The notes under the pieces: model-generated
Told to the model about the DNA's origin: nothing
Database searches by the model: none
The model's input: the letters and a program-made list of their open reading frames with translations, nothing else
Made by a program: the position numbers and the translations under genes
Shown: one piece after another, positions 1-64,000 of the stretch
Layout of the letters: every line of letters starts with the position of its first letter
Position numbering within the stretch: position 1 is the first letter of the stretch
Source of the DNA: an uncultured Alphaproteobacteria bacterium
GTDB taxonomy: Bacteria > Pseudomonadota > Alphaproteobacteria > Rhizobiales > Xanthobacteraceae
Direction of reading: 5' to 3'
Length of the DNA: 64,000 nucleotides
Assembly (NCBI GenBank): GCA_963841025.1
Contig: CAWJBG010000001.1
Location: 300,765-364,764 of the forward strand

Positions 1-31
1 AGCGACTGGCTGCGATGTGGCGTCTACTTGC

Positions 32-686
32 TCAGGTCGTAACTTCGTCGTGGAAGTTCGCGGCGGGTACGCTCGTGGCAAGAAGCTTCGGATAGAACTT
101 TTTGAAATCCGCAACGATTGTCTCAACCGGCACGTCCGCGAATGCGCCACGGTCGGCGAGATATTCCATGTGGCGGCGGCCGGAGAGGTCGACCGGCTGG
201 AACAGGCTGTCGGTCGCGCCATCGAACTCAAGCGGCGCGATGTTGGCGCGCGCGCACAAGGCCGAATCAAAAGCCGGCGTGCATTTCACCCATTTGCCGT
301 CGATTTTCAGTTCCGTGTACGAATGCCAATAGAAAGTGTCGCCAACGGTCTCTTTCAGGCGCGGCGAGGTAAGATGGTTGCGCACGTCGGCATAGCCGGG
401 GCGTGCGGGGATGCCGCTGGCGCGTGCTGCCGCGGCGAGTACGGCCGATTTGCCGACACAGAAACCTCTGCCGGCATCGAGCACGGCGCTGGCGCGGAAC
501 ACGCCCGGATCTGAAAAGTCGAGATACGGATCGTACTGGATCGAGTTCGCGCACGGCGCGGTAAAGCGCGATGGCCTTGTCTTTTGTCGTATGCGCCTCG
601 CCAATCGCCTTGCGCGCGAACGCCTGTATCGCCGGATCGTCGCAATCGACGAAGGGCGTGGCGTGCATGTAATCCGTCTCGTTCAT
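32..686 (-). pseudogene. transglutaminase-like (Cys-His-Asp fold) protein, frame broken once near 541-549
   Basis: The N-terminus (MNETDYMHATPFVDCDDPAIQAFARKAIGE..ALYRAVRE, ATG at 686) lies in the frame of ORF 267..872. The remainder (SIQYDPYLDF..GFCVGKSAVLAAAARASGIPAR..DVRNHL..HSYTEL) is ORF 32..604. The join implies one extra base. The gene lies 26 nt downstream of gene 712..3063. Confidence 0.6.
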
Positions 687-711
687 TGGCGTCTTCCAAT
701 CTGCAGAAAGT

Positions 712-3063
712 TCACTCGGCCGCTTGTTTGATCTCACGGCGCTGATCGTGACCTGACGGCCGCGCCGCACGCCGGAGCGCCGCCATGTCCGCCTGGTCGC
801 GTTGCGCGAGCCGGAAGGCTTGGTCCTTGCCCGCCAGATAGGGCGATGGCCAAACCTGCTCCCCATAACCATACTCGGCCGAAGCCATCAACGTGAAATG
901 GGGATTGGTCAGATGCAACCGCGCGATGGCGCAGATGTCGGCCCGGCCGGCCGCGACGATGGTGTTGACCTGATCCGCGGTCGTGATGTTGCCAACCGCG
1001 ATGGTTGGAATGCCGACCTCGTTGCGGATCATTTCTGAGAATGGTGTCTGGAACATGCGGCCATAGACCGGATTGGCCCACTTCGAGGTTTGGCCCGCCG
1101 ACACATCGATAATATCGGCGCCACGGGAGCGGAAGGCGGCCGCAACGCGCAGGCCGTCTTCCGGGGTGATGCCGCCCGGCGCCCAGTCGGTCGCCGAGAT
1201 GCGCACCGAGATTGGTTTGTGCCGGGGCCAATTGGCGCGCACGGCGTCGAACACTTCGAGGGGAAAGCGCATGCGGTTCTCGAAGTTGCCGCCGAATTCG
1301 TCAGGCCGCTGATTGCTCAGTGGCGAAATGAAGCCGGACAATAGATAGCCGTGGCCGGCATGCAGTTCGATCATGTCGAAATCGGCTTTGTCGGTATTGA
1401 CGGCCGCCTGCGCGTAATCGGCGATCACCCGTTCCATGTCCGCGCGCGTCATCTCGCGGGGCAAATGCATGTAGTCGTGGAATGCCAGCGGCGACGCGGC
1501 GAAGGTTTCCCAATTGTCCTCGTCTAGCGGGCGGTCCATGCCTTCCCAACCGCGCTTGGTCGATCCCTTGCGTCCGCAATGGCCGAGTTGCAGGCAAAGC
1601 TTCGCTTTGCTCTCGCGGTGGACAAAGTTGCTGATCCGCCGCCAGGCGGCGACGTGCGCATCATTATAGATGCCGGGACAACCGGGGGTGATGCGGCCTT
1701 GCTCGGACACCGCGGTCATTTCCGCGAACACCAGGCCGGCTCCACCCATCGCCAGATGGCCGAGATGGACGAGATGAAACTCGCCAGGGATCGCGCCCGG
1801 TTCGGCCGAGTACATATTCATCGGTGAAACCGCGACACGGTTCTCGACCACCATCTGTCCGATCCGGAACGGCGTGAACATCGGCGGCGGCGGATTATCG
1901 GTGGCGACGTCAAACCCTTGGGCGCGAACCGTGCCGGCAAACCAGGCCTGCACTTCGTCGACGAACTTCGGGTCGCGCAGGCGCAGGTTTTCGTAAGTGA
2001 CGGCTTTGGCACGCGAGAGCATGCTGAAGCAGGCCTGGATCGGGCTCATGCCCCAGTAGCGCGCCGGATTTTCGGTCCAAAGCGCGCTCACGTTCGCGGC
2101 ATATTGCGTCTTCTCGACCTCTTCGCGGCGCGAGCCCTGGAACGCTTTCAGTGCGCCGGCGACGGATCCGGATTTTTCAAACGAGTCAAATAAGGTGATC
2201 GCGTCTTCCATGGCGAGCTTGGTGCCGGAGCCGATGGAGAAATGTGCGGTGTGCAAGGCATCGCCGAGCAGCACGATGTTCTTATAGTACCAGTTCGCGT
2301 TCTGGATGACCGGGAAGCGCCGCCAAAATGAGCGGTTGGCGATGAGCTTGTGACCACGCAACTGTTTGCTGAACAGCTTTTCCAGATAGGCGACGGTTTG
2401 ATCCTCGTCGAGTTTAGCCAGCGTCAATTCCGCTTTCGCCCAGGTGGCGTCCGGCGCCTCGACCACCCAGGTGCTCATATCCCTTTTGTACTGATAGGTG
2501 CACAGATCCCAGATGCCGAATTCGTTCTCGGCAAAATGAAACGAGAACGCCGGCGACGGCGCCGTGCTGCCGAGCCAGATGAAATGATTGCGCCGCAATT
2601 CGACCTTGGGCTGGAAGTGCTCTTTGTACTTTTCCCGGATGAAGCTGCTGATGCCGTCGGCGGCGACGATGAGGTCGGCATCGCCGAACTGCGTCAGGTC
2701 GGAGATTTCCGTGGAAAATTCAAGCTTGACGCCGAGCTCGCGGCAACGATCCTGCAACACGGCGAGCAGACTGCGGCGTTCCGTGCCGCAAAACCCATGT
2801 CCGGTCGAGCGAACGACGTCGCCGCGAAAATTAAAGTCGATCTCGCCCCAGTAGGAGAATTCGCGGGTGATCGCCTCGTAAGATTGGCGATCGTGGTCCA
2901 TCAAATTGTCGAGCGTCTCGTCGGAAAACACCACGCCGAAGCCGAAGGTGTCGTCGGCGCGATGGCGCTCGTAGACAGTAATGTCGTAGTCGGTGAAGCG
3001 CTTCTTCATCAGCAGCGCGAAATAAAGCCCGCCCGGACCTCCGCCGATAACGACGATCTTCAC
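712..3063 (-). CDS. bifunctional FAD-dependent aromatic acyl-CoA monooxygenase / Old-Yellow-Enzyme-type reductase (salicylyl-CoA 5-hydroxylase / 2-aminobenzoyl-CoA monooxygenase-reductase family)
   Basis: 783-aa ORF. The N-terminus has a GxGxxG FAD fold (MKIVVIGGGPGGLYFALL) and a monooxygenase body (LLGDALHTAHFSIGSGTKLAMEDA). The C-terminal half is an OYE-like TIM barrel (HAGHGYLLSGFISP). Family assignment is from memory. Confidence 0.85.
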   Translation of the reverse strand: MKIVVIGGGPGGLYFALLMKKRFTDYDITVYERHRADDTFGFGVVFSDETLDNLMDHDRQSYEAITREFSYWGEIDFNFRGDVVRSTGHGFCGTERRSLLAVLQDRCRELGVKLEFSTEISDLTQFGDADLIVAADGISSFIREKYKEHFQPKVELRRNHFIWLGSTAPSPAFSFHFAENEFGIWDLCTYQYKRDMSTWVVEAPDATWAKAELTLAKLDEDQTVAYLEKLFSKQLRGHKLIANRSFWRRFPVIQNANWYYKNIVLLGDALHTAHFSIGSGTKLAMEDAITLFDSFEKSGSVAGALKAFQGSRREEVEKTQYAANVSALWTENPARYWGMSPIQACFSMLSRAKAVTYENLRLRDPKFVDEVQAWFAGTVRAQGFDVATDNPPPPMFTPFRIGQMVVENRVAVSPMNMYSAEPGAIPGEFHLVHLGHLAMGGAGLVFAEMTAVSEQGRITPGCPGIYNDAHVAAWRRISNFVHRESKAKLCLQLGHCGRKGSTKRGWEGMDRPLDEDNWETFAASPLAFHDYMHLPREMTRADMERVIADYAQAAVNTDKADFDMIELHAGHGYLLSGFISPLSNQRPDEFGGNFENRMRFPLEVFDAVRANWPRHKPISVRISATDWAPGGITPEDGLRVAAAFRSRGADIIDVSAGQTSKWANPVYGRMFQTPFSEMIRNEVGIPTIAVGNITTADQVNTIVAAGRADICAIARLHLTNPHFTLMASAEYGYGEQVWPSPYLAGKDQAFRLAQRDQADMAALRRAARPSGHDQRREIKQAAE

Positions 3064-3151
3064 GCCGCGATCTCCAATTTTTCACGCTGGATTTATCGAT
3101 CGATTTTACCTTGTAATTTACATCAGTCAATCTACGATAGGGGCACGAATA

Positions 3152-3707
3152 ATGGGAGGCCGCATGCCGGCAAGCAAAGCACGTGCGAATGTGGCAAAGC
3201 TTGAAACGCCGACGCCGCTTGGACGCACCGAGCGCGAGCGTGCGTTTTTGGAATTTGAGCAGGCATTGATTTGCGCCTCCGAAGCGTTTTACCGATTTGC
3301 CGGTGCAGTGTTCGGTCCGGCCGGCGCGAGACGAAAAGCTCACCGGACAGGAATGCGTGATCCTGCAGCAATTGATGTTTACGCCGCGGCCGCGCAGCAT
3401 CAGCGAGCTGAGCCGTTTCAGTAATCGCGACGATATTTCCAACATTCAGTATAGCTTGCGTAAGCTTGCGGCGGCGGGATTGATAGAGAAGGTTCCCGGC
3501 AGCACCAACCGCGACACGCGTTATCGTCCGACCCAGGCGGGGCGCGACCTGACCGAGTTCCTGGTTTCATCGCGGCGTGAGTTGCTGATCTCGCCAAGCG
3601 CTGAGGTCTCAAATATTGAGGCTCAACTTAAATCGGCGAGCAATGCGCTATCACTGCTCACGGGCCTCTACGACCACACTTCGCGGGTCCTCGCCGCGCG
3701 CATGTAA
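3152..3707 (+). pseudogene. MarR/winged-helix transcriptional regulator, frame broken near 3296-3300
   Basis: The N-terminal helix (ERERAFLEFEQALICASEAFYRF) is in ORF 3152..3424. The wHTH body (LTGQECVILQQL..ISNIQYSLRKLAAAGLIEKV) is in ORF 3297..3707, which the track starts at a TTG. One extra base would join them. The true start may be the ATG at 3164, after GGGAGG. Confidence 0.55.
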
Positions 3708-3725
3708 GACGATCGATCGGCGGCA

Positions 3726-5039
3726 TTGGGGGAATACGTGGAATTTGCGCTGCCGTTTCCGACATCCCGCGACGAGATTGCGCGCATCCAGCGCGTTCGA
3801 AAACGCAATGCCTTTGAACTCGCGAAAAAGGCGGCATGGTATCGCGGCAAGCTCGACCACATCGATGCCGACAAGCTCGACGATAAAGACGTTTGGGAGA
3901 GCATTCCGATTCTCGATAAAGACGTGCTGCGCAAATTCTCGCACGCCGACTTCCTCGACAATCTTTGCATCGTGCCGAACAGCGAGATTGCCGAATATTG
4001 GCGCTCGGGCGGCTCGACCGGACAGCCGGTGTTTTATCCGCGCAACAAGGACGATGTGCGCTACGCCGAGTTGTCATGGGGACGCTCGTTCCCGTGCATC
4101 GGCATTGTGCCGGGCGACCTTTGCCACATTTCTTTCCCTCTCGGCATCCATCCCGCCGGTCAGATTTGGGCGCGCAGCTCGCGCCTGTTCGACGTCGGCA
4201 TGGTGTGGGTCGGCGCCGGAAATTCCTATCCGTCGGCCGCGCAGCTTGAACTGATCGGGAGTCTGCGGCCAACAGTTTTCATCGGCATGAGCAGCTTCGC
4301 GCTGCATCTGGCGAATCTGGCCGAGGCAAAGGGCATCGACCTGGCAGCGTCGTCGGTGCGCAAGCTTGTCTGCTCCGCAGAAACTTTATCTGCAGCCAAG
4401 CGGGAAAAGCTTTCGCGGATGTGGGGCGCCGAGGTGTTCGACGTGTTCGGCATGAGTGAAGCCGGCTTGATGGGCGCGGAAACAGCGGCGCACGACGGTA
4501 TCCATATCTGGACCGATATGTTCTTTATCGAAGTGGTTGACGCGGACACTGGCAGATCGCTGCCGGAGGGCGAAGTCGGAACGCTCTGCGTCACGCCGCT
4601 GTGGACTAATCACGCTACGCCGTTCCTGCGCTGGAATTCGGGAGATCTGGTCAGCTACGTCTCACGCTCGTCGGGGTCCGGTCCATTCGCCGAATTGTTT
4701 CCGATGATCCGGCACGCCAATCGCACCACCGGCTTTTTCAAGGTCCGCGGCGTCAACGTCAATCACGCGGACTTTGAAGACTTCATGTTCCGGAATCCCG
4801 CGGTTCTCGACTTCCAGGCAATCCTCGAAACCGAGCCGGCAACGGGCCGCGAAGGCTTGAAGGTTCTCGTCGAGATCAAGGCCGCGATTGACCACGCTGC
4901 GGTGTGCGCGCACGTTGCGGTCAGCATCAAGGACACCTTTGAGGTCACGCCGCTGGTAGAAGCGCTCGCGCGCGGCACGCTGGCGACCGAATTCGAACGC
5001 AGCCTCAAAGCGCCGCGCTTTATCGACCGCCGTCAGTAA
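3726..5039 (+). CDS. phenylacetate-CoA ligase family (PaaK-like adenylate-forming) aromatic acid-CoA ligase
   Basis: 437-aa ORF with WRSGGSTGQPVFYP and CSAETLS..FGMSEAG motifs typical of PaaK-type ligases. The start is uncertain (TTG 3726 or GTG 3738). Confidence 0.8.
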   Translation: MGEYVEFALPFPTSRDEIARIQRVRKRNAFELAKKAAWYRGKLDHIDADKLDDKDVWESIPILDKDVLRKFSHADFLDNLCIVPNSEIAEYWRSGGSTGQPVFYPRNKDDVRYAELSWGRSFPCIGIVPGDLCHISFPLGIHPAGQIWARSSRLFDVGMVWVGAGNSYPSAAQLELIGSLRPTVFIGMSSFALHLANLAEAKGIDLAASSVRKLVCSAETLSAAKREKLSRMWGAEVFDVFGMSEAGLMGAETAAHDGIHIWTDMFFIEVVDADTGRSLPEGEVGTLCVTPLWTNHATPFLRWNSGDLVSYVSRSSGSGPFAELFPMIRHANRTTGFFKVRGVNVNHADFEDFMFRNPAVLDFQAILETEPATGREGLKVLVEIKAAIDHAAVCAHVAVSIKDTFEVTPLVEALARGTLATEFERSLKAPRFIDRRQ

Positions 5040-5055
5040 CAAGCCGCGCCTCGCC

Positions 5056-5799
5056 TCATACGTGCTGGCCGCCGTTGATGTGGATCTCGGCGCCGTTGAC
5101 GTAGGACGACGTATCCGTGCACAGCACGTAGATGATCTTTGCCACTTCGTCGGGTGTGCCCAGCCGGTGCATCGGGATCATCTCGACGATCTTTTCGGTG
5201 CCGGGAGAGAGCATCGCGGTGTCGATCTCGCCCGGTGCTATGGCGTTGACGCGAACGCCGACCGCGCCGAAGTCGTGCGCCATCTCGCGCGTTAATGCCG
5301 CCAGCGCCGCCTTCGACGTGGCATAGGCAGCTCCGGCGAACGGATGCACGCGCGAGCCGGCGATCGAGGTGACATTGACGACAGAGCCTTTCGCGGCCTT
5401 TAGCTCATCGAGCAGTCCGCGCGCCAGCATGATCGGAGCAAAGAAATTCACCTGGAAAACATGGTGCCAGTCGTCGCGCGAGGTGCCGATCGAGCCGAGC
5501 CGCATGCCGCCGTCAGCCTTGGGCGAAATCGCTGCGTTATTGACGAGCGCATGCAGTTCACCGTTGATCCGCCGCTTGATCTCGGCGATGGCTTCTTCGG
5601 TGTTCTCCGGCTCCGACAGATCGACCTGAATATGATCCTCGGGTCCCGCTTCCCACGGACAATTCTCTGGGAACGGATGGCGCGAGCAGGTAATGACGCG
5701 CCAGCCGGCCGCAGAAAAGCGCTTGACGGTGGCGTGGCCGATGCCGCGGCTCGCTCCGGTGAGAAGGAGAGTTCGGCGCGGCTGATTACTATTTGGCAC
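5056..5799 (-). CDS. SDR family oxidoreductase
   Basis: TGASRGIGHA cofactor motif, NNAA, and YATSKAAL catalytic Y-x3-K. 247 aa. Confidence 0.85.
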   Translation of the reverse strand: MPNSNQPRRTLLLTGASRGIGHATVKRFSAAGWRVITCSRHPFPENCPWEAGPEDHIQVDLSEPENTEEAIAEIKRRINGELHALVNNAAISPKADGGMRLGSIGTSRDDWHHVFQVNFFAPIMLARGLLDELKAAKGSVVNVTSIAGSRVHPFAGAAYATSKAALAALTREMAHDFGAVGVRVNAIAPGEIDTAMLSPGTEKIVEMIPMHRLGTPDEVAKIIYVLCTDTSSYVNGAEIHINGGQHV

Positions 5800-5811
5800 T
5801 CTCGTCGTCCT

Positions 5812-6453
5812 CTAAGGATAGAGCCGCGTCTTGTTCCACGGCGCGTCTGGATGCTCGCGCCGAAACGCGATCCGATCATGCAGCCGGAACGGACGCTCCG
5901 CCCAGAATTCGATCTCTTGCGGCACAACGCGGTAGCCCGACCAGTGCGGCGGCCGCGGTACGGTTCCGATTCCGAACTTCGCCGTGAAACGCGCGACCGC
6001 CTTCTCGAACGCCAAACGGCTTTCGAGCGGCGCGGACTGATTGCTGGCCCAAGCGCCGATCTGCGCCATGCGCGAGCGGGTGGCGAAGTAGGCATCGGCT
6101 TCCTCGGCCGATACCGGCTCGACGCTGCCGCGCAGCCGGACCTGACGCTGCAGCGCTTTCCAGTAAAACGTCAGCGCTGCTCTGGGCTCGTCCGCCATTT
6201 CGCGGCCCTTTGCGCTGTTCTGGTTGGTGTAGAAAACGAAGCCGCGCTGATCGAAACCCTTCAGCAGGACCATGCGGGCGTTCGGCATTCCGTTGCGATC
6301 CACGGTTGCGAGCGTCATGGCGTCGGGATTGACCGGCTCAGCGCGTTTTGCCTCCGCAAACCACGCCGCGAATAGCTGCAATGGCTCGTCCGCTTGCGCG
6401 AAGTCACCAGCCGTTAACCATACCGGGTGTTCAATCGGGGCGGTGTCTGACAT
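5812..6453 (-). CDS. pdxH: pyridoxamine 5'-phosphate oxidase
   Basis: Strong PdxH-like sequence ([38 protein letters not shown]..). Trimmed to the ATG at 6453, giving about 213 aa. The longer tracked ORF adds an implausible Arg/Ala-rich extension. Confidence 0.9.
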
Positions 6454-6526
6454 GTCCTGTGGAGTAATCCAGTTGCGCGTACACGGCGATCGGGACGCGG
6501 GCCGCCGGTCTCTATATAGTGGAACC

Positions 6527-6964
6527 GTGCCGCCGCGCCTACGTTGCGTTGCCCTTCGGTTCGCCGCCGCATTAGCGGTGCTCGGCGCTATGGCCGCTGG
6601 CGGCTGTTCGCTGCCGCTCGACACGATGTTCGAGAAGGCCGACGCCCAGGTCGAACAAACCGGGTCAGTAACGCCCGCCGGCGCGCCGTCTGAGGCGGAC
6701 CTCGCTTATGCGCGTGCGGTCGCCACAGACGCGCTCGCGCGCGGCAGCAAAGACAGCAGCATCCCGTGGGCTAATCCCAATACCGGCGCCGGCGGCAACA
6801 TCACGCCGCTCGCGGCGGCCTATAACGAGGGGGCTGTGTTCTGCCGCGATTTCCTGGCGAGCTACATACGCGGGCAATCACAGGCATGGCTCAAAGGCGA
6901 GGCCTGCCGGACCGATCATGGCCAGTGGGAAGTAAAGAGCCTCAAGCAGCTCAAACAGAGTTGA
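6527..6964 (+). CDS. small surface lipoprotein (RT0821/Lpp0805-like)
   Basis: Signal peptide with a lipobox-like AAGGC, then a conserved [20 protein letters not shown] core. GTG 6527 is chosen because upstream in-frame sequence overlaps pdxH. Confidence 0.6.
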
Positions 6965-7081
6965 ACACAGGATCATCGCTGTCTCGGCCCGGTATTGCAT
7001 TGCGGGACGGCGACTTAAGTCCCACATTGCAAATCATGGGCGGGCGGGGCCAGCCCCAAAACTGAACGGAGTTCATGGGGA

Positions 7082-8095
7082 ATGCGTGATCCCTATGACG
7101 TGCTGAGCGTCGATCGGAAGGCGAGTGCAGCCGACATCAAGAGCGCCTTCCGGCGTCTCGCCAAGAAACTGCATCCCGACGCCAACAAAAACGATCCGAA
7201 TGCGGCGTCGCGTTTTGCCGAAATCAACGCTGCCTATGAAATTTTGGGCGAAGCGGACAAGCGAAAAGCTTTCGACCGCGGCGAGATCGACGCCGAGGGC
7301 AAGCCGAAATTTCGCGGCTTTGAGGGATTTGGCGGCGGCGGCGGACCGCAGCCTGGCGGCGGTGGCTTTGGCCCCGAAGCGGAGTTCGAGACTTTCAGCT
7401 TCGGTCCGGAGGGTTTTACCCGGGGCGCGCGGCGTGGCCGCGCCGGTGGGGGCGGTGCGGGTTACAGCGGCGGCTTTGAAGATATCCTCCGCGACGCCTT
7501 CGGCGGCATGGGCGGCGCCGGCGCTCGCCGTGGCGGACCGGGCGCGGCGTTCGAGGGCGAGGATTTTGCCGCGGCTCCTGGCGCTAACGTCACTGCAGCA
7601 TTGACGGTCTCGCTGGCTGACGCTGCCCATGGCGTGACTCAACGAATGCACTTGCCGAACGGCAAGGATCTGGAAGTTAAGATTCCGGCCGGCATCACCA
7701 ACGGTCAGCAAGTCCGGCTTCGCGGCCAAGGCATGCCGGGACAGGGCGGCGCCGGCGACGTGTTGATCACGGTCTCGATCGCTCCGAATTCGATCTTTAC
7801 GCTTGATGGCACCGATATTCGGCTCGACCTGCCGATCACGCTCTATGAGGCCGTGCTCGGCGCGAAGGTGCGTGTACCGACGCTCGACAAGCCGCTGGAG
7901 ATCACCATACCCGCCGGAACCAGCAGCGGCCGGACCTTCCGCCTCAAGGGCAAAGGATTTCCTGCGAAGGAGGGTCCGGGCGATCTTCTTGCCACCGTTC
8001 GAATTGCCCTGCCGCAGCAGAGCGATCCCGAGCTTGCGGCGCTGATGGAGAAATGGCGCACGGACAAACCCTACGATCCGCGCAAGGGCATGTAG
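7082..8095 (+). CDS. J-domain co-chaperone without zinc finger (CbpA/DnaJ-like)
   Basis: J domain (DPYDVLSV..HPD), a Gly-rich linker and DnaJ C-terminal beta domains. No CxxCxGxG repeats. Confidence 0.85.
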   Translation: MRDPYDVLSVDRKASAADIKSAFRRLAKKLHPDANKNDPNAASRFAEINAAYEILGEADKRKAFDRGEIDAEGKPKFRGFEGFGGGGGPQPGGGGFGPEAEFETFSFGPEGFTRGARRGRAGGGGAGYSGGFEDILRDAFGGMGGAGARRGGPGAAFEGEDFAAAPGANVTAALTVSLADAAHGVTQRMHLPNGKDLEVKIPAGITNGQQVRLRGQGMPGQGGAGDVLITVSIAPNSIFTLDGTDIRLDLPITLYEAVLGAKVRVPTLDKPLEITIPAGTSSGRTFRLKGKGFPAKEGPGDLLATVRIALPQQSDPELAALMEKWRTDKPYDPRKGM

Positions 8096-8254
8096 ACGTT
8101 AGCGCCATCGCCGCGCTGAAAATCGCGGCTTCGCGATAGCGACGTTTCGGGCTGGAACTGCGGTTCAGCATGTTCCGGTGGTGCGCTTGAAGGCCCCTAC
8201 GGCCCTATGCCATACGAGGCTAGGCGCCGGAAATCGTCGTAGCGGGGTCGGAGA

Positions 8255-9082
8255 ATGCCGGGAATCTCGGGCCTCATGCGCGGCAAGCGCGGCCTCATCA
8301 TGGGGGTCGCCAACCAACGCTCGCTCGCTTGGGGAATTGCCAAAGCGTGCCATGGCCACGGCGCGGAACTCGCGTTCACCTATCAGGGCGACGCGCTCAA
8401 AAAACGCGTCGAGCCGCTGGCGCAAGAAGTCGGCGGGATCGTTGTCGGGCATTGCGATGTCGCGGTGCCAGAAACTATCGATGCGGCGTTCGCGGCGCTG
8501 CAATCGGCCTGGGGCGCGATTGATTTTCTGGTCCACGCCATCGCGTTCTCGGATCGCGCGCAGCTCGACGGGCGCTACGTCGACACCACCGCGGACAATT
8601 TCACCCAGACCATGCTGGTGAGCTGTTATTCGTTCACCTCGGTCGCGCAGCGCGCCGAAAAGATGATGCCGAACGGCGGCTCCATGCTCACGCTCACATA
8701 TTACGGAGCGGAGAAATGGATGCCGCACTACAACGTGATGGGGGTGGCCAAAGCAGCCCTCGAAGCCTCGGTGATGTATCTTGCCGCCGATCTCGGCGCG
8801 AAAAACATCCGCGTCAACGCGATTTCGTCGGGCCCGATCAAGACGCTCGCCGCTGCCGGCATCGCCGACCTGCGCTACATCTTCAAATGGAACGAATACA
8901 ACGCGCCGCTGCGGCGCAATGTTACGATCGAAGACGTGGGCGAAGCGGGCGCGTACCTTCTTTCCGACATGTCGCGCGGCGTCACTGGTGAAATTCATCA
9001 CGTCGATGCCGGCTACCACATCGTCGGTATGAAGCACCCCGACGCGCCGGACATCACCGTCGGCAACAATGGCAAGGAATAA
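8255..9082 (+). CDS. fabI: enoyl-[acyl-carrier-protein] reductase (NADH)
   Basis: LMRGKRGLIMGVAN, YYGAEK..YNVMGVAKAALE and ISSGPIKTLAA are all classic FabI motifs. Confidence 0.9.
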   Translation: MPGISGLMRGKRGLIMGVANQRSLAWGIAKACHGHGAELAFTYQGDALKKRVEPLAQEVGGIVVGHCDVAVPETIDAAFAALQSAWGAIDFLVHAIAFSDRAQLDGRYVDTTADNFTQTMLVSCYSFTSVAQRAEKMMPNGGSMLTLTYYGAEKWMPHYNVMGVAKAALEASVMYLAADLGAKNIRVNAISSGPIKTLAAAGIADLRYIFKWNEYNAPLRRNVTIEDVGEAGAYLLSDMSRGVTGEIHHVDAGYHIVGMKHPDAPDITVGNNGKE

Positions 9083-9215
9083 GGCGCAACGCCGATCGCG
9101 ACTTTAAAGCTGGAATAGTCTATATTTTCCCATTGCTTAGCGGTTATTCAATCAAAAGCATGGACAAAAGTCCTGCAAGCGCGCCAAGAAACGCAACCAA
9201 CAAACATTCGCGATC

Positions 9216-10340
9216 ATGTCGTTCAATACTTTCGGACATTCATTTCGGGTAACGACCTTCGGCGAGAGCCACGGACCGGCCATCGGCTGCGTTGTCGACG
9301 GCTGTCCGCCGCGCATTGCGCTTAGCGAATCCGACATCCAGCCCTATCTCGATCGGCGCCGCCCGGGCCAATCGCGCTTCACCACGCAGCGCCAGGAACC
9401 AGACGCGATCAAAATCCTGTCCGGGGTATTTTTGGACGAAGCCAGCGGTCAACAGGTCACCACCGGCGCGCCGATTGCGCTACTCATCGACAACCTCGAT
9501 CAGCGCAGCAAAGATTACTCCGGCATCAAAGACAAATATCGGCCGGGCCACGCCGATTACACCTACGATGTCAAATACGGCCTGCGCGATTATCGCGGCG
9601 GCGGCCGCCAGTCCGCGCGCGAGACGGCGATGCGGGTCGCTGCCGGCGCCATCGCCCGCAAAATCGTGCCGAATTTGCAAGTGCGCGGTGCGCTGGTTCA
9701 GATCGGTCCGCACCGGATCGATCGGACGCGCTGGGATTGGGCCGAGGTCGCGCGCAATCCGTTCTTCTCGCCGGATGCCGAACGCGCCGCATTCTTCGCC
9801 GAGTATCTCGACGGTGTGCGCAAGCGCGGCTCTTCCATCGGCGCAGTCATTGAGATTGTCGCCGACGGCGTGCCGCCCGGCCTCGGCGCCCCGATTTATG
9901 GCAAGCTCGATGCCGATCTCGCTGCGGCGCTGATGAGCATCAATGCCGTCAAAGGCGTCGAGATCGGCGCCGGCTTCGGTGCGGCTGAATTGTCCGGTGA
10001 GGAGAACGGTGACGAGATGCGCATGGGCAACGATGGCAAGCCGCTGTTTCTCTCGAACAACGCCGGCGGCATCCTGGGCGGTATTTCGACCGGCCAGCCG
10101 GTCGTGGCGCGCTTTGCGGTCAAGCCGACCTCTTCGATTCTTGCCCCGCGCCGGACGGTAGATCGCTATGGCCGCGACACAGAGATATCGACCACAGGCC
10201 GCCACGATCCGTGTGTCGGTATCCGCGCCGTGCCGGTGGGGGAGGCCATGGTGGCATGCGTCATTGCCGATCACTATCTGCGGCATCGCGGCCAAGTCGG
10301 CGAGGCGTCCGCTTGGCCGTTTCCGCCGGCGTCAATGTGA
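9216..10340 (+). CDS. aroC: chorismate synthase
   Basis: [32 protein letters not shown] and [14 protein letters not shown]. Confidence 0.95.
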
Positions 10341-10367
10341 CGGTACGGCGGTAGTGAGGGGCAGGTA

Positions 10368-11462
10368 ATGGAAGACGCTCACCAGCGTGTACGCACGGTC
10401 GTGGCCGCATTTGCTCGCGGCGAGATCGTCATCGTCGCCGATGACGACGACCGCGAGAACGAAGGCGATCTGTTCGTGGCGGCTTCACTATGCACGCCCG
10501 AGAAGATGGCGTTCATCATCCGTAATACGTCCGGCATCGTCTGCGCGCCGCTTGCGCCCGACGAAGCGCGCCGGCTGCACCTTGACCCGATGGTGGCGCG
10601 CAACGATGCGCCGCTTGGCACCGCGTTCACCGTATCGGTCGATGCGCGCCATGGGCTGACCACAGGCATCTCCGCCGAAGAGCGGAGCAATACGGTTCGC
10701 GCACTCGCCAACGGCAATATGGGAGCGGCTGATTTCGTGCGGCCTGGTCACGTGTTTCCGCTGGTGGCGAAAGAGGGCGGCGTGCTGATGCGCTCGGGGC
10801 ACACCGAGGCGTGCGTGGATCTTTGCCGCCTGGCCGGGCTTCCGGCGGTCGGCGTGCTTGCCGAACTGATGAATGACGACGGCACCGTGATGCGCGGGCC
10901 GGAGATCGCAGCATTCGGTGAGCGTCACAAGCTGCAACGGGTTACGATCGCTGACCTGATCGCCTATCGGCAGGCGCGCGATAAACTGATCGAGCGGGTC
11001 GGCGAATTTCCTGTGGAGTCCGAGATCGGTACGTTGAGCGGCTACGCTTTTCAGACGCCGTTTGATCCATTTTATCACATGGCCTTCGTCCACGGCCGTA
11101 TCGGCGACGGCAAGAACGTGCTCACGCGGCTGCACCGCGCCAATCTCATCCTGGACGTTTTTGGGGGCGCGAAAGCTATTCATAAAACGCTCGAGCGCTT
11201 CAAGGCCGAAGGCGGTGGGGTGCTGGTGGTTTTACGCGACGGCGCCGCGGGCGTGCCGGTGATCGCCATTCCGAAATCAGACGAAACCGCGTCCGGCGAG
11301 GCTCGCACGAGACAGTGGCGCGAGGTCGGACTCGGCGCCCAGATCCTGAAAGATCTCGGCGTCACATCTATCCGGCTTCTGAGCTCGTCGCGCCACATGA
11401 CGTATGTCGGATTGTCCGGCTTTGGCATTGAAATCGTCGGCACTCAGCCAGTTGAAGTTTGA
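10368..11462 (+). CDS. ribB: 3,4-dihydroxy-2-butanone-4-phosphate synthase with RibA-like C-terminal domain
   Basis: DDRENEGDL, HTEACVDL and a C-terminal GTP-cyclohydrolase-II-like region. 364 aa. Confidence 0.85.
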   Translation: MEDAHQRVRTVVAAFARGEIVIVADDDDRENEGDLFVAASLCTPEKMAFIIRNTSGIVCAPLAPDEARRLHLDPMVARNDAPLGTAFTVSVDARHGLTTGISAEERSNTVRALANGNMGAADFVRPGHVFPLVAKEGGVLMRSGHTEACVDLCRLAGLPAVGVLAELMNDDGTVMRGPEIAAFGERHKLQRVTIADLIAYRQARDKLIERVGEFPVESEIGTLSGYAFQTPFDPFYHMAFVHGRIGDGKNVLTRLHRANLILDVFGGAKAIHKTLERFKAEGGGVLVVLRDGAAGVPVIAIPKSDETASGEARTRQWREVGLGAQILKDLGVTSIRLLSSSRHMTYVGLSGFGIEIVGTQPVEV

Positions 11463-11475
11463 ACGAGAGGGCGTC

Positions 11476-12075
11476 ATGAAGAACATCATCTCCCGTGTTG
11501 CGGTGGCCGTCGCGTTGGTTGCTGTCGGCGTGTCGTTGTCGGCGTGCGGCTACAACACCATTCCGACCCTTGAGGAAGCGGCCAAGGCGCGCTGGTCGGA
11601 CGTGCAGAATCAGTATCAGCGCCGCACCGATCTCATTCCCAATCTGGTGGCGACGGTGCAGGGCTACGCGGCGCAGGAAAAGAGCGTGCTGACCGGGGTC
11701 GTTGAAGCTCGCGCCAAGGCGACGCAAGTCAAGATCGATGTTTCCCAGCTCACCGATCCGGACAAGCTCAAAGCTTTCCAGGATGCGCAGAACCAATTGT
11801 CGGGCGCACTGGGGCGGTTGCTTGCGGTATCCGAGAACTATCCGGACCTCAAATCCAACGCCAACTTCCTGGCGCTGCAGTCGCAGCTCGAAGGCACCGA
11901 GAACCGCATCGCGGTGGCGCGGCGCGACTACATCGAAGCGGTCCGTACTTACAATACCGCGCTGCGCACGTTCCCGACCGTGCTGTGGGCGAAAACCGCG
12001 TTTTCGGGCAACAAGCCGCTGGCCGAGTTCACCGCCACCGAAGGCTCCGAAAAACCGCCGCAGGTTAAGTTCTGA
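11476..12075 (+). CDS. LemA family protein
   Basis: N-terminal signal/lipobox (LSACGYN), then RRTDLIPNLV..YPDLKSN..LEGTENRI. ATG at 11476. Confidence 0.85.
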   Translation: MKNIISRVAVAVALVAVGVSLSACGYNTIPTLEEAAKARWSDVQNQYQRRTDLIPNLVATVQGYAAQEKSVLTGVVEARAKATQVKIDVSQLTDPDKLKAFQDAQNQLSGALGRLLAVSENYPDLKSNANFLALQSQLEGTENRIAVARRDYIEAVRTYNTALRTFPTVLWAKTAFSGNKPLAEFTATEGSEKPPQVKF

Positions 12076-12881
12076 TGCCTTTCCGTCGCTGCGAGCGCGT
12101 CCGGATCACGACGCTTGCCGCGACGCTCGTCCTTTGTCTCGCGTCATTGGCGTTTGCCTTCGACTTTCCCGCTCTGACCGGGCGCGTCGTCGATCAGGCC
12201 GGTGTCATACAATCGGGCACCAAGAGCGACATCGAGGAGATGCTCAAGAACCTCGAGGACAAATCCGGCATCCAGCTCGTTGTCGCGACGGTGAAGTCGC
12301 TCGAAGGCAGTGATATCGAGACCTACGCCAATCAGCTGTTTCGCACCTGGAAACTTGGCGAGGCCAAAAAGAACAATGGCGTGCTGCTGCTTGTTGCGCC
12401 GACCGAGCACAAGGTGCGCATCGAGGTCGGATATGGACTGGAGGGCACGCTGACCGACGCGCTGTCCTCGGTCCTCATTTCGAGCGACATCGTTCCGCGA
12501 TTTAAGACCGGCGATTTTTCCGGCGGTATCGAGCGCGGTGTTGATGGGATCATCAGCATTCTCAACGGCGACTCAGCGGAGTGGCAGCCCAAGGTGGCGG
12601 TCCGCTCCGACGATCCTCTCAGCGGCCAACTGATCCCGATCTTGTTTGTCGTGTTCTTCATCATCATCCTCATTTTCATGATTGGCCGGAGCTTTTGGTC
12701 GGGTCACTACGTCACGCGCAAAGGACAGCGGGTCTGGGTGCCCGCTCCGGTTTCGTCCGGCTCGTCAAGCTGGAGCAGCAGTAGTAGCAGCAGCGACTCC
12801 TCGAGCAGCAGTTCGTCGGACAGCGGCTTCTCCGGCGGCGGCGGTTCGTCGGGCGGCGGCGGGGCGTCGGGGAGCTGGTGA
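12075..12881 (+). CDS. TPM-domain protein (YgcG-like), copy 1, with poly-Ser/Gly tail
   Basis: LTGRVVDQAGV..GIQLVVATVKSL..NNGVLLLVAPTEHKVRIEVGYGLEG, one TM segment, and a low-complexity tail ending GGGGSSGGGGASGSW. Confidence 0.8.
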   Translation: MPFRRCERVRITTLAATLVLCLASLAFAFDFPALTGRVVDQAGVIQSGTKSDIEEMLKNLEDKSGIQLVVATVKSLEGSDIETYANQLFRTWKLGEAKKNNGVLLLVAPTEHKVRIEVGYGLEGTLTDALSSVLISSDIVPRFKTGDFSGGIERGVDGIISILNGDSAEWQPKVAVRSDDPLSGQLIPILFVVFFIIILIFMIGRSFWSGHYVTRKGQRVWVPAPVSSGSSSWSSSSSSSDSSSSSSSDSGFSGGGGSSGGGGASGSW

Positions 12882-13666
12882 TGATGCGGCTCACAACGCG
12901 CCACTTGGCTGCTGCTGGTTTTGTCCTCTGCTGGCTGACGGCATTCGCCTTCGCGCTCGACTTTCCGGCGCTGACCGGACGCGTGGTCGACCAAGCCGGC
13001 GTGATCAACGCGGCGACTCGTGCTGCCATCGACGCCAAATCAAAAGCGCTTGAAGACAAATCCGGCATTCAGCTCGTCGTCGCCACGGTGAAATCGCTGC
13101 AAGGCGGCGACATCGAGACCTATGCCAATCAGCTGTTTCGCTTCTGGAAGCTCGGCGAAGCCAAAAAGAACAACGGTGTCTTGCTCCTTGTCGCGCCGAC
13201 GGAACACAAGGTGCGCATCGAAGTGGGATATGGGCTCGAGGGCACGCTCACCGACGCGCTGTCGTCGGTCATCATCTCAAGCGCCATCGTCCCGCGGTTT
13301 AAGACCGGCGACTTTTCCGGCGGCATCGATCGCGGCGTCGACGGCATCATCAGCGTCCTCAACGGCGACGCCGCGGAATGGCATCGTAAGGTCAACGTCC
13401 GCTCCGAGGACGCGTCGGCCGATTTCAACAAGCTTTTTCCGCTGCTGTTTTTCGGGGCGTTGTTTCTGGTCATGTGGTACCTGATCCACAATGCGGGGGG
13501 AGGGCCGGGATCCGGTGGCCGCCGGAGCGGCATTGGTCCGATCATCCTGGGCTCTCTCTTGAGCGGTGGTTTCGGCGGCGGTTCTTCTGGAGGCGGCGGG
13601 TTTGGCGGCGGCTTTTCCGGCGGCGGTGGCTCGTCGGGGGGTGGCGGCGCGTCAGGTGGCTGGTGA
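12878..13666 (+). CDS. TPM-domain protein (YgcG-like), copy 2 (tandem paralogue)
   Basis: The TPM core is near-identical to the 12075..12881 product. The TM segment and Gly-rich tail end in GGGGSSGGGGASGGW. The start overlaps the upstream stop. Confidence 0.8.
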   Translation: MMMRLTTRHLAAAGFVLCWLTAFAFALDFPALTGRVVDQAGVINAATRAAIDAKSKALEDKSGIQLVVATVKSLQGGDIETYANQLFRFWKLGEAKKNNGVLLLVAPTEHKVRIEVGYGLEGTLTDALSSVIISSAIVPRFKTGDFSGGIDRGVDGIISVLNGDAAEWHRKVNVRSEDASADFNKLFPLLFFGALFLVMWYLIHNAGGGPGSGGRRSGIGPIILGSLLSGGFGGGSSGGGGFGGGFSGGGGSSGGGGASGGW

Positions 13667-13680
13667 ATTTGGGGCTGGTG

Positions 13681-14289
13681 ATGCAGTTGAGCAAGGAACA
13701 GCACGCGGCGGTCTCGGTTGCCATTCATGCGGCGGAGCAACGCACCAGCGGGCAAATTGTCTGCGTCCTGGCGCGGGCGTCTGCCGACTATGCCCACATC
13801 CCAATTCTGTGGGCCAGCGGGCTGGCGCTGATCGCGCCGTGGCCGATGATTGTTTTCACCCCGTGGAGCGTGCAGCGGATTTTTTTGATTCAGATCGCGA
13901 TCTTTGCTGTCGCCGCGCTCGTGTTCTCGTGGATGCCGGTGCGGCTCGCGCTCGTGCCGCGCTCGGTGCGGCGTGCACGCGCGCACCACGCCGCGCTCGA
14001 GCAGTTTGTCGTGCGCCGCGTCGCTCACACCAAAAATCGCAGCGGCGTTCTGATCTTCGTGTCGCTAGCGGAGCGCTACGCCCGCATTATTGCCGACGAC
14101 GGGATTGCCGAGAAGGTGCAAGCTTCAGAATGGCAGGCGGCGATCGACGCCCTCGTCGGCCACATGCGCGATGGCCGTATCGCCGAGGGTTTTAGCGCCG
14201 CGATCGAGCGCTGCGGCGCCGTGCTCGCCGCGCACGTGCCTCCGAACGGTTCGCCGAACGAACTGCCGGACCGGCTTTACATCGTCTAG
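13681..14289 (+). CDS. TPM-domain membrane protein (third gene of LemA-TPM unit)
   Basis: MQLSKEQHAAVSVAIHAAEQRTSGQIVCVL, two TM segments, then NRSGVLIFVSLAERYARIIADDGI. ATG at 13681. Confidence 0.65.
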   Translation: MQLSKEQHAAVSVAIHAAEQRTSGQIVCVLARASADYAHIPILWASGLALIAPWPMIVFTPWSVQRIFLIQIAIFAVAALVFSWMPVRLALVPRSVRRARAHHAALEQFVVRRVAHTKNRSGVLIFVSLAERYARIIADDGIAEKVQASEWQAAIDALVGHMRDGRIAEGFSAAIERCGAVLAAHVPPNGSPNELPDRLYIV

Positions 14290-14425
14290 GGCCGCGGCGC
14301 CGGCTGAGACGGCTGAGCCGTTCGCCGGTACCCGCGGCGAGCATGCCAACCATGCGTTGCGCATGCGATGCCGGTGTCCCTATATGGCGCGGGGGGTAAA
14401 GCACTTCGATACCCAGGAGGTTTCG

Positions 14426-15163
14426 ATGTCAGAGCACGATCCCATAGACCGTAAGCGCCGGGCATTTCTTGGCGCCGGCGGAGCACTCGTCCTCAGTGCG
14501 TCGCTCTCGGGCCAGTCATTCGCGCAGAGCAAGCTCAAGATCGGCGTTATCGGCTCCGGACACATCGGCGGCACCATCGGCGGCCTGTGGGTCAAGAATG
14601 GGCATAGCGTGCTGTTCTCGTCGCGCCATCCCGACGAACTCAAAGACATGGTGGCGGCTCTCGGTCCGCTCGCGCAGGCGGGCACGGTCGATCAGGCGAT
14701 CGCGTTCGGCGACGTGCTCTTCATCGCAGTCCCCTACGCCGCGCTGCCGCAGATCGGCAAAGACTATGGTGCCGCGCTCAAGGGCAAGATCATGCTCGAC
14801 GCCTGCAATGCCACGGTGGCGCGTGACGGCGCGCCGATCGCCGACGAAGTGGAGAAGGAAGGCATTGGCGTGGTGTCGCAGAAATATCTGCCCGGCACGC
14901 GGCTGGTGCGCGCGTTCAACACGATGAACTACATGATCTTTGCGAAAGAGGCGAACCGTCCGGCGCCGAGGCTCGCGATACCGATTGCCGGCGACGATAC
15001 GGCTGCGCTGCAAGTCGCCGACGTTCTCGTGCGCGATGCCGGCTTCGACCCGGTGGTCGTCGGCAAGCTCGCCGACGCCAAACGCTTCCAGCGTGGCGGT
15101 CCAGGTTACGGCCAGCAACTGACCGCCGCTGAACTCAGGCAGAAATTGTCGCTGACGCCATGA
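14426..15163 (+). CDS. NAD(P)-binding oxidoreductase (NADPH-dependent F420 reductase-like fold) with Tat signal
   Basis: AGGAGG RBS before the ATG at 14426, twin-arginine leader (RKRRAFLGAG..SFAQ) and a Rossmann motif (IGVIGSGHIGG). Confidence 0.75.
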   Translation: MSEHDPIDRKRRAFLGAGGALVLSASLSGQSFAQSKLKIGVIGSGHIGGTIGGLWVKNGHSVLFSSRHPDELKDMVAALGPLAQAGTVDQAIAFGDVLFIAVPYAALPQIGKDYGAALKGKIMLDACNATVARDGAPIADEVEKEGIGVVSQKYLPGTRLVRAFNTMNYMIFAKEANRPAPRLAIPIAGDDTAALQVADVLVRDAGFDPVVVGKLADAKRFQRGGPGYGQQLTAAELRQKLSLTP

Positions 15164-16471
15164 ACGCGCCGCAGCGCTGGCTTGGCTGGGCGCTGCCGGC
15201 TACGCCGCAGGAGCGGGCGGCGGCGCTGTGGTCGTTTGCCTATTTCTTCGCGTTGCTCGCCGGATACTACGTGTTGCGGCCGCTGCGCGACCAAATGGGC
15301 ATCGCCGGCGGCGTAAGAAATCTGCCGTGGTTGTTCACCGCGACGTTTCTCACGCTCATCGTCGTACAGCCACTCTACGGCGCACTGGTGGCGAAGCTGC
15401 CACGCGCGCGCTTCGTCCCCATCGTCTATCACTTCTTCGTCGTCAATCTCGCGCTGTTCTGGCTATTCCTCACGCTCGGCATCGCGCCGGTGATCGTGGC
15501 GCGCGTGTTCTTTGTCTGGCTCAGCGTATTCAGCCTGTTCGCCATCGCGGTGTTCTGGTCTTTCATGGCGGACCTGTTCACCGCGGAGCAGGGCAAGCGG
15601 CTGTTCGGCTTTATCGGTGCCGGCGGCACGGCCGGCGGCCTTTTGGGACCGATCATCACGATCGGGTTGTCGGTGCCGCTCGGTGCCGTCAATCTCTTGA
15701 TCGCCGCCGCGATCCTGCTCGAACTGGCGGTGTTTTGCGTCTACCGGCTGGAGCGCGCGGCAACGGTTCAAGCGGGCTCGCAAGAAACGAGGCGAGTTCG
15801 GCGGCTCCGCCTTCGCGGCGTTGCCGGAGCTGATACGTTCGCCGTATCTGATCGGCGTCGGTGCCTGGATCAGCCTGCTGTCGTTCTGCGCCACCATCGT
15901 CTACTTCGAGCAAGCCAATATCATTTCCGCTGCCGTGCACGACCGCGACACGCAAACGCGCATCTTCGCCGGTATCGATTTGGCCGTGAATTTGCTCAGC
16001 CTTGCCACGCAATTGTTCATTACCGGTCAGGTGCTCAAGCGGTTCGGCACCGGCGTGGCGGCAGGAGCGCTGCCGGCAGTCTATGTCGTCGGCTTTGCCG
16101 CGCTGTTTGTAGCGCCGACGCTAGCTGTTGTGGTCACGCTCCAGGTGGTGCAGCGCTGGATGAATTTCGCGATCGCCAATCCGGCACGTCAGGTTTTCTT
16201 TACCGTCCTTGAGCGTGAAGAGAAATATAAGGCCAAGAACTTGATCGATGTTGTGATCTATCGTGGCTCGGATGCTCTCTATGGCTGGGTATTCGACAGC
16301 CTGCAGGTGCTAGGACTAAAGCTCGGCGCGATCGCGCTCGTTGCCTGGCCGATAGCCGCGTGCTGGCTCGTTTTGTCAGGCGTGCTGGGACGTGCGCAGG
16401 AACGCCGCGCCGCAATCATTGACCAGAATTTAGCCGAGCCCGCGGCAGTGTTGGAAGGAGAACCGGCATGA
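15160..16471 (+). pseudogene. MFS-type membrane transporter resembling ATP:ADP antiporter (TLC/AAA) family, frame broken near 15781-15800
   Basis: ORF 15160..16212 is hydrophobic and transporter-like only up to about 15790. ORF 15821..16471, plus its open frame back to about 15700, continues the TM protein (GGSAFAALPELIRSPYLIGVGAW..). One extra base would explain the break. Confidence 0.6.
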
Positions 16472-17358
16472 CCAGCATAACGCGCCGCGAGTTCGCCGCG
16501 TTTGCGGCAACCGCAGTCGTGGCCTCGCCGGCATTCGCGCAAACGCCGGCGCTGCTCGCGCGACCGATCGCGACGAGTGGTGAGCTTCTGCCGGCGGTCG
16601 GTCTCGGCACGGCGCAGGTCTTCGATGTCAACGACGAGACAACACGGCAAAAGGCGACCGCGGTGCTCCACGCGCTCGTGGCCGCCGGCGGCCGCCTCGT
16701 CGACACGTCGTCGGTTTATGGTGACGCCGAGGCGGTGCTGGGCGACGTGGTCGCGTCCGGTGGACTGCGGGACAAACTTTTCATCGCCACCAAGCTTGAG
16801 TTGCCTAATGCCGCCGAGCTCAAGCGCTCACAGACTTGGTTGAAAACCGAGAAATTCGATTTGCTGCAATTTCACAATGTGCGCGATCCACAGCAGTCGC
16901 TCGGCCAATTCAAGGACTGGAAGGCGCAAGGCGTGTGCCGCTACATCGGCATCACCTCGACGAGGCATGAGCAATATGCCGCGATCGAAGCGGTACTGTT
17001 GCGGGAAAAGCCGGATTTTGTGCAGATCGACTATTCGCTCGACGACCGCGAAGCTGAAAAGCGCATTCTGCCCGCGGCGGCTGAGGTCAAGGCCAGCGTA
17101 CTGACCGCGCTGCCGTTTGGCCGCGCTCGACTGTTCCGCGCCGTACACGGCAAGGAGCTTCCTGACTGGGCACGTGGATTTGCCGATAGCTGGGCACAGT
17201 TTTTCCTGAAATATCTCCTCGCTGACCCCCGGGTAACGGCGGTCATTCCCGGCACTGCGGACGCAGCGCATATGACCGACAACGCGGGCGCCATGCGCGG
17301 ACCCTTGCCGGATCCCGATCAGCGGCGGCAAATGGTGGCATTCGCCGACGCGCTTTAG
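16468..17358 (+). CDS. aldo/keto reductase with Tat signal
   Basis: MTSITRREFAAFAATAVVASPAFAQ leader and AKR body (LVDTSSVYGDAE, GITS). ATGA overlap with the upstream gene. Confidence 0.85.
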   Translation: MTSITRREFAAFAATAVVASPAFAQTPALLARPIATSGELLPAVGLGTAQVFDVNDETTRQKATAVLHALVAAGGRLVDTSSVYGDAEAVLGDVVASGGLRDKLFIATKLELPNAAELKRSQTWLKTEKFDLLQFHNVRDPQQSLGQFKDWKAQGVCRYIGITSTRHEQYAAIEAVLLREKPDFVQIDYSLDDREAEKRILPAAAEVKASVLTALPFGRARLFRAVHGKELPDWARGFADSWAQFFLKYLLADPRVTAVIPGTADAAHMTDNAGAMRGPLPDPDQRRQMVAFADAL

Positions 17359-17462
17359 CCCGCTCGAAGCCCGCTGGGCCATCGACGGCGCGTGACGGGC
17401 ATCACTAGCCTGCGCCGTAATTCGCGGTACTGTACGGTGGGTGAGGGAGCCAGGAAGGACAG

Positions 17463-18449
17463 ATGCCGATACTTGAGCGTGGGCGGCGGCGGATACGCTA
17501 CGAGCTGGATGCTCCGGCGGAAGGGCCGGCGGATGGGCCGGTCTTTGTGCTGGTCAATGGGCTGACCCAGTATATCGAGCTGTGGGAGCCCTATCGGTAC
17601 ATGCTGGTCGCGAAGGGCTTTCGCGTCGTGACCTTCGATCTTTTGGGACAAGGCATTTCGGATAAGCCGAGCCTGCACATCACGCAGGACGACCAGGTTG
17701 CGGTGCTCTACGACCTCATCGCCGAGTTGGAGGGGGGCCCGATCTTTGTTGCCGGCATCAGTTTCGGCGGGGTCATTGCGCTTCGCTACGCCATCGCTCA
17801 TTCCGACACAATTGCCGGACTGGTGCCGATTTCGAGCTTCGCCGAACTCCCGCCGCAGTTGTATTTGCTCGGCAGTGTAATGCGGACCGGCTTGATCCTC
17901 GGTGGCACCAGCTTCCTGATGGATATGCTGTTTCCGATGAATCTTTCCAACGAGTGGCTGTCGCAGCAGATGAACGCGCTCGAAATGGCCAAACGCAGAG
18001 GGTGGCTGCTGAACGATGTCTACGCGTTGCAGAACTTGATGGAGTTGTTCCTCGAGTTCGAACCGATGACCTCGCAGCTGCCGCAGATCAGCGTTCCGAC
18101 CATGATCATGAACGGCGAGTTTGATTTTCTCACCCCGCGTTCGCTGCAGGAATCGCTGCGCGTCCACATTCCGAACAGCGAAATGGTATTTGTGCCGCGG
18201 GCCTATCACGCGTTCACGCTGGAGAAGCCGGTATTGACCGCCGACTATCTGGCGCGTTTTGCTCGCGACGTGATGTCGGGCCGCTGGCAAGGGAAGAAGA
18301 CGGTTTGGATCGGCCCGGAAGAACCCGGCGGCGAGTTCACGCCGTTTCCCGCCGATTTTGATCACATGCGGGCGATACCGGCCCGGCGCGAGAAGCCCAA
18401 AGCTGCCGAGCTTGAGGTGGCCGCGTCAGGGGTGACGGCACCCCGATGA
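17463..18449 (+). CDS. alpha/beta hydrolase
   Basis: VLVNGL.., nucleophile elbow GISFGG, and a C-terminal H in AYHAF. Confidence 0.8.
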   Translation: MPILERGRRRIRYELDAPAEGPADGPVFVLVNGLTQYIELWEPYRYMLVAKGFRVVTFDLLGQGISDKPSLHITQDDQVAVLYDLIAELEGGPIFVAGISFGGVIALRYAIAHSDTIAGLVPISSFAELPPQLYLLGSVMRTGLILGGTSFLMDMLFPMNLSNEWLSQQMNALEMAKRRGWLLNDVYALQNLMELFLEFEPMTSQLPQISVPTMIMNGEFDFLTPRSLQESLRVHIPNSEMVFVPRAYHAFTLEKPVLTADYLARFARDVMSGRWQGKKTVWIGPEEPGGEFTPFPADFDHMRAIPARREKPKAAELEVAASGVTAPR

Positions 18450-19195
18450 ACTCTCCGACAAAAACACCGAATGCGTTCCTCGGTCCGCTCGATGATGAGG
18501 GTCGCATTCCGGCGCATCAGCAGACCCGCGTCTCGGCGTTTCTGATGTCGGCCCACGGTGCGTTGGCGCGGCAGCTTACCGCGCTGCTGCCGCTCAAGTT
18601 GCAGAACAGCATGCAAGTGGAAATACATGCACAATTGTGCAGGCAGATCGAATTTCTTTCGATGCTCACGCGCGCGACCTCGTGGGTGCCGGACCCGATG
18701 CTACCGGTGTTGTGCTGGCAATGGGAGATGGCGTGGTGGCCGCACCCTGTGCGGTGGGTGGCCGATTCGATGCAGGCGCGAATGATCGATCTCGCTTGCT
18801 TCAACCACGCGCTACACGCCGTCATCCGCCCGGCGGCGCTCCTGCCTGAGTCCATCGACGTGATGGACCCATTTGCACAAGCCATGCGGCACATCGAGTT
18901 CGAAAGCGGCCGGTTGATGCAAGCGCAGATTATCTTTCTGAAGAGTCCGCAGTTTCACGACGTGCGCGATGAGGTTGCGGCCGAAGTCGAGCGCCGCCAT
19001 GAGCAGATGCGCGAGCATCTGACATCGATGCTGCTCGGACTGGAGGTCGAAACCGCCGGCAGGCACTTGATCCCGACGGCGTATCATTTGCACGTGAAGG
19101 CCGCCATGGATGCCGCCGCGGCTGCTGCAAGTGCTGCTGCCAACGCTACGGCTGCCGCCGTTACCAGGACGAGCGACGCAGCCAAACGGTCGTAG
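18446..19195 (+). CDS. hypothetical protein (Trp-rich, Ala-rich C-terminus)
   Basis: 249-aa ORF. ATGA overlap with the hydrolase stop suggests translational coupling. I recognise no family. Confidence 0.55.
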   Translation: MNSPTKTPNAFLGPLDDEGRIPAHQQTRVSAFLMSAHGALARQLTALLPLKLQNSMQVEIHAQLCRQIEFLSMLTRATSWVPDPMLPVLCWQWEMAWWPHPVRWVADSMQARMIDLACFNHALHAVIRPAALLPESIDVMDPFAQAMRHIEFESGRLMQAQIIFLKSPQFHDVRDEVAAEVERRHEQMREHLTSMLLGLEVETAGRHLIPTAYHLHVKAAMDAAAAAASAAANATAAAVTRTSDAAKRS

Positions 19196-19265
19196 CAACA
19201 TTGCCCAAAGTATCTGTTATGATTTCGTCACAATGGAATTTAGCGACCGCGGGGCAGGAGATCGA

Positions 19266-20108
19266 ATGATTACCGTTCCTGAAATGGCCGCCGAGACGTT
19301 GGGGTCTTACCTTTCTGCGCAACTCAATAGTCGATTTGCATCGACGGAAGCCGGCCTTACCGAGCTTATTCCGTCGACGGCACGGCTTTCGCTTGAATGC
19401 ATCGGCAACAGCGATGCGCTTTATCACAATGTCGAACATACCATGCTGGTCACACTGGTCGGCTTCGACATCATGAAGGGCCGGTCGCTGGTGATGCCGA
19501 CCTCCGCCAGCGATTACGCCCACGTCATCGTTGCGTGCCTGTTTCACGACATCGGTTTCGTTCGCGGAATTCTAAGAGGCGACGGCGAGGACGGCTACGT
19601 CATCGACGCCAAAGGCGGCAAAACCAAGCTGCCGCGCGGCTCGTCCGACGCCGCGCTGACGCCTTATCACGTCGACCGCTCGAAGATGTACGCCATGGAT
19701 CGGCTGGCATCGCTAGAATTGCTCGATGCCGCCAGAATTGCGCGATCGATCGAATTCACACGCTTTCCATCCGCCGCCGTGCCGGACGATAAGGACAATG
19801 AGGAAGCCTCGCTCGTGCGTGCGGCCGATCTGATCGGTCAGCTTGGCGATCCGCATTATCTGCGCAAGGCCAACGCGCTCTACTACGAGTTCGAAGAAGT
19901 CGGCATGAACAAGCAGCTCGGCTACGGCTCGCCTGCCGACCTTACGGATTTGTATCCGCAATTCTACTACAACAGCATTGCGCCGCACATTCAGAAAGCC
20001 ATCCGCTACCTGAATGTTACTTCGAGCGGGCGGCAATGGATTGCGAGCCTTTACAGCAACGTGTTCCGCGCCGAGCGGGATCGAAGCTTGTCGGGGCCCG
20101 AGCGCTAA
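19266..20108 (+). CDS. HD-domain metal-dependent phosphohydrolase
   Basis: H..HD signature (NVEHTMLV..CLFHDIGF). AGGAG RBS before the ATG at 19266. Confidence 0.7.
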   Translation: MITVPEMAAETLGSYLSAQLNSRFASTEAGLTELIPSTARLSLECIGNSDALYHNVEHTMLVTLVGFDIMKGRSLVMPTSASDYAHVIVACLFHDIGFVRGILRGDGEDGYVIDAKGGKTKLPRGSSDAALTPYHVDRSKMYAMDRLASLELLDAARIARSIEFTRFPSAAVPDDKDNEEASLVRAADLIGQLGDPHYLRKANALYYEFEEVGMNKQLGYGSPADLTDLYPQFYYNSIAPHIQKAIRYLNVTSSGRQWIASLYSNVFRAERDRSLSGPER

Positions 20109-20161
20109 GGTCGCGGGCGCCAGTCTTTACGATGTGACGCGGTAACAGCCGGGACGTTGTC

Positions 20162-21355
20162 ATGAACAAAATCGCCGACATACGAAGCGACAGCAGCGGA
20201 CCGCCATCGTCGGGCCGTTCGCCGTATTTTTCGGAAGAACACGAACTGCTTCGTGCTCAGGTCCGCCGTTTTGTCGAGACGGAAATCAAGCCGCACGGGC
20301 TCGCCTGGGAAGAGCAGGGCTTCGTGCCGCGCGAGGTGCTGCGCCGCATGGGCAGCCTTGGATTTTTCGGTATCCGCTATCCGGAACGCTACGGCGGTTC
20401 CGACATGGACGCATTGGCGACCGTCGTGCTCGCCGAAGAGCTTGGCCGCTCGACGTTCAGCGGCGTTGCCACGACGGCTTTGGTTCATTCCGAGATGGCT
20501 TCGATCCATCTGTTCCGCGCCGGCAGCGAGGCGCAGAAGGACAGGTGGATGCCGCCGATCATAGCGGGCGAGGTCATCACCGCCGTTGCGGTGACCGAAC
20601 CGGACGCCGGCTCTGATGTCAAAGCGATCCGCACCTTCGCACGCCGCGAGGGCGACAGTTACGTCATCGACGGCGCCAAAATGTTCATCACCAATGGCGT
20701 ACTCGCCAACCTCTACTTCGTCGCGGCGAAGACCGATCGCGGCGGTCAGCCGAGCCGGTCGATCACCATGTTCTTGGTCGAGAAAGGTACGCTCGGCTTT
20801 ACCGTTAGCCGCACACTCGACAAGCACGGCTGGCGCTCGTCCGATACCGCCGAATTGCACTTCGACGGCTGCCGCATCCCCGCTGAGAACCGGCTCGGCG
20901 AAGAGGGACGTGGCTTCTACGCCATCATGCAGAACTTTCAGAATGAGCGGACGACGATTGGCGCGACGGCGATCGGTGAATCCCAGGCTGCAATCGATCT
21001 AACGCTCGACTATGTGCGCACCCGGAAGGCATTTGGCGCGCCGCTTTGGCAAAGAGAAACCATTCGCCAGCGCCTGGCGATGCTTGCCTCGAAGGTCGAG
21101 GCCGGCCGCCAGCTCGTCTATCACGCCGCCTGGCTCGCGTCGCAAGGGATCGATGCCACCAAAGAAGTGTCGATGGTGAAGGCCTATTGCGGCGAACTGG
21201 TCAACGAGGTGATGTACAATTGCGTGCAGTTCCACGGCGGCATGGGCTTTATGCGCGAAAGCACTATCGAGCGGATGGCGCGCGATGCGCGCGTGCAGAA
21301 CATCGGCGGCGGCGCCACCGAGGTGATGCTCGAGGAAGTCGCGAAGCGGATGTAG
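20162..21355 (+). CDS. acyl-CoA dehydrogenase
   Basis: TEPDAGSD, KMFITNG and a C-terminal IGGGATEV(E) region. 397 aa. Confidence 0.9.
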   Translation: MNKIADIRSDSSGPPSSGRSPYFSEEHELLRAQVRRFVETEIKPHGLAWEEQGFVPREVLRRMGSLGFFGIRYPERYGGSDMDALATVVLAEELGRSTFSGVATTALVHSEMASIHLFRAGSEAQKDRWMPPIIAGEVITAVAVTEPDAGSDVKAIRTFARREGDSYVIDGAKMFITNGVLANLYFVAAKTDRGGQPSRSITMFLVEKGTLGFTVSRTLDKHGWRSSDTAELHFDGCRIPAENRLGEEGRGFYAIMQNFQNERTTIGATAIGESQAAIDLTLDYVRTRKAFGAPLWQRETIRQRLAMLASKVEAGRQLVYHAAWLASQGIDATKEVSMVKAYCGELVNEVMYNCVQFHGGMGFMRESTIERMARDARVQNIGGGATEVMLEEVAKRM

Positions 21356-21436
21356 CAGTGGCGTCTGTCAGGTTCTTGCCGGGCGGCCGGTTTTGAAGGA
21401 AAATCGGTCAACCGTAAAAGCGAGGGAGGCACGCCG

Positions 21437-22324
21437 ATGGACATCATCCCGATAGGTCCGGGTTTTGCCGCCGAGCTGCGCGGCATAACGCTTGCCGATG
21501 TTGCCGCCGATGACGAGGCTTACCGCCGGACGCGGGCGGCGTTCGAGGAGCATTCGGTTCTGGTATTTCGCGATCAGGATGTGACCGACGAGTCGCAGCT
21601 TGCGTTCTCGCGGCGCTTCGGTCCGCTGGAGGTGACCCACGTCGCCGCGGAGGGGGCCGGGACGAACCTCGTGATCCTCACCACCATCGATAAGGACGGC
21701 AATGTGGTGCCGGGCGACCACCGGCTGGCGCTGCGCAATAAAGCTAACCAGCTCTGGCACACCGACTCCACTTTCAAGAGTACACCGGCGCTCGCTTCGG
21801 TGCTCTCCGGACGGGTCATGCCGGCGCAAGGCGGCGAAACTGAATACGTGTCGACGCGCCTTGCCTGGGAGCGGCTCGATCGGGCGACCCAAGAAATGCT
21901 CGCGAAGTTTTTCGTCTGGCATGACTACTCGCATTCGCGCGGGAAGATTTCGCCCAATCTGGTCGGCACCTCGGAGCGCGCTGCGCTGCCGCCACAATGC
22001 TGGCGCATGGTGTGGCCCAATCCGGCGAACGGGCGCGCTGCGCTTTACCTCGCGTCGCATGCTTATGCGATCGAAGGCATGGAGCAGGCGGCGGCGCAGA
22101 AGCTGCTGGCCGAGCTGATGGATGCCGCGACCGCCCCGGGGCTGAGCTACGAGCATGCCTGGCGAAAGGGCGACGTGGTGATGTGGGACAATCGCGCGAC
22201 CATGCATCGCGGCCGGCCGTGGCCGGCAAACGAAGCGCGCTTCATGGTTCGCACCACGATTGCCGCGACCGAGGCAGACGGCTTGGCAAGCGTGCGGCCG
22301 CCGGCACGCCAGGCGGCGGAGTGA
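21437..22324 (+). CDS. TauD/TfdA family Fe(II)/2-oxoglutarate dioxygenase
   Basis: WHTDSTF (H-x-D), WDNRATMHRG, and TfdA-like length of 295 aa. Confidence 0.85.
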   Translation: MDIIPIGPGFAAELRGITLADVAADDEAYRRTRAAFEEHSVLVFRDQDVTDESQLAFSRRFGPLEVTHVAAEGAGTNLVILTTIDKDGNVVPGDHRLALRNKANQLWHTDSTFKSTPALASVLSGRVMPAQGGETEYVSTRLAWERLDRATQEMLAKFFVWHDYSHSRGKISPNLVGTSERAALPPQCWRMVWPNPANGRAALYLASHAYAIEGMEQAAAQKLLAELMDAATAPGLSYEHAWRKGDVVMWDNRATMHRGRPWPANEARFMVRTTIAATEADGLASVRPPARQAAE

Positions 22325-22333
22325 CGATCCGCT

Positions 22334-23326
22334 TTAGGGTTGATAGGCCCGGTTGGGAATGGTGAAGCCGCAGCTTGATCCGTCGGTGACCGCGACTTCA
22401 TCTTCCCACGGCAGCCGGTATTGGCCGGCCACCAGATCGCGCATGTAAGTGTAAGGGCAATCCTGCGCCCCGCCTTTGACCGCGACATAACCGCGATGGC
22501 CGAACTGGTAGATATTGTTCTCGACGCCCCAGAGGCGGCGCGCCTCGTCGGCGAGCTTCGGCCGCACTTCTGCAGTGATGATCTCGTCGGGTGCGCCATT
22601 CCCGGTCACGATCGGCGTGCCGTCGAAATTGACGATCATGCCTTCGCCCATGGAATTGAACACGCCGTCGGTGCCGGCCATGCAGACGTTTGCGGTGTAC
22701 ATCAGGTTTGAGAACGCGTTGCTCTGATTGCTGACGTGCCAGGCCTGCCGGATCGGCGCGGTGTAACCGGCCGTGCGCAGCATGATGTTGGCGCCTTTGT
22801 AAGCGCACTCGCGCGCCATCTCCGGGAACATGCCATCGTGGCAGATGATCAGCGCGACCTTGCTGCCGTTCGGCCCGTCGCAAACCGGAATGCCGAGATT
22901 GCCCGGCTCCCACGGTTCGACCGGCACCCACGGATGCATCTTGCGATAATAGAGTTTCAGTTCGCCGCGATCGTCGATGATGATGCCGGAATTGTAGGGA
23001 TTGCCGTCGGGATTGTACTCCATGATGGAAAAACAGCCCCAGATGTGATTGTCGGCACACGCCGTCTTGAAGCTTTCCACTTCCGGGCCGTCGAGCCGCG
23101 ACATCAGGTCCGCGTTGGTATCCATCGAGAGGCCGTGCAGCGAATATTCGGGAAATACGACGAGGTCCATCGTCGACATATTTTTGCGCGCCTTCTGCAC
23201 CATCGCGCAAATCCGCTTGGTCTGCACCGCAAGATCGCTCTTGGTCGCGATCGTCGGCAATTGCAGCTGAACGAGCCCAATCACCACGCCGTCGGGAGCT
23301 TTGTTCAATCCACCGAGCCCACTCAT
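22334..23326 (-). CDS. amiF: formamidase (nitrilase-superfamily amidase, AmiF-like)
   Basis: FPEYS, YRKMHPWVP and the catalytic C in LIICHDGMFPE. NNIYQFGHRGYVA and LPWED match my memory of Helicobacter AmiF better than AmiE. AGGAG RBS before the ATG at 23326. Confidence 0.8.
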   Translation of the reverse strand: MSGLGGLNKAPDGVVIGLVQLQLPTIATKSDLAVQTKRICAMVQKARKNMSTMDLVVFPEYSLHGLSMDTNADLMSRLDGPEVESFKTACADNHIWGCFSIMEYNPDGNPYNSGIIIDDRGELKLYYRKMHPWVPVEPWEPGNLGIPVCDGPNGSKVALIICHDGMFPEMARECAYKGANIMLRTAGYTAPIRQAWHVSNQSNAFSNLMYTANVCMAGTDGVFNSMGEGMIVNFDGTPIVTGNGAPDEIITAEVRPKLADEARRLWGVENNIYQFGHRGYVAVKGGAQDCPYTYMRDLVAGQYRLPWEDEVAVTDGSSCGFTIPNRAYQP

Positions 23327-23421
23327 CCACGTCTCCTTTTTCGTCTCGCTGTTCCCGGCCGGCCAGGGCATTTAAGCTGTTCCGTCACCGAAAGGCCACG
23401 ACGGAAATGTGCGAGGCATAA

Positions 23422-24349
23422 TTGGACGAAGAATTTGACGTAGCGATTGCCGGAGCGGGCGTTGCCGGTTTGACGGCAGCGCTTACCGCTGCGCGTCTCG
23501 GGTGCAAGACGCTCGTCCTGTCAGGGGACGTTCTCGGCGGACTTCTTATCAGCATCGAAAAGGTTGAGGGATTTCCCGGGTTCGTCGAAGGGGTTCCGGG
23601 TTACGACCTGTGCCCGATGATCCAGGAGCAGGCGGTCGCCGCGGGGGCACAATTCACTTCCGGCGGTCTGGAAGGTTTCGATCGGCAAAATGGCGGCTGG
23701 CTGCTCGAGAGTGGCGACACAAAAGTGCGCGCGCGGGCCGTCATTCTGGCAATCGGCGCGACACTCAAGGAGCTCGGCGTTCCCGGCGAGGAACGCCTCC
23801 GCGGAAAGGGCGTCAGTCATTGTGCCAGCTGCGACGCGCCGCTCGTTCGCAACAAGACCGTCGCGGTTGTCGGTGGCGGCGATTTCGGCCTTACAGGAAG
23901 CTTTGACGCTGGCGGCATTTGCCGAACGTGTGATCATTCTGCAGCACGGCGCCGATTTGACCGCTCAGGCGGTTTATCGCGATCGTGTCGCCAGTCATCC
24001 GAAGATCGAGATTCGTTTTGATACTGTTGTCGAGGAAGTTCTCGGTGACGGCAAAGTGGGCGGCGCTCGCATCCGCGACACCAACGGCAATGCGTCCACC
24101 GATCTGGAACTGGCGGCGCTGTTCGTCTACATTGGCCTGGAGCCGGCGACCACGTTAGTAAAAGCCCACGTCAAGCTCGATCCGTCGGGTCGCATTCCGG
24201 TCGACGCGCGGATGCGGACCAAACTGCCGGGTGTGTTTGCAGCGGGTATCGTGCGATCGGGCTCGGTAGGCCGTGCCGTTGCCTCTGCCGGCGACGGGAC
24301 GATTGCAGCGATCGCGGCGGAGCAGTATCTAGCGGACGGCAACTGGTAG
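23422..24349 (+). pseudogene. thioredoxin-reductase-like FAD/NAD(P) disulfide oxidoreductase, frame broken at T-run 23883-23885
   Basis: ORF 23422..24021 gives DVAIAGAGVAGLTAAL..GKGVSHCASCD..VAVVGGGD. ORF 23690..24349 continues SALQEALTLA..VIILQHG..PGVFAAGIV. Deleting one T of GATTTCGG restores GGGDSALQEAL. Confidence 0.65.
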
Positions 24350-24375
24350 TCTGTGCGCGGGAATGGAAATCGGAG

Positions 24376-26013
24376 GTGCGGATGAGCGAACTCCTGACGG
24401 TCCACGATCCTCGCGGTTACCCGCCTAAGGTCGCGGGCAAACGGCTTGCGTCTCGCCTGCAGAGTCTCGACGGCAAGATCGTCTATCTGGTCGATTGTCT
24501 GTTCGACAATTCCGCCGCCTTCATGGACCAGCTGCAGCGCTGGTTCGGCCAGCATCTGCCGGCGGTCGTCACCCGTATCATCAGGCCGTACGAGAGCTGG
24601 GAAGACGATCCCGACATGCGCGCCAAAATCGTCGCCGACGGCGACGCGGCGATATTGGGTGTCGGTCTTTGAAGCACCTGTAGCCCGACGGTCGTCGGGT
24701 TGACAATGGCGCTGGAAGAAAGCGGCGTGCCGAGCGTCGCAGTCCATACCCATGCCTTCGCACGGTTGGCCCGCGCCAGCGCACTCGCCAACGGCATGCC
24801 GCGTACGCGGCAGGCGTTTGTGCCGCAGCCGGTGGTCGATCGAACGCCCGAACAGTTACGCGCCTACATCGAGGGCACCGATCCGATCTCCAAACGGCCG
24901 TTCGTGCAGGAGGTGATCGAAGGGCTGACCGGTCCCCTTACCGACGATGATCTCAAAGGTGTTTCGTTCGACCGCTCCACGCCGCGGCTGCTCGCTCCGG
25001 ACACGGAGGACAATCTCCAGGCCTTGTTTATCGAAAACCACTGGACGGATTTCCTGCCGGTGACGCTGCCGACCGAGGAGCGCGTCGCAAAGATGCTCAA
25101 AGGCACCAGCTTGCCGCGCGACAAGGTGGTCGGACGGATGCGCCCGACGCGCTTCCGCGAATTTTGGGAATTCACCGTCGAGAAGGTTGCCGTCAACGCG
25201 GTGATGGCCGGTGCGCGGCCGGAGTATTTGCCGGTGATCCTGGCGATGGCCGCAAGCGGGCAAACCGCGCGATCGAGCAGCACGACATCGTTTGCGACGA
25301 TCTCCGTCGTCAATGGCCCGATCCGGAACGAGATCGGCATGGATGCCGGCATCGGGGTGCTCGGTCCCTATAACCACGCCAACGCCACCATCGGCCGTGC
25401 TTTCGGATTGCTGTCGCAAAATCTGCAAGGCGGTTCGGTGCCAGGCGAATCTTATATGGGCTCGCTAGGCAATTGGTACGCCTACACGGCCGCGTTCCCC
25501 GAAAACGAAGAACGCAGTCCCTGGCAACCGCTGCATGTGCAAAAAGGCTTTAAGCCGACTGATTTAACCGTCAGCGTCTTTTTCGGCGGCTGGTATGCGC
25601 AGAGCGGATATGGCCCGCGCGAAACCTGGAAGGAACGGTTCATCCGCTGCCTCGCGGCGACCGAACACTACAGTCCGCCGCTCTTGGTGCTCGATCCGAT
25701 CGCCGCGCGCGGTTTTGTCGAACTCGGCTTCGACACCAAGGAGAAACTGATCGCGTGGTGCGCCGAAAACGCCCGCTTGCCGGCGCGGCAATACTGGGAC
25801 GATCAATGGATTCAGACGTTGATCCGACCGCTTGCGGTAGCCGGCGTCGAGCCTTACGCGACGCGGCTCAAGGCCGATCCTGACGAACTGATCCAGATGT
25901 ACCTGCCGCAGGAGATCAACATCGTGGTTGCGGGCGGCGAAACCCAGGGCGCGTGGAAGATGTTCGGAGGCTCGCTGCGCAACGCGACCATTTCCGTTGA
26001 CGCCTGGCGGTAG
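24376..26013 (+). CDS. candidate selenoprotein: GrdB/UGSC-like N-terminal domain with in-frame UGA (Sec) at 24670-24672, fused to an uncharacterised ~350-aa C-terminal domain
   Basis: Tracked ORFs 24376..24672 and 24700..26013 share one frame, and the TGA is the only stop between them. The context is ..DAAILGVGL-U-STCSPTVVGLTMALEESGVPSVAVHTHAF.. (U-x-x-C). A SECIS-like hairpin starts 9 nt after the TGA. Confidence 0.6.
24681..24702 (+). promoter_or_regulatory. SECIS-like stem-loop downstream of in-frame UGA
   Basis: CCCGAC (24684-24689) pairs with GUCGGG (24694-24699) around a GGUC loop. The stem is extendable by G.U, A-U and U.G pairs (24681-83 with 24700-02). The position relative to the UGA is similar to the E. 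coli fdhF element. Confidence 0.5.
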
Positions 26014-26026
26014 AATGGACGCCCGA

Positions 26027-27112
26027 TCAGCTAGCCCACGGCAGCACGACAATTCGCCCGACGAGATCGGGCGAATTCACCAGCAGTTCATGGGCCTCGC
26101 CGATTCGCGCCAACGGAAATCGTGCCGCGACCCGAGGTTTGATGCGGCCGGCGCCAAGAAGCTTGAGCACGGTCAGCATGTCGTTCATGCGCGCGCCGCG
26201 CATGCCGAGGAGATTGAGTTCGAGCCGGATCATATCGGCTGCGGTAAACGGCAACGGTTCGCGGCCCTGTTCGCTGCTGATGACGAGGCTACCGCCGAGC
26301 CGCATCACCTTGCCGATAAAACGCAAGAGCTCGGGACTGCCGGTATAGTCGACGGCATGATCGACGCCTTCGCCGCCGGTCAGCGCCAGCACCTCGGCTT
26401 GGGCGCGCTCGGCGTCTTGGGTAACCACCGCGGCATCGGCGCCGAGGTCGCGCAAGACTTCGGTCTTCGCTGAATGGCGCGTCGTCGCGATCACCCGCGC
26501 ACCGGCAAGCTTGCATAATTGCACGGTCGCCTGGCCCATGCCGCCCGAGGCTCCGGCGATCAGGACGGTGTCGCCCAGCCGCACCTGCAGCCGGTCGCGC
26601 ACCACCCGGTGCGACGACGAGAACGGCCAAAGCGCGATGCCGGCTAGTTCGTAATCGACCCCGTCGGGTAACGGCAGCCACAAGCGCTCCTCGCGGATGA
26701 GATATTGCGCATAGGAGCCGAACGCCTGGTGGCCGGGAATGGCAAGATTGCGCGACAAATTGCCGAGCCCGCGCGCGCTCTCGACGGAATTTGGGTCCTC
26801 CGGATGGGTGACACCGATCACGCGGTCGCCTGATTTGAAGCGCGTCACCGCACGCCCGACCGCGACGACTTCGCCGGCGGCCTCGCGGCCCAATTGTTGC
26901 GGCAACGGAAACGCGGCGCGCCCGGGAAGCTGATAGCGCGCGAGGTCGCCGGCGCGGTACTTGACGTCCCAGCGCGACACTGATGCGGCGAGGTTCTTGA
27001 CCAGAACGTCGCGCTCGCCAAGCGCGGGCAGGTCATATTCGCCGTAGACGAGCTTTTCCGGGCCGCCGTACTCGAACAGGCGCACGGCCATTGTTTTTGT
27101 CGGGATCGTCAT
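26027..27112 (-). CDS. zinc-type alcohol dehydrogenase / quinone oxidoreductase family (MDR)
   Basis: GREAAGEVVAVG and the Rossmann motif IAGASGGMGQATVQL. 361 aa. Confidence 0.85.
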   Translation of the reverse strand: MTIPTKTMAVRLFEYGGPEKLVYGEYDLPALGERDVLVKNLAASVSRWDVKYRAGDLARYQLPGRAAFPLPQQLGREAAGEVVAVGRAVTRFKSGDRVIGVTHPEDPNSVESARGLGNLSRNLAIPGHQAFGSYAQYLIREERLWLPLPDGVDYELAGIALWPFSSSHRVVRDRLQVRLGDTVLIAGASGGMGQATVQLCKLAGARVIATTRHSAKTEVLRDLGADAAVVTQDAERAQAEVLALTGGEGVDHAVDYTGSPELLRFIGKVMRLGGSLVISSEQGREPLPFTAADMIRLELNLLGMRGARMNDMLTVLKLLGAGRIKPRVAARFPLARIGEAHELLVNSPDLVGRIVVLPWAS

Positions 27113-27189
27113 TCTAAAAAAGCACCGCAGGTATCCGCCCCTTCAAGTTTATCCAAACGCATATGTACGGATAGTCGCGGCGCCGCCAA

Positions 27190-28461
27190 TCATTTTTCCA
27201 GCAACGCCACGATTTCGACGTGAGCCGAATAGCGGAATTGATCGACCGGCGTAACTGCGTTCAGCCGATAGCCGCCGCGCACCAGTTCGCGAACGTCGCG
27301 CGCAAACGTGCCGGCGTTGCACGAGACGGCGACGACGCGCGGGACATTGCTGGCGGCAAGCTCACGCGCTTGCATTTCCGCGCCTTGCCGCGGCGGGTCG
27401 AAGACGACGGCGTCGAAGTTTTTGAGCTCCGCCGCCGTCAGCGGGCGGCGGAACAGATCGCGGCGTTCCACCTGTACTGGCTTGAGCCCGGCGGTCGATG
27501 CAGCTGCGCGCTTAAGCGCGGCGAGTGCGGCTTCGTCGTCGTCGACCGCGAGCACGCGCGCGCTCTCGGCAAGCCGCAGAGCGAACGGGCCGATGCCGGA
27601 GAAGAGATCGGCGACGCGGGTCGCGTCCGCGCATGCGTCGAGCACGAGCCGCGCCAGCGTGGCTTCGCCTTCCGCGGTGGCTTGCAGGAAGGTTGCCGGC
27701 GGCAACGCCACAATTGATTTGCCGACGCGCAGCGTCGGCATGCGCGACTGCGCGATGAGTTCGCCGTGGCGTGTCAGCCGCGCAAGATCGTGCTTGGCAC
27801 TGACGGCCGCCAACGCGGAGACGAGCGGCGCCGTCAGCGCGCCGGAGCCGCGCACATCGACATCGAGGCCGGCGTCCGTTGCCGTGACCTGAATGTCGAG
27901 CGGCTTTCTGGTTGGATCGAGCATTTCGGCGATTGCCCACGCCGCCTTTAGCGCGCCGTCCAGGCTTCTGGCCAGAACCGGACAATGGTCGATGGCGACC
28001 AGGTGGTGGGCGCGCGCCGCGGAGAACCCGACCTCGAGCACATCGTGCGTGCCGCGGCGAGCGTGAAATACCGCGCGGCGGCGGCCTTCGCCGTGCGCGT
28101 CGATCAACTTGGCGACCGGCGCGTCGACGCCCGCCTGCTGCAAAGCCGTAATGACAAGATCGCGCTTCCAGGCGCGATAGCGAGCGGTTTCCCAGTGCTG
28201 TACGGCGCAGCCGCCGCAGACGCCAAAGTGCGGGCAAATCGGCTTGATGCGCTCTGCGCTCGCCGCATCAACGTGGAGAAGCCGCCGCCGATCAGGATGG
28301 CCCGGCACCGCTTCGACCTCGACGGTCTCGCCCGGAAGCGCGCCCGGAACAAAAATCGCGCCGTCGGTGCCGCCGGCGATGCCGTCGCCGAGATGGCCAA
28401 CCCGGTCGATGACCAGCCGCTCAACCACGCTCGGCCTCGACGAAGAATTCTGCATTGCCAT
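27190..28461 (-). CDS. class I SAM-dependent RNA (uracil-5-)-methyltransferase (RumA/TrmA family)
   Basis: Fe-S cluster cysteines ([14 protein letters not shown]), SAM motif (DLFSGIGPF) and C-terminal VSCN. Confidence 0.8.
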
Positions 28462-29161
28462 CGCCGCCGAGAATCGGTGAGGGCATCAAGCCGCCGATGC
28501 GCCATCCTCGCGCCGCAAGAAACGCGGCGATGTCATCGCAGACCGCTGCACGCACTTCCGCATCGCGCACGATGCCCTTCTTGATATCGCCGCGCCCCAC
28601 CTCGAATTGCGGCTTGATCAGCGCCAGCAGCGCGGCGCGCGGCGTCAACAAATTCTCGATCGCGGGTACCACCAGCTTGAGCGAGATGAAACTCACGTCG
28701 ACGGTCGCGAACCCCGGTCGCTCGGCAAAGCGCGAGCGATCGAGCGTGCGGATGTCGGTTTCTTCCATCGAGACGATCTCAGCACGGCCGCGCAGCGACG
28801 AATGAAGCTGGCCGCGCCCGACATCGATGGCATAAACGCGCTTGGCGCCGCGCAGAACCAGAACCTCGGAAAAGCCGCCGGTCGAGGCGCCGACATCGAT
28901 GCAGGCACGATCCACGACATCGAGCTGAAAATGATCGAGCGCCGCCGCAAGCTTGACCCCGCCGCGGGAGACGTAAGCGTGTTCAGGCTTAGCTACGATG
29001 ACGGCGGTAGGGGAGAGTTCCTCCGCGGCCTTGCGCACCGGCCGGCCATCCGCGGTCACGAGGCCCGCTGCGATCGCCGCCTGCGCACGCACGCGGCTTT
29101 CAAACAGACCACGCTCGACCAAAAGCCGATCGGCGCGTTGGCGGGAGGTCATAGTGTCCAA
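28421..29161 (-). CDS. tlyA: TlyA family rRNA 2'-O-methyltransferase
   Basis: S4 domain ([15 protein letters not shown]), DVGASTGGF and KPQFE. Confidence 0.85.
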
Positions 29162-29269
29162 TGCTTACAACAAGCCGGCTAGTCGGACTTTTTCCCGACC
29201 ACCCACACTTCACGGCGCTGCTTCAGGACGTGGATGCCCGGCACGAGGCCGGCCATGACGAGTGAAGTG

Positions 29270-31216
29270 TTACTGCCGGACGAGTTTCACCACGTCGCCC
29301 TGGACGTTTTGTCCGAGCGCTTCGAACGCCTTGGCGACAATGCTCTTCGCATCGAGCCCCGCCTTGGCGTACATCGCGTTGGGCGAGTCCTGGTCGATAA
29401 ACATGTCGGGCAGCACAAGCGAGCGGATTTTAAGCCCGCGGTCGAGGACGCCGTGCTCGGCCAGCGCCTGCATCACGAAGCCGCCGAAGCCGCCGATCGA
29501 GCCTTCTTCCAGCGTCAGCAATACCTCGTGCTCGCGCGCGAGCCGCAGCAGGAGATCGACATCGAGCGGCTTGGCGAAGCGCGCGTCGGCGACGGTGGTC
29601 GACAGACCCTGAGCGGCGAGTTCGTCGGCCGCCTTCAAACATTCGCCGAGCCGCGCGCCATAAGAGAACAGCGCAACCTTGGTGCCTTCGCGCAGGATAC
29701 GGCCTTTGCCGATTTCGAGCGGCTTGCCTTCTTCCGGCATCGGCACACCGCGGCCTTCGCCGCGCGGGTAACGCAGCGCCGATGGCCGATCGTCGATCGC
29801 GACTGCGGTCGCCACCATATGAACCAGTTCGGCTTCGTCGCCCGCTGCCATCAGTACGAAATTCGGCAGGCAGCCGAGATAGGCGATGTCGAACGAGCCG
29901 GCATGGGTCGGGCCGTCGGCGCCGACCAGACCGGCGCGATCCATGGCGAAGCGCACCGGCAATTTCTGGATCGCCACGTCGTGGACAACTTGGTCGTAAG
30001 CGCGCTGCAGGAACGTCGAATATATTGTCGCGAACGGTTTAAAGCCTTCGGTCGCGAGCCCCGCGGCGAAGGTGACGCCGTGCTGCTCGGCGATGCCGAC
30101 ATCAAAGGTGCGCTTCGGAAATTCTTTCTGGAAGAGATCGATGCCGGTGCCGGACGGCATCGCCGCGGTAATGGCGACGATCTTGTCGTCCTTGCGCGCT
30201 TCCTTGATCAGGCTCTCGCCGTAGACCTTCTGATAGGCGGGCGCGGACGGTTTAGATTTCACCTGCGCGCCGGTGGCAACGTCGAACTTGACCACGCCGT
30301 GATATTTGTCGGCAGACTTCTCCGCCGGCGCGTAGCCTTTGCCCTTTTGGGTGACAACGTGGACCAGGAACGGCCCGTTGCCGGCGTCACGCACATTTTT
30401 GAGCACCGGCAAAAGATGATCGATGTTGTGGCCATCGATCGGCCCGACATAGAAGAAGCCGAGCTCGTCGAACAACGTGCCGCCGGTGACGAGGCCGCGT
30501 GCGTATTCCTCGACCGCCATGGCGCGCTTCGCCAGCACGCGTGACGGCATACGCTTGGCGATCCCTCGCAGGATGTTGCGCATGCTCCGGTAAGTGCGGC
30601 CGGAGACGCGGCGGGCGAGATAGGCGGAGAGCGCGCCGACCGGCGGCGCGATCGACATGTCGTTGTCGTTGAGCACGACAATGAGGCGCGAATTCATCGC
30701 GCCCGCATTGTTCATCGCCTCGTAGGCCATCCCGGCCGACATGGCGCCATCGCCGATCACAGCGATCACGTTGTTGTGTTTGTTTTCCAGATCGCGCGCC
30801 ACGGCCATGCCGAGCGCTGCCGAGATCGAAGTCGAGGAATGCGCAGCGCCGAACGGATCATACTCACTCTCGGCGCGCTTGGTGAAACCGGACAAACCAC
30901 CGCCCTGACGCAAGGTGCGGATACGGTCGCGGCGACCGGTCAGAATTTTGTGCGGATAGGCTTGGTGACCGACGTCCCAAATCAGCCGATCGGCCGGGGT
31001 GTCGAATACATAGTGGAGCGCAACCGTCAGCTCGATGACGCCAAGGCCGGCGCCAAGGTGACCGCCGGTAGCCGCAACCGCGTCGATCGTCTCCTGCCGC
31101 AATTCATCAGCAAGCTGGCGTAACTGACCTTCTTCGAGCTGCCGAAGATCGCTGGGAGTTTTGACAACATCGAGCAACGGGGTCTTGGACAAGGGGGTCT
31201 CGGACAAAACGGTCAC
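29270..31216 (-). CDS. dxs: 1-deoxy-D-xylulose-5-phosphate synthase
   Basis: [40 protein letters not shown]. 648 aa. Confidence 0.95.
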
Positions 31217-31545
31217 GCGAATGCTCCTTCTTATTAGCCTTGGTGGCCCTCATCGGGCCTAAACGGCAATTTTTTCGGTCAGCCCAGCCGATAGAACAAG
31301 ACGCACAAACCCCCAGTATTTACACTATATCCGGCAGACAACGCAATTTACTGCGCTGACTTCCCGGAAACCGGCCGAGGACTCCCACGTTATACCTCAA
31401 CCACTTATGTTGGGGGGAGTTGCACCTTTTGCTATGGCACAGATGCCACAGGGAGGGTTTTTTTGATTTTTGTGGTTGCCGTCACGAGCCACCGTGGAAG
31501 CCCTGCGGCGGGCCGAAAATACGGTAAAAGTGCGGGTTAACGTCC

Positions 31546-34283
31546 GTGGCGCTCGAAATTTACCGCAAAAAGCGACAATTCGGCGTCACGCCGGAGCCGC
31601 GCGGCCGAACAGCGCCGCGCGATGGGCATCGCTTCGTTATTCAGAAGCACGCGGCCCGGCGGCTGCACTACGATCTGCGTCTTGAACTCGACGGCGTAAT
31701 GAAGAGTTGGGCGGTGACGCGTGGGCCGAGCCTTAACCCAGACGACAAACGTCTTGCCGTTCACGTCGAGGATCACCCTGTCGAATACAACGACTTCGAA
31801 GGCACCATTCCGGACGGCGAATACGGCGGCGGCACCGTGATGATCTGGGACCGCGGGACCTGGACACCCGAAGGCGATCCGGAGCGCGGCTACGCCAAAG
31901 GCCATCTCACTTTCGATCTGCATGGCGAAAAGTTGCACGGCCGTTGGCATCTGGTGCGGATGCGCGGGCGCGCCAAGGATCGTCACGACAACTGGCTATT
32001 GATCAAAAGCAAAGACGACGAGGCGCGCGGACCGCGCGATCCGGATATTCTGGAAGAAGAACCGCTCTCGGCGGCGACCGGCCGATCGATGGAAGAGATC
32101 GCTGCGGGCAAGGGCGGTAAAAGGCGGGTCTGGCATTCGAACCGCGCTGAGACTGCAAAACCGGAAAACAACGCGACGTTCAAACAGCGGATCAAGAACA
32201 TCGCCGCAACAGCGGCCGCAAAGCCGGTCGCAAGATCGGCTGCAAGAACAGCCGCGAGACCGTCCGCAAGACCGTCGGCAAGACCGCGAGCAAAGAGCAG
32301 AAAAACGTCACGCGCAGCCGCCGGCAAGAGTGGCGAAAAACCAAAAGGCCCGGGCGCGACCAAATCGAAACTGCCGGAGTTTGTCCCGTTCAGCCTCGCT
32401 GCGCTTTATGACCAGGCGCCAAGCGGACCGGAATGGCTGCACGAGATCAAGTTTGACGGCTACCGAATGCAAGCGCGGCTTGATCACGGCAAAGTGCGAT
32501 TGCTGACGCGCAAGCAGCAGGATTGGACCCACCGTTTCGCGCCAGTTGTTGAAGCGGTCGCCAGCGCTGCCCGCGGAAACCGCGATCCTTGATGGCGAAG
32601 TCGTGGTGGAAGACGAGAACGGCATCAGCAGTTTCTCACTGTTGCAGACCGATCTGAAGGAAGGCCGCGATCGCTTTGTTTATTATGTGTTCGATCTTCT
32701 CTATCTCGACGGCCGCGATCTGACGACGGAGCCGCTCTCCGAGCGCAAAGCGGCGCTGGCGAAATTGTTAAAGGGCGGCGGCAAGACCGGAGTGATCCGC
32801 TACACCGATCATTTCGAGGAGGAGGGTGGACCGCTTATTCTCAAGAAAGCTTGCGAGATCGGGCTCGAGGGCATTATCTCCAAGCGGCGAGACGCGCCCT
32901 ATCGCTCTGGCCGGACCGACAATTTCGTCAAGACCAAATGCCGCGGTGGCCAGGAATTCGTCGTCGCCGGGTATACGCCGTCGACCGCATTGCCGAGGGC
33001 GATCGGCGCGCTCATTGTCGCCGTTCACGAAAACGGCGAGCTTGCGCTATGCCGGCCGCGTCGGCACCGGCTACACGCAGAAAACGGCGCGCGATCTGTT
33101 CAAGCGTCTCGACCCGCTGCGAACAGAGCGGCCTCCGATCGCGTTGCCCGCAGACGACCGGCGCAAGGACATCGTGTGGGTGAAGCCACAACTCGTGATC
33201 GAAGCCGAATCTGCCGGCGTCACTCACGGCGGAGTGCTGCGGCAGGCTTCGTTCAAAGGCATCCGAGAGGACAAGGCAGCGGAGGACGTCGTGCGCGAAT
33301 TACCAGTCATGCGCGCCGCGGGCGCGCGAAGCGAGCAAAAATTCGTGAAGTCCGCTGCTGCAAAGGCGAAGCCGGTAGCGGAAACTTCAAACCCAGCGCG
33401 TGTGAGCAAAAGCAAAGATGCCGAAATAGCCGGCGTCCATCTGACGCATCCCGATCGCGTCTACTGGCCCGATGTCGGCGTCACGAAGAAGGACCTGGCC
33501 GCGTATTACGTTGACGTTTGGGACTGGATCAAGCCGCACATTCTCGGCCGCGCGCTGTCGCTGGTACGCGCGCCGGACGGCACTGGCGGCGAGACTTTCT
33601 TTCAGAAGCACATCGCCGCGAACATAAAATCGTCGCCGCTTCGCCGCGAGGTTCCCGGCAAGGATCACGACGTGATCGCGGTCGCGACCGTCAGCGATCT
33701 GGTGGCGCTGGTGCAATCCGCCACGCTCGAAATCCATGTGCGTGGATCGCGGCTCGACAGCCTCGAAACCTGCGACCGCATCGTGTTCGACCTTGATCCC
33801 GGCGAGGGCGTCGCCTGGCCGCAAATTGTCGCAGCGGCGCGCGAGGTGCGCGAGCGGCTCAAGGCGGTGAAGCTTGAAAGCTTCGTCAAGCTCTCTGGCG
33901 GCAAAGGCATCCACGTGATGGTTCCGATCGCCGACGCCGATTGGGATGCCACTAAGCTGTTCGCCCAGCAGATTGCGGCTGCGATGGCTGCCGACAGTCC
34001 GAAGCTTTATCTCGCCAAAATGACGAAATCGCTGCGCCACAACCGCGTTTTCATCGACTATTTCCGCAACTCGCGCGAGGCGACTTCGGTTGCGGCCTAT
34101 TCGACCCGCGCGCGCGCCGGCGCACCGGTGTCGGCGCCGGTCACGTGGGAGAGGCTCTCCCGCACCACCGGCGGCAATGATTTTTCTCTGCTTGATCTGA
34201 AAAAGCGCCTCAAAGAGGACGCCTGGGCAGACATCGGCAAAATCCGCCAGAAACTTCCGGAACTTCAAAGGCGCCGAAGATAA
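31546..34283 (+). pseudogene. ligD: DNA ligase D (phosphoesterase-ligase-polymerase order), two frame breaks (~32566 and ~33044)
   Basis: Three consecutive ORFs in three frames. The first holds the PE domain and start of the ligase (FVIQKHAARRLHYDLRLE, EIKFDGYR). The second holds the ligase core (LDGEVV..EGIISKRRDAPY). The third holds the primase-polymerase (RYAGRVGTGY..FFQKH..SGGKGIHV). Each junction is repaired by removing one G. Confidence 0.75.
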
Positions 34284-34472
34284 TTTAAGGACTGCGAGGT
34301 TCCGTTCTTCATCCACGAACTCCGCATCCGGGTCACCCTTCGGAACAAATAATTCTCACGACCGTTTGCTCTGATGAAGCTGCCGCATGGAGGCGTCTGA
34401 AGCACGCCTTGGCGACCAGCCGGAGCCCGCTGTCGGGCTCTTTCCATCTCACAACGTTCAAGGAGCCAAAGA

Positions 34473-34880
34473 ATGTCGAAATTAGCCTACGCCACGGCGC
34501 TAATCGCCGTCATCAGTGTTCCGGCTTTTGCGGACACGGCGCTTTTGCGGCAAATGCCGACCGACGCCGTCACGGTGACTGATTGGTACAAGCAGAATGT
34601 CTATGACCCGAACAACAACAAGATCGGTGAAGTCATGGATGTGCTGCTCGACAAATCCGGCAAGGTGACGTCGCTGATCGTGGGCGTCGGCGGCTTTCTC
34701 GGCGCCGGCGAAAAGGACGTCGCGGTTCCATTCGACGCCATCAAGGTCACCAGCAAAGACAGCAACAAATGGTACCTGGTCATGAACGCGACCAAGGATG
34801 ACCTCAAGAGCGCGCCCGGCTTCAAATACGATCGGGAAACCACCGGCTGGGTCCCGGACGGCAAAACGGGTAAAATGTAA
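34473..34880 (+). CDS. PRC-barrel domain protein with signal peptide
   Basis: Signal peptide, then the typical PRC motif VYDPNNNKIGEVMDVLLDKSGKVTSLIVGVGGFLGAGEKDVAVPF. Confidence 0.75.
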   Translation: MSKLAYATALIAVISVPAFADTALLRQMPTDAVTVTDWYKQNVYDPNNNKIGEVMDVLLDKSGKVTSLIVGVGGFLGAGEKDVAVPFDAIKVTSKDSNKWYLVMNATKDDLKSAPGFKYDRETTGWVPDGKTGKM

Positions 34881-34916
34881 CCAGACAAACGATTGCCAGG
34901 TCGCGCGCCGTAGGCG

Positions 34917-35201
34917 TCACCTCCGCGAGAGGCGGCGCTTATTGGCGCGCACCCGCTTTTTGAACGCGCCGAGCGCCTTAGTGGCGACGACGTGATCTTC
35001 GTGGCCATTGAGCAAACCGGCGGCAACGGCAGTTTGCACTTCGGCGACGGCGGCGAACTTTTCCATCACCATGCGTTGCGCTTCATTCTGTGCCAGTGCG
35101 CCGCCTGCCGCCAGTCGAACCATCCGCAACGCAATGACACTCTGGGCTTCGACGCCCAATTGCATTGCCTTAAGAGCGACGTCGAACCAGGGATTGAACA
35201 A
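34917..35201 (-). CDS. small conserved hypothetical protein
   Basis: 94-aa ORF with a plausible helical composition. No family recognised. Confidence 0.4.
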   Translation of the reverse strand: MFNPWFDVALKAMQLGVEAQSVIALRMVRLAAGGALAQNEAQRMVMEKFAAVAEVQTAVAAGLLNGHEDHVVATKALGAFKKRVRANKRRLSRR

Positions 35202-35310
35202 ACGCGTACCGGTTGTAGGTGGAGAGCTGCGCGGGCGACGCGCGTTCGGCGCATCTTAGCGCGTCCGATGCAGAATGGGTAGAGCGGAACCCGAAATCAC
35301 CGCCCGCTGA

Positions 35311-36231
35311 CTAGCGGCGCAGATAGGGTTCGCCAAGGGCTCGCGGCGCGGTTTGCCGGCCAGCCAACCCGCCAACGGCCAGTAATGCCAACAGGTAAGG
35401 CAGCATGATCAGGAATGCGTTCGGTATGTTGACGCCCAGCGTCGGCAATTGAAACTGTAAAGCGGTCGCTGCGCCAAAGAGCAGACACGCGAGGACCGTG
35501 CCGGCGACTGTCCATTTGCCAAAAATTACCGCGGCGATGGCAAGATAACCGGCGCCGCGGGTCATGCCTTCGGTGAAGGTATGGATGTCGCCGATCGAAA
35601 GGAATGCGCCCGCCAGTGCGGACATAAAGCCGGCAAAGATCACGCCCATGTAGCGGATCCAGGTGACCGACACTCCGGATTTGTCGACCGCGCGCGGCTC
35701 CGCACCGGCGGCGTGAATGGCAATGCCGAGTGCCGTGTAGCGCAGCACGAGCGCGGTCAGAACGATGATGGCGATACCGGCATAGAGGAGCCAAACCTGC
35801 TGGAACACGGCCTCGCCGAAAATCGGAATATCTCCGAGCAGCGGCGGGCTCCATTTCGACAGTCCCGGGATTTGTTCACGCGAGCGCGCGCCGAAGATTT
35901 CCCGATAGGCAAGCGTGGTCGCGCCGAGCACCAGAATGTTGATGCCTATGCCGGTGACGATCTGATTGGCGCGCAGCGTGTTGCTCAGCAATGCCTGCAG
36001 AAGTGCGACCGGAAACACCGCGACGATGCCGATTAAAAGACCAAGCACCGGACTGCCGGTGGCCCATGCGCCGACAGCCGCGCCGAAGGCCCCGGTGAGC
36101 ATCATGCCTTCGATGCTCATGTTGAGCACGCCGGCGCGTTCGCTGACCAGTTCGCCGGTGCCCGCGAGCAACAACGGCACCGCAAGCCGAAGCGACGAGC
36201 CGATGAAGACTGCGAACAACTCCCAGGTCAT
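35311..36231 (-). CDS. ABC transporter permease (BMP/nucleoside-sugar type)
   Basis: Polytopic 306-aa ORF with the typical ERAGVLNMSIEGMM motif. Confidence 0.85.
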   Translation of the reverse strand: MTWELFAVFIGSSLRLAVPLLLAGTGELVSERAGVLNMSIEGMMLTGAFGAAVGAWATGSPVLGLLIGIVAVFPVALLQALLSNTLRANQIVTGIGINILVLGATTLAYREIFGARSREQIPGLSKWSPPLLGDIPIFGEAVFQQVWLLYAGIAIIVLTALVLRYTALGIAIHAAGAEPRAVDKSGVSVTWIRYMGVIFAGFMSALAGAFLSIGDIHTFTEGMTRGAGYLAIAAVIFGKWTVAGTVLACLLFGAATALQFQLPTLGVNIPNAFLIMLPYLLALLAVGGLAGRQTAPRALGEPYLRR

Positions 36232-37305
36232 GCGCGCCGCCCGCCGATGAAAAAGGCGGCGCCGGCAAGCGTCACGACGATCAGTCCCTGGATCACCATC
36301 ACGAGCGCAGTCGGCACGCCGGCGACCATTTCCATGTTGATGCCGCCGGAACGAAGGAAGCCGAACAGCAGCGCCGCTGCGATCACGCCGACGACCGAGC
36401 CACGGGCCAGCAAACCGGCGACAAGCCCGTCGAAGCCGTAGCCCGAGGAGAAACCGTCCTTGAGCACGTACTGATCACCAAGCAGCATGAAGCCGCCGGC
36501 AAGGCCGCCGAGCGCGCCTGCGATCGCCAGCGCCAGCATGACCATGCGCGGATAGGAGATGCCGGCGCGGCTGGCGGCGACCGGATTGAATCCGACCGCA
36601 CGGAGCTGCACGCCGAACAGAGTCTTCGACAGCACCACAGCGGCGATGATCGCGATGACGATTGTTGCCGGCAGTCCGACGTGGACCGGAAAGGAATAAT
36701 CGCCGGTCAACAGCGGCAGCTTGGTCGAGTTCGGGAATTTCGAGGGATTCCGGGAGCGTCGCCGAACTGGTCATCGGCTTGCGCAATAACGCCGGCGACT
36801 GCACGCACCAGTAAAGCAGCCAGACCGCGATAAAAGACAATAACAGCGTGCTGATGACCTCGTTGGTTCCGACCTTGATCTTCAGTACGCCGGCAATCGA
36901 TCCCCAGAGCATGCCGGCAATCGCCGCGGCGAGAAGCGGAATCAGAAACGGCAGCCCGGCCGGCAAATCGGCCACGCCGCCATAAAGCGCGACCGCGGTG
37001 GCGGCAATTCCGCCCATGGCGATCTGACCCTCGCCGCCGACGTTCACCAAATTGGCGCGGTTGGCGATGACGAAGCCGATACCGACAAGGGCAAAGGCAA
37101 TGCTGCGGTTGATCGAGGCCGCGATTGCATACGGCGAACCGACGGTGCCGTCGACAAAGGCGGAAAGCGCGTCAGGCACAGAAACCCCGATCGCGAAGAT
37201 CAGAACGAGGCCGAGCAAGCCTGCAACCAGAACCGCGGAGATGGAAATCACGACCGATGGCCGCAGCCATTGCCGAACGTTTCTCATGGCGTTGACGGCT
37301 CGCAT
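36228..37305 (-). pseudogene. ABC transporter permease (BMP type), frame broken near 36726-36738
   Basis: ORF 36475..37305 is membrane-protein-like until ..LPESLEIP. ORF 36228..36710, with its open frame upstream, continues NSTKLPLLTGDYSFPVHVG... One extra base explains the break. Confidence 0.7.
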
Positions 37306-37308
37306 CGG

Positions 37309-38919
37309 TCATTGCGTTTGCCCCGCCATCATGGCGCCGATGCGCTCGCGCTCGCTCGGATCGGCCGCACAATTGCCCATGATCCGGCCCCGATAGAGGA
37401 CGACGATGCGATCGGCGACCGCGATCAGTTCGTCGAGTTCCGAGGAAATCAGCAGCACTGCCGCGCCACGCTCGCAGGCTGAGCGAATGTGGCCATAGAC
37501 GGCCGCGACTGCGCCGACGTCGAGCCCACGCGTCGGCTGTGCGGCGATCAGGAATGTGAGGTCGGGAAGCGTGATCTCGCGCGCCAGCACCGCCTTCTGC
37601 TGGTTGCCGCCGGAGAGCGCGGAGAACGCAATGTCAGGCCCGGCCGCTCGCACGTCAAAACGCTTCATCAGGTCGCGGGCCGCCTGCACCAACTCCCTGC
37701 GCCGCAGAAAGCCGAATGATGTGAAGCCGTCGAGGCGGTTGAGAAAAATGTTTTCGGCGACACTCATCTCAACAACACAGCCAACGGCGTGCCGGTCTTC
37801 CGGCACCACGCCGATGCCGTTCGCCGTGATCTCCTTGGGACTCAGGCTTGTAGTCTCGGTGTCTCCAAGAAAAACGCGTCCCGAGGTCGGCGCCAGCATG
37901 CCGGAAAGGGATGCGGCGAGTTCACTTTGTCCATTACCTTCGACGCCGGCGACGCCGACGATTTCGCCCGGTCCGATTGCCAGGGTGAAGTGGTCGAGCC
38001 GGGTCACGCCCTGACTGTCGATCACAGTCAGTCCATCGATCTGCACTGCTTCTCGAGCCGGCGTTTCGCTCGGCGCAGCTTCGGCTCGGCCGTCTTCGGG
38101 CTCGGCGACACCGAGTATCGAGGCGGCCGATTTGTCGAGCGATTTGACGTCGCCCTGGATCATGGCGCGCACCAGCGCATCGATCTCGTCAGCGGGATGC
38201 TCGGATCGGGCGACCACCCGGCCGCCGCGCAGCACGGTGACGCGATCGGCCGCCTTCTTGATCTCGGCAAGCTTGTGCGTGACCAAGACCACCGCGGCGC
38301 CGCCTGAGGCGACACGCCGGCAGATGTCGAGCAGCGCGGCGATCTCGTCCGGCAGCAAAACCGCCGTCGGCTCGTCGAGCACAAACAGGCGTGGCTGGCG
38401 GATCAGGCATTTGACGATTTCCACGCGCTGCCGCTCACCGACCGAAAGATCATCGATCTTGGCGTAAGGGTCGAGCGCGAAACCGTAGTCATGCGCCAGG
38501 CGTTCGAGCCGCTGCGCCCAGGCTTTCGTATTCACGAAGCCGCGTTGCTGACCAAGGATGACATTGTCGACCACGGTCATGTCGTGCACCAGACTGAAAT
38601 GCTGGTGCACCATGGCGATACCGCTTGCGAGCGCATCCGACGGACCGGTGGGATGATAACTTTCGCCGCGAAAGCGCATCGTGCCTTGGTCCGGCACGTG
38701 CACGCCGAAAATCAGATTGCACAACGTCGATTTGCCGGCGCCATTCTCGCCGAGAATGCAGTGCACCTCGCCCGGCATGATGTCGAGCGAGGCGTCCGAA
38801 ACCGCCAGCAATGAACCGAACCGCTTGCTGATGCCTTGCAGCGCCAAAAGCGGTTCGGCCAGGAGCGGTTCGGCCAAAGTTTGTGCGGGATCTCTCATCG
38901 CGAGCGATCCAGTGAGCAT
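37309..38919 (-). CDS. ABC transporter ATP-binding protein (duplicated ATPase)
   Basis: Two Walker A/signature sets (GENGAGKST; LSVGERQR; LSGGNQQK). 536 aa. Confidence 0.9.
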   Translation of the reverse strand: MLTGSLAMRDPAQTLAEPLLAEPLLALQGISKRFGSLLAVSDASLDIMPGEVHCILGENGAGKSTLCNLIFGVHVPDQGTMRFRGESYHPTGPSDALASGIAMVHQHFSLVHDMTVVDNVILGQQRGFVNTKAWAQRLERLAHDYGFALDPYAKIDDLSVGERQRVEIVKCLIRQPRLFVLDEPTAVLLPDEIAALLDICRRVASGGAAVVLVTHKLAEIKKAADRVTVLRGGRVVARSEHPADEIDALVRAMIQGDVKSLDKSAASILGVAEPEDGRAEAAPSETPAREAVQIDGLTVIDSQGVTRLDHFTLAIGPGEIVGVAGVEGNGQSELAASLSGMLAPTSGRVFLGDTETTSLSPKEITANGIGVVPEDRHAVGCVVEMSVAENIFLNRLDGFTSFGFLRRRELVQAARDLMKRFDVRAAGPDIAFSALSGGNQQKAVLAREITLPDLTFLIAAQPTRGLDVGAVAAVYGHIRSACERGAAVLLISSELDELIAVADRIVVLYRGRIMGNCAADPSERERIGAMMAGQTQ

Positions 38920-38933
38920 TGCGCGGTCGGGCG

Positions 38934-39920
38934 TTAGCCCTTGAGCACTTTGATTTTGCCGGCGAGGATGTCCTTCTTGATGGCGTCAAGTTTGGCTTTC
39001 TGCTCCGGGGTGCCGCCGCAGATGATCATGTCCGAAGCTTGCGGACCCATTTTCAGGCCAAACTCTTTGTAGCCAGGCTTCCAATCGCCGCTTACTGCCT
39101 GATCGATCGCGTATTGCACCTGATATCCGACCCCGGTGATCGAGTATGCGACGTAGAGCGGGTCACTGCCGCACCGATCGGTATAGCTGCCGATGATGTG
39201 CGTACCCTTGTCCTTCGCTGCCTGCTCCATCCCGCGCAGACCCAGATTGAGAATATGGTAGTGGATATCGGCACCTTGCGCGATTGCAGCCAGCGTCGCC
39301 TCTTTGGATTTGGCAACGTCGTCGAAGTCGCCGGTGTAATTCTCGAAGTATTTGATATTGGCGTTTACGTATTTTGCGCCGTTACCGAATTCCTTGCCGG
39401 CATTGACGATCGAGGGAATTTCAAGGCCGCCGACGTAGCTGACGGCGCCGTTCTTTGAAAGCATCGCGGCGGCAGCGCCCGCGGCAAAGGCGATCTCGGC
39501 CTGCTTTACGTCGTAACCGGCGACGTTTGGCAACGCTTCAGCTTCATTGCCGCCGACGATCGAGAACTTCACTTTCGGGAAGCGCTTGGCAATCTTGTAG
39601 ACGGCAGCTTGCGTCTGGCCGCCGACGCCGATCACCAGATCATTGCTGGTGGCGAGATTGGTCAGCGCCTGGTCCATATCGGCGTAGTTGATGTTTTCGA
39701 TCATCTGGACCTTGATCTTGTCGCCATATTTTTTCTCCGAGGCGACAAGGCCGTCGTAGCCGGACTCCATCCAGCCTTTGTCTGATTTGGATCCGGGGAT
39801 CAGGATGCCAACTTTCAACGGTCCGGCGGCCCGCACAGCGTGCGGATCGGCAAGACCAAAGCCGAGAGCAATCGCAATTGCTGCGCCGGCCAATACGAGG
39901 CGTCGGGAGAACATGGACAT
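38934..39920 (-). CDS. BMP family ABC transporter substrate-binding protein
   Basis: Signal peptide and Bmp/PnrA-like body (DKGWMESGYDGL, VGGQ). First gene of the minus-strand transporter operon. Confidence 0.9.
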   Translation of the reverse strand: MSMFSRRLVLAGAAIAIALGFGLADPHAVRAAGPLKVGILIPGSKSDKGWMESGYDGLVASEKKYGDKIKVQMIENINYADMDQALTNLATSNDLVIGVGGQTQAAVYKIAKRFPKVKFSIVGGNEAEALPNVAGYDVKQAEIAFAAGAAAAMLSKNGAVSYVGGLEIPSIVNAGKEFGNGAKYVNANIKYFENYTGDFDDVAKSKEATLAAIAQGADIHYHILNLGLRGMEQAAKDKGTHIIGSYTDRCGSDPLYVAYSITGVGYQVQYAIDQAVSGDWKPGYKEFGLKMGPQASDMIICGGTPEQKAKLDAIKKDILAGKIKVLKG

Positions 39921-40162
39921 GGTCCTTCGCTAGGTGTGAACGAAACGTGCAGCCTCGTGCAACTAGCAAAGCCTATGCCACGAACTTAAGTCTTTGAAAA
40001 AACTGACAGTTATTCACACCAACGGCGCTGCTAATAAGTATATGCTTACTAGTTACGCAAAAATTGCCATTATTGAAGGCACTTAGCGGTGTCCTGGAAG
40101 ACCGATCGTGCCGTCAATCGGGAAATTTCGGCATTTTCAAAGGTCCATTCGTTGGCAGCAAA

Positions 40163-40186
40163 ATTGCAATGGAGATTGCAATGGAG
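40163..40186. repeat. perfect tandem 12-mer ATTGCAATGGAG x2 in divergent promoter region (candidate operator)
   Basis: Read directly. Each unit contains the palindrome TTGCAA. The repeat lies about 50 nt upstream of the hydrolase start and inside the 315-nt divergent intergenic region. Confidence 0.5.
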
Positions 40187-40235
40187 TTTGCGCCGGATAG
40201 CATCGGCCGCGCGTTTGGATAAAGGAGCAGGGGCG

Positions 40236-41045
40236 ATGACAGCCGCGGGAAAGCGCAAGGAATCTTCATCTGGAGGCCCCCTCGGATTCGGCTCGCAATA
40301 TGTTTGGCAAGCGTCCGAGGAAGCGATCGACATGGCGATGCCGGCGCCTGCACCCGTGCCGGTGTCGATTGTCTGTCAGCCGCAGAACGTGACCATCGAT
40401 TTGCGTCGCACGGCGATCATCGTGATCGACATGCAGAACGACTTTTGCACCAAGGGCGGCTGGGTCGATCATCTCGGCGCCGACTACAGACCCGATCGCG
40501 CACCGATCGCCCCGTTACAGCGGCTGCTGCCGCCGCTGCGCAAAGCCGGCGTGCCGGTGATCTGGGTCAACTGGGGCAACCGACCTGATCTCGCCAACAT
40601 GCCGCCGAACCAGATTCATCTGTACAAGCCGCATGGCGTTGGTATCGGACTGGGCGATCCGTTGCCGGGCAGCGGCGCGCATGTACTTGAAAAAGATTCC
40701 TGGGCCGCCGCAGTCGTCGACGAACTCAAGCAGGAGCCGCACGATATCAAGGTCGACAAGTACCGGATCAGCGGCTTCTGGGATACGCCGCTTGACAGCA
40801 TCCTGCGCAATCTCGGCACCAAGTCGATCCTGTTCGCCGGCGTCAACACCGATCAGTGCGTGTTGCATTCGCTCACGGACGCTAATTTCCTCGGCTACGG
40901 CTGCATCATGGTCGACGATTGCTGTGCCACCACGTCGCCGGATTTCTGCACCGAGGCGACGATCTGGAACGTCAAGAAATGCTTCGGCTTTGTGACCGGC
41001 TCCGAGGCCATTATCAAATCGCTTTCGGCCGCCGTGGCCCGCTGA
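40236..41045 (+). CDS. cysteine hydrolase (isochorismatase family; RutB/BiuH-like amidohydrolase)
   Basis: IVIDMQNDFC, KYRISGFWDTPLDSILR and the catalytic C in GVNTDQCV. AGGAG RBS before the ATG at 40236, with an alternative ATG at 40332. Confidence 0.8.
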   Translation: MTAAGKRKESSSGGPLGFGSQYVWQASEEAIDMAMPAPAPVPVSIVCQPQNVTIDLRRTAIIVIDMQNDFCTKGGWVDHLGADYRPDRAPIAPLQRLLPPLRKAGVPVIWVNWGNRPDLANMPPNQIHLYKPHGVGIGLGDPLPGSGAHVLEKDSWAAAVVDELKQEPHDIKVDKYRISGFWDTPLDSILRNLGTKSILFAGVNTDQCVLHSLTDANFLGYGCIMVDDCCATTSPDFCTEATIWNVKKCFGFVTGSEAIIKSLSAAVAR

Positions 41046-41046
41046 C

Positions 41047-42252
41047 GTGGGGGCGGTTTCGGCATCGCAAGCACTGCCGGCTGATTTCGGCGCGTTCGTT
41101 CCAGACGGAATGTGCCGCCGCGAGGCAACCGGATCGGGCGCGCTCGACCGTCTTACTTTTGCAGTCAAGGATCTGATCGATGTGGAGGGCTGCCGCACCG
41201 GCGGCGGCAATCCGAATTGGCTTGCGCAACAGAAACCCGCGCCACGCTCCGCGCCGGTCGTTGAAAAAGCGCTTGCGGCCGGCGCGACGCTGATTGGAAA
41301 AACTGTAACGGACGAACTCGCCTTCAGCCTTGAGGGCAGAAACGTTCACTACAGTCGCCTCATCAATCCGGTCTGTCCGGGCCGGCTTCCCGGCGGCTCT
41401 TCAAGCGGATCGGCGGTTGCGGTTGCGGCTCGTCTGGTCGATTTCGCACTCGGCACGGATACGGGTGGATCGGTGCGTGTGCCGGCAAATTTTCTTGGCT
41501 TGTTTGGTTTTCGGCCGAGCCATGGCGCAGTTTCGCTCGATGGGGTTGTGCCGTTTGCACCGTCTTACGACACGGTCGGATGGTTTGCGCGCGATGCAAA
41601 TACGTTAGCGTGCGTTGGTGATGCGCTCCTTTCCCCGCAAAACCTCGCGCCGATCATAAATCTCAAAATAGCCGACGACGCCTTTGGTCTCCTCGATCCG
41701 CCCCTTGCTGCTGAGCTCAAGGCGAAGGCCAAGAGCTTTGGCGTGACCGACAGCGTCAGCATGTTTTCTGGCAAGGAAGCAGAATATTTTGAATGCTACC
41801 GCGTTCTGCAAGGTGCGGAAATCTGGCAAAGCCTTGGCAATTGGATCACCAACAACAAACCTCGCTTTGCCGACGACATTGCCCAGCGTTTTGTCGGCGC
41901 GGCCGCGATAACGCCTGCCGACGTCGCGCGCTACGCTCCAATCCGCGCCGCCATCCAAAATAATTTTGAAAAGCTCGTGCCGCGCGACACAGCCATTGTC
42001 ATGCCGATTACGCCATGCCCTGCGTTGTTTGATAGCGCATCTGGCGATGTCATCGGCGAGTTCTATCGCCGCGCGCTGACGCTAACTTCCGTCGCCGGTC
42101 ATTGCGGCGCGCCACAAGTCGCGTTGCCGCTGGGTCAATGGCAAGGGTGCCCTATTGGGTTGTCCATCCTCGGCGCGCGTGGCAGCGATCGCACATTGCT
42201 TGACCTGGCAACAAAGATCGCCGCTCGCGCGACCGAAATGGCGTCAGCATGA
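41047..42252 (+). CDS. amidase (amidase-signature family)
   Basis: GGSSSGSAVAVA..GTDTGGSVRVPA signature. GTG start 1 nt after the upstream stop. Confidence 0.85.
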   Translation: MGAVSASQALPADFGAFVPDGMCRREATGSGALDRLTFAVKDLIDVEGCRTGGGNPNWLAQQKPAPRSAPVVEKALAAGATLIGKTVTDELAFSLEGRNVHYSRLINPVCPGRLPGGSSSGSAVAVAARLVDFALGTDTGGSVRVPANFLGLFGFRPSHGAVSLDGVVPFAPSYDTVGWFARDANTLACVGDALLSPQNLAPIINLKIADDAFGLLDPPLAAELKAKAKSFGVTDSVSMFSGKEAEYFECYRVLQGAEIWQSLGNWITNNKPRFADDIAQRFVGAAAITPADVARYAPIRAAIQNNFEKLVPRDTAIVMPITPCPALFDSASGDVIGEFYRRALTLTSVAGHCGAPQVALPLGQWQGCPIGLSILGARGSDRTLLDLATKIAARATEMASA

Positions 42253-42935
42253 CTGATCGCGCCGCCGACACGCGGCCGGGTTTCAACGCGCCACCATTGC
42301 GGCCGCGCCGGCGGCCGCGCCGTAAGCCCGCGGAAAGCCGCGAACAGATATTGCGCGCCGCGACGCGGGAATTTGTCACCCATGGCTTTGCCGGCGCGCG
42401 CGTGAACCGCATCGTCAAGAAGGCGGGCAGCAACCCGCGCATGATCTATCATTACTTCGGCAGCAAGTCGCAGCTCTACATCGCGGTGCTTGAGGAAGCG
42501 CTCGGCGGGCTGCGGCACCGCGAGCTTCAGATCGACATCGAACATCTCGATCCGCGCGAAGGGCTGCTGCAGCTGTTCGATTTCATGGCAAACTATTTCG
42601 AGGCCAACCGGCATTTGGTGCGGTTGCTCTCAGCAGAGAATTTGCTCAAGGCTAAATACATGCGCAAATCGGCGCGCATTCCGGAAATGTCGTCGCCAGT
42701 GCTCGACATGATCGAACAATTGATCGCTCGCGGCTCGAAAGCCGGGCAATTACCGCCGGGACTGGACGGGTTGCGGCTTTATGTTCTGATGGTCGCACTC
42801 TCGCAGTTTCATCTGTCGAACGGGCACACTCTCTCGACGATCTTCGGCCGCGATTTGTACGATTCGGCCTGGCGCACAGCACGGGCGGGCGATGCGAGGC
42901 GCATGCTCGGCCAATTCCTGATGCATAAGGCGTAA
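42249..42935 (+). CDS. TetR/AcrR family transcriptional regulator
   Basis: HTH (ILRAATREFVTHGFAGARVNRIVKKAGSNPRMIYHYFGSK). Overlaps the amidase stop. Confidence 0.85.
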   Translation: MTDRAADTRPGFNAPPLRPRRRPRRKPAESREQILRAATREFVTHGFAGARVNRIVKKAGSNPRMIYHYFGSKSQLYIAVLEEALGGLRHRELQIDIEHLDPREGLLQLFDFMANYFEANRHLVRLLSAENLLKAKYMRKSARIPEMSSPVLDMIEQLIARGSKAGQLPPGLDGLRLYVLMVALSQFHLSNGHTLSTIFGRDLYDSAWRTARAGDARRMLGQFLMHKA

Positions 42936-42980
42936 GGCCGCAACTCTTGATGCTGCAGAGGGCGAGACGAGAGCGCGGCG

Positions 42981-43253
42981 CTATCCGGCGAGTCTCAGCC
43001 GATCCACCTTCGGCTCGAAGCGCGCCCGGAAGATCTCCGCATCCAGCGGGTCCTCGAAGCAATAGCGCACGAAGGCTGCGTAATCGTCTTCGACGTACAT
43101 GTCGAACTTGCCCACATAGGTGAGAAGGAAATCGAGAATCTCGTTGTCGTCGGTAAGCTGCTGGCGCGGCAGCACGACCTGGAAGGGGCATTCCTCATCA
43201 AGCTTTCGCAGCCATGCGCTTCGTTTGTCCGCTTTCACCGTCGCCTCCACCAT
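42981..43253 (-). CDS. small hypothetical protein
   Basis: 90-aa ORF with a protein-like, acidic composition. Confidence 0.45.
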   Translation of the reverse strand: MVEATVKADKRSAWLRKLDEECPFQVVLPRQQLTDDNEILDFLLTYVGKFDMYVEDDYAAFVRYCFEDPLDAEIFRARFEPKVDRLRLAG

Positions 43254-43329
43254 CCATCAACCCTTGACTCGGACCGTAGATTGTTCTCTTTTTGTTCTCT
43301 AAAGTCAAGGACAAAATTGGGCGGCTTCG

Positions 43330-43593
43330 ATGGCGGTCGAGACCATAGGCGACGCTCATGCGATGGGCTGGTGCGTCACAGTTCGCTGCAATTACGAGCG
43401 CGGCGACGGCCCGGACTACCGGCGCAATCGCGAGTGCAATTACCGCAGAGATCTGGACATGGAGACCCTGGTCTGGACGCGGGGCAGGGATTTTCCGCTG
43501 TCGCGGCTGGAGAGCCGCCTGCGCTGTCCGCGATGCGGGTCGCGCAATGTGGTGGTGCTCTACCATCCGCCGCGCCGTACCATCGCGCGCTAG
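43330..43593 (+). CDS. small hypothetical Cys-rich (zinc-ribbon-like) protein
   Basis: 87-aa ORF with C..C and CPRC pairs. Confidence 0.4.
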   Translation: MAVETIGDAHAMGWCVTVRCNYERGDGPDYRRNRECNYRRDLDMETLVWTRGRDFPLSRLESRLRCPRCGSRNVVVLYHPPRRTIAR

Positions 43594-43619
43594 GCGGGCG
43601 AACGAGATCGGCCGGATTG

Positions 43620-45722
43620 TCACGCCGCGGCAACGGGCAGGGTGAATTGCAATACCGCGCCCTTTGGAGCAGCCGTCGTGGCCCATAATTTCCCGCCGTG
43701 CGCCTCTATGATGGCGCGACAGATGGACAGGCCCATTCCCAGCCCGTCAGGTTTTGTGGTGTAGAACGCTTCGAATATGCGTTCGAGATTTTCCGGATCG
43801 ACGCCTGGGCCGGTGTCTTGCACCGCAACTGAAACATTATCGGGTTCCACCTTGGCGGTCGTGATAACCAGTTGCTTTCGACGATCATCGACCGTGCTCA
43901 TGGCGTCCAGGCCGTTTTGAATAAGGTTCAGGAGCACCTGCTGCAGCTGGATGCGATCGCCTTTGACTGGCGGAAGGTCATTTGCAAAGTCCGATCGAAC
44001 GATGACGGCGTTGCCTTGAAATTCTCTGTACGACAATGAGATTATTTCAGTTGAAGCCTCGTTCAGGTTGACAAGCTGATTAGACGTTTCCCGCTTGGCG
44101 AATAGCGTGCGTAATCGCGTGATGATGTCGGCGGCGCGATTGGCGTCGCGGATTGCTCGCTTTGCGGTTTCCAAGGCGCCGGCGATGTTGGGTGGATCGG
44201 CGGCCAGCATCCGCGCACACGTGCTTGCATTGGTCACAATGCCTGAGAGCGGTTGATTAACCTCATGCGCGATTGACGCTGACAACTGACCGATGGTCGC
44301 CACGCGGTTTAGCTTTGCCAGCTCGAGCTGTACGTCGTGATAACGCCGTTCGCTATCGCGAAGCGCCCGTTCAGCCGCTTTGCGCTTGGTGATGTCGGTG
44401 AGGGCCAGAAAATTCCGGCTGACGTCCGGTCTCGCGACCGTCAAGACGACGTCGATGGCACGGCCATCGAGAGTCTCGACCTTTATTTCGTGCTGAAACA
44501 GCTTGTCACCCCGGAACCGGCTGACCGTGCCGGCGCGAAGCCCGCCCGCGCTCATGGAAAGCAGCCGGGCAGTGGACATCCCGATCAGGTCCTTGGCTTC
44601 GCGGGCGCCAAGCATTTCGACCGTCTGCGGATTGACGTCTTTGATAATGCTGGCGTCGATAGCGCGCTGCTCGAAATCCGGATTTGCATTCAAGTAAGCT
44701 TCCACATCGGTCACGCCTTGGCGATGCAAGTCATCGAGCATTTCGGTTCGTTTTCGCGCATCAATTTCCAGCAATCCTACCGGGGTGTAGTTGAATAGCT
44801 CACGATACCGCTGCTCGTTGATGCGCAGCTCGGTTTCAGCGCGCTTGCGATCCTCGATGTCGTCGTTCGTTCCGTGCCACCCGACCAAAACATCGTTCTC
44901 ATCGTAAACCGGCTGCGCCCGGAACAGGAACCATCGATATGTCCCGTCAAAGCGCCGAAGGCGTGCCTCAGCCTCATTGGTTTTGGGATCAGTCAACAGT
45001 GCCCGCCACGCAGCAGCAAGCCGATCCCGGTCGTCGGGATGAACCGCGTTCATCCACTGCCAACCCGACGCCTGCCGCAAAGTGAAGCCGGTGTAGTCCA
45101 GCCAGCGCTGGTTGAGATATTCCCGAAAGCCATCGGCTCGCGCTCGCCAGGCCAGCGTCGGAATCGAATCGAGTGTTTCCTGCAAGCGCATGGCATCGGC
45201 CGACTTCGCCTTGCTTTGCTGTGCAAATTCAGCGGCCTTGAGCTCTTCGATGTCGGTGTTCATTCCGTACCAGGCGACGACAGCTCCGGAATCGTTGCGG
45301 GCGGGCACCGCGCGGATAAGAAACCAGCGGTACACGCCGTCACGGCGTCGCATCCGCGCTTCGGCTTCGCCGGGTTGCCCGGATTCCAGCGCTTTTTGCC
45401 AAATGTCACGCAGCCCGGGGGAATCGTCGGCGTGAATGAGCGCCAGCCATTGCCAGCCCAGCGCTTGTTTCAACGATGCGCCGGTGTAGTCGAGCCAACG
45501 CCTGTTGAGATATTCGGTGAAGCCGTCTGCCCGTGCGCGCCAGGCGAGAGCCGGAATCAAGTCAAGCGTAGCCTGAAATTCTCGCGCAATGCTCGATGCA
45601 CCGGCCGCAAGAGACTTGCGGCGGACACGCGTCGTTTTCGGACGCGGCCGGCGCTTCGGCACGGCTGCTCTTTGGCGCCGCTTTTTTTTGGTCTGAGTGC
45701 CTCGCTTTGGCGGCCTTTGCAT
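43620..45722 (-). CDS. multi-PAS sensor histidine kinase
   Basis: Repeated PAS blocks (AWRARADGF.EYLN.RWLDYTG), H-box (SASIAHEVNQPLSG) and HATPase_c (DTGPGV, GLGMGLSI). No adjacent response regulator. Confidence 0.85.
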   Translation of the reverse strand: MQRPPKRGTQTKKKRRQRAAVPKRRPRPKTTRVRRKSLAAGASSIAREFQATLDLIPALAWRARADGFTEYLNRRWLDYTGASLKQALGWQWLALIHADDSPGLRDIWQKALESGQPGEAEARMRRRDGVYRWFLIRAVPARNDSGAVVAWYGMNTDIEELKAAEFAQQSKAKSADAMRLQETLDSIPTLAWRARADGFREYLNQRWLDYTGFTLRQASGWQWMNAVHPDDRDRLAAAWRALLTDPKTNEAEARLRRFDGTYRWFLFRAQPVYDENDVLVGWHGTNDDIEDRKRAETELRINEQRYRELFNYTPVGLLEIDARKRTEMLDDLHRQGVTDVEAYLNANPDFEQRAIDASIIKDVNPQTVEMLGAREAKDLIGMSTARLLSMSAGGLRAGTVSRFRGDKLFQHEIKVETLDGRAIDVVLTVARPDVSRNFLALTDITKRKAAERALRDSERRYHDVQLELAKLNRVATIGQLSASIAHEVNQPLSGIVTNASTCARMLAADPPNIAGALETAKRAIRDANRAADIITRLRTLFAKRETSNQLVNLNEASTEIISLSYREFQGNAVIVRSDFANDLPPVKGDRIQLQQVLLNLIQNGLDAMSTVDDRRKQLVITTAKVEPDNVSVAVQDTGPGVDPENLERIFEAFYTTKPDGLGMGLSICRAIIEAHGGKLWATTAAPKGAVLQFTLPVAAA

Positions 45723-46013
45723 CTTGACACCTGAGCGGGAAGTGCCTCGCGGCGGGTGATGTTCGCAAAGGTGGAACTTCGGACGGCGCGATTGAAAACC
45801 AGAGAGATCCTGGCCTCAGCCGGTCTCAAAAATGGTTTAGCCGTCATCGGCTATCGAATATTGGGCGCCTTTTCAAGACGACAAATCGGCCTATTCGGGT
45901 CAAGAATGCTTTTCCGGTAATACATCGGGCCTGTCGCCGACAGCGCCCAAAGCGCTCATAGCAAGAGTGACTGGAGACGGGCGCTTCGGAGACAACTTGG
46001 AGACGTCGCGGCC

Positions 46014-46784
46014 ATGGCCGATAACGCTTTGCAAAAAAGTTCACCCGCTTTTCGCCTTCCCGCGCTCGATCCAGATTTTCTGCTGGGCAACTCGATGCGC
46101 GGTGTGCGCTTGCAGCTCGAATACGCCAAGGCGGAGGAACGCCTGCGCGCCTGGACCGTTCGCTCGACCGTCGTGGTGTTTGGCAGCGCACGCGCGCGTC
46201 CCGACAATCAGTTGGCACGATGGTATGAAGATGCGCGCCGCTTTGGCCGAATCGTATCGGAACGCGGCGGCGCGCTGATTTCCGATCATGGCATTCGCGA
46301 CAACGTCATCGCGACGGGCGGCGGACCCGGCATCATGGAAGCGGCCAATCGCGGCGCCGCTGACGCCGGCGCGCCGTCGATAGGATTTAATATCGGGCTG
46401 CCGCGCGAACAGGAACCTAATGCCTATTCGACGCCCGATCTCACCTTTCAGTTTCACTATTTCGCCATACGCAAGCTGCACTTCGCGATGCGCGCCAATG
46501 CATTGGTGGCTTACCCAGGTGGTTTCGGGACGCTCGATGAGCTGTTCGAGCTGCTCACTTTGATGCAGACCCACAAGATGCCGCCCGTCATCGTCGTCCT
46601 TATCGACAAATCCTATTGGACGCGTGTCATAAACTTCGAGATGCTTGCCGCGGAGGGCATGATCGATCGTGCCGATCTCAATCTATTCTCGTTTGCTGAC
46701 GACGCCGAACAGGCCTGGCAGGAGATCGTCAAGCGGGGATTGAAAATTGGACCGCGGCCACCGGGCTATCCGTCAGCATTTTAA
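46014..46784 (+). CDS. LOG family (TIGR00730-type) nucleotide phosphoribohydrolase-like protein
   Basis: GGGPGIMEAANRGA and PGGFGTLDELFE motifs. Confidence 0.8.
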   Translation: MADNALQKSSPAFRLPALDPDFLLGNSMRGVRLQLEYAKAEERLRAWTVRSTVVVFGSARARPDNQLARWYEDARRFGRIVSERGGALISDHGIRDNVIATGGGPGIMEAANRGAADAGAPSIGFNIGLPREQEPNAYSTPDLTFQFHYFAIRKLHFAMRANALVAYPGGFGTLDELFELLTLMQTHKMPPVIVVLIDKSYWTRVINFEMLAAEGMIDRADLNLFSFADDAEQAWQEIVKRGLKIGPRPPGYPSAF

Positions 46785-46823
46785 TACGCGACAAAAAAGA
46801 TGCGTGGCAGAGGAACGCTTTGA

Positions 46824-47972
46824 ATGCTGATGGAAACCGTTGCTGCGGCCGGCGGGGATATAGAACTTATGTTTCTCCGCCAGAGGGGAGACGATCCTTT
46901 TGTTGCAACGACCGAACGAACGGCGCAAACCGTCGAAGTTGCCACCAGAATTGCACGTTTCATCAGCGAAGCCCGCAATACCCTCGACATCGCGATCTAC
47001 GATTTCCGGCTCCACGACGAAGCCGCTGCAATCATTACGGACGCGCTGCGGGAGCGGACAAAGAATAATGTCGTCATCCGCATCATTTACGATGCGACCA
47101 CCGAGCCGGACAGTGACGTTGTGCCCGCCGCTTCACCCGCGCATCTCGAAGCGGACAAGAAGGCGCCCGGCACGGAGACCTTCGTGCGCTCGTTCGCAGA
47201 CATCGCGCAGATAAAAGGCATCACCGGCTATCGGGTGTTGATGCACAGCAAATATTTGATACGGGATGGCGATACAGACGAAGCCGCGGTCTTCCTTGGC
47301 TCGGCGAACTATACCAATGACTCCTGGGGATTGCAGGAGAACAATCTTTTGCAGTTACGTTCGCGCCCGCTGGCGGCGTATTTCTCCAGGAATTTTGCCG
47401 ATCTTCTCGCGGCGGGAAAGATTGCCGAGAGACCCGCCGTCCGTGACGTCGATGTCGTTCGTGTCGCCGACGTACCGGTGACGGTGGCTTTTGCGCCGGC
47501 ACAGAGCCCCGCAATCATCAAGGAGATTGTCGGCGCAATCACCGCCGCGCGGCAGCGACTGCTGGTGGCGTCGGTGGTGCTGTCGTCGGGGCCGATCCTT
47601 GCCGCGTTGTCGGAAGCCATCGACCGCGGCATGCTGCGTCTGGGTATTTACGATGGCCCACAAATGGATCAGGTGAGACGGCAATGGCAGGCCGCGAACG
47701 TCGGCGCCGACAAGATCAATACCTGGGACAAAGTTGCCGGCCATCTCGTGCGCAAGAATTCGCTGCCCTACGATCGTAACAAACCGCACCAGCCGCACAA
47801 CTTCATGCACAACAAGCTTGTTATTGCGGACGACGTCGTGGTGACGGGAAGCTTTAACCTCTCGAACCACGCGATGGCCAACGCGGAAAATGTGCTGCTC
47901 ATTCACGACTCGAACATTGCGTCGCAGTACGAAGCTTATGTCCTGGAGCTGATGGCGAAATACGGTGGGTGA
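46824..47972 (+). CDS. phospholipase D-family protein (two HKD motifs)
   Basis: HSKYLIRDG and HNKLVIADD..GSFNLS. Confidence 0.8.
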   Translation: MLMETVAAAGGDIELMFLRQRGDDPFVATTERTAQTVEVATRIARFISEARNTLDIAIYDFRLHDEAAAIITDALRERTKNNVVIRIIYDATTEPDSDVVPAASPAHLEADKKAPGTETFVRSFADIAQIKGITGYRVLMHSKYLIRDGDTDEAAVFLGSANYTNDSWGLQENNLLQLRSRPLAAYFSRNFADLLAAGKIAERPAVRDVDVVRVADVPVTVAFAPAQSPAIIKEIVGAITAARQRLLVASVVLSSGPILAALSEAIDRGMLRLGIYDGPQMDQVRRQWQAANVGADKINTWDKVAGHLVRKNSLPYDRNKPHQPHNFMHNKLVIADDVVVTGSFNLSNHAMANAENVLLIHDSNIASQYEAYVLELMAKYGG

Positions 47973-48407
47973 GAGCTGTGGCCGCCATGGGTCAAACTCT
48001 GCCGAATTGCGATGTCCGCGTTTAAGTCCGTTCACCGCCGGACGACGGACATGCGACCAATGCGTTGGAACGACAGAAATGTGCCACAAGCCGACGTGAC
48101 TGCAGGCGGCTACTCCGGTTGGCCTCATCACCCGTGCGGGTGAACCAGCAGCGGCTGCATCGGCTCGGTCTGTCCCGCGCTGATCAGAAGGTTGTCGTGA
48201 GCTTCGGCGTCGAAATGGCGATGTAGTTGGCGAGAAGCCCGAGTTTGGCGCTGTGGCCGACGTGGTCGTAATGAGGCCCGCCTGAGTTAACCGCCGGATC
48301 GGCGATCTCGACGCTGTCGCCAGCGCCCGATACGAACTTGAAGTCCGATGTGACGTAGGTTCCGGCAATGGTGATCCCGGCCGCCTCAGTCCGCGGAACG
48401 CGGACTG

Positions 48408-49010
48408 TCAGTGCGATCCGACAAGGGGGAGCGTGAGTTCAGTATCGTGGTGTATTGGAGCGCCGGTAATCGTCCCCCCGCCGTGGCCATTACTCCCCGA
48501 GACGAAATTAGCAGCGATGTGCTGCCTTAGCAGCGGCTCCTGGGGGGGGCCGCTTAAGAACTCGATATTCGCTTTTATGTAACCGCCGCCGGCCGGTATC
48601 GTGCTCCCTACCAAATCAAACCCAAACCCGATCCGACCATCAGTGAGCGGATTGTAAGTTACATCGCTGTTAGAAAACCCGAGTAGATTCGATCTAACGT
48701 TGACACCGTGGTTTGGCATGTTCGGTGGCGTGACCCAACTGACGTCGAAGAAATCATAGAGACCGGCGCCGCCGGTAAGCAATCTCCCGGGTTGAGGCTC
48801 CGATGATGGAAACTCGACCAAAACTTGTTTGTTTCGGATCTCGACGTTCGCGGTGATTGAACCTTCTTGTGTGTAAAATTCGACATTGCGAAAGGTGACT
48901 ACACCTCTCCGCACTGTCGCGGTATCGGTGAACTCCTGAGCAGGAACGCCGCCCTGTTTGCCGTAATAGCTATCAATTGTAACCTCGTGGCCGGCTAAAC
49001 CTTCCGACAT
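48408..49010 (-). CDS. hypothetical protein in AT-richer segment (possibly continues to ~48186 after a frame break)
   Basis: 200-aa ORF from the ATG at 49010, after GAGGGG. Directly after its TGA, another frame stays open for 75 codons (LTVRVPRTEAAGITIAGTYV..GLLANYIAISTPKLTTTF). Confidence 0.45.
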   Translation of the reverse strand: MSEGLAGHEVTIDSYYGKQGGVPAQEFTDTATVRRGVVTFRNVEFYTQEGSITANVEIRNKQVLVEFPSSEPQPGRLLTGGAGLYDFFDVSWVTPPNMPNHGVNVRSNLLGFSNSDVTYNPLTDGRIGFGFDLVGSTIPAGGGYIKANIEFLSGPPQEPLLRQHIAANFVSGSNGHGGGTITGAPIHHDTELTLPLVGSH

Positions 49011-49130
49011 CGATCGACCCCTCTTAAACGCCCCACATTTCAAAAAAGTACCCACAAGACGGGCTAAAGTGAACGTCGATCCGGCGTGATTATCTTACCT
49101 TGGTGAACGAGGGTGAGCGGCCGCCTCAGT

Positions 49131-49188
49131 ATCTCTCGCAGATTAACCCTCAGGGCGACATCTCTGGCAGATTAACCCTCAGGGCGAC
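49131..49188. repeat. 29-bp tandem direct repeat x2 (ATCTCT[C/G]GCAGATTAACCCTCAGGGCGAC)
   Basis: Read directly. There is one mismatch between the units, and the repeat lies in a noncoding-looking AT-richer stretch. Confidence 0.85.
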
Positions 49189-49754
49189 GCCGGCCAAGTT
49201 TCTCGGCAGGGTGTACGCCGGCGACCCAAAGGCTGCGCTAGAGCGAGTAGTCGTTGAATTGCAAATCCGGCCGGAAGATCAAAAGCGCCTCTTCATTACC
49301 TCTTCCCCGGAGCTTTCGGGTCATCGTTTTTACCAATCTAACACTCGGCCAGCGTTTCAAAAGTCTGCAAATTGCTCCACTGGCCATGTCGGTTCTGGGT
49401 CCAAAAACTGACGTCGACCCGCGTCAGTGTCACGTCTGCGCTTTCCCGCAAAGCAGACATCAGCGATCGGAAGTCATAGGTCCGTTAAGTGCCGAAAGGC
49501 GACATAGCGACTGAGCCTGCTTGTGACTCCCCGCACCGCTTACCTCACGATCACGGTGAATTTAGACAAGCTCCGCAGATCGGACCGGGTAGCGTCTTGT
49601 CAGTGCAACAATTCTCGCACAGATTGGACGGTGAAGCCCAAAAAAAGCGGGAACCATACCCGCGCCGGGTCGTTTGTTGGCTGGTCTTGTGAAAATCTTG
49701 CAGGAGTTCGGCGTACGTGAACCGAAAGCCCAAGCGCATCGAACCGGAGCAGAC

Positions 49755-51336
49755 GTGACACATCGGTTCACAACAGCGCGTTCAACTGAAGCGATCCGGT
49801 GGTGGAAGGCTCCAGCGATTGTCTCGCTTGCCGCCGCCGCGCTGACGACCCTGATCCTGGTTACGCCAGCATTGGCCGCGGGGGTTCGGGAGCGCGCCGA
49901 GCACAGCCGCGAGACGACCGCCCGGCGCGATGCGGGTGAACCGGTCATGGCGATCGTGTCGCTCAAGCGGCAGCAGGTGAGCATCTACGACGCCGACGGC
50001 TGGATCATGCGCGCGCCGGTATCGAGCGGCACAACGGGACGCGAGACCCCGGCCGGAAGTCTTCAGCGTCGTCGAGAAGGACAAGGACCACCACTCAAGC
50101 CTCTACGACGATGCCGCGATGCCGAACATGGAGCGCATCACCTGGTCGGGTATTGCACTACACGGCGGGCCGCTGCCCGGATATGCGGCTTCGCACGGCT
50201 GCGTGCGGATGCCCTATGGGTTCGCTGAGACGTTGTTCGACAAGACGCGGATCGGCATGCGCGTCATCATTGCGCCGAACGATGCGGAACCGGTCGCATT
50301 TTCCGACCCGGCGCTGTTGGTCCCGAATGCGAAGGCTCTGGCGGATGCGCCGGGGCGCGCCGAGATGCTTGCCGCCGAAGCGGCCGATGCCGAAAAGGCC
50401 GCCGCCGACGCCAAGAGGGACGCTGCAAAGGCGGTGCGCGAGTCGGCGGCATCGGCATTGCTGGTACGCCAGCTGGAGTGGCAAAAGGGCAACGCCGATG
50501 GCCAGGCAGCGTATGCGGGCAGGGTGCTTGCTCTCGCCAAAACCGACCAGGCCAAGGCGCAGGCCGAGGACACCAAGCAGAAGGTCACCGCCAAGGCCGC
50601 GGATCTTACAGCGAAGCTCGCCGCCGCCCGGGCCGACGCAAAGAGCAAGCTCGATGCGGCCAAGGCGGCACAGGCCGCTGCCATGGCGGCGAAGGCCAAG
50701 ACGGCCGACTCCGCAAAAGCGGCCCGCGAGGCAAAGCTCGCACTCGAACCGGTCTCGATCTTCATCAGTCGCGCGACGCAGAAGCTTTACGTGCGGCGCG
50801 ACACCCATGCCCGGCTGCCGGATGGCGGCGAGATGTTTGACACAACGCTTGTGGTCCCGGTGACGATCCGCAATCCCGGCTCACCCATCGGCACGCATGT
50901 GTTCACGGCCGTGGCGCGGACCGATGCGGAGCTACGCTGGACCGCGGTCACGATCGACAACGGCGACGACGCCAAGGACGCGCTCCACCGCGTGACCATC
51001 CCACAGGACGTGCTCGACCGCGTCGGCCCGACTGCTTTGCCCCTATCCTCGATTGTTATCTCGGACGAACCGCTCAACCGCGAGACCAATTATCGCACCG
51101 AGTTTGTCGTGGTGCTCAATAACCAACCACAAGGCGGCCTTGCGATGCGCGAGCGCCCGGATGATGAGCGTGTCGCTGACCGTAATACATTTCCGGGTGC
51201 GCCTTTAGCGCCGCCGCCCGGCAGCTTTTTCGGCTTCGGTCGTTTGGTCAGTCCGGACTCTCCCGCATCCCAGAACACCGGGCAGAATTACTATCCGCAG
51301 AACCCCGGTCAGAACTCCTATTCGCGGAAATGGTAA
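49755..51336 (+). pseudogene. L,D-transpeptidase (YkuD) family protein with Ala/Lys-rich linker, frame broken near 50055-50060
   Basis: ORF 49674..50228 is sensible until ..SSGTTGRETPAG. The frame of ORF 50119..51336 continues VFSVVEKDKDHHSSLYDDAAMPNMERITWSGIALHGG..SHGCVRM (catalytic H/C). Removing one A of GGAAGTC restores it. The GTG 49755 start is tentative. Confidence 0.7.
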
Positions 51337-51903
51337 GAACGTTGCCGTCGCGTCACTATTTTCTTGACATAATGTCTCCGAATATGTAACAAGGCAATCG
51401 CCTTGCTCACGTGAAGGGCGTCGACCGGTGACGTTACCGACGGCGGAGCAGGGTGCGGCTCCTCCGCGCGGATTCGTAACCCGCGCCGGGGCGGCCTGGG
51501 CATCGTTTCCGCCGGCATTACGACCGGCGCGCGGGGTGCCCCGCTTAAGCGCGATTGACGACGCGGGTAACGCCGGCGCTTTGTTGATCGCGTGAAGCAC
51601 GGCCTGGGCTGAGTCGAGGCGTTCGCTCGCTGCGACAAGCGCCGCCGTGGAGCGCCGGAAGGCGAGCGCGTCCCGCCGGACGCGCTTCCGCGCCGGGCGC
51701 CGGCATGTGGCAACATATGTTGGTGCTGCGCGGACACCAAACGATGCGCCTTTCGGCGCTCCGCCCCTTCGTTTTAAGGGCCGTTGGCTTCGTGGCTTGG
51801 TGAAACGCAACTCGGACGCTCAATGCGCCGCGAGAATAATTTCGTTTGGGCGCACGGCGGAGAGTGAGGGCCCGGCGTCTGTCCGCGCCGCACGAGCTAT
51901 CAG

Positions 51904-52182
51904 CTATTCCACGTCGAGCGGCTCGGTGCCGGTCGGGTTTCCGGCGGCGTCGAGCGTGATCTTCTGCACGCGGGCTTCCGCCTGCCGTAACAGGTCTTCG
52001 CAGCGGCGCTTGAGCGCTTCGCCGCGCTCGTAGATGGTCACGGACTCTTCCAACGGCACGCGGCCATCTTCCAGACGTTTGACGATCAACTCGAGTTCCT
52101 CGATCGCACGCTCGAACGTGAGTTGTCCGACATCGCCGTTGCTTTGGTCGGTTGCGTTGTTCTGATTGTTTGGCGGCGCCAT
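51904..52182 (-). CDS. xseB: exodeoxyribonuclease VII small subunit
   Basis: [32 protein letters not shown]. Confidence 0.9.
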
Positions 52183-52225
52183 TGCCGGCTCCCAGAAAAT
52201 GATCTTGCTATATAGACCGGCCGTC

Positions 52226-53155
52226 TTATCCGTGCATCAAGGCAGTGACGTGCGCAGCCGTCGAGTCCGCCAGCGCTTCCAGATCGTAGCCGCCTTCCAG
52301 CACGGAAACGACGCGGCCGTCGGCGTATTGATCGGCCACGTCCATCAGCTTTTGCGTCGCCCAGGCAAAGTCGGCTTCGACCAGATTGAGATTGGCCAGC
52401 GGGTCACGCATGTGGGCGTCAAAGCCGGCGGAGATGATAACAAGGTCTGGCTCAAATTCGCGCAGCCGTGGCAGGATCCGGTTTTCGAAGGCGGCGCGAA
52501 ACGCTTCACCACCGTCGCCGGGTTTGAGTGGTGCGTTTACGATCGTATTGTACTCGCCGGACTCGTCGACTGCGCCCGTGCCCGGATAAAGCGGCATCTG
52601 ATGGGTCGAGCAGTACATCACCGTTTTATCCGCCCAGAAGATGTCCTGCGACCCGTTGCCGTGATGGACGTCGAAATCGACGATGGCCGCGCGGCTGATA
52701 CCGTGCTGACGCTGCGCATAACGTGCGGCGATGGCGGCGTTGTCGAAAAAGCAAAAGCCCATCGGCCGCGCCGTTTCCGCGTGGTGACCTGGAGGGCGTG
52801 TGGCGACGAAGGCGTTGGCGGCCTTCTTGGTCAAAACCTCGTCGACCGCGTGGATGGCGCCGCCGACCGCGCGCAAAGCCGCCTCAAAGCTGCCGGGAGA
52901 CATCGAAGTGTCGGCATCGATTTGCACCAGGCCATGCGCGGGCGCGGCGTCGCGGATTTGCGTGACGTACTCCATCGGGTGGCACAGCGCGATGACTTCG
53001 AGTGTCGCCCGCGGCGCCTCGACGCGCGCGAGAGACTGAAACTTCTCCACCTCAAGTGCGTGTTCGATCGCGCGCAACCGGTCAGGCCGCTCGGGGTGGC
53101 CGTGCGGGGTGAGGTGATCGAGGCAGGCCGGATGGGTGATCAAGAGCGTGGACAT
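52226..53155 (-). CDS. histone deacetylase-family (acetylpolyamine/acetoin-type) amidohydrolase
   Basis: [16 protein letters not shown] and EGGY. Confidence 0.9.
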
Positions 53156-53179
53156 CGAACTACACTTACACTGTCAATC

Positions 53180-54956
53180 CTATTGAGCCAAAACCGTGTC
53201 GGCGCCGATAACTGCCGCGGCGCCTTCGACCACGGTGCGTTCGAGCGCTCCGGCCTGCACGGCAAAGTTTTCCGCAAAGAAGCGCGCCAGTGCAATGCGC
53301 GGGCCGGCGTCGGCGTTGAGCCGCAATGCGGCAAGCGCCTGTTGCGCCAACAAGCAGCCGCCGGTGGCGACGCCGAACAGCCGAAGGTATGGGGTCGCAC
53401 CGGCAAGCGCTTCGTCGGTGTCTTTATCAAGCTTGGCCAAGAGCCATTGGGTCGCGCGCGCCAAACTTTCAACGGCTTCTTCGAGGCGCACGCCGCTCCA
53501 GCCGAGCGCTGGATCGTTGGTCGCGTTGACCGCTTCGACGATGCGGCGCAATTCGCCAAGAAAAGATTTCGACCGCCGCACCGCCATCGAGCGGCAATTT
53601 GCGGGTGACAAGATCGATCGCCTGAATGCCGTTAGTGCCCTCGTAAATCGGGCCGATCCGGGCGTCGCGTAACAACTGCGCCGCGCCGGTCTCCTCGATG
53701 AAACCCATTCCGCCGTGTACCTGCACGCCGATGGAAGCGACCTCGACGCCGATATCGGTCGAAAATGCCTTTGCCACTGGTGTCAGCAGCGAGGCCCGCG
53801 CATGCGCCGCCCGACGCGCGGCCTGGTCGATCCCGCGCTCACTGTGATCGAGCGCCAGAGCGGTTGCGTAGCAGATCGTGCGCGCTGCCTGCGTCAGCGC
53901 CCGCATGGTCATGAGCATACGCTTGACGTCCGGATGGGCGATGATTGGCGCCATCGAAGTCGCCGGCATGCCGGCGATGCGGCCTTGCCGGCGTTCGCGC
54001 GCGTAGGCGACTGCCATCTGCGTCGCGCGGTCCGCGATGCCGACGCCCTGGAGACCTACGGCGAGCCGCGCGCGGTTCATCATGGTGAACATCGCGGCCA
54101 TGCCGGCATTCTCTGCGCCGACGATGTAGCCGATTGCGCCGCCTTGATCGCCGAAGATCATGGTACAGGTCGGCGAGCCGTGGATGCCGAGTTTGTGCTC
54201 CACCGAATGGGCGCGCACGTCGTTGCGCGCACCAGGCGTGCCGTCGGGATTGAGCAAAAACTTCGGCACCAGGAACAATGAAATGCCGCGGGTGCCGGGC
54301 GGGGCGTCGGGCAGTCGCGCGAGGACGAAATGGATGATGTTATCTGTCAGGTCGTGCTCGCCATAGGTGATGAAGATTTTCTGACCCGTAATGCGGTAGG
54401 TGCCGTCGCCGGTGCGCTCGGCGCGGGTGCGTAATGCGCCGACATCGGAGCCGGCTTGCGGCTCGGTCAGCTGCATCGTTCCGGTCCATTCGCCGGTGAC
54501 GAGCTTTTCAAGATAGGCGCGTTTCAGCTCATCGCTGCCATGGGCGTTGAGCGCGTCGATTGCTCCCATGGTCAATAACGGCCCGAGGCCAAACGACATC
54601 GCGGCCGCGTTCCACATCTCGGTGCACGCGGCGTTGACGACTTGCGGCAATCCCTGTCCGCCCCATTGGGTCGGTGAGGCGAGCCCGTTCCAGCCGGCTT
54701 TGCACCAGGCGTGATAAGCCGCTTTCCAGCCGGGCGCGGTGGTGACGGCACCGTCCTTGAATGTCGTGCCGGATTGGTCGCCGACGCGGTTAAGTGGTGC
54801 GATAATCTCGCCGGCCATGCGGCCCGCTTCGCTGAGCACCGCGTCGACATCGTCCATGGTGAGGTCGCCGAACAAACCCTCCTCGAGCGCAGGCAGAAGC
54901 GTTGTCCCGTATTTGAGCGCAAAGCCCATGTCGGCGAGCGGGGCTTGGTAGGTCAT
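53180..54956 (-). pseudogene. long-form acyl-CoA dehydrogenase (~590 aa), frame broken near 53565-53575
   Basis: ORF 53469..54956 is ACAD-like until ..LVTRKLPLDGGAAV. ORF 53180..53611 continues KSFLGELRRIVEAVNA.. to the C-terminal helical domain. One extra base explains the break. Confidence 0.75.
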
Positions 54957-55172
54957 GGGCGTCTCCCGCGGCAGGTCGGATTTGGCTGTCGGCCGGGCTC
55001 TCAGCCATTATTGTATTTATTATAGAGTAGCCGCGGCGCTGACCATGCCAAAGCGCCGGGGCGGCCGGCCGTCAAGCCGCGAACCGAGGCAAACATTGAT
55101 CGCAGGCGATCACGTCGCTATGGTGCGGTGGCTTATGGCCCGAGGCGGGCCGGCGGCAATCCGATGGTATTT

Positions 55173-55247
55173 TGGGGCGTAGCCAAGCGGTAAGGCAGCG
55201 GATTTTGATTCCGCCATTCGAAGGTTCGATTCCTTCCGCCCCAGCCA
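55173..55247 (+). tRNA. tRNA-Gln (anticodon UUG), CCA encoded
   Basis: Manual cloverleaf: acceptor TGGGGCG/CGCCCCA, D arm GCC-AAGCGGTAA-GGC, anticodon arm GCGGA-TTTTGAT-TCCGC, T arm GAAGG-TTCGATT-CCTTC. Close to E. coli tRNA-Gln from memory. Confidence 0.95.
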
Positions 55248-55248
55248 C
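55200..55248. repeat. attL-like copy of 49-bp direct repeat (3' part of tRNA-Gln)
   Basis: GGATTTTGATTCCGCCATTCGAAGGTTCGATTCCTTCCGCCCCAGCCAC is identical to 60108-60156. Confidence 0.9.
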
Positions 55249-55273
55249 CGGGGAGACGTCCAAAGGGTGGGGG

Positions 55274-55819
55274 ATGGCCATCAGCGATTCAACACATTGG
55301 TTCTTCCAGTACGGTAGCCAATATTACGTTGCTGGCCGCTACGCGGCCTTCGCCGGTTTGACGCCTATCGTCGGCAACATATTGCATCACGCCGTTGAAA
55401 TGTTCCTCAAAGGCGTGCTTGCAAAGACAATGTCGCTGAAGGAGTTGAAAGATAAGCTCGGACACGATCTTCCAAAAATCTGGGCGGTGTTCAAAGTAAA
55501 AGTCAACGATAAGAGCTTATCAGCGTTTGATAAGGTGATCGACACGTTGAACGCGTTCGAAGACATTCGTTATCCCAATAAAATCCTGACCGACGGCGCG
55601 GTTTTGCAAATTGACATCACGAAAGTCGGCGCGGCGATGACATCTGGAAGCGGCTCAGGCGCCTCAATGCCGCAATATTCCCTTTGCCTCGAAGAAATCG
55701 ACGAACTTGTCAAAGCGATCTTCAACGCCGCAGGCCGTGCACCTCCGGCCTATCTGCGTTTTGTGAAAAGCGAAGCGAGAGACTTCGTAAACCGGGAGAA
55801 CAACTGCGTTAGTATCTGA
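55274..55819 (+). CDS. HEPN-domain protein
   Basis: 181 aa. Helical pattern A..AGRYAAFAGL..ILHHAVEMFLKGVL..LGHDL..IW..LNAFEDIRYPN matches the classic HEPN (PF05168-type) layout ending in RYP. Assignment is from memory. Confidence 0.55.
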   Translation: MAISDSTHWFFQYGSQYYVAGRYAAFAGLTPIVGNILHHAVEMFLKGVLAKTMSLKELKDKLGHDLPKIWAVFKVKVNDKSLSAFDKVIDTLNAFEDIRYPNKILTDGAVLQIDITKVGAAMTSGSGSGASMPQYSLCLEEIDELVKAIFNAAGRAPPAYLRFVKSEARDFVNRENNCVSI

Positions 55820-55919
55820 GTTTGGGCACGTAGACCGGTGGAGTCGCCCGCGCCAATTGGTGGGTGGGCGCTTGATCTGTCATTTGCTCGGCCGTCGTTC
55901 CTCGATCGAGAGTGAGCCA

Positions 55920-58417
55920 ATGCCGCTTGCTTTGACCATATTTGGCGTATCGACCGCCGGCAGTCAGCCCGTGTTCTGCTACGGGTTTCTACGGCCCGTT
56001 CGGGGCGCGGGCGATTACCAGCCGCCAAATCTTCCCAGGGGCCTCACGGCAAACCGCATCACGCGGACGCCTCTGTCTGGATTTCAGGAAGTTGAAGTAG
56101 TCGCGTGGGATTGCATTTTCCCGACCGGGCTAGAAGAGACTGTGCTGACTCAGTTTTCAGCAGGAAAGCTGACTATACCCGATGAGTGTCCTATAGAACC
56201 GGGCCGTACAGTCGAAGGCGACCTTTGCCCGTTATCATTTATCTTCGACTACCCCACTTGGGTTCGAACCTCTGGCACCGGAATTCTTCAACTCCAAAGC
56301 CTCATTGTCCGAGATGGTATTGATCCAGTCTTTCAAGCCCTGACGCCGGCTGTTGGAGCGGGCGATACTCCTGCCGCCTTGCTGAAGCTAATCGAGGTGC
56401 TGGCCAAACAATCCGGTTTAGAAGAAATCTTTTTGCTCAGGCGTCCAATTGGATTGATTGATCATTTTTGGCGGGAGGACCCTAACTGTTCAACCTCGGC
56501 GCCGCTGTTGAATATCGTACCTGACAAACCCGATTTCCGAACCAAAGTACCCATGCTCAAATGTTATGTGCGCCGTTACGCGTGTAGCGAAGAGCGAGCG
56601 TTTCGATTGCACGTGACAGTTAAGAACTTTGATGAAGTGCTCAGGGATTATCTTGTCGACTTCCCCGCCGGTGCGCCAGAAGTCGCCGTTGATACAAGCG
56701 TCCACATCACCGATGTGTCAGTCGAGGCCTTTAACGAAGACGGAACGATCGCACAAAAGATCATCGCTGTGTTTACTCAAGCAATGGATTTCGGAATCAA
56801 AGCTCTAGGCCGCGCCGACCTTCTTCCAGCAGTTTTCAGTAGTACGCCTGAAACTCAAGACCTGGAAAAACGCGCACGGTTGAGCACCGTTGCGTTCAAG
56901 GGCCCTGCTGCGGGAATGCGGTCCGGCGCGTTCGATGTGCTCCGGCAAAATAGGGAGCGTGTGGATGCCCTACTTGGACCTCAGAAACCATCTGCCGAAT
57001 GTTTTTGGTTCGGCAGAAGCCCTGAAAGTCAAATCGATGTGATCCGCTGGATCAAGACGAAGCTTGAGCAGCCGAATGTCCGCAATGCATATCTAATCGA
57101 TCCCTTTCTCGGAACTGACGCGTTGCGCAGAGTGATTTGCGTCAAGGCAACGAAAACATTGATCTGACACTTCTAGTGTCTCCCGGTCGCGTCAACCCGG
57201 ACGCCGAGACGGTTGATATGCCAGCAACAGAAAATCATATCCAAAAGCTCATTGGCGTAGCGAATGAATGGTCTGAGCAACTGTGTGGCAACATATCAAT
57301 TATTCATATCAAGCGAGGGGAGGATGCGCGTCAGGCGTTTCATGATCGTTATCTGTGCCTGGTCGACCAGGACGGGGTGCCGACGGTATATTTGCTGTCC
57401 AATAGTCTCAGCAAAGCAGCCGGGGATTGGCCCTTTGCCATCAGTGAATTGAGCCGCGTAACTGCTTGGCAGGCTTACCGCTACATCGAAGGCCTTATCG
57501 CAGGAAAGGATGGCGAAAGAGAACTTCAGCCTGTTGAGATTTGGAGGCGTAAGCAATCGACAGCCCCTATTGAAGTAAAGACCGAACAGCCAGATCAAAG
57601 CACGGACCGGCCCCAGTGGGTTCCGTGGGCTGAGTCCTTTCTGAGAAGACTGCAGACGGTCGCCTACCGTAATACCGGGAACCGCGACGAGATGGACGCC
57701 ATAGTTGATCAATGCCTTGTTGAGTGGCCGACTGGCGTCGATGCGACGGTGCTCGCGGATAACTTATTTCGGATAATTAGCTACAGAGCGCAATACGTTG
57801 CGCGCGGCGCAGCCCGCTTCTTATCAGGAAGCGATGCGCAGCAGGCCGTTGGTAGGCGACTGGAAGACTTGCAGCTGGATCATTTTTTTGGCGAGCTTGA
57901 AAAGGGCGATAGAACTCACGGCGTTACGTGGCAATTTCTGGATGGCAGAGACGAGCTGATTGCTTTCCTGGGTCGTGCAATTTCTCGGCTCAGCACTCCA
58001 ACTTATTTCGTTAGAGATCGAATTAACCCGTTAGTCCATTCGTCCATGCAAACGCTGGAGTTTCAACGAGGCGAAACCGATGCCGCGTTTAACGCAGTTC
58101 AAATCGCAACTTGCCTCATAAGCCTTGGACTAGAAGTCGCTGTGGTATCCGACGTCGAATTGAGATTTCGACAAGGTGTCGCTAGTGACTATGTACATTG
58201 GGCCGGACGACTTGTGCGTTCTGACGCAGCGCGTATTCGGTTGGCGTTCGGAGCACACGCGTCCGACTTGTGGATGAATGATTTCACGTTTCTCGCGCGC
58301 CAGATATTGCAGGCCGGGTCGATATTGGGGGAGCCTGTGCAAACCTCGATTTTCCGCGTTCTCAGCGATTCCTTGGTGCCATTGGAATTTAAGACACTGC
58401 TCGGTCAGGCCGGGTAA
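55920..58417 (+). pseudogene. large (~830 aa) uncharacterised protein with central IDPF...HDRY PLD/MIT_C-like module, frame broken at T-run ~57134-57136
   Basis: ORF 55857..57167 (likely ATG at 55920) ends ..NAYLIDPFLGTDALRRVI. ORF 57137..58417 continues LRQGNENIDLTLLVSPG..IIHIKRGEDARQAFHDRYLCLVDQDGVPTVYLLSNSLSKAAG. The second frame opens only at about 57119. Adding one T (GTGATTTTGCG) joins them. Confidence 0.55.
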
Positions 58418-58442
58418 TGAAACGACTGCGCGTCGCCGTTTC

Positions 58443-58470
58443 GGAGGTTCGAATCCTCCCCCCAACCAGC
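58443..58470 (+). other. tRNA 3'-end-like remnant (T arm plus acceptor strand, no CCA)
   Basis: GGAGG-TTCGAAT-CCTCC followed by CCCCAAC. No matching 5' half upstream. Lies between the two cargo modules of the islet. Confidence 0.4.
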
Positions 58471-58541
58471 GGTGAGTGCCCGCTGACCTCTAAGTAGTTG
58501 ATATTCAACCTATTGTATTACCAAAGATTTCCATTGAATAA

Positions 58542-58578
58542 TGTCGGGTTTTTGCTATATTAAGTGTCGGGTTTTTGC
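58542..58578. promoter_or_regulatory. two direct 14-bp repeats TGTCGGGTTTTTGC spaced 23 bp, just upstream of abiEi-like gene (candidate operator)
   Basis: Read directly at 58542-58555 and 58565-58578. The second copy ends 12 nt before the ATG at 58591 and abuts the AAGGAGAGG RBS. Confidence 0.45.
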
Positions 58579-58590
58579 AAGGAGAGGCCC

Positions 58591-59007
58591 ATGCCCCGCC
58601 GAAAGACATTGCGGCAAAGAATCGAGGAGCGGATTTCCCGCCGGTCCGGAGACTCGGTATTCCTCACGCGCGAATTCACTAATCTCGGCGGCGAGGACCA
58701 AGTGCTGCGCGCCCTGCGCACCCTTGTGCAGGACGGGCATCTGCTGCGCCTCGGCTACGGAGTTTATGGGCGCGCCGTCCCTTCGAGCTTATCAGGACGT
58801 CCGATGCTCTACAGCCCCAACGGCTTCATCGGCGCTGCGCGCCAGGCTCTCGACAAGCTCGGGGTCGAATGGGAGCCGACCGAAGCCGAGCGCGCTTACA
58901 ACGAAGGCCGCTCGACGCAAGTGCCGGTCAATCCGGTCGTGCGCGTAAGGGGGCGGTTCAACCGCCACCTCAGTTACGGCAATTCGGAGCTTGTCGTTGA
59001 GCGATAG
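58591..59007 (+). CDS. AbiEi-family (type IV toxin-antitoxin) antitoxin-like wHTH protein
   Basis: N-terminal pattern RQRIEERISRRSGDSVFLTREF....VLRALRTLVQDGHLLRLGYGVYGRA is typical of AbiEi/DUF6088 antitoxins. Overlaps the downstream toxin gene. Confidence 0.6.
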   Translation: MPRRKTLRQRIEERISRRSGDSVFLTREFTNLGGEDQVLRALRTLVQDGHLLRLGYGVYGRAVPSSLSGRPMLYSPNGFIGAARQALDKLGVEWEPTEAERAYNEGRSTQVPVNPVVRVRGRFNRHLSYGNSELVVER

Positions 59008-59926
59008 GCCGACGCTCCAGCAGCTGCTCGAAATACAGCAGCACTTCGAATTGCCGAGTACCGCGCTCGTCGAAAAGGACTGGCACGTCATCAAGGCGCT
59101 CGCCGCGATCATGGCAGTCGACACTAAGCCATTCCGGCTGGTCTTCGGCGGCGGCACCGCGCTCGGGCGCGCCTATGGACTCATCAAGCGCATGTCCGAG
59201 GACATCGATCTGAGGATCGTCGGCGTTGAGCGGCCGAGCCGAGGTCAGTTGCGCGTGCTGCGGCAAAAAATTATGAAGGCTTTGCTGGACGCCGGCTTTA
59301 AGTTCGATCCCGAGAACCCCGAGCATCGCAGGACCATGTATGAGGGGCGCTACACCGTCTATCACCTTCCTTACGAAGCCGTCGCAGAAGGCACCGGAGC
59401 GCTTCGCCCGGAAATTAAGATCGAGACTTCCGCGTTTCCGTTAAGGCGCGATTCCGTCCAACGCCCGGTCTCGTCCTTCATCGCCGAGGGTAACGGCAAG
59501 CCGCCCGAGATTCCTTCGATCGACTGCACCTCAATTCTTGAAACCACAGCGGACAAGCTGGTTGGCTTGACCCGCCGTGCCGGCGCGGAACTCGCGGGCT
59601 TGCGCAAAGAGCGCGATACGACATTAGTTCGGCACATTCATGATCTTCATGCCGTTCGCAGCCAATACGACCCCGCAGAGGTCGCCAAGCTCGCTCGCGA
59701 AATCATGCCCGACGAAGCGGCGCAACGAGCCGACGATTTTCCTGCCTACAAGGCGGACCCACTGGGCGAAACGCTGAAAGCGATCGAAGGCATCGCGGCG
59801 AGCGCCGACTACAAGAGGGATTACGAAACCTTCCGCCGCGACATGGTCTATGGCGACGGCGTTGATTTCGATACTGCGATCAAGACGCTCAAGGAGCTAG
59901 GAGAGCAATTGCGCCGAGCGGCGTGA
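58991..59926 (+). CDS. nucleotidyltransferase AbiEii/AbiGii toxin family protein
   Basis: DUF1814-type motifs (VFGGGTALGRAY, SEDIDLRI, EIKIETS). The start codon is uncertain (TTG 58991 or 58997). Confidence 0.8.
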   Translation: MSLSDRPTLQQLLEIQQHFELPSTALVEKDWHVIKALAAIMAVDTKPFRLVFGGGTALGRAYGLIKRMSEDIDLRIVGVERPSRGQLRVLRQKIMKALLDAGFKFDPENPEHRRTMYEGRYTVYHLPYEAVAEGTGALRPEIKIETSAFPLRRDSVQRPVSSFIAEGNGKPPEIPSIDCTSILETTADKLVGLTRRAGAELAGLRKERDTTLVRHIHDLHAVRSQYDPAEVAKLAREIMPDEAAQRADDFPAYKADPLGETLKAIEGIAASADYKRDYETFRRDMVYGDGVDFDTAIKTLKELGEQLRRAA

Positions 59927-60107
59927 CTTTACCCAATTTGGGGTCTTTTTACCCAAATCGGGGCCGAACATGAGTTAGCACAAGAGACGTGCGGCGGATT
60001 TCTGATTCCACCGTGCGCCGCTAAGCCGTTATTTCGCAATACAAAAAATTACCGCGACAGAGATGCGACAACGTGGCAAAAAACTGAATTGGATCAATGT
60101 GGTTTGT

Positions 60108-60156
60108 GGGATTTTGATTCCGCCATTCGAAGGTTCGATTCCTTCCGCCCCAGCCA
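60108..60156. repeat. attR-like copy of 49-bp direct repeat (orphan tRNA-Gln 3' fragment)
   Basis: Identical to 55200-55248. No tRNA 5' half precedes it. Confidence 0.9.
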
Positions 60157-60355
60157 CTGAAAAATAATTGCTGCGCTGGTTTTTAACGAGCGCGGCACGC
60201 TGATCTATCACTCACAGGGATAATTCCGCGGCGACTTTGTTCAAGCCGCGAGACGTCTGAAATGACGCAACGTCGCAAAAGCTGCTTGGTTGAAGATAAT
60301 CACCAAACGGAGGAGCGAAACCTGAGCTTTTTGTTTGGCGGGCGGCTGCCGCCGA

Positions 60356-60640
60356 TCACTGAACGGTTACCTTCGAGTATCCTCGCGCGGCGGGAAGGTG
60401 ATCAACTAAAGCCGGCGTCTTGCGCTCGGCCTCGTCTCCGATCTGCAATGAAAACAACCTTTTGCCGTCGGCGTTCCGCACCTCAATCGTCCAACCATGC
60501 CAATCGTGAGCCAGTTTGTTCGACAACAGCTGTCCGAGCGTTTCTGCAAACTCGACGGCGCCTTGAGGGCTGAGGAAATCGTCCCCTTTGTAGTCGAGAA
60601 GCGATTGATCCTTCGTGGTATAATCGAAGAAGTAGCGCAT
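60356..60640 (-). CDS. small hypothetical protein (DUF6894-like)
   Basis: MRYFFDYTTKDQSLLDYKGDDFLSPQGAVEFAETLGQLL..GWTIEVRNADGKRLFSL resembles the MRYFFH..D..G...D..A......A........W.IEV.D..G family. Assignment is from memory. Confidence 0.5.
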   Translation of the reverse strand: MRYFFDYTTKDQSLLDYKGDDFLSPQGAVEFAETLGQLLSNKLAHDWHGWTIEVRNADGKRLFSLQIGDEAERKTPALVDHLPAARGYSKVTVQ

Positions 60641-60992
60641 GAAACCGCACCAGCCGATCGTTTGTGACCAGCGCGATTGTAATAAGATTTTGCTATGGTG
60701 CTGTTAAATCGACCAATAAACATTTAGGCCAATTTCAAAGCGCTTAGGCTTAGAGGCAGTATCCGACGTTGCCGGTTGTTCGCAGAGCGTCGGAAGCATC
60801 GGCCTTCTTAAGGATTAAGCAAACGAGCTAAGGCCGGGCGCACGCCGTCGCGGCTTCGGGGCCGACGTCGTTCCACTCGCGCGTATGGTAAAAACTCGGT
60901 GTGCTGCCTTGCCCTTCGGGAACCGGCTGGGCAAGACTGCACTTCCAATTGCCCGACCGTCCACTCGACCATTGAGAAAGCTGAAACCGGAT

Positions 60993-62193
60993 ATGCCGAT
61001 CGATCGCCTTCGGGTTGCCGTGGTTGGAGGAGGCATCGGTGGCCTCGCGGCCGCTAATGCGCTCGTTCGACGAGGCGCCGACGTCACAGTATTGGAACAG
61101 GCGGCGGTGCTGGGCGAGGTCGGCGCCGGCATTATGATCTATCCGAATAGTCTGCGGCAGCTGGAACGCATGGGTCTTCGCGAAGCGATGGCGCGGGTGG
61201 GCGCGAAGGTCGGCGACGGGCTCGGAATACTGCAGGATGGACGGCACGACCGTCGGCAAAATCCTCACAACCGACTCGAACGGCTGGAACGGGGTCTATG
61301 GGACGCATCGGGCCGACTTGCTGCGTGTGCTCGCCGACGCGATTCCGCAAGCCGCCATACGCACAGGTCACCGCTGTATCGCATTTGAGCAAGATGAGGC
61401 TGGCGCACACCTGAAGTTCGCGAATGGCGCGACATTGGACGTCGACGTCGTGATCGCGGCCGATGGCATCCAGTCGACTTTGCAGAAATACGTCACCGAG
61501 CCCTCGCTGCCGGAATATTCAGGCTCACGCGCCTATCGAGGCTTGATCGCGACCGACAAGCTTCCCTCGTGGCGAAAGGAGGCTCACCAGGTCTGGATGG
61601 GCGACGGCAAACATTTCATGGTGTTTCCAGTTCGCAGCGGCCGGCTTCTCAATTATGTCGGCTTCGTGCCGACCAAGAGCGAGACGATCAAGTCATGGTC
61701 GGCGATTGGCGATCGCGACGAGCTTGCGGCGTCGTTCGCAGGATGGGATCCGCGCGTGGTCGGTCTGATTGAAAAAGTGGAGAGCTGCTTCTGGTGGGGG
61801 TTGTACGATCGGAAACCTCTGGCGTCGTGGACCAACGGGCGCCTCGCACTTCTTGGCGACGCCGCCCATGCGATGCTGCCGCATGTCGGTCAGGGCGCCA
61901 ATCAGGCCGTCGAGGATGGCGTTGCTCTTGCGGTTTTCCTTGAGGGGCGGAGTTCTGCTGAGGTCGCCGATGCATTGCGGCGCTACGAGGCTTTCCGTCG
62001 CGAGCGCACCGGTATCGTGCAGGCCGAAGCCCGGCGGAACGGTCTTCGTTACGATTCGCAGTACGAAAATCTGGAGCAGCGCGATCGGGAAGTCGCGAAT
62101 GCCGCGGTGTTCCGCAAATGGCTTTACGACTATGACGTCGAGCAAGCCGCGGTGGCTTATATGGCGGAAAGCCGGGCGTCCGTGCCCGCCTGA
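60993..62193 (+). pseudogene. FAD-dependent aromatic-ring monooxygenase (salicylate hydroxylase-like), frame broken near 61221-61225
   Basis: ORF 60885..61388 gives RVAVVGGGIGGLAAANAL..GAGIMIYPNS. ORF 61237..62193, with its open frame upstream, continues (S)EYCRMDGTTVGKI..HRADLL..GDAAHAMLPHVGQGANQAVEDG. One extra base explains the break. Confidence 0.75.
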
Positions 62194-62251
62194 ACGGGAC
62201 GGCGAAGTTCTGCCCGGGCGGACGACGCTGCGCTTCCGACCTGGTGACGGT

Positions 62252-63409
62252 TCAGTTCCAGATACGCCGGCTGGCGATCCGCGCGCCTTCAACCATTGCG
62301 GCCAGCTTCGCCCAGACGATTGACGGATGCATCTCGTGCGATGCGGCGAAAGATGCAAAGCCGCAGTCGGCGCCAGCGATCACGTTTTCGGCGCCGACGA
62401 CGTTGGCGAAACGGACTAGCCGCTCGGCGACCAATTCGGGATGCTCGACAAGAACGGTGGTGTGGGAAATCACGCCGGGAATCAGGATCTTGCCGGGCGG
62501 CAACTTGGCATGTTCCCAGATCGCCCATTCGTGTTCGTGGCGGGGATTGGCGAATTCAAACGAGTAGGCGCCGGCGCGGACGCGCAGCATGATGTCGACA
62601 AAATCCTTCAGCTCCATGTCGGTCGCGCGCGGCCCCATGTTGATGCTGTAACAGGTGTGAAACCGCACTTTCTCCTCGGGAATATTACGCAGCGCGTGGT
62701 TCAGCACGTCGACCCTGACATGCGCCCAGTTGCGGGTCTGCTCGATGCTGTCGGTGGTCATGGTGTAGCGCGTTGCCAGCGCCGGATCGTCGATCTGGAG
62801 CAAAAATCCGGCTGCCACAATCACTTCATATTCTTCGCGCATCGCTTCTGCGATCGCCTCGAGATAATCCTCCTCGGTCTTGTAGTATTCGTTGCGCTGC
62901 CAGCGTTCGACGTTGGCAGGTGAAATCGACGGCACGAACGCCTCGACTGCACCGGCACGATCGGCCGCGGCTTTGAACACTTTCAGTTGCTGTTCCAGCA
63001 GCGCGCGGCCCGAATAGCGCAGGCGATCGACGCAGATCATCTGTCGCGCCCGGCCCGGAGCGCCGCTCGCGTGCGCCTCGACCTCGGCATAGAATTCCGG
63101 AAAGGCTTGGCCCTCGCGGGTGTTTTTCCAGAGATTGCCACGCTGCTCGCCGGCGATAATGCCGCTCAAGCGGTCGTGCACATAGGTGACAAAACTGACC
63201 TTGCCCTGCTCGCCGTCGTTGATCACGTCGATGCCGAGGCTCGCTTGCTTGGCTACGACCTCATCGACAGCACGCGCGACGCGCGCGGCAAATGCGGCGG
63301 CGTCAATCTCGCGGCCTTCTTCCCGATCGATCATCATTGCCAACAGATCGTCGGGCCGCGGCAGGCTGCCGACATGGGTGGTCAGAAATCTATTGGTACT
63401 GCGCTGCAC
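62252..63409 (-). CDS. cobalamin-independent methionine synthase (MetE C-terminal domain)-like family protein
   Basis: LTTHVGSLPRP, FLLQIDDPAL and CGF. GTG start at 63409 or 63418 after AGGGAG. The longer tracked ORF overlaps hisG. Confidence 0.75.
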   Translation of the reverse strand: MQRSTNRFLTTHVGSLPRPDDLLAMMIDREEGREIDAAAFAARVARAVDEVVAKQASLGIDVINDGEQGKVSFVTYVHDRLSGIIAGEQRGNLWKNTREGQAFPEFYAEVEAHASGAPGRARQMICVDRLRYSGRALLEQQLKVFKAAADRAGAVEAFVPSISPANVERWQRNEYYKTEEDYLEAIAEAMREEYEVIVAAGFLLQIDDPALATRYTMTTDSIEQTRNWAHVRVDVLNHALRNIPEEKVRFHTCYSINMGPRATDMELKDFVDIMLRVRAGAYSFEFANPRHEHEWAIWEHAKLPPGKILIPGVISHTTVLVEHPELVAERLVRFANVVGAENVIAGADCGFASFAASHEMHPSIVWAKLAAMVEGARIASRRIWN

Positions 63410-63521
63410 TCTTTGCACTCCCTGACAATTGCGATGGGCCGCCCAAAGCGTCGACGACGGGATGCACCGCGTCGCGCGGGCTCGACATTTTAGCAACCGA
63501 TGATGACTTCGCGAGCTTAGT

Positions 63522-64000
63522 CTAGTTGGCGGCCGCAGGGCTGTCGCGGTCAAGCTCCGCGGTTAGGCGGGCGTAGAGCGGATTGTCGCGCGAATAAACG
63601 TATTCGAGCGCGGCAACGGAGACCGCCTCGGCGCCACGCTCGCGCAAGAAGCTCGCCAGCGCATGCACGTTCCGGGGCGGGCAGTGCAACGTCATCATGC
63701 CGGAAGAGGTTGGGCCGCCGAACGGCGCGGCGACGCCGAATTTTTCGCCCGCGGTTTTAAGCAGCGCCTCGTTCAGACCGGCAAAACGGGTGCGCACTTC
63801 GCGATAAGCGTGCGCGCGCTTTTGCGCAGCGATCCGGTCGAGCAGAAGGCGTGCGGTTTCGCGATGCGCGGTCTCCCATTGCGCCGACCGCGCCGCGACC
63901 AGGTTTGCCTGCGAGCGCAGAATGATGCCGTCGTCGATCACCTTGAGGCCGTTGGCGGCAAGCGTCGAGCCGGTGGTGGTGATGTCGACGATCAGTTCGG
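63522..64000 (-). CDS. hisG: ATP phosphoribosyltransferase, C-terminal part (gene runs off window end)
   Basis: The open frame continues to position 64000 (..[30 protein letters not shown]..), followed by the regulatory C-terminal domain. Confidence 0.75.

What the first reader, a model, noticed from the sequence alone, without database searches (positions are those of the whole stretch)
24376..26013. In-frame UGA in a U-x-x-C motif with a SECIS-like hairpin: probable unannotated selenoprotein fusion
The two tracked ORFs (24376..24672 and 24700..26013) share a frame, and the TGA at 24670-24672 is the only stop between them.

The TGA falls in ..DGDAAILGVGL-[UGA]-STC-SPTVVGLTMALEESGVPSVAVHTHAFARLA..GMPRTRQAFVPQP... 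This layout is a redox U/C-x-x-C followed by E..G(I/V)P.V and then a ..P.P.. segment. From memory it is the arrangement found in GrdB/PrdB-type reductase selenoproteins and the 'UGSC family (seleno)protein'.

A hairpin (6 G-C-rich base pairs, GGUC loop, extendable to 9 bp) starts 9 nt after the UGA, which is where a bacterial SECIS would sit.

Here the roughly 170-aa selenoprotein-like module is fused to a ~350-aa domain I cannot name (..NHWTDFLPVTLPTEERV..VNAVMAGARPEYLPVILAMAASG..). A standard gene caller would split this locus into a 98-aa and a ~435-aa 'hypothetical'.
Basis: partly seen in the sequence, partly recalled or inferred. Interest (0 to 1): 0.8.

Follow-up and report, generated by a model that had tools for sequence, protein, structure and literature searches.

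The report
Split selenoprotein gene, long UGSC form
The two "hypothetical" ORFs are one 543-codon gene for a long-form UGSC-family selenoprotein, whose in-frame UGA is read as selenocysteine with the help of a hairpin just downstream; the family is already known, so this is a gene-model correction plus some new context, not a new kind of system.

Summary
Window 24382..26013 (+) is one gene with a single in-frame TGA (24670-24672).

- **Domain span:** Pfam PF24696 "UGSC family" matches residues 7-162, straight across the TGA at residue 97.
- **Homologues:** In 80 homologous loci from at least eight phyla, the aligned codon is TGA at 79 of 93 sites and TGC/TGT at 13. Full-length Cys homologues (545-569 aa) are colinear. 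The Cys three residues downstream (U-x-x-C) is kept in 79 of 80 Sec forms.
- **Hairpin:** A 9-bp hairpin with a GGUC loop (24681-24702) meets all four published bacterial SECIS criteria. It covaries among Sec forms and is degraded in Cys forms.
- **Sec machinery:** In several relatives, selD-selA-selB-tRNA-Sec lie directly beside the orthologue. None lie in this 64-kb window.
- **Partner gene:** A thioredoxin-reductase-like gene is the immediate same-strand neighbour in 20 of 81 loci, including this one, where it carries a 1-nt frameshift.
- **C-terminal domain:** The ~340-aa C-terminal domain has no Pfam family and no significant PDB fold match, despite a confident model.

The UGSC selenoprotein family, and UGSC fusions, were already published, and RefSeq already names long forms. 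This is a new member of a known kind.

The parts
23422..24349 (+). Thioredoxin-reductase-like flavoprotein gene (FAD/NAD(P) disulfide oxidoreductase, redox motif CASC). It ends 32 nt before the selenoprotein start and is the likely operon partner.
   Evidence: After removing one T, the 308-aa reading matches Pyr_redox_2 at 5e-40. It scores 283 bits on TIGR01292 against a cut-off of 343, so it is a paralogue rather than housekeeping TrxB. Intact 307-310-aa orthologues sit in the same position in L081-L083 and L086-L088.
23883..23885 (+). T-run (GATTTCGG) where the TrxR-like reading frame shifts by +1. This is either a sequencing error or an inactivating mutation.
   Evidence: ORFs 23422..24021 and 23690..24349 are in different frames. 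Together they read ...VAVVGGGD|SALQEALTLA... only if one T is dropped.
24372..24376 (+). Shine-Dalgarno-like GGAGG, 5 nt upstream of the ATG.
   Evidence: Read directly from the sequence.
24382..26013 (+). Single coding sequence of the long-form UGSC-family selenoprotein (543 aa plus TAG stop).
   Evidence: There is one in-frame TGA only. Colinear full-length Cys homologues exist. dN/dS is 0.15-0.47 on both sides of the TGA against 10 orthologues.
24400..24867 (+). UGSC domain (residues 7-162), a Rossmann/flavodoxin-like alpha/beta domain that carries the redox centre.
   Evidence: PF24696 scores 87.9 bits. NF041046 scores 65 bits, below its cut-off of 125. The AF2 model of Cys homologue P0125 shows a beta-alpha-beta order. 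Foldseek gives only generic alpha/beta hits.
24670..24672 (+). UGA read as selenocysteine (residue 97).
   Evidence: It aligns with TGA at 79 homologous sites and with TGC/TGT at 13, out of 93. It aligns with the first Cys of CxxC in full-length homologues.
24679..24681 (+). TGT, the partner Cys of the U-S-T-C motif (residue 100).
   Evidence: Cys at this column in 79 of 80 Sec forms, with a variable third codon base. It is invariant in alignment A5.
24681..24702 (+). SECIS hairpin: 9-bp stem (24681-24689 with 24694-24702) and apical loop GGUC (24690-24693). There are 17 nt between the UGA codon and the loop.
   Evidence: -13.9 kcal/mol, z = -3.46. It meets the four criteria of the published bacterial SECIS model. 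Covariation score is 0.36 against 0.16 in shuffles (0 of 500 reach it) and at most 0.17 for slid controls. Core pairs form in 65-94% of Sec forms; in Cys forms five of the six core pairs form in 8-54%.
24997..26010 (+). C-terminal domain of about 340 aa (residues about 206-543) with no known family or fold. Conserved motifs include WTD(G/F)LP..LPTE, TVEKVAVNAVMAG, VNGPIR, ANATIGRA, ENEE.SPW and a C-terminal (I/V)D.WR. It has no conserved Cys.
   Evidence: No Pfam or NCBIfam hit. The AF2 model has pLDDT 92 and pTM 0.90. Foldseek against PDB gives nothing at E <= 1e-3. A PDB sequence profile search gives nothing at E <= 1.

Best explanation
Window 24382..26013 is one gene for a 543-residue, two-domain selenoprotein of the UGSC family (long form).

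**Recoding.** During translation, the UGA at codon 97 is read as selenocysteine by the SelB/tRNA-Sec machinery. The machinery is recruited by a 9-bp hairpin with a GGUC loop that lies in the coding sequence 17 nt downstream. Recoding is inferred from comparative evidence, not shown biochemically.

**Redox centre.** The Sec and the Cys three residues later (U-S-T-C) sit between a beta-strand and the N-terminus of a helix in a Rossmann-like alpha/beta domain. That domain is remotely related to the Sec-bearing core of GrdB/PrdB-type reductase selenoproteins. The pair would cycle between selenol/thiol and selenenylsulfide.

**Inferred steps.** The co-transcribed thioredoxin-reductase-like flavoprotein re-reduces this centre with NAD(P)H. 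The conserved C-terminal domain of unknown fold binds the still unknown substrate that the Sec attacks or reduces.

**Annotation.** Standard gene callers stop at the UGA and report a ~96-aa piece and a ~435-aa piece.
For: **Shown**
- One Pfam domain spans the TGA.
- The column is TGA at 79 sites, TGC/TGT at 13 and other at 2, across 80 genomes of Alpha-, Beta- and Gammaproteobacteria, Acidobacteriota, Chloroflexota, Actinomycetota, Thermodesulfobacteriota, Methylomirabilota and others.
- Full-length Cys homologues are colinear, with CxxC at the U column.
- U-x-x-C is kept in 79 of 80 Sec forms, with synonymous variation in the Cys codon.
- Both halves are under purifying selection.
- TGA is otherwise the ordinary stop codon here, in 11 of 20 domain-supported genes.
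- The hairpin meets the loop, stem, G-position, spacing and energy criteria of the bacterial SECIS model.
- The hairpin covaries.
- Cys forms encoding the same peptide (e.g. CAPAV) use codons that do not pair. Mean MFE is -13.6 against -8.7 kcal/mol, p = 2.7e-4.
- selD, selA, selB and tRNA-Sec lie directly beside the orthologue in L005, L008 and L001. Partial sets lie beside it in L006, L007, L013 and L086.

**Supporting the inferred steps**
- A TrxR-like gene is the immediate same-strand neighbour in 20 of 81 loci, 11 upstream and 9 downstream. It lies within 4 kb in 27 of 81.
- In the model of P0125, CxxC lies between strand 100-106 and helix 111-125.
- hhalign against GOS PrdB/GrdB-like selenoproteins gives probability 91-93%, with controls at 19 or below.
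Against: - No selA, selB, selC or selD lies in the 64-kb window. Sec competence of this particular genome is therefore unproven.
- The partner TrxR-like gene carries a +1 frameshift here. This could mean the module is decaying in this strain.
- The covariation test used 58 of 79 distinct sequences, chosen for a common hairpin register, and the hairpin lies in conserved coding sequence.
- The only Rfam SECIS hit is far below threshold (12.8 bits against 70, E = 6).
- The protein misses the NCBIfam equivalog cut-off.
- The substrate and the role of the C-terminal domain are unknown.
- There is no biochemical evidence for Se incorporation.
Confidence: 0.88

Rival explanations
1. Decaying locus. 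The gene family is a true selenoprotein family, but in this genome the module is no longer functional. Either Sec machinery has been lost or the partner is inactivated, so the UGA now terminates translation.
For: The TrxR-like partner has a +1 frameshift at 23883-23885. No sel genes or tRNA-Sec lie in the window.
Against: Apart from the UGA, the 543-codon frame is intact. The hairpin is intact. The closest relatives (86-97% identity, more than 25 distinct clusters) keep the same split and intact downstream ORFs. dN/dS is below 0.5 on both halves. A single extra T in a homopolymer is a typical assembly error, and many related MAGs are long-read assemblies (inference). Only about 1% of a genome is visible in the window.
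Confidence: 0.06
2. Two separate genes. TGA is a genuine stop, and the downstream ORF restarts at TTG 24700 or ATG 24706.
For: Gene callers produce exactly this model in all relatives. In-frame TTG and ATG codons exist 28-34 nt after the TGA.
Against: One Pfam domain would be cut in half. Cys homologues are single colinear proteins. The nine codons between the TGA and the restart are conserved as protein, with an almost invariant Cys. There is no GGAG-type ribosome-binding site before 24700 or 24706. The restart codon would lie inside the hairpin.
Confidence: 0.03
3. Read-through without selenium. The UGA is suppressed by a near-cognate tRNA (Trp or Cys) or by another recoding mechanism, giving a full-length protein that lacks Sec.
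For: Nothing specific. It is merely not excluded without chemistry.
Against: The TGA alternates only with Cys codons, never with Trp. A SECIS-type hairpin is present in TGA forms and largely absent from Cys forms. Sec machinery genes are physically linked to orthologues.
Confidence: 0.03

Closest known systems
UGSC-containing / UGSC family (seleno)protein (Pfam PF24696, NCBIfam NF041046). Described in the Sargasso Sea and GOS selenoproteome papers (PMC2398784) and listed in the 2022 and 2026 reviews (PMC9312934, PMC13188914).
   Same: It has the same domain, and Sec is the first residue of a U-x-x-C motif with rarer Cys homologues. The function is still unknown. RefSeq already names long forms "UGSC family (seleno)protein": the 560-aa Cys homologue WP_358488424.1, and the truncated 435/436-aa Sec pieces HWM47887.1 and MGA8225101.1. 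The GOS paper reported a "UGSC/Unknown_1" fusion.
   Different: The motif is U-S-T-C, not U-G-S-C. The protein has 543 aa in two domains, against a profile of about 147 positions. It scores 65 bits against the equivalog cut-off of 125. Whether the C-terminal domain is the 2008 "Unknown_1" could not be checked. That figure is held only as an image and the dataset is cut. The paper says its fused domains as a rule carry a conserved Cys, and this domain has none.
GrdB / PrdB selenoproteins of glycine and D-proline reductase (Pfam PF07355 GRDB)
   Same: The local layout is the same: beta-strand, U-x-x-C, helix...E..G(I/V)P(T/S)V strand...PR..(F/V)(V/P). hhalign of the UGSC domain against GOS PrdB/GrdB-like sequences gives probability 91-93% over 71 columns, with Sec on Sec. 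Re-reduction by a thioredoxin-reductase-type system is part of the glycine reductase scheme (established knowledge). A TrxR-like gene is the conserved neighbour here.
   Different: There is no PF07355 hit at E <= 1. No GrdE/PrdA-type pyruvoyl proprotein, GrdA or GrdC/D was found among the neighbours examined. The hosts are mostly aerobic soil lineages, not Stickland fermenters. Only 4 of 18 of the comparison sequences themselves hit PF07355.
Escherichia coli fdhF-type bacterial SECIS / consensus bSECIS model
   Same: It is a hairpin inside the coding sequence directly after the UGA, with a small apical loop starting with G followed by G/U. Spacing is 17 nt and energy is -13.9 kcal/mol. All of this lies within the published ranges.
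   Different: There is no significant sequence or structure match to Rfam SECIS_2 (12.8 bits against 70). No bulged U is predicted. A subgroup, mostly from Acidobacteriota loci, uses a shifted hairpin with a GACC/GUC loop region.

Membership tests
Bacterial selenoprotein gene (UGA = Sec) | In-frame UGA at a column occupied by Cys in homologues, with protein conservation on both sides. | tested here: met
   79 TGA, 13 TGC/TGT and 2 other sites in 80 genomes. CxxC in full-length homologues. dN/dS 0.15-0.47 on both halves.
Bacterial selenoprotein gene (UGA = Sec) | SECIS stem-loop directly downstream that fits the bacterial model: loop 3-9 nt, stem 4-16 bp, G in the first two loop positions, 16-37 nt spacing, MFE <= -7.5 kcal/mol. 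| tested here: met
   Loop GGUC, 9-bp stem, 17-nt spacing, -13.9 kcal/mol. Criteria taken from PMC13188914. Covariation. Loss of pairing in Cys forms.
Bacterial selenoprotein gene (UGA = Sec) | selA, selB, selC and selD present in the same genome. | not testable with these tools
   None lie in the 64-kb window, and the rest of the genome is not available. In relatives, selD-selA-selB-tRNA-Sec lie beside the orthologue.
Bacterial selenoprotein gene (UGA = Sec) | Selenium actually incorporated in the protein. | not testable with these tools
   This needs 75Se labelling or mass spectrometry.
UGSC family (PF24696 / NF041046) | Pfam PF24696 gathering score. | tested here: met
   87.9 bits against 25, residues 7-162.
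UGSC family (PF24696 / NF041046) | NCBIfam NF041046 equivalog cut-off. | tested here: not met
   65.1 bits against 125. The RefSeq-named long Cys homologue P0125 also scores only 51.6 bits.
UGSC family (PF24696 / NF041046) | U-G-S-C motif in a small protein of about 150 aa. | tested here: not met
   The motif is U-S-T-C and the protein has 543 aa. Only the general U-x-x-C is kept.
GrdB/PrdB (PF07355) | Pfam GRDB match. | tested here: not met
   No hit at E <= 1.
GrdB/PrdB (PF07355) | Homology of the Sec-bearing core. | tested here: met
   hhalign probability 91-93%, score 47.4, against 15.6 for the reversed profile and at most 18.8 for 30 column shuffles. Caveat: only 4 of 18 comparison sequences hit PF07355 themselves.
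GrdB/PrdB (PF07355) | Operon with a pyruvoyl proprotein (GrdE/PrdA) and other reductase subunits. | tested here: not met
   The neighbours are formamidase, TauD, acyl-CoA dehydrogenase, TrxR-like and Zn-ADH. Recurrent neighbours elsewhere are TrxR-like genes and transporters.
Thioredoxin fold (proposed for UGSC in PMC2398784) | Structural similarity to thioredoxin-fold proteins. | tested here: inconclusive
   Foldseek of the full-length Cys homologue model lists no thioredoxin-fold entry in the top 50. The best hits are SIS/flavodoxin-type alpha/beta domains, and none reaches E <= 1e-3.
Thioredoxin reductase (for the neighbouring gene) | TIGR01292 equivalog cut-off and a redox CxxC. | tested here: not met
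   283 bits against 343, in both the repaired window gene and the intact orthologue in L081. CASC is present. It is a family member by Pfam Pyr_redox_2 but not the housekeeping enzyme by NCBI's criterion.

The most novel reading that the evidence does not exclude
The long-form UGSC protein and its dedicated TrxR-like flavoprotein form a previously uncharacterised NAD(P)H-driven, selenocysteine-dependent reductase. It would be distantly related to the glycine and proline reductase selenoproteins. Its C-terminal domain would be a new fold that holds an unknown small-molecule substrate. In some Alphaproteobacteria it travels as a self-contained cassette (UGSC-long, selD, trxR-like, selA, selB, tRNA-Sec), and it may be the main reason those soil bacteria keep the Sec trait.
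Probability: 0.3. Interest if true: 0.6.

Novelty: new member of a known kind. Interest (0 to 1): 0.35.

Why it matters
**Practical value.** The locus should be annotated as one selenoprotein gene. The same correction applies to thousands of split models in public collections: 7,871 hits in one search, and the top 120 are all truncated pieces.

**Scientific value.** UGSC is among the most abundant prokaryotic selenoprotein families and still has no function. Four features of the long form make its function experimentally approachable:
- a conserved TrxR-like partner;
- a remote link to GrdB/PrdB;
- a confidently modelled C-terminal domain with no solved relative;
- physical linkage to sel genes.

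Cys forms exist in cultured strains, for example Pseudonocardia sp. NPDC046786 and Rhodobacterales bacterium HKCCE4037.

Tried and rejected
- I used the exact downstream part instead.
- **First frame error.** My first tblastn script used the wrong frame (start 24383) and gave meaningless codons. This was corrected.
- **Read-through alignment.** align_proteins refuses a translation that contains the stop codon.
- **Fold and sequence searches.**
  - Foldseek of both models against PDB gave no hit at E <= 1e-3.
  - Weak hits to class I fumarate hydratase and to "Toblerone" cyclic amide hydrolases (TM 0.14-0.20) are not significant and were not used.
  - A PDB sequence profile search found nothing.
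  - Pfam on 43 family members found nothing for the C-terminal domain.
- **Rfam.** The gathering search found only tRNA-Gln. The permissive search put SECIS_2 on top, but at 12.8 bits and E = 6, so it is not evidence.
- **GOS "Unknown_1".** I tried to identify it from the GOS paper. The figure panel is an image, and the stored dataset is cut before any UGSC section.
- **Stand-alone C-terminal domains.** P0181 proved to be another Sec form with a late start call, and P0236 sits at a contig end. The proteins of about 710-740 aa with two copies of the domain core and no Pfam hit were not pursued.
- **Source contig.** The window's own 435-aa ORF is not on record in the contig index.
- **Sec machinery.** E. 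coli SelA, SelB and SelD found nothing in the window, even at E = 10.
Full report
**Observation**

Reading 24376-26013 in one frame gives a single internal stop, TGA at 24670-24672, in ...DGDAAILGVGL*STCSPTVVGLTMALEESGVPSVAVHTHAF.... The two mechanical ORFs share a frame. The probable start is ATG 24382, five nucleotides after GGAGG (24372-24376). This gives 543 residues with the UGA at residue 97. TGA is otherwise the commonest ordinary stop in this window, in 11 of 20 genes whose ORFs are supported by domain hits. The genetic code is therefore not globally changed.

**One gene, not two**

- Pfam PF24696 "UGSC family" matches residues 7-162 of the read-through product (87.9 bits, cut-off 25). 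One domain therefore runs across the TGA.
- An exhaustive profile search with the exact downstream part found 4,163 representatives at E <= 0.001. These include full-length proteins of 545-569 aa whose match starts near residue 100.
- Aligned with the read-through product, these are colinear. P0124, P0125, P0126, P0152 and P0210 have the first Cys of a CxxC at the U column. Others have lost the motif.
- A scan of one genome per species found at least 588 related loci, and I kept the best 80. These come from Alpha-, Beta- and Gammaproteobacteria, Acidobacteriota, Chloroflexota, Actinomycetota, Thermodesulfobacteriota, Methylomirabilota/Rokubacteria, Latescibacterota, Verrucomicrobiota and Bacillota.
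- In my tblastn of those loci, the aligned codon is TGA at 79 sites, TGC at 11, TGT at 2 and something else at 2. Protein similarity continues on both sides.
- The Cys three residues after the UGA lies before any possible restart codon. It is present in 79 of 80 Sec forms, and its third codon base varies freely.
- Against ten orthologues, dN/dS is 0.15-0.47 for both the 96 codons upstream and the 446 codons downstream.

This is the standard Sec/Cys signature of a selenoprotein family. It rules out a chance nonsense mutation.

**The hairpin**

- Positions 24681-24689 pair with 24694-24702 (9 bp), around the loop GGUC at 24690-24693. The energy is -13.9 kcal/mol, z = -3.46.
- The published bacterial SECIS model asks for four things: a 3-9-nt apical loop on a 4-16-bp stem, a G in the first two loop positions (usually followed by G or U), 16-37 nt between the UGA and the loop, and MFE <= -7.5 kcal/mol (PMC13188914). 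All four are met, with a spacing of 17 nt.
- Among the Sec forms the loop is GGUC in 51 of 80. The six core pairs form in 65-94% of sequences. In the Cys forms, five of those six pairs form in only 8-54%, and one forms in all.
- Cys forms that encode the same peptide use synonymous codons that do not pair. Mean local MFE is -13.6 against -8.7 kcal/mol, p = 2.7e-4.
- On 58 Sec-form sequences sharing this hairpin register, the covariation score is 0.36 against 0.16 in shuffles (0 of 500 reach it). It is at most 0.17 when the 3' partners are slid. Pair types include GC/CG/AU at one pair and GC/AU/GU at another.
- Caveats: I left out 21 sequences, mostly from Acidobacteriota loci, whose hairpin is shifted (GACC/GUC loop region). 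The element also lies in conserved coding sequence.
- Rfam gives no significant match. SECIS_2 is the top permissive hit, but at 12.8 bits against a gathering score of 70.

**Sec machinery**

The window holds no selA, selB or selD and no tRNA-Sec. In relatives, the machinery is physically linked to the gene.
- **L005 and L008:** The order on one strand is UGSC-long, selD, TrxR-like, selA, selB, tRNA-Sec.
- **L001:** selA, selB and tRNA-Sec lie between two paralogues.
- **L006, L007, L013:** L006 has tRNA-Sec 1.8 kb away, L007 has selD next door, and L013 has selB.
- **L086:** In this 86%-identical relative, a SelD-type gene lies 2.6 kb upstream.

Four tRNA-Sec genes in 80 windows of about 20 kb is far more than a single-copy gene would give by chance (inference).

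**Neighbours**

- Directly upstream, ending 32 nt before the start, is a thioredoxin-reductase-like gene (23422..24349; Pyr_redox_2, motif CASC). Its frame shifts at a TTT run at 23883-23885. Removing one T restores a 308-aa protein.
- Intact orthologues of 307-310 aa sit in the same place in L081-L083 and L086-L088.
- Clustering all ORFs around the 81 loci shows a TrxR-like gene as the immediate same-strand neighbour in 20 loci. It lies upstream in 11 and downstream in 9. It lies within 4 kb in 27, across phyla and for both Sec and Cys forms.
- It scores 283 bits on TIGR01292 against a cut-off of 343, so it is a paralogue rather than housekeeping TrxB.
- Linkage in two gene orders argues for a functional pair.
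- Other recurrent neighbours are transport components (peptide-type ABC, TRAP, TctC) and dehydrogenases. None of these is universal.
- In the window, the other neighbours are a divergent formamidase, a TauD-type dioxygenase, an acyl-CoA dehydrogenase and a convergent Zn-dependent dehydrogenase. The wider window holds chromosomal housekeeping genes.

**Structure**

- The downstream 446 residues model with pLDDT 92 and pTM 0.90. The full-length Cys homologue P0125 models with pLDDT 91 and pTM 0.90.
- In P0125, the CxxC lies between strand 100-106 and helix 111-125. This is the usual setting of a redox-active pair.
- The N-terminal domain has a beta-alpha-beta order. It resembles only generic Rossmann/flavodoxin/SIS-type domains, with no thioredoxin-fold entry in the top 50.
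- The C-terminal domain (about residues 206-543) has no Pfam or NCBIfam family. It has no PDB sequence relative and no Foldseek match at E <= 1e-3.
- Its conserved residues are polar and acidic, with no conserved Cys. U-x-x-C is therefore the only evident redox centre.

**Relation to known families**

- The UGSC-containing selenoprotein family has been known since the marine metagenome selenoproteomes. The GOS paper counts 255 Sec and 21 Cys members, notes a "UGSC/Unknown_1" fusion, and gives no function (PMC2398784). The 2022 and 2026 reviews still list the family as uncharacterised.
- RefSeq names the 560-aa Cys homologue from Pseudonocardia "UGSC family (seleno)protein". It gives the same name to truncated 435/436-aa Sec pieces.
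- Among close relatives in the protein collection I found only the two pieces, never a read-through model.
- The window protein passes the Pfam threshold but not the NCBIfam equivalog cut-off (65 against 125 bits). Its motif is U-S-T-C, and it has two domains.
A profile of UGSC domains against GOS PrdB/GrdB-like selenoproteins gives hhalign probability 91-93% over 71 columns. Sec aligns on Sec, Cys on Cys, and the E..G(V/I)P(T/S)V and PR..FVP segments line up.
- The controls are far lower: 15.6 for the reversed profile and at most 18.8 for column-shuffled profiles, against 47.4 for the real comparison.
- It is not a Pfam GRDB member, and no GrdE/PrdA-type partner is nearby.

**Mechanism**

Supported by comparative evidence:
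- It is one gene.
- The UGA sits at a Sec/Cys column.
- A SECIS-type hairpin follows the UGA.
- Orthologues are linked to sel genes.
- A TrxR-like neighbour is conserved.

Inferred:
- SelB-dependent insertion of Sec at residue 97.
- A selenenylsulfide/selenol-thiol cycle of U97-C100.
- Re-reduction of that centre by the TrxR-like flavoprotein with NAD(P)H.
- Substrate binding by the C-terminal domain.

The substrate is unknown.

**Verdict**

This is a correct first-stage call. The object is a new member of a known selenoprotein family, and current gene callers split its gene model. The added points are of moderate interest and are testable: the TrxR-like partner, the sel cassette, the GrdB/PrdB link and the unassigned C-terminal fold.

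Noticed in passing
window 23883-23885 (within 23422..24349, +): The TrxR-like gene upstream of the selenoprotein gene is split into two frames by one extra T in GATTTCGG. Orthologues are intact at 307-310 aa. This is either a sequencing error or a real inactivation.
   Followed up: partly
L005:10001-17371 and L008:8700-16104 (also L007:3288-7111, cut by the contig end): A compact one-strand cassette: long UGSC selenoprotein, selD, TrxR-like, selA, selB, tRNA-Sec. It looks like a self-contained selenocysteine-utilisation unit in Alphaproteobacteria/Rhizobiaceae MAGs.
   Followed up: partly
L066 (sites at 5616, 10283, 15974); L054 (587, 2477, 4395); L001, L021, L033, L044-L047, L074: Many genomes carry two or three paralogues of the long UGSC gene within 10 kb. 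L054 mixes Cys and Sec copies. The family is expanded in several of the Acidobacteriota MAGs.
   Followed up: no
L086:8509-13182: In an 86%-identical relative, the gene is followed by an allophanate-hydrolase-type amidase (Amidase + AH_C). An AtzH-like gene, an amidase and an AtzG-like gene follow on the opposite strand. These are enzymes of the cyanuric acid/biuret pathway. Upstream lie SelD, TusA and an AhpC/Redoxin gene. The weak, non-significant Foldseek hits of the C-terminal domain included cyclic amide hydrolases. This is a single locus, so it is only a lead.
   Followed up: no
P0200, P0250, P0253, P0264 (709-741 aa): Proteins with two copies of the core of the C-terminal domain, no UGSC domain and no Pfam hit. 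The unnamed domain therefore also exists in another architecture.
   Followed up: no
L087:10605-12260 (-): A full-length 551-aa UGSC-domain paralogue, called as one uninterrupted ORF and so presumably without an in-frame TGA, lies about 2.3 kb from the Sec-form gene in a Xanthobacteraceae MAG.
   Followed up: no
P0276 (315 aa, ENA contig of 4.7 kb): A called ORF that joins the C-terminal two thirds of a TrxR-like protein to the N-terminal UGSC fragment (89% identical to the window's). It is probably an indel or a gene-calling artefact, and possibly a real fusion.
   Followed up: no
window 55173-55247 and 56000-62000: A tRNA-Gln(UUG) is followed by a stretch of lower G+C (0.53-0.58, against about 0.61 for the whole window). 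This could be an element integrated next to the tRNA.
   Followed up: no
window 22334-23371 (-): A divergently oriented formamidase (NF009803, 574 bits against a cut-off of 406) lies directly upstream of the TrxR-like/UGSC pair.
   Followed up: partly

What the first reader, a model, noticed from the sequence alone, without database searches (positions are those of the whole stretch)
55200..60156. tRNA-Gln-targeted, integrase-less islet bounded by a perfect 49-bp direct repeat
The last 48 nt of tRNA-Gln(UUG) plus one flanking base (55200-55248) recur exactly at 60108-60156, without a tRNA 5' half. This is the classical attL/attR signature of site-specific integration into a tRNA 3' end.

The enclosed ~4.86 kb is visibly AT-richer than the flanks. 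It encodes only defence-type or orphan genes (HEPN, a large unknown protein, AbiEi/AbiEii). I found no integrase, excisionase or transposase ORF on either strand, so the element appears immobilised or relies on a trans-acting integrase.
Basis: seen in the sequence. Interest (0 to 1): 0.7.

Follow-up and report, generated by a model that had tools for sequence, protein, structure and literature searches.

The report
Integrase-less defence islet in tRNA-Gln
A 4.86-kb block of foreign DNA carrying anti-phage genes sits in the end of a glutamine tRNA gene, bounded by two perfect 49-bp repeats and precisely absent from a sister strain; it has no integration enzyme of its own, which makes it an ordinary, well-documented example of a stranded genomic islet.

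Summary
tRNA-Gln(UUG) lies at 55173-55247. Its last 48 nt plus one base (55200-55248) recur exactly at 60109-60157, with no tRNA 5' half.

A 521-kb contig from a close relative (L110, 96.5-98.3% identical flanks) has the same tRNA followed directly by the right flank. It carries one copy of the 49-mer, and exactly 55249-60108 is missing. The repeats are therefore true attL/attR boundaries of a discrete insertion.

The islet has GC 0.549 against 0.616 elsewhere (z = -4.1), but its composition is a mosaic. It encodes:
- a weakly HEPN-like protein;
- an 832-aa protein with a VPA1262 ('Juno') N-domain and a PLD-nuclease-like fold, read through one frameshift;
- an AbiEi/AbiEii pair with host-like GC.

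No recombinase was found in the islet or in the 64-kb window.

In relatives, an unannotated, probably divergent tyrosine recombinase abuts the tRNA-Gln 3' end. One relative (L016) holds a 2.1-kb islet with a frameshifted copy of this gene and a 50-nt repeat of the same extent.

The best reading is a CIME-like, non-autonomous remnant of a tRNA-Gln-specific integrative element. It is a new member of a known kind, of modest interest.

The parts
55173..55247 (+). Intact tRNA-Gln(UUG); its 3' part forms the attL core
   Evidence: ARAGORN. Rfam RF00005 66.2 bits. The same gene with the same T-stem is present in the empty-site strain L110.
55200..55248 (+). attL core: 49-bp direct repeat, copy 1 (tRNA positions 28-75 plus one base)
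   Evidence: It is present as a single copy in L110.
55274..55819 (+). orf1: 181-aa, weakly HEPN-like protein that starts 26 nt after the att core
   Evidence: Belongs to a family of about 180-aa proteins. AlphaFold2 pLDDT 91. The most probable Foldseek hits are HEPN structures (probability 0.7-0.77, E > 1). Pfam HEPN is sub-threshold: 13.6 bits here, and 17 of 39 family members hit at E <= 1.
55920..57167 (+). Juno-like (VPA1262 N-domain) gene, 5' part, up to the frameshift in the T-run at 57136-57138
   Evidence: Homologs P0003, P0004 and P0005 span both ORFs. NF040700 scores 61.6 bits on this part alone. The start codon is taken from the P0001/P0002 gene calls.
57137..58417 (+). Juno-like gene, 3' part: invariant QAFHDR...SNS motif of a PLD-like domain plus a helical C-terminal domain
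   Evidence: The read-through 832-aa product scores 158.9 bits on NF040700 (cutoff 80). The fold of homolog P0003 matches NucT, PLD, Tdp1 and Zucchini.
58534..58578 (+). Promoter-like site overlapping two 14-nt direct repeats (TGTCGGGTTTTTGC, 23 nt apart) just upstream of abiEi; candidate autoregulatory operator
   Evidence: the repeat finder family D14. Promoter scan gives TTGAAT-16-TATATT with an extended TG. The function is inferred.
58591..59007 (+). abiEi antitoxin/regulator (138 aa)
   Evidence: PADLOC AbiEi 8e-46. Pfam DUF6088. The gene call is the same in L099.
58991..59926 (+). abiEii nucleotidyltransferase toxin; its start overlaps the abiEi stop
   Evidence: Pfam AbiEii 4.9e-28. PADLOC 5.5e-81. 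About 70% nucleotide identity to abiE pairs on Bradyrhizobium plasmids.
59927..60108 (+). 182-nt AT-rich non-coding stretch next to attR; presumed relic of the attP arm. It holds two 16-nt repeats (59928-59943 and 59948-59963) and an imperfect copy of the anticodon arm (about 59990-60010).
   Evidence: The role is inferred. The repeats could equally be abiEii terminator hairpins.
60109..60157 (+). attR core: 49-bp direct repeat, copy 2 (displaced tRNA 3' fragment, no 5' half)
   Evidence: Not recognised as a tRNA.

Best explanation
The segment 55249-60108 is a non-autonomous genomic islet.

**Shown by the sequence and the empty site**
- It is a discrete unit bounded by two copies of the tRNA-Gln 3' end.
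- It is absent from a sister strain.
- It encodes no recombinase, excisionase or transfer genes.
- It carries defence-type cargo.

**Inferred origin**
- A circular element carrying a 49-bp copy of the tRNA-Gln 3' end (attP) recombined with the chromosomal tRNA-Gln gene (attB).
- The enzyme was a tyrosine integrase. The crossover was probably in the anticodon loop, because the identity block runs from the anticodon stem to the CCA end.
- This regenerated an intact tRNA at attL and displaced the original 3' fragment to attR.
- The element then lost its integrase, or arrived without one. It now corresponds to a cis-mobilizable element (CIME): att sites kept, integration and transfer genes gone.
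- It can move again only if a cognate integrase is supplied in trans or by an incoming element that accretes at the same site. Otherwise it can spread passively by homologous recombination of its flanks.

**Cargo**
- Three defence-type modules: a HEPN-like protein, a Juno-related protein with a PLD-nuclease-like domain, and the AbiE toxin-antitoxin abortive-infection pair.
- The first two probably depend on read-through from the tRNA promoter, since only 25 nt separate the att core from orf1.
For: **Boundaries**
- Perfect 49-bp repeat at the tRNA 3' end.
- Empty site in L110: L110rc 3952-9802 matches window 49396-55248 (98.3%), and L110rc 9754-13644 matches window 60109-64000 (96.5%).
- The two alignments overlap by exactly the single 49-mer.

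**Foreign origin**
- GC 0.549 against 0.616, z = -4.1.
- The low-GC DUF6894 flank to the right of attR is present in the empty strain, so it lies outside the islet.

**No mobility genes**
-.
- The only non-coding gaps are 100, 173 and 182 nt.

**Same site used and decaying in relatives**
- L062 has a 462-aa gene ending 24 nt from the tRNA-Gln 3' end.
- L016 has a frameshifted copy of that gene inside a 2.1-kb islet closed by a 50-nt, 96% repeat of tRNA positions 26-75.
- L009 and L026 keep fragments of the gene next to the tRNA.
- The family keeps R...HxK...RHGG...H...Y residues. Two of four members hit Pfam Phage_integrase at up to 7e-5. Plasmid homologs sit next to relaxase and MobC genes.

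**Literature**
- CIME definition: PMC5704250.
- Anticodon-loop-to-CCA att class: bioRxiv 10.1101/2020.11.02.365908.

**Cargo**
- AbiE.
- VPA1262 N-domain. Juno is reported as an anti-phage defence (bioRxiv 10.64898/2026.08.01.741415).
- PLD-like fold.
- The abiE module resembles those on rhizobial conjugative plasmids.
Against: - No relic of any integrase is detectable in the islet (best tblastn E = 0.09, elsewhere in the window). No larger integrase-bearing parent element was found. Loss by deletion is therefore inferred, not shown.
- The islet's arm sequences share nothing with those of the L016 islet. A link to the L062-type recombinase rests only on the shared target and repeat extent.
- The empty site in L110 could be ancestral, or the product of precise excision, or of RecA recombination between the repeats. 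The direction of the event is not established.
- Nothing here shows a circular form or current mobility.
- The defence function of every cargo gene is by homology only.
- The Juno-like gene is interrupted in this assembly.
Confidence: 0.8

Rival explanations
1. The islet is an active non-autonomous 'mini-island'. It never had an integrase. It is excised and integrated in trans by a tRNA-Gln-specific recombinase encoded elsewhere in the genome or on an incoming ICE or plasmid (for example the unannotated L062-type family), in the way a MITE depends on a transposase.
For: - Both att cores are perfect, and a 182-nt AT-rich arm with repeats is kept.
- The islet is present in some closely related strains and precisely absent in another, at 96-98% flank identity.
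- A candidate cognate recombinase family exists at the same tRNA in relatives and on conjugative plasmids.
Against: - No such recombinase lies in the 64-kb window.
- Only 25 nt separate the attL core from orf1, leaving little room for a P' arm.
- There is no arm similarity to the L016 islet.
- There is no evidence of a circular form.
- Perfect 49-bp repeats are expected anyway at this divergence, and one copy is under selection as a tRNA.
Confidence: 0.2
2. The islet is what remained after tandem accretion. An integrase-bearing element integrated next to it at the same tRNA-Gln att site. That element later excised alone using the middle att site, leaving this cargo block behind.
For: - Accretion and differential excision are described for CIME-ICE and IME tandems (PMC5704250).
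- An imperfect copy of the anticodon arm lies about 100 nt inside attR and could be a fossil of an older att site.
- The composition is a mosaic of two modules.
Against: - No tandem arrangement was seen in any recovered contig.
- The inner anticodon-arm copy is short and of marginal significance (it contains an indel and is not found by ungapped search).
- This reading is not distinguishable from simple deletion with the data in hand.
Confidence: 0.2
3. The repeat is a remnant of a tandem tRNA-Gln gene duplication, or it is an assembly artefact, and not an insertion boundary.
For: None beyond the bare existence of a repeated tRNA segment.
Against: - There is no 5' half at the second copy.
- A clean empty site exists in a 521-kb contig of a sister strain.
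- An independent Logan contig reproduces the islet interior at 99.9% identity.
- The interior has foreign composition.
Confidence: 0.02

Closest known systems
CIME (cis-mobilizable element), as defined for decayed ICEs/IMEs in streptococci and catalogued in ICEberg
   Same: - Flanked by attL and attR derived from site-specific integration into the 3' end of a conserved gene.
- No integrase, excisionase or transfer genes; cargo only.
- Expected to move only with help from a related element.
   Different: - Found in an uncultured alphaproteobacterium (relatives are Xanthobacteraceae-like MAGs), at tRNA-Gln.
- No adjacent ICE or IME, no relic of the parent element, and no experimental mobilisation.
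- Derivation from an ICE is inferred only from the plasmid-like abiE module and from what relatives show at the same site.
tDNA-integrated genomic islands as mapped by Islander (tyrosine-integrase islands in tRNA/tmRNA genes)
   Same: - Intact tDNA regenerated at one end and a displaced 3' tDNA fragment at the other.
- The identity block runs from the anticodon stem to CCA (anticodon-loop sublocation class).
- An empty site exists in a relative, and the composition is foreign.
   Different: - Lacks the island-encoded integrase that defines these islands and that is used to find them, so integrase-based finders would miss it.
- At 4.86 kb it is very small.
AbiE (AbiEi/AbiEii) type IV toxin-antitoxin abortive-infection system
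   Same: - Overlapping bicistronic pair: an AbiEi/DUF6088 regulator-antitoxin and an AbiEii nucleotidyltransferase.
- Strong profile matches.
- Repeats in the promoter region, consistent with autoregulation.
   Different: Here the upstream repeats are direct, not the inverted repeats I recall for the S. agalactiae system. No phenotype was tested.
Juno / VPA1262 family anti-phage defence (bioRxiv 10.64898/2026.08.01.741415)
   Same: - Shares the VPA1262 N-terminal domain (158.9 bits, cutoff 80).
- Single large protein located in a mobile or variable region among other defence genes.
   Different: - Fails the full-length family model (129.9 bits against a cutoff of 325).
- The C-terminal half is a different helical domain.
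- The reading frame is interrupted in this assembly.
- Found in an alphaproteobacterium rather than in Vibrio or Pantoea.
IMEX elements (integrative elements that exploit host XerCD at dif)
   Same: They work in the same way in one respect: integrated elements with no recombinase of their own, relying on one supplied in trans.
   Different: The target here is a tRNA gene and not dif. No XerCD-type site is involved. This is an analogy only.

Membership tests
tDNA-integrated genomic island (Islander-type) | Intact tRNA/tmRNA gene at one end | tested here: met
   tRNA-Gln(UUG) at 55173-55247.
tDNA-integrated genomic island (Islander-type) | Displaced 3' tDNA fragment as a direct repeat at the other end | tested here: met
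   49/49 identity between 55200-55248 and 60109-60157.
tDNA-integrated genomic island (Islander-type) | Island-encoded tyrosine integrase | tested here: not met
   No recombinase ORF or relic was found.
tDNA-integrated genomic island (Islander-type) | Unoccupied site in a related genome | tested here: met
   L110 has a single 49-mer, and 55249-60108 is precisely absent.
CIME (cis-mobilizable element) | attL and attR retained | tested here: met
   Both cores are perfect.
CIME (cis-mobilizable element) | Integration and transfer genes absent | tested here: met
CIME (cis-mobilizable element) | Derived from an ICE or IME by decay | tested here: inconclusive
   The islet holds no relic and no parent element was found. 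A decaying integrase-bearing islet at the same tRNA in L016, and fragments in L009 and L026, show the process in relatives.
CIME (cis-mobilizable element) | Excision or transfer when a cognate element is supplied | not testable with these tools
   Needs an experiment or read-level junction data.
AbiE type IV TA / Abi system | AbiEi-type antitoxin/regulator | tested here: met
   PADLOC AbiEi 8.2e-46; Pfam DUF6088 at 28.8 bits (cutoff 25).
AbiE type IV TA / Abi system | AbiEii nucleotidyltransferase toxin encoded immediately downstream, overlapping | tested here: met
   Pfam PF08843 at 99.1 bits (cutoff 22.5); PADLOC 5.5e-81. The start at 58991 overlaps the abiEi stop at 59007.
AbiE type IV TA / Abi system | Toxicity neutralised by AbiEi; abortive infection | not testable with these tools
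   Needs an experiment.
VPA1262 / Juno | VPA1262 N-terminal domain (NF040700, cutoff 80 bits) | tested here: met
   158.9 bits for the 832-aa product read through the frameshift. The two halves score 61.6 and 78.1 bits separately.
VPA1262 / Juno | Full-length family model (NF040699, cutoff 325 bits) | tested here: not met
   129.9 bits; only profile positions 249-556 of 1026 are matched.
VPA1262 / Juno | Uninterrupted reading frame | tested here: inconclusive
   One base is missing in the T-run at 57136-57138 relative to homologs, and the Logan contig L099 shares this. However, this assembly and L110 differ by 13 single-base indels in 9.7 kb, some inside conserved genes, so a consensus error is possible.
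HEPN domain (orf1) | Pfam PF05168 at or above the gathering score (22 bits) | tested here: not met
   13.6 bits, E = 0.076. 17 of 39 family members hit at E <= 1, the best at 7e-4.
HEPN domain (orf1) | HEPN four-helix fold | tested here: inconclusive
   The model has pLDDT 91. HEPN structures 2hsb, 1ufb and 4nqf are the most probable Foldseek hits (probability 0.69-0.77, target TM 0.56-0.62), but all have E > 1.
HEPN domain (orf1) | Rx4-6H catalytic motif | tested here: not met
   R99-Y-P is invariant, but no His follows within 4-6 residues (IRYPNKILTDG). The other invariant residues are R22, H38, E42, K46, H64 and E96.

The most novel reading that the evidence does not exclude
The islet is a working non-autonomous integrative element, a 'mini-island' that spreads defence genes. 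It would be excised and re-integrated in trans by a previously unrecognised, highly divergent tyrosine recombinase family. That family is annotated only as 'hypothetical protein'. It sits at the tRNA-Gln 3' end in related genomes and next to relaxase genes on Bradyrhizobium conjugative plasmids.
Probability: 0.15. Interest if true: 0.55.

Novelty: new member of a known kind. Interest (0 to 1): 0.3.

Why it matters
**As an example**
- It is a clean, fully delimited case, with occupied and empty alleles in sister strains, of defence genes persisting in a tRNA hotspot after the mobility genes are gone.
- Integrase-based island finders would miss islets of this kind.

**Side products that may be more useful than the islet itself**
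- A candidate tRNA-Gln-specific recombinase family that current profile libraries do not recognise.
- A fold-level assignment of the VPA1262/Juno N-domain to the PLD nuclease/phosphodiesterase superfamily, with an invariant QAFHDR...SNS motif. The preprint that describes Juno gives no domain or mechanism, so this suggests a testable effector chemistry for that system.

None of this changes current understanding of genomic islands.

Tried and rejected
**Searches for an empty site or the source genome**
- An exact-protein look-up of the HDAC-like flank gene found nothing on record, and neither did the look-up of P0093, the database protein identical to orf1.
- The genome-contig scan with the flanking acyl-CoA dehydrogenase gave 80 loci with conserved HDAC-ACAD-tRNA-Gln synteny. 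None had the window's right flank, so none was an empty site.
- A 33-mer scan of metagenome contigs gave 17 full tRNA-Gln genes in unrelated contexts and no attR-like fragment.
- The empty site was finally found through the DUF6894 flank protein.

**Leads that turned out irrelevant**
- The one viral-contig hit (L081) is a phage with RtcB and its own tRNA-Gln, not an att site.
- orf1 is not a conserved partner of the Juno-like gene. Its homologs sit alone among TA genes.
- A search for shared arm sequences between this islet and the L016 islet found none.

**Searches for a parent element**
- The AbiEi exact look-up returned only L099 and a 1.2-kb contig.
- blastn of the islet against plasmids matched only abiE, at about 70% identity. 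Against phages there was no match.

**Attempts to classify the L062-type protein**
- Pfam at E <= 0.01, PHROGs, and single-sequence and profile searches of PDB sequences were all negative.
- Only its plasmid homologs reach Pfam Phage_integrase weakly.

**Other negatives**
- Profiles of orf1 and of the Juno-like family against PDB sequences gave nothing useful.
- I first read the Juno-like frameshift as pseudogenisation. I withdrew that after seeing single-base indels in conserved genes between the two long assemblies.
Full report
**Observation**

The window holds one tRNA gene, tRNA-Gln(UUG), at 55173-55247 on the + strand (Rfam 66.2 bits). A perfect 49-nt direct repeat lies at 55200-55248 and 60109-60157. 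No shuffle of the window gave a match even with three mismatches allowed.

The repeat spans tRNA positions 28-75 (part of the anticodon stem, the anticodon loop, the variable region, the T arm, the 3' acceptor strand and CCA) plus one flanking C. The bases left of the second copy are unrelated to the tRNA 5' half. Neither ARAGORN nor Rfam calls a tRNA there.

**The empty site**

The closest genomes in the GTDB representative set share only 73-84% amino-acid identity in the flanking acyl-CoA dehydrogenase. They keep HDAC-ACAD-tRNA-Gln synteny but have different DNA downstream of the tRNA. A metagenome scan for the tRNA 3' end found only full tRNAs in other contexts.

An exact-protein look-up with the DUF6894 gene just right of the second repeat then returned a 521,507-nt ENA contig, L110. 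In L110:

- DUF6894 and the acyl-CoA dehydrogenase are only about 490 nt apart, and the tRNA-Gln lies between them.
- blastn aligns L110rc 3952-9802 to window 49396-55248 (98.3%) and L110rc 9754-13644 to window 60109-64000 (96.5%).
- The two alignments overlap by exactly the 49-mer, which is present once and is identical.

So 55249-60108 (4,860 bp) plus one repeat copy is precisely absent from a sister strain. This confirms the attL/attR reading and excludes a tandem tRNA duplication. It also shows that the low-GC DUF6894 stretch right of attR belongs to the chromosome, not to the islet. An independent Logan contig (L099, run ERR11523671) reproduces the islet interior at 99.9% identity.

**Composition**

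- The interior has GC 0.549, against 0.616 for the rest of the window. This is below all 504 same-size windows elsewhere (minimum 0.580; z = -4.1).
- The composition is a mosaic. orf1 and the large gene have GC3 of 0.54-0.61. abiEi and abiEii have GC3 of 0.72-0.75, like the flanking housekeeping genes.
- At the DNA level only the abiE module finds relatives: about 70% identity on Bradyrhizobium and other rhizobial plasmids, mostly conjugative ones. There is no phage match.

**Gene content**

*orf1 (55274-55819, 181 aa).*
- It starts 26 nt after the att core and belongs to a family of about 180-aa proteins.
- The AlphaFold2 model is confident (pLDDT 91).
- Its most probable Foldseek hits are HEPN proteins (2hsb, 1ufb, 4nqf), but with E > 1.
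- Pfam HEPN is sub-threshold: 13.6 bits here, and 17 of 39 relatives hit at E <= 1.
- The family has an invariant R-Y-P but no Rx4-6H motif.
- 'HEPN-like' is therefore plausible but not established.
- Its homologs occur singly among toxin-antitoxin genes, not with integrases or with the large gene.

*The large gene (ORFs 55857-57167 and 57137-58417).*
- The two ORFs are one gene in homologs such as P0003, P0004 and P0005.
- The window lacks one T in the run at 57136-57138.
- Read through from the ATG at 55920, the 832-aa product scores 158.9 bits on NCBIfam VPA1262_N_dom (cutoff 80). It scores only 129.9 bits on the full VPA1262 family model (cutoff 325).
- The VPA1262 family was reported in August 2026 as the anti-phage system 'Juno', without a domain assignment or mechanism.
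- A model of the intact homolog P0003 (pLDDT 77) matches PLD-superfamily structures: NucT at E = 1.3e-4 and target TM 0.6, plus phospholipase D, Tdp1, Zucchini and PPK1.
- The family has an invariant QAFHDR...SNS motif.
- The gene is therefore Juno-related, not a full family member. It probably encodes a PLD-type nuclease or phosphodiesterase domain followed by a different helical C-terminal domain.

*The frameshift.* I do not treat it as proof of a pseudogene. L099 shares it and has a second one. However, the window and L110 differ by 13 single-base indels in 9.7 kb, including inside the conserved ACAD and HDAC genes. That pattern points to consensus errors in long-read assemblies.

*AbiE.*
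- abiEi (58591-59007) and abiEii (58991-59926) match strongly (Pfam 4.9e-28; PADLOC 8e-46 and 5.5e-81).
- A promoter-like site at 58534-58561 overlaps two 14-nt direct repeats just upstream. This fits an autoregulated operon, by inference.

**No mobility genes**

- All minus-strand ORFs in the islet are short and lie inside the plus-strand genes. The non-coding gaps are 100, 173 and 182 nt.
- Four profile libraries give no recombinase, excisionase or transposase hit.
- phmmer with tyrosine recombinase, serine recombinase, IS110, IS91 and rve seeds found nothing in any six-frame ORF of 80 aa or more across the whole window.

**What relatives show at the same tRNA**

- In L062, the closest relative in the GTDB set, a 462-aa gene ends 24 nt from the tRNA-Gln 3' end.
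- In L016 a frameshifted copy of this gene lies between the tRNA and a 50-nt, 96% repeat of tRNA positions 26-75. Together these enclose a 2.1-kb islet.
- L009 and L026 keep short fragments of the gene beside the tRNA.
- The protein has no Pfam hit at E <= 0.01, no PHROGs hit and no PDB sequence hit. Its plasmid homologs are annotated 'hypothetical protein'.
- Those plasmid homologs sit next to relaxase and MobC genes on conjugative Bradyrhizobium plasmids.
- Two of four aligned members reach Pfam Phage_integrase at up to 7e-5.
- The alignment keeps R242, H269-x-K271, R354-H-G-G, H377 and Y386 invariant, which is the pattern of tyrosine recombinases.
- I infer a divergent tyrosine recombinase that targets the tRNA-Gln anticodon-loop-to-CCA block, and whose elements decay in place.
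- The window holds no trace of it, and the islet's arm sequences are unrelated to those of L016. The link to this particular family is therefore circumstantial.

**Mechanism**

- An identity block that runs from the anticodon stem to the CCA end is the pattern described for integrases that cross over in the anticodon loop.
- The most likely history is site-specific integration of a circular element, followed by loss of the integrase.
- The alternatives are integration in trans without ever having an integrase, or being left behind after tandem accretion and excision of a partner element.
- What remains fits the published definition of a CIME: att sites kept, integration and transfer genes gone.
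- The polymorphism between sister strains shows a recent gain or a recent precise loss. The data do not tell which.

**Verdict**

The element is an ordinary kind of object: a decayed or non-autonomous tRNA-borne islet with defence cargo. I rate it a new member of a known kind, with modest interest.

Two by-products deserve follow-up:
- the unrecognised recombinase family at tRNA-Gln;
- the PLD-like fold of the Juno N-domain.

Noticed in passing
L062 6491-7876; L016 5027-7275; L009 9624-9776; L026 9356-9493; L107 2983-4191; L108 3100-4251; L109 3019-4191: An unannotated 380-460-aa protein family abuts the tRNA-Gln 3' end in relatives. It is frameshifted inside a repeat-bounded 2.1-kb islet in L016. 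On Bradyrhizobium conjugative plasmids it sits next to relaxase and MobC genes. It keeps R...HxK...RHGG...H...Y residues but escapes Pfam, PHROGs and PDB sequence searches. It is probably a divergent tyrosine recombinase.
   Followed up: partly
window 57137-58417 and homologs P0003-P0090: The VPA1262/Juno N-terminal domain has a PLD-superfamily fold (NucT, PLD, Tdp1 and Zucchini hits) and an invariant QAFHDR...SNS motif. The Juno preprint reports no domain or mechanism.
   Followed up: partly
window 49396-55248 and 60109-64000 compared with L110: There are 13 single-base indels in 9.7 kb between two long assemblies of sister strains. One splits the acyl-CoA dehydrogenase in the window (53566) and one splits the HDAC-like gene in L110 (52563). 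These are probably long-read consensus errors, so frameshifts in this window should not be read as pseudogenes.
   Followed up: yes
window 48382-49396 compared with L110rc 266-3952: This is a second strain-variable spot. About 1 kb of low-GC DNA in the window (a 215-aa ORF at 48408-49055) is replaced in L110 by about 3.7 kb holding a 1199-aa ORF with no Pfam hit.
   Followed up: no
window about 59990-60010: An imperfect copy of the tRNA anticodon arm (GCGGATTTCTGATTCCACC against GCGGATTTTGATTCCGCC) lies about 100 nt inside attR. It is one base shorter in L099. It could be a fossil of an older att site or could be chance.
   Followed up: partly
window 59928-59963: Two 16-nt direct repeats (TTTACCCAATTTGGGG and TTTACCCAAATCGGGG), 20 nt apart, lie directly after the abiEii stop. 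Each is partly palindromic and is followed by T-rich sequence. They may be terminator hairpins or arm-type binding sites.
   Followed up: no
L081 7334-7408 (IMG/VR contig): A phage contig encodes its own tRNA-Gln, whose 3' 48 nt equal the tRNA part of the att core. Next to it are an RtcB-like ligase gene and a small ORF that I read from its translation as peptidyl-tRNA hydrolase-like. This is a phage tRNA, not an integration site.
   Followed up: partly
L106 9000-12333: An orf1 homolog lies in a 3-kb low-GC patch (0.54-0.56 against 0.63) about 1.6 kb downstream of a tRNA-Lys 3' end, with no detectable repeat. This may be another fully decayed tRNA-borne islet.
   Followed up: partly
window 55173-55247 compared with L001-L045: The T-stem of this lineage's tRNA-Gln is GAAGG/CCTTC, whereas relatives have GGAGG/CCTCC or CCAGG/CCTGG. 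The change is compensatory. It is native rather than brought by the islet, because the empty-site strain has it too.
   Followed up: yes
L100 7369-9718; L101 10001-12408; L102 9541-12067: The closest homologs of the Juno-like gene are also broken into several frames in their contigs, and they lie among IS and recombinase genes. This could be assembly error or recurrent inactivation of a toxic gene; it is unresolved.
   Followed up: no

What the first reader, a model, noticed from the sequence alone, without database searches (positions are those of the whole stretch)
55274..58417. HEPN protein plus ~830-aa orphan protein with an IDPF...HDRY module: candidate undescribed defence pair
The first two cargo genes of the islet are co-oriented.

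- The first is a 181-aa classic HEPN-like protein (..FEDIRYPN).
- The second is a large protein whose middle carries NAYLIDPFLGTDALRRVI-LRQGNENIDLTLLVS..(about 45 aa)..IIHIKRGEDARQAFHDRYLCLVDQDGVPTVYLLSNSLSKAAG.

That '(I/V)DPY/F .. short-strand .. HDR(Y/F)L .. SNSL' pattern is what I associate with PLD-fold/MIT_C-like modules found at the ends of conflict-system proteins. The ~400-aa N-terminal region and ~300-aa helical C-terminal region match nothing I recognise, and there are no Walker motifs.

A HEPN RNase-like partner beside a PLD-like effector, in a tRNA islet next to an Abi system, fits the defence-island logic. I know of no named system with this composition.
Basis: partly seen in the sequence, partly recalled or inferred. 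Interest (0 to 1): 0.75.

Follow-up and report, generated by a model that had tools for sequence, protein, structure and literature searches.

The report
Broken Juno-like defence gene beside unrelated HEPN
The large "orphan" gene is a frameshifted relative of the VPA1262 family, recently named Juno and shown to defend against phage, and the small HEPN gene next to it is an unrelated neighbour rather than a partner, so there is no new two-gene system here.

Summary
There is a 181-aa HEPN-like ORF (55274..55819) and a large ORF (55920..58417) broken by one frameshift. All the quoted motifs are present.

1. **The large protein is not an orphan.** It passes NCBIfam NF040700, "VPA1262 family N-terminal domain" (158.9 bits, cutoff 80). 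It has about 60 full-length relatives of roughly 830 aa. An August 2026 preprint renamed the VPA1262 family "Juno" and showed single-gene anti-phage defence.

Fold search puts PLD, NucT and PPK1 at the top. The invariant D394 and H475-D476-R477 sit exactly where the published MIT_C-like "HDR" PLD clade has them.

3. **The pair idea fails.**
   - None of 31 loci with relatives of the large protein carries the HEPN family.
   - None of 5 contigs with HEPN relatives carries a large-protein relative.
   - The closest relative (84% nt identity) shares only 55868..58436, the large gene alone.

4. **The gene is broken here.** It has lost one T from a TTTT run. Ka/Ks of about 0.2 on both sides of the break means the lesion is recent or a sequencing error.

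This 830-aa form has a different C-terminal domain from the tested Juno proteins. It is an untested architectural variant of a known kind.

The parts
55173..55247 (+). tRNA-Gln (UUG), the integration site of the islet. Its 3' part, 55200-55248, is the left copy of the 49-nt direct repeat.
   Evidence: ARAGORN; the repeat finder family D1.
55274..55819 (+). Solitary HEPN-T-like gene, 181 aa. Invariant in its family: Y17 Y18 R22 H38 E42 K46 H64 E96 R99 Y100 P101. Has Ex3K; lacks Rx4-6H. Not a partner of the next gene.
   Evidence: No co-occurrence.
55920..57167 (+). 5' part of the VPA1262_N_dom (Juno-like) gene, read in frame to the premature stop. Encodes aa 1-406 plus a 9-aa out-of-frame tail. 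The beta-rich N-terminal region (aa 1-290) is 55920-56789. The PLD module starts at aa 356 (56985). The I-D394-P395-F motif is at 57096-57107.
   Evidence: The 415-aa truncated product is a called gene in the public copy of this genome.
57136..57138 (+). Frameshift site: TTT where the intact relative has TTTT, a loss of one T.
   Evidence: Alignment with L029 and L030. Homologues read ...RRVILRQGNENI... without a break.
57137..58417 (+). 3' part of the same gene in the shifted frame (aa 407-832 plus stop). The rest of the PLD module runs to aa 545 (57553). H475-D476-R477 is at 57341-57349 and S494-N495-S496 at 57398-57406. The all-helical C-terminal domain, aa 567-832, is 57617-58414.
55868..58436 (+). 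Block shared at 84% nucleotide identity with the closest relative's locus (L029). It is the large gene with 52 nt upstream and 19 nt downstream, and it excludes the HEPN gene.
   Evidence: blastn.
58440..58470 (+). Degenerate third copy of the tRNA-Gln 3' end (GGAGGTTCGAATCCTCC..CCCCAACCAG). It separates the HEPN and Juno-like module from the AbiE module.
   Evidence: Sequence; alignment with the tRNA half, the right repeat and the L029 fragment.
58591..59007 (+). AbiEi-type antitoxin or regulator, 138 aa (DUF6088).
   Evidence: PADLOC AbiEi 6.5e-46; Pfam DUF6088 1e-6.
58991..59926 (+). AbiEii nucleotidyltransferase toxin, 311 aa.
   Evidence: Pfam AbiEii 4.9e-28; PADLOC AbiEii 5.5e-81.
60109..60157 (+). 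Right copy of the 49-nt direct repeat, a perfect copy of the tRNA-Gln 3' part. It marks the end of the islet.
   Evidence: the repeat finder D1, 100% identity.

Best explanation
The 4.9-kb tRNA-Gln islet carries three independent cargo units, not a HEPN/PLD pair.

1. **A solitary HEPN-T-like gene.**
2. **A single-gene defence candidate.** It belongs to the VPA1262 N-terminal-domain family, whose long-form members are the phage-defence protein "Juno". In this genome it is inactivated by a one-base deletion, or mis-sequenced.
3. **An AbiEi/AbiEii module.**

The large protein is one polypeptide with four regions:
- a beta-rich N-terminal region (aa 1-290)
- a disordered linker
- a conserved PLD-fold domain (aa 356-545) of the MIT_C-like clade, carrying D394 after beta-2, H475-D476-R477 before beta-5, and S494-N495-S496
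- a subfamily-specific all-helical C-terminal domain (aa 567-832)

**Inferred:**
- The PLD-like domain is the effector, a phosphodiesterase or nuclease.
- It probably pairs with a second copy to form the active site, as single-domain PLD nucleases do.
- The variable N- and C-terminal regions sense infection or hold the effector in check.
- The repaired 830-aa form would also defend against phage.
For: **Family**
- NF040700 hit: 1.8e-46, 158.9 bits, cutoff 80.
- 63 homologues, most 825-845 aa and covering 100% of the repaired protein. Several are named "VPA1262 family N-terminal domain-containing protein" by NCBI.
- hhalign against an annotated Agrobacterium "VPA1262 family protein": 98.5% probability over aa 156-528.

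**Function of the family**
- Preprint 10.64898/2026.08.01.741415: more than 100-fold protection by two cloned single genes.

**Fold**
- AlphaFold2 model: pLDDT 81.5, pTM 0.75.
- Foldseek PDB top hits: PLD 7e0m, PPK1 2o8r, NucT 6ehi (TM 0.63 normalised to the target, 174 columns), Streptomyces PLD.
- Top viral hit: the poxvirus PLD-family envelope protein.
- D394 follows strand 387-393, and HDR precedes strand 478-483. This matches the PB-PLD1/MIT_C signature described in PMC12065111.
- The PLD module is the most conserved part: 58% mean pairwise identity, against 38-40% for the flanks.

**No partner**
- tblastn of the HEPN protein against 31 loci with relatives of the large protein: no hit. 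Reverse search against 3 HEPN loci: no hit.
- All-against-all comparison of neighbours in 10 loci of the 830-aa subfamily: no shared neighbour.
- HEPN relatives lie in unrelated contexts.
- Nucleotide homology with L029 is confined to 55868-58436.

**Mobile or defence context of relatives**
- AbiE, BrxR, Mrr, SAVED, restriction-modification genes, HEPN_AbiU2, HipA.
- Relaxase/T4CP, a prophage tail end, SIR2_2.

**Frameshift**
- One T lost.
- Ka/Ks is 0.19 before and 0.21 after the break, measured against L029.
Against: - No member of the 830-aa subfamily has been tested. The validated Juno proteins are long forms with a different C-terminal region.
- This protein fails the full-family model NF040699: 129.9 bits against a cutoff of 325, with only 30% of the model covered.
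- The PLD assignment rests on fold and motif. No Pfam or PDB sequence profile matches the module.
- The canonical HxK(x)4D(x)6GSxN motif is not met.
- The best-known MIT_C domain (MITD1) binds membranes and has no demonstrated catalysis, so nuclease activity is an inference.
- The gene is broken here, so in this genome it may do nothing.
- Co-occurrence was sampled on about 36 loci, not on a full census.
Confidence: 0.8

Rival explanations
1. The HEPN gene and the large gene form a genuine, lineage-specific two-gene defence system: a HEPN RNase plus a PLD effector.
For: - The two genes are co-oriented, 100 nt apart, and no terminator-like site lies between them.
- Both lie in the same sub-module of the islet, between the tRNA and the middle att-like fragment.
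- The closest HEPN relative and the closest relative of the large protein are both 81% identical to the window's proteins.
Against: - 0 of 31 loci with relatives of the large protein carry the HEPN family. 0 of 5 contigs with HEPN relatives carry a relative of the large protein.
- The 84%-identical relative locus shares only the large gene. Upstream of it lies a divergently oriented AbiEi instead.
- Long-form family members protect as single genes.
- No neighbour is conserved across 10 subfamily loci.
Confidence: 0.05
2. The large protein is a defence or conflict protein, but its PLD-like domain is not a nuclease. Like the MIT_C domain of MITD1, it would bind or hydrolyse membrane phospholipid, or serve only as an oligomerisation or binding module. 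Killing or protection would come from membrane damage or from another part of the protein.
For: - The motif is D...HDR rather than HKD.
- The named relatives of that clade include MITD1 MIT_C, which its structure paper describes as a membrane-binding PLD fold (cited in PMC12065111).
- The top fold hits include true phospholipases D and PPK1, not only nucleases.
Against: - H475, R477 and N495 are invariant over very distant members. This argues for catalysis rather than binding alone.
- NucT scores the best target-normalised TM (0.63).
- PMC12065111 places the HDR clade among predicted nuclease effectors of Menshen and BrxL.
- No membrane-spanning or lipid-related partner was seen.
Confidence: 0.2
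3. The frame break is an assembly or sequencing error in a homopolymer, and the genome really encodes an intact, working 832-aa protein.
For: - It is the only lesion: a 1-nt loss in a T4 run.
- The rest of the ORF is intact.
- Ka/Ks is about 0.2 both upstream and downstream of the break.
Against: - The deposited assembly carries the break, and its annotation calls the truncated 415-aa product.
- A run of four is short for a systematic homopolymer error.
- Defence genes are often found freshly inactivated.
- No reads were available to decide.
Confidence: 0.35

Closest known systems
Juno / VPA1262 family (NCBIfam NF040699; founding member V. parahaemolyticus VPA1262; preprint 10.64898/2026.08.01.741415)
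   Same: - Shares the conserved core, roughly aa 150-545: a beta-rich middle region plus the PLD-like module with DP...FHDRY...LSNS.
- Passes the N-terminal-domain model NF040700.
- Is a single gene in mobile, defence-rich regions with no conserved neighbour.
   Different: - About 830 aa rather than about 1,000-1,270 aa.
- The first 150 aa and the C-terminal 290-aa helical domain show no detectable homology to long-form C-termini or to the split partner protein (hhalign).
- Fails the full-family cutoff (129.9 bits against 325).
- No member of this form has been tested, and this copy is frameshifted.
MIT_C-like 'HDR' clade of the PLD superfamily (PB-PLD1 of Menshen NsnC, BrxL C-termini, MITD1 MIT_C; PMC12065111)
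   Same: - PLD fold.
- A conserved acidic residue directly after beta-2 (D394).
- HDR directly before beta-5 (H475-D476-R477).
- The PADLOC NsnC model gives weak hits on the same region in two family members.
   Different: - No significant sequence-profile match to MIT_C, PLDc or NsnC.
- The domain is embedded in the middle of a large protein rather than at a C-terminus.
- It has an additional invariant S-N-S and an R408/G410 pair.
Single-domain PLD nucleases (NucT, Nuc, BfiI, Zucchini)
   Same: One PLD-fold domain per chain. NucT gives the best target-normalised structural match (TM 0.63, 174 columns). By analogy the domain would dimerise to build one active site.
   Different: - HxR instead of HxK.
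- The spacing to the Asp and to the Ser/Asn differs from HxK(x)4D(x)6GSxN.
- Sequence identity is about 11%.
- Dimerisation and nuclease activity were not tested.
HEPN-T family (Pfam PF05168; AF0298-type, PDB 2hsb), for the 181-aa protein
   Same: - Four-helix HEPN core.
- Top Foldseek hits are 2hsb, 1ufb and 1wol.
- Has the Ex3K motif (E42-K46), a conserved R99, and conserved His residues N-terminal to it (H38, H64). PMC3710099 describes this pattern for the AF0298 type.
   Different: - Scores below the Pfam gathering threshold (13.6 bits against 22).
- No Rx4-6H motif.
- No adjacent minimal nucleotidyltransferase.
- Has an extra C-terminal extension of about 70 aa containing a beta-hairpin.
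AbiE (AbiEi/AbiEii) type IV toxin-antitoxin and abortive-infection system, for the neighbouring pair
   Same: Both components are present, overlapping and co-oriented, with strong profile matches.
   Different: The AbiEi is a short 138-aa DUF6088-type protein. This pair is unrelated at BLAST level to the AbiE pair next to the closest orthologue of the large gene.

Membership tests
VPA1262 N-terminal-domain family (NCBIfam NF040700) | Whole-protein score at or above the curated cutoff of 80 bits | tested here: met
   158.9 bits, E = 1.8e-46; aa 153-528 match model positions 108-477 of 478. Relatives score 135-230 bits.
VPA1262 family proper / Juno (NCBIfam NF040699; preprint criterion of at least 70% coverage) | Full-length match: at least 325 bits on the 1026-position model | tested here: not met
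   129.9 bits; only model positions 249-556 are matched. hhalign with an annotated VPA1262 family protein aligns aa 156-528 only. The preprint's own PSSM was not available.
VPA1262 family proper / Juno | Single-gene anti-phage activity | not testable with these tools
   Shown for the Vibrio and Pantoea long forms only. This copy is frameshifted.
PLD superfamily | PLD alpha/beta fold | tested here: met
   Foldseek PDB: 7e0m at 3.5e-4, 6ehi NucT at 4.9e-4 (TM 0.63), 1f0i and others, all with probability 1.00. The top BFVD hit is the poxvirus PLD-family envelope protein.
PLD superfamily | Canonical HKD motif HxK(x)4D(x)6GSxN | tested here: not met
   The sequence is H475-D-R477-x5-D483-x10-S494-N495-S496. 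Arg replaces Lys and the spacings are longer. No Pfam PLDc or PLDc_2 hit in 22 modules.
MIT_C-like HDR clade of PLD (PB-PLD1/MIT_C) | Conserved D/E after beta-2 and an HDR motif before beta-5 | tested here: met
   In the model's DSSP, the domain's strands are 361-364, 387-393, 415-420, 458-466 and 478-483. D394 follows the second strand and H475-D476-R477 precede the fifth. Both are invariant. The definition is taken from PMC12065111.
MIT_C-like HDR clade of PLD (PB-PLD1/MIT_C) | Profile or structure match to MIT_C (PF16565; PDB 2YMB) | tested here: inconclusive
   No Pfam hit at E up to 10. 2YMB is not among the 50 hits listed for the whole-protein model. Only weak PADLOC NsnC hits in relatives, E = 0.002-0.006. 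A search restricted to the domain was not possible.
HEPN superfamily (181-aa protein) | HEPN helical fold or profile match | tested here: inconclusive
   Pfam PF05168: E = 0.076, 13.6 bits, cutoff 22. 18 of 40 family members hit it at E up to 1, best 7e-4. The top three Foldseek hits are HEPN proteins but with E of about 1, target-normalised TM 0.51-0.62. The evidence is consistent but individually weak.
HEPN superfamily (181-aa protein) | Rx4-6H RNase motif | tested here: not met
   No R.{4,6}H anywhere in the protein. Ex3K is present (E42-K46). R99, H38 and H64 are invariant. This resembles the AF0298-type exception described in PMC3710099.
HEPN-MNT toxin-antitoxin pair | Adjacent minimal nucleotidyltransferase gene | tested here: not met
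   The gene starts 27 nt after the tRNA and ends 100 nt before the large gene, leaving no room for an MNT ORF. No MNT was seen next to five relatives.
Two-gene defence system (HEPN + large protein) | Conserved co-occurrence of the two families | tested here: not met
   0 of 31 in one direction and 0 of 5 in the other. Homology with the nearest locus stops 52 nt upstream of the large gene.
AbiE | AbiEi regulator plus AbiEii nucleotidyltransferase in one operon | tested here: met
   PADLOC AbiEi 6.5e-46 and AbiEii 5.5e-81; Pfam AbiEii 4.9e-28. The genes overlap by 17 nt.

The most novel reading that the evidence does not exclude
The 830-aa proteobacterial proteins would be a distinct, untested single-gene anti-phage system. 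They would share with Juno only a conserved MIT_C-like "HDR" PLD effector core, and they would carry their own N- and C-terminal sensor domains.

More broadly, the whole VPA1262-core family would be a modular effector-plus-sensor family that exists in three forms:
- fused long forms
- this medium form
- split two-gene operons (a core of about 520 aa plus a partner of about 700 aa)

The Juno preprint describes neither a mechanism nor these architectures.
Probability: 0.45. Interest if true: 0.45.

Novelty: new variant of a known kind. Interest (0 to 1): 0.3.

Why it matters
The result removes a false lead: there is no new HEPN+PLD pair here. It links an unannotated, broken ORF to a defence family that was named only weeks before the literature cut-off.

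It also adds three things that the Juno preprint does not give:
1. The conserved core of the family is a PLD-fold domain of the MIT_C-like D...HDR type. This yields specific catalytic-residue candidates to mutate: D394, H475, R477 and N495.
2. The family comes in at least three architectures, including a split two-gene form in 14 of 14 short-form loci. This points to a conserved effector core with exchangeable C-terminal modules.
3. An 830-aa alpha/beta/gamma-proteobacterial subfamily with an unrelated C-terminal domain exists and has not been tested.

None of this is surprising to a defence-systems specialist, but it makes the mechanism of Juno directly testable.

Tried and rejected
**Searches that found nothing for the large protein**
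- Pfam on the whole protein and on its N-terminal, PLD and C-terminal parts: no family.
- PADLOC 2023: nothing significant. PDC-S05 scored E = 0.016; NsnC scored E = 0.002-0.006 in relatives only. This is expected, because Juno postdates that library.
- Sequence-profile search of PDB with the whole family and with the PLD module: only spurious helical or kinase hits.

**C-terminal domain**
- hhalign of the 830-aa subfamily's C-terminal domain against the short forms' partner protein and against long-form C-termini: no relation, probability below 1%.

**Other searches that led nowhere**
- Profile search of the 5.8-billion-protein set with the PLD module, meant to reach MIT_C or NsnC: it returned only family fragments. 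One is named "Phospholipase D-like domain-containing" by UniRef.
- Exact look-ups for the source contig failed, so the organism was not identified.
- The promoter/terminator scan found nothing above shuffle expectation between the HEPN gene and the large gene.

**Ideas considered and rejected**
- Programmed frameshifting or phase variation at the T run. All homologues are single ORFs, and the run has only 3-4 T.
- A conserved link to AbiE. The AbiE pair next to the closest orthologue is unrelated to the one in the window.
Full report
**1. Observation**

- A tRNA-Gln gene lies at 55173-55247.
- 27 nt later an ATG opens a 181-aa ORF (55274-55819) containing FEDIRYPN.
- 100 nt after its stop, an ATG at 55920 opens a large ORF. 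It runs in one frame to a premature stop at 57167 and continues in the next frame from 57137 to 58417.
- Re-reading one T in the run at 57136-57138 gives a continuous 832-aa protein.
- The three quoted peptide strings are at aa 389-406, 407-421 and 461-502. There is no Walker A motif.
- Downstream lie an AbiEi (58591-59007) and an AbiEii (58991-59926) gene.
- The whole 4.9-kb stretch is bounded by a perfect 49-nt direct repeat of the tRNA's 3' part, at 55200-55248 and 60109-60157.
- G+C is 0.50-0.57, against 0.62-0.68 outside.

**2. The large protein is not an orphan**

- Pfam finds nothing.
- NCBIfam gives a hit above cutoff to NF040700, "VPA1262 family N-terminal domain-containing protein": 158.9 bits, cutoff 80, aa 153-528.
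- It gives a sub-threshold partial hit to the full-family model NF040699: 129.9 bits against 325.
- A search of the 5.8-billion-protein set returns 63 homologues. They come from Bradyrhizobium, Burkholderia, Pararobbsia, Pseudomonas, Ferrovum and metagenomes, and several already carry that NCBI name.
- An exhaustive profile search of 1.84 billion cluster representatives finds 621 relatives at E up to 1e-3 and 200 at E up to 1e-30. The family is real but not large.

**3. What is known about the family**

Full-text search finds four papers mentioning VPA1262. A bioRxiv preprint of 3 August 2026 (10.64898/2026.08.01.741415) reports the following:

- The family's function was unknown until then.
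- The authors rename the family Juno.

The preprint gives no domain analysis or mechanism. The founding gene lies in the GMT island VPaI-6.

**4. The frame break**

- The closest relative, P0001 (81% aa identity), is intact.
- At the break it reads GTGATTTTGCG where the window reads GTGA-TTTGCG, so one T has been lost from a run of four.
- All homologues read ...RRVI(L/A)RQGNE... without interruption.
- Ka/Ks against that relative is about 0.2 in every domain: 0.19 before the break and 0.21 after it. The lesion is therefore recent, or a sequencing error.
- The public copy of this genome carries the break, because the truncated 415-aa product is a called gene there.

**5. Anatomy of the large protein**

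An AlphaFold2 model built on 48 homologues has pLDDT 81.5 and pTM 0.75. It shows:

| Region | Residues |
|---|---|
| Beta-rich region | 1-290 |
| Disordered linker | about 290-335 |
| Alpha/beta domain | 356-545 |
| Short disordered stretch | about 545-565 |
| All-helical domain | 567-832 |

*Fold of the alpha/beta domain*
- Foldseek against PDB puts PLD-superfamily proteins on top. These are phospholipase D 7e0m (3.5e-4), PPK1 2o8r, Helicobacter NucT 6ehi (4.9e-4, TM 0.63 normalised to the target over 174 columns) and Streptomyces PLDs.
- Fibronectin-III-like hits account for part of the beta region.
- The best hit among viral models is the orf-virus envelope protein, a PLD-family member.

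*Conserved residues*
- Invariant over 48 homologues: D394, P395, R408, G410, F474, H475, R477, S494, N495, S496, F506.
- D-P, R, F-H-D-R and S-N-S remain invariant over 22 far more distant modules, from Clostridium, Peptoniphilus, Desulfovibrio, a spirochaete and others.
- The canonical HxK(x)4D(x)6GSxN motif is not met: Arg replaces Lys and the spacings are longer.

*Match to the MIT_C-like clade*
- The Menshen analysis (PMC12065111) describes a PLD clade comprising PB-PLD1 of NsnC, the MIT_C domain of MITD1, and many BrxL C-termini.
- That clade is characterised by an acidic residue after beta-2 and an HDR motif before beta-5.
- In the model, D394 directly follows the second strand of the domain (387-393), and H475-D476-R477 directly precede the fifth (478-483).
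- It is not supported by any sequence profile.

*Relative conservation*
- The PLD module is the most conserved part of the protein: 58% mean pairwise identity, against 38-40% for the N- and C-terminal regions.

**6. Architecture of the wider family**

In 28 genome loci the core occurs in three forms:
- about 830 aa (this type)
- about 510-660 aa
- about 970-1,270 aa

Key observations:
- In all 14 short-form loci, a conserved ORF of about 700 aa follows on the same strand, overlapping or abutting the stop.
- That partner is collinearly homologous to the C-terminal part of a 1,273-aa fused form (blastp 4e-12). The family therefore shows fusion and fission of a core and a C-terminal module.
- The C-terminal domain of the 830-aa subfamily shows no detectable relation to the partner or to the long-form C-termini.
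- A profile comparison with an annotated Agrobacterium "VPA1262 family protein" aligns aa 156-528 only, at 98.5% probability.

The window's protein therefore shares the Juno core but is a separate architectural variant.

**7. The HEPN gene**

- Pfam HEPN (PF05168) matches below threshold: E = 0.076, 13.6 bits, cutoff 22.
- The protein has 95 relatives of about 180 aa.
- 18 of 40 relatives also hit PF05168 weakly, best 7e-4.
- A pLDDT-91.5 model has three HEPN proteins as its top hits: AF0298 (2hsb), TT1696 (1ufb) and ST0689 (1wol). Target-normalised TM scores are 0.51-0.62, but E-values are about 1.
- Family invariants include E42-x3-K46, R99-Y-P, H38 and H64.
- There is no Rx4-6H motif.
- This pattern matches what Anantharaman et al. 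2013 (PMC3710099) describe for the AF0298-type HEPN-T family: the R is kept, the H is lost, another conserved H lies upstream, and an Ex3[KR] motif is present.

"HEPN-like" is therefore reasonable. "RNase" is unproven.

**8. Are the two genes a pair? No.**

- tblastn of the HEPN protein finds nothing in 31 loci that encode relatives of the large protein. The large protein finds nothing in 3 HEPN loci.
- Gene tables of five contigs with HEPN relatives show no large VPA1262-like neighbour. Their contexts are: BrnT/BrnA plus DUF4145; unknown small genes (two contigs); an AAA_13 protein; and an integrase plus TIR genes.
- An all-against-all comparison of every flanking ORF in ten loci of the 830-aa subfamily finds no shared neighbour.
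- The closest locus (L029) is 84% identical in nucleotides over exactly 55868-58436. That is the large gene with 52 nt upstream and 19 nt downstream. Upstream of it lies a divergently oriented, unrelated AbiEi/AbiEii pair.

Relatives of the large gene sit in mobile or defence-rich settings:

| Locus | Neighbouring genes |
|---|---|
| L029 | AbiE, BrxR/WYL, Mrr_cat |
| L030 | SAVED, XhoI/Eco57I restriction-modification genes |
| L031 | HEPN_AbiU2, HipA |
| L001 | TrwB/TrwC conjugation genes |
| L003 | A prophage tail-fibre end and an FRG protein |
| L005 | A SIR2_2 protein |
| L006 | A MobA relaxase |

This fits an autonomous single-gene cargo.

**9. How it most likely works**

*Shown*
- Family membership, PLD fold, invariant D/HDR/SNS residues, lack of a partner, and family-level anti-phage activity of long forms.

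*Inferred*
- The PLD-like domain is the effector. It is probably a phosphodiesterase acting on nucleic acid.
- It would form its active site by pairing two domains, as Nuc, NucT and BfiI do.
- H475 would be the nucleophile, and R477 and N495 would bind phosphate.
- The faster-evolving N-terminal beta domains and the exchangeable C-terminal helical module would sense infection or auto-inhibit the effector.

I put about 0.4 on the nuclease step specifically. The main alternative, about 0.2, is a lipid-directed or non-catalytic role like that of MITD1's MIT_C domain. In this genome the gene is either freshly dead or mis-sequenced (about 0.65 to 0.35).

**10. Verdict**

- The PLD and HEPN calls are largely right.
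- The "orphan" and "undescribed pair" claims are wrong.

What is there is a frameshifted member of an untested, medium-length variant of the recently named Juno/VPA1262 family. It sits between a solitary HEPN-T gene and an AbiE module, in a small, integrase-less tRNA-Gln islet built by tandem accretion.

Interest is modest. The useful by-products are the catalytic-residue candidates and the split/fused architecture of the family.

Noticed in passing
window 55200-55248, 58440-58470, 60109-60157; L029 157-204: The islet holds three copies of the tRNA-Gln 3' end: two perfect 49-nt copies at its ends and a degenerate one just after the large gene. The degenerate copy resembles the variant next to the orthologue in L029 (CCCCAACCAG). 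This suggests two modules, [HEPN + Juno-like] and [AbiE], accreted in tandem at the same tRNA. No integrase is left in the islet.
   Followed up: partly
window 58542-58555 and 58565-58578 (promoter-like site 58534-58561): An exact 14-nt direct repeat, TGTCGGGTTTTTGC, occurs twice, 23 nt apart. It overlaps the only promoter-like site upstream of AbiEi and may be the AbiEi autoregulatory operator.
   Followed up: no
L008-L019, L024, L025 (short-form loci); L022 1994-5812: Every VPA1262_N_dom protein of about 520 aa (14 of 14 loci) is followed by a conserved same-strand ORF of about 700 aa with no Pfam match. That ORF is homologous to the C-terminal part of a 1,273-aa fused form. This split two-gene version of the family is not mentioned in the Juno preprint.
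   Followed up: partly
L029 237-1924 versus window 58591-59926: The closest orthologue of the large gene also sits next to a tRNA-Gln-like fragment and an AbiEi/AbiEii pair. That pair is a different AbiE subtype (AbiEi_1, 274 aa), in the opposite orientation and on the other side. The same kind of hotspot holds shuffled cargo.
   Followed up: partly
proteins P0223, P0224, P0226 (1,063-1,080 aa): Some representatives share this subfamily's own N-terminus (query aa 1 to about 550-620) but are about 240 aa longer, with a second matched stretch. This may be a fourth architecture.
   Followed up: no
phage record MT836961.1, 5135-5581 (hit H4): An unannotated 8-kb "Bacteriophage sp." contig from human faeces encodes a relative of the PLD module (26% identity, E = 3e-9). 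The module may also be carried by phages or satellites.
   Followed up: no
HEPN family members P0127, P0133-P0135: A subset of the HEPN family carries an N-terminal DUF2934 (PF11154) extension. Others have N-terminal extensions of 40-60 aa, so the family is not uniformly stand-alone.
   Followed up: no
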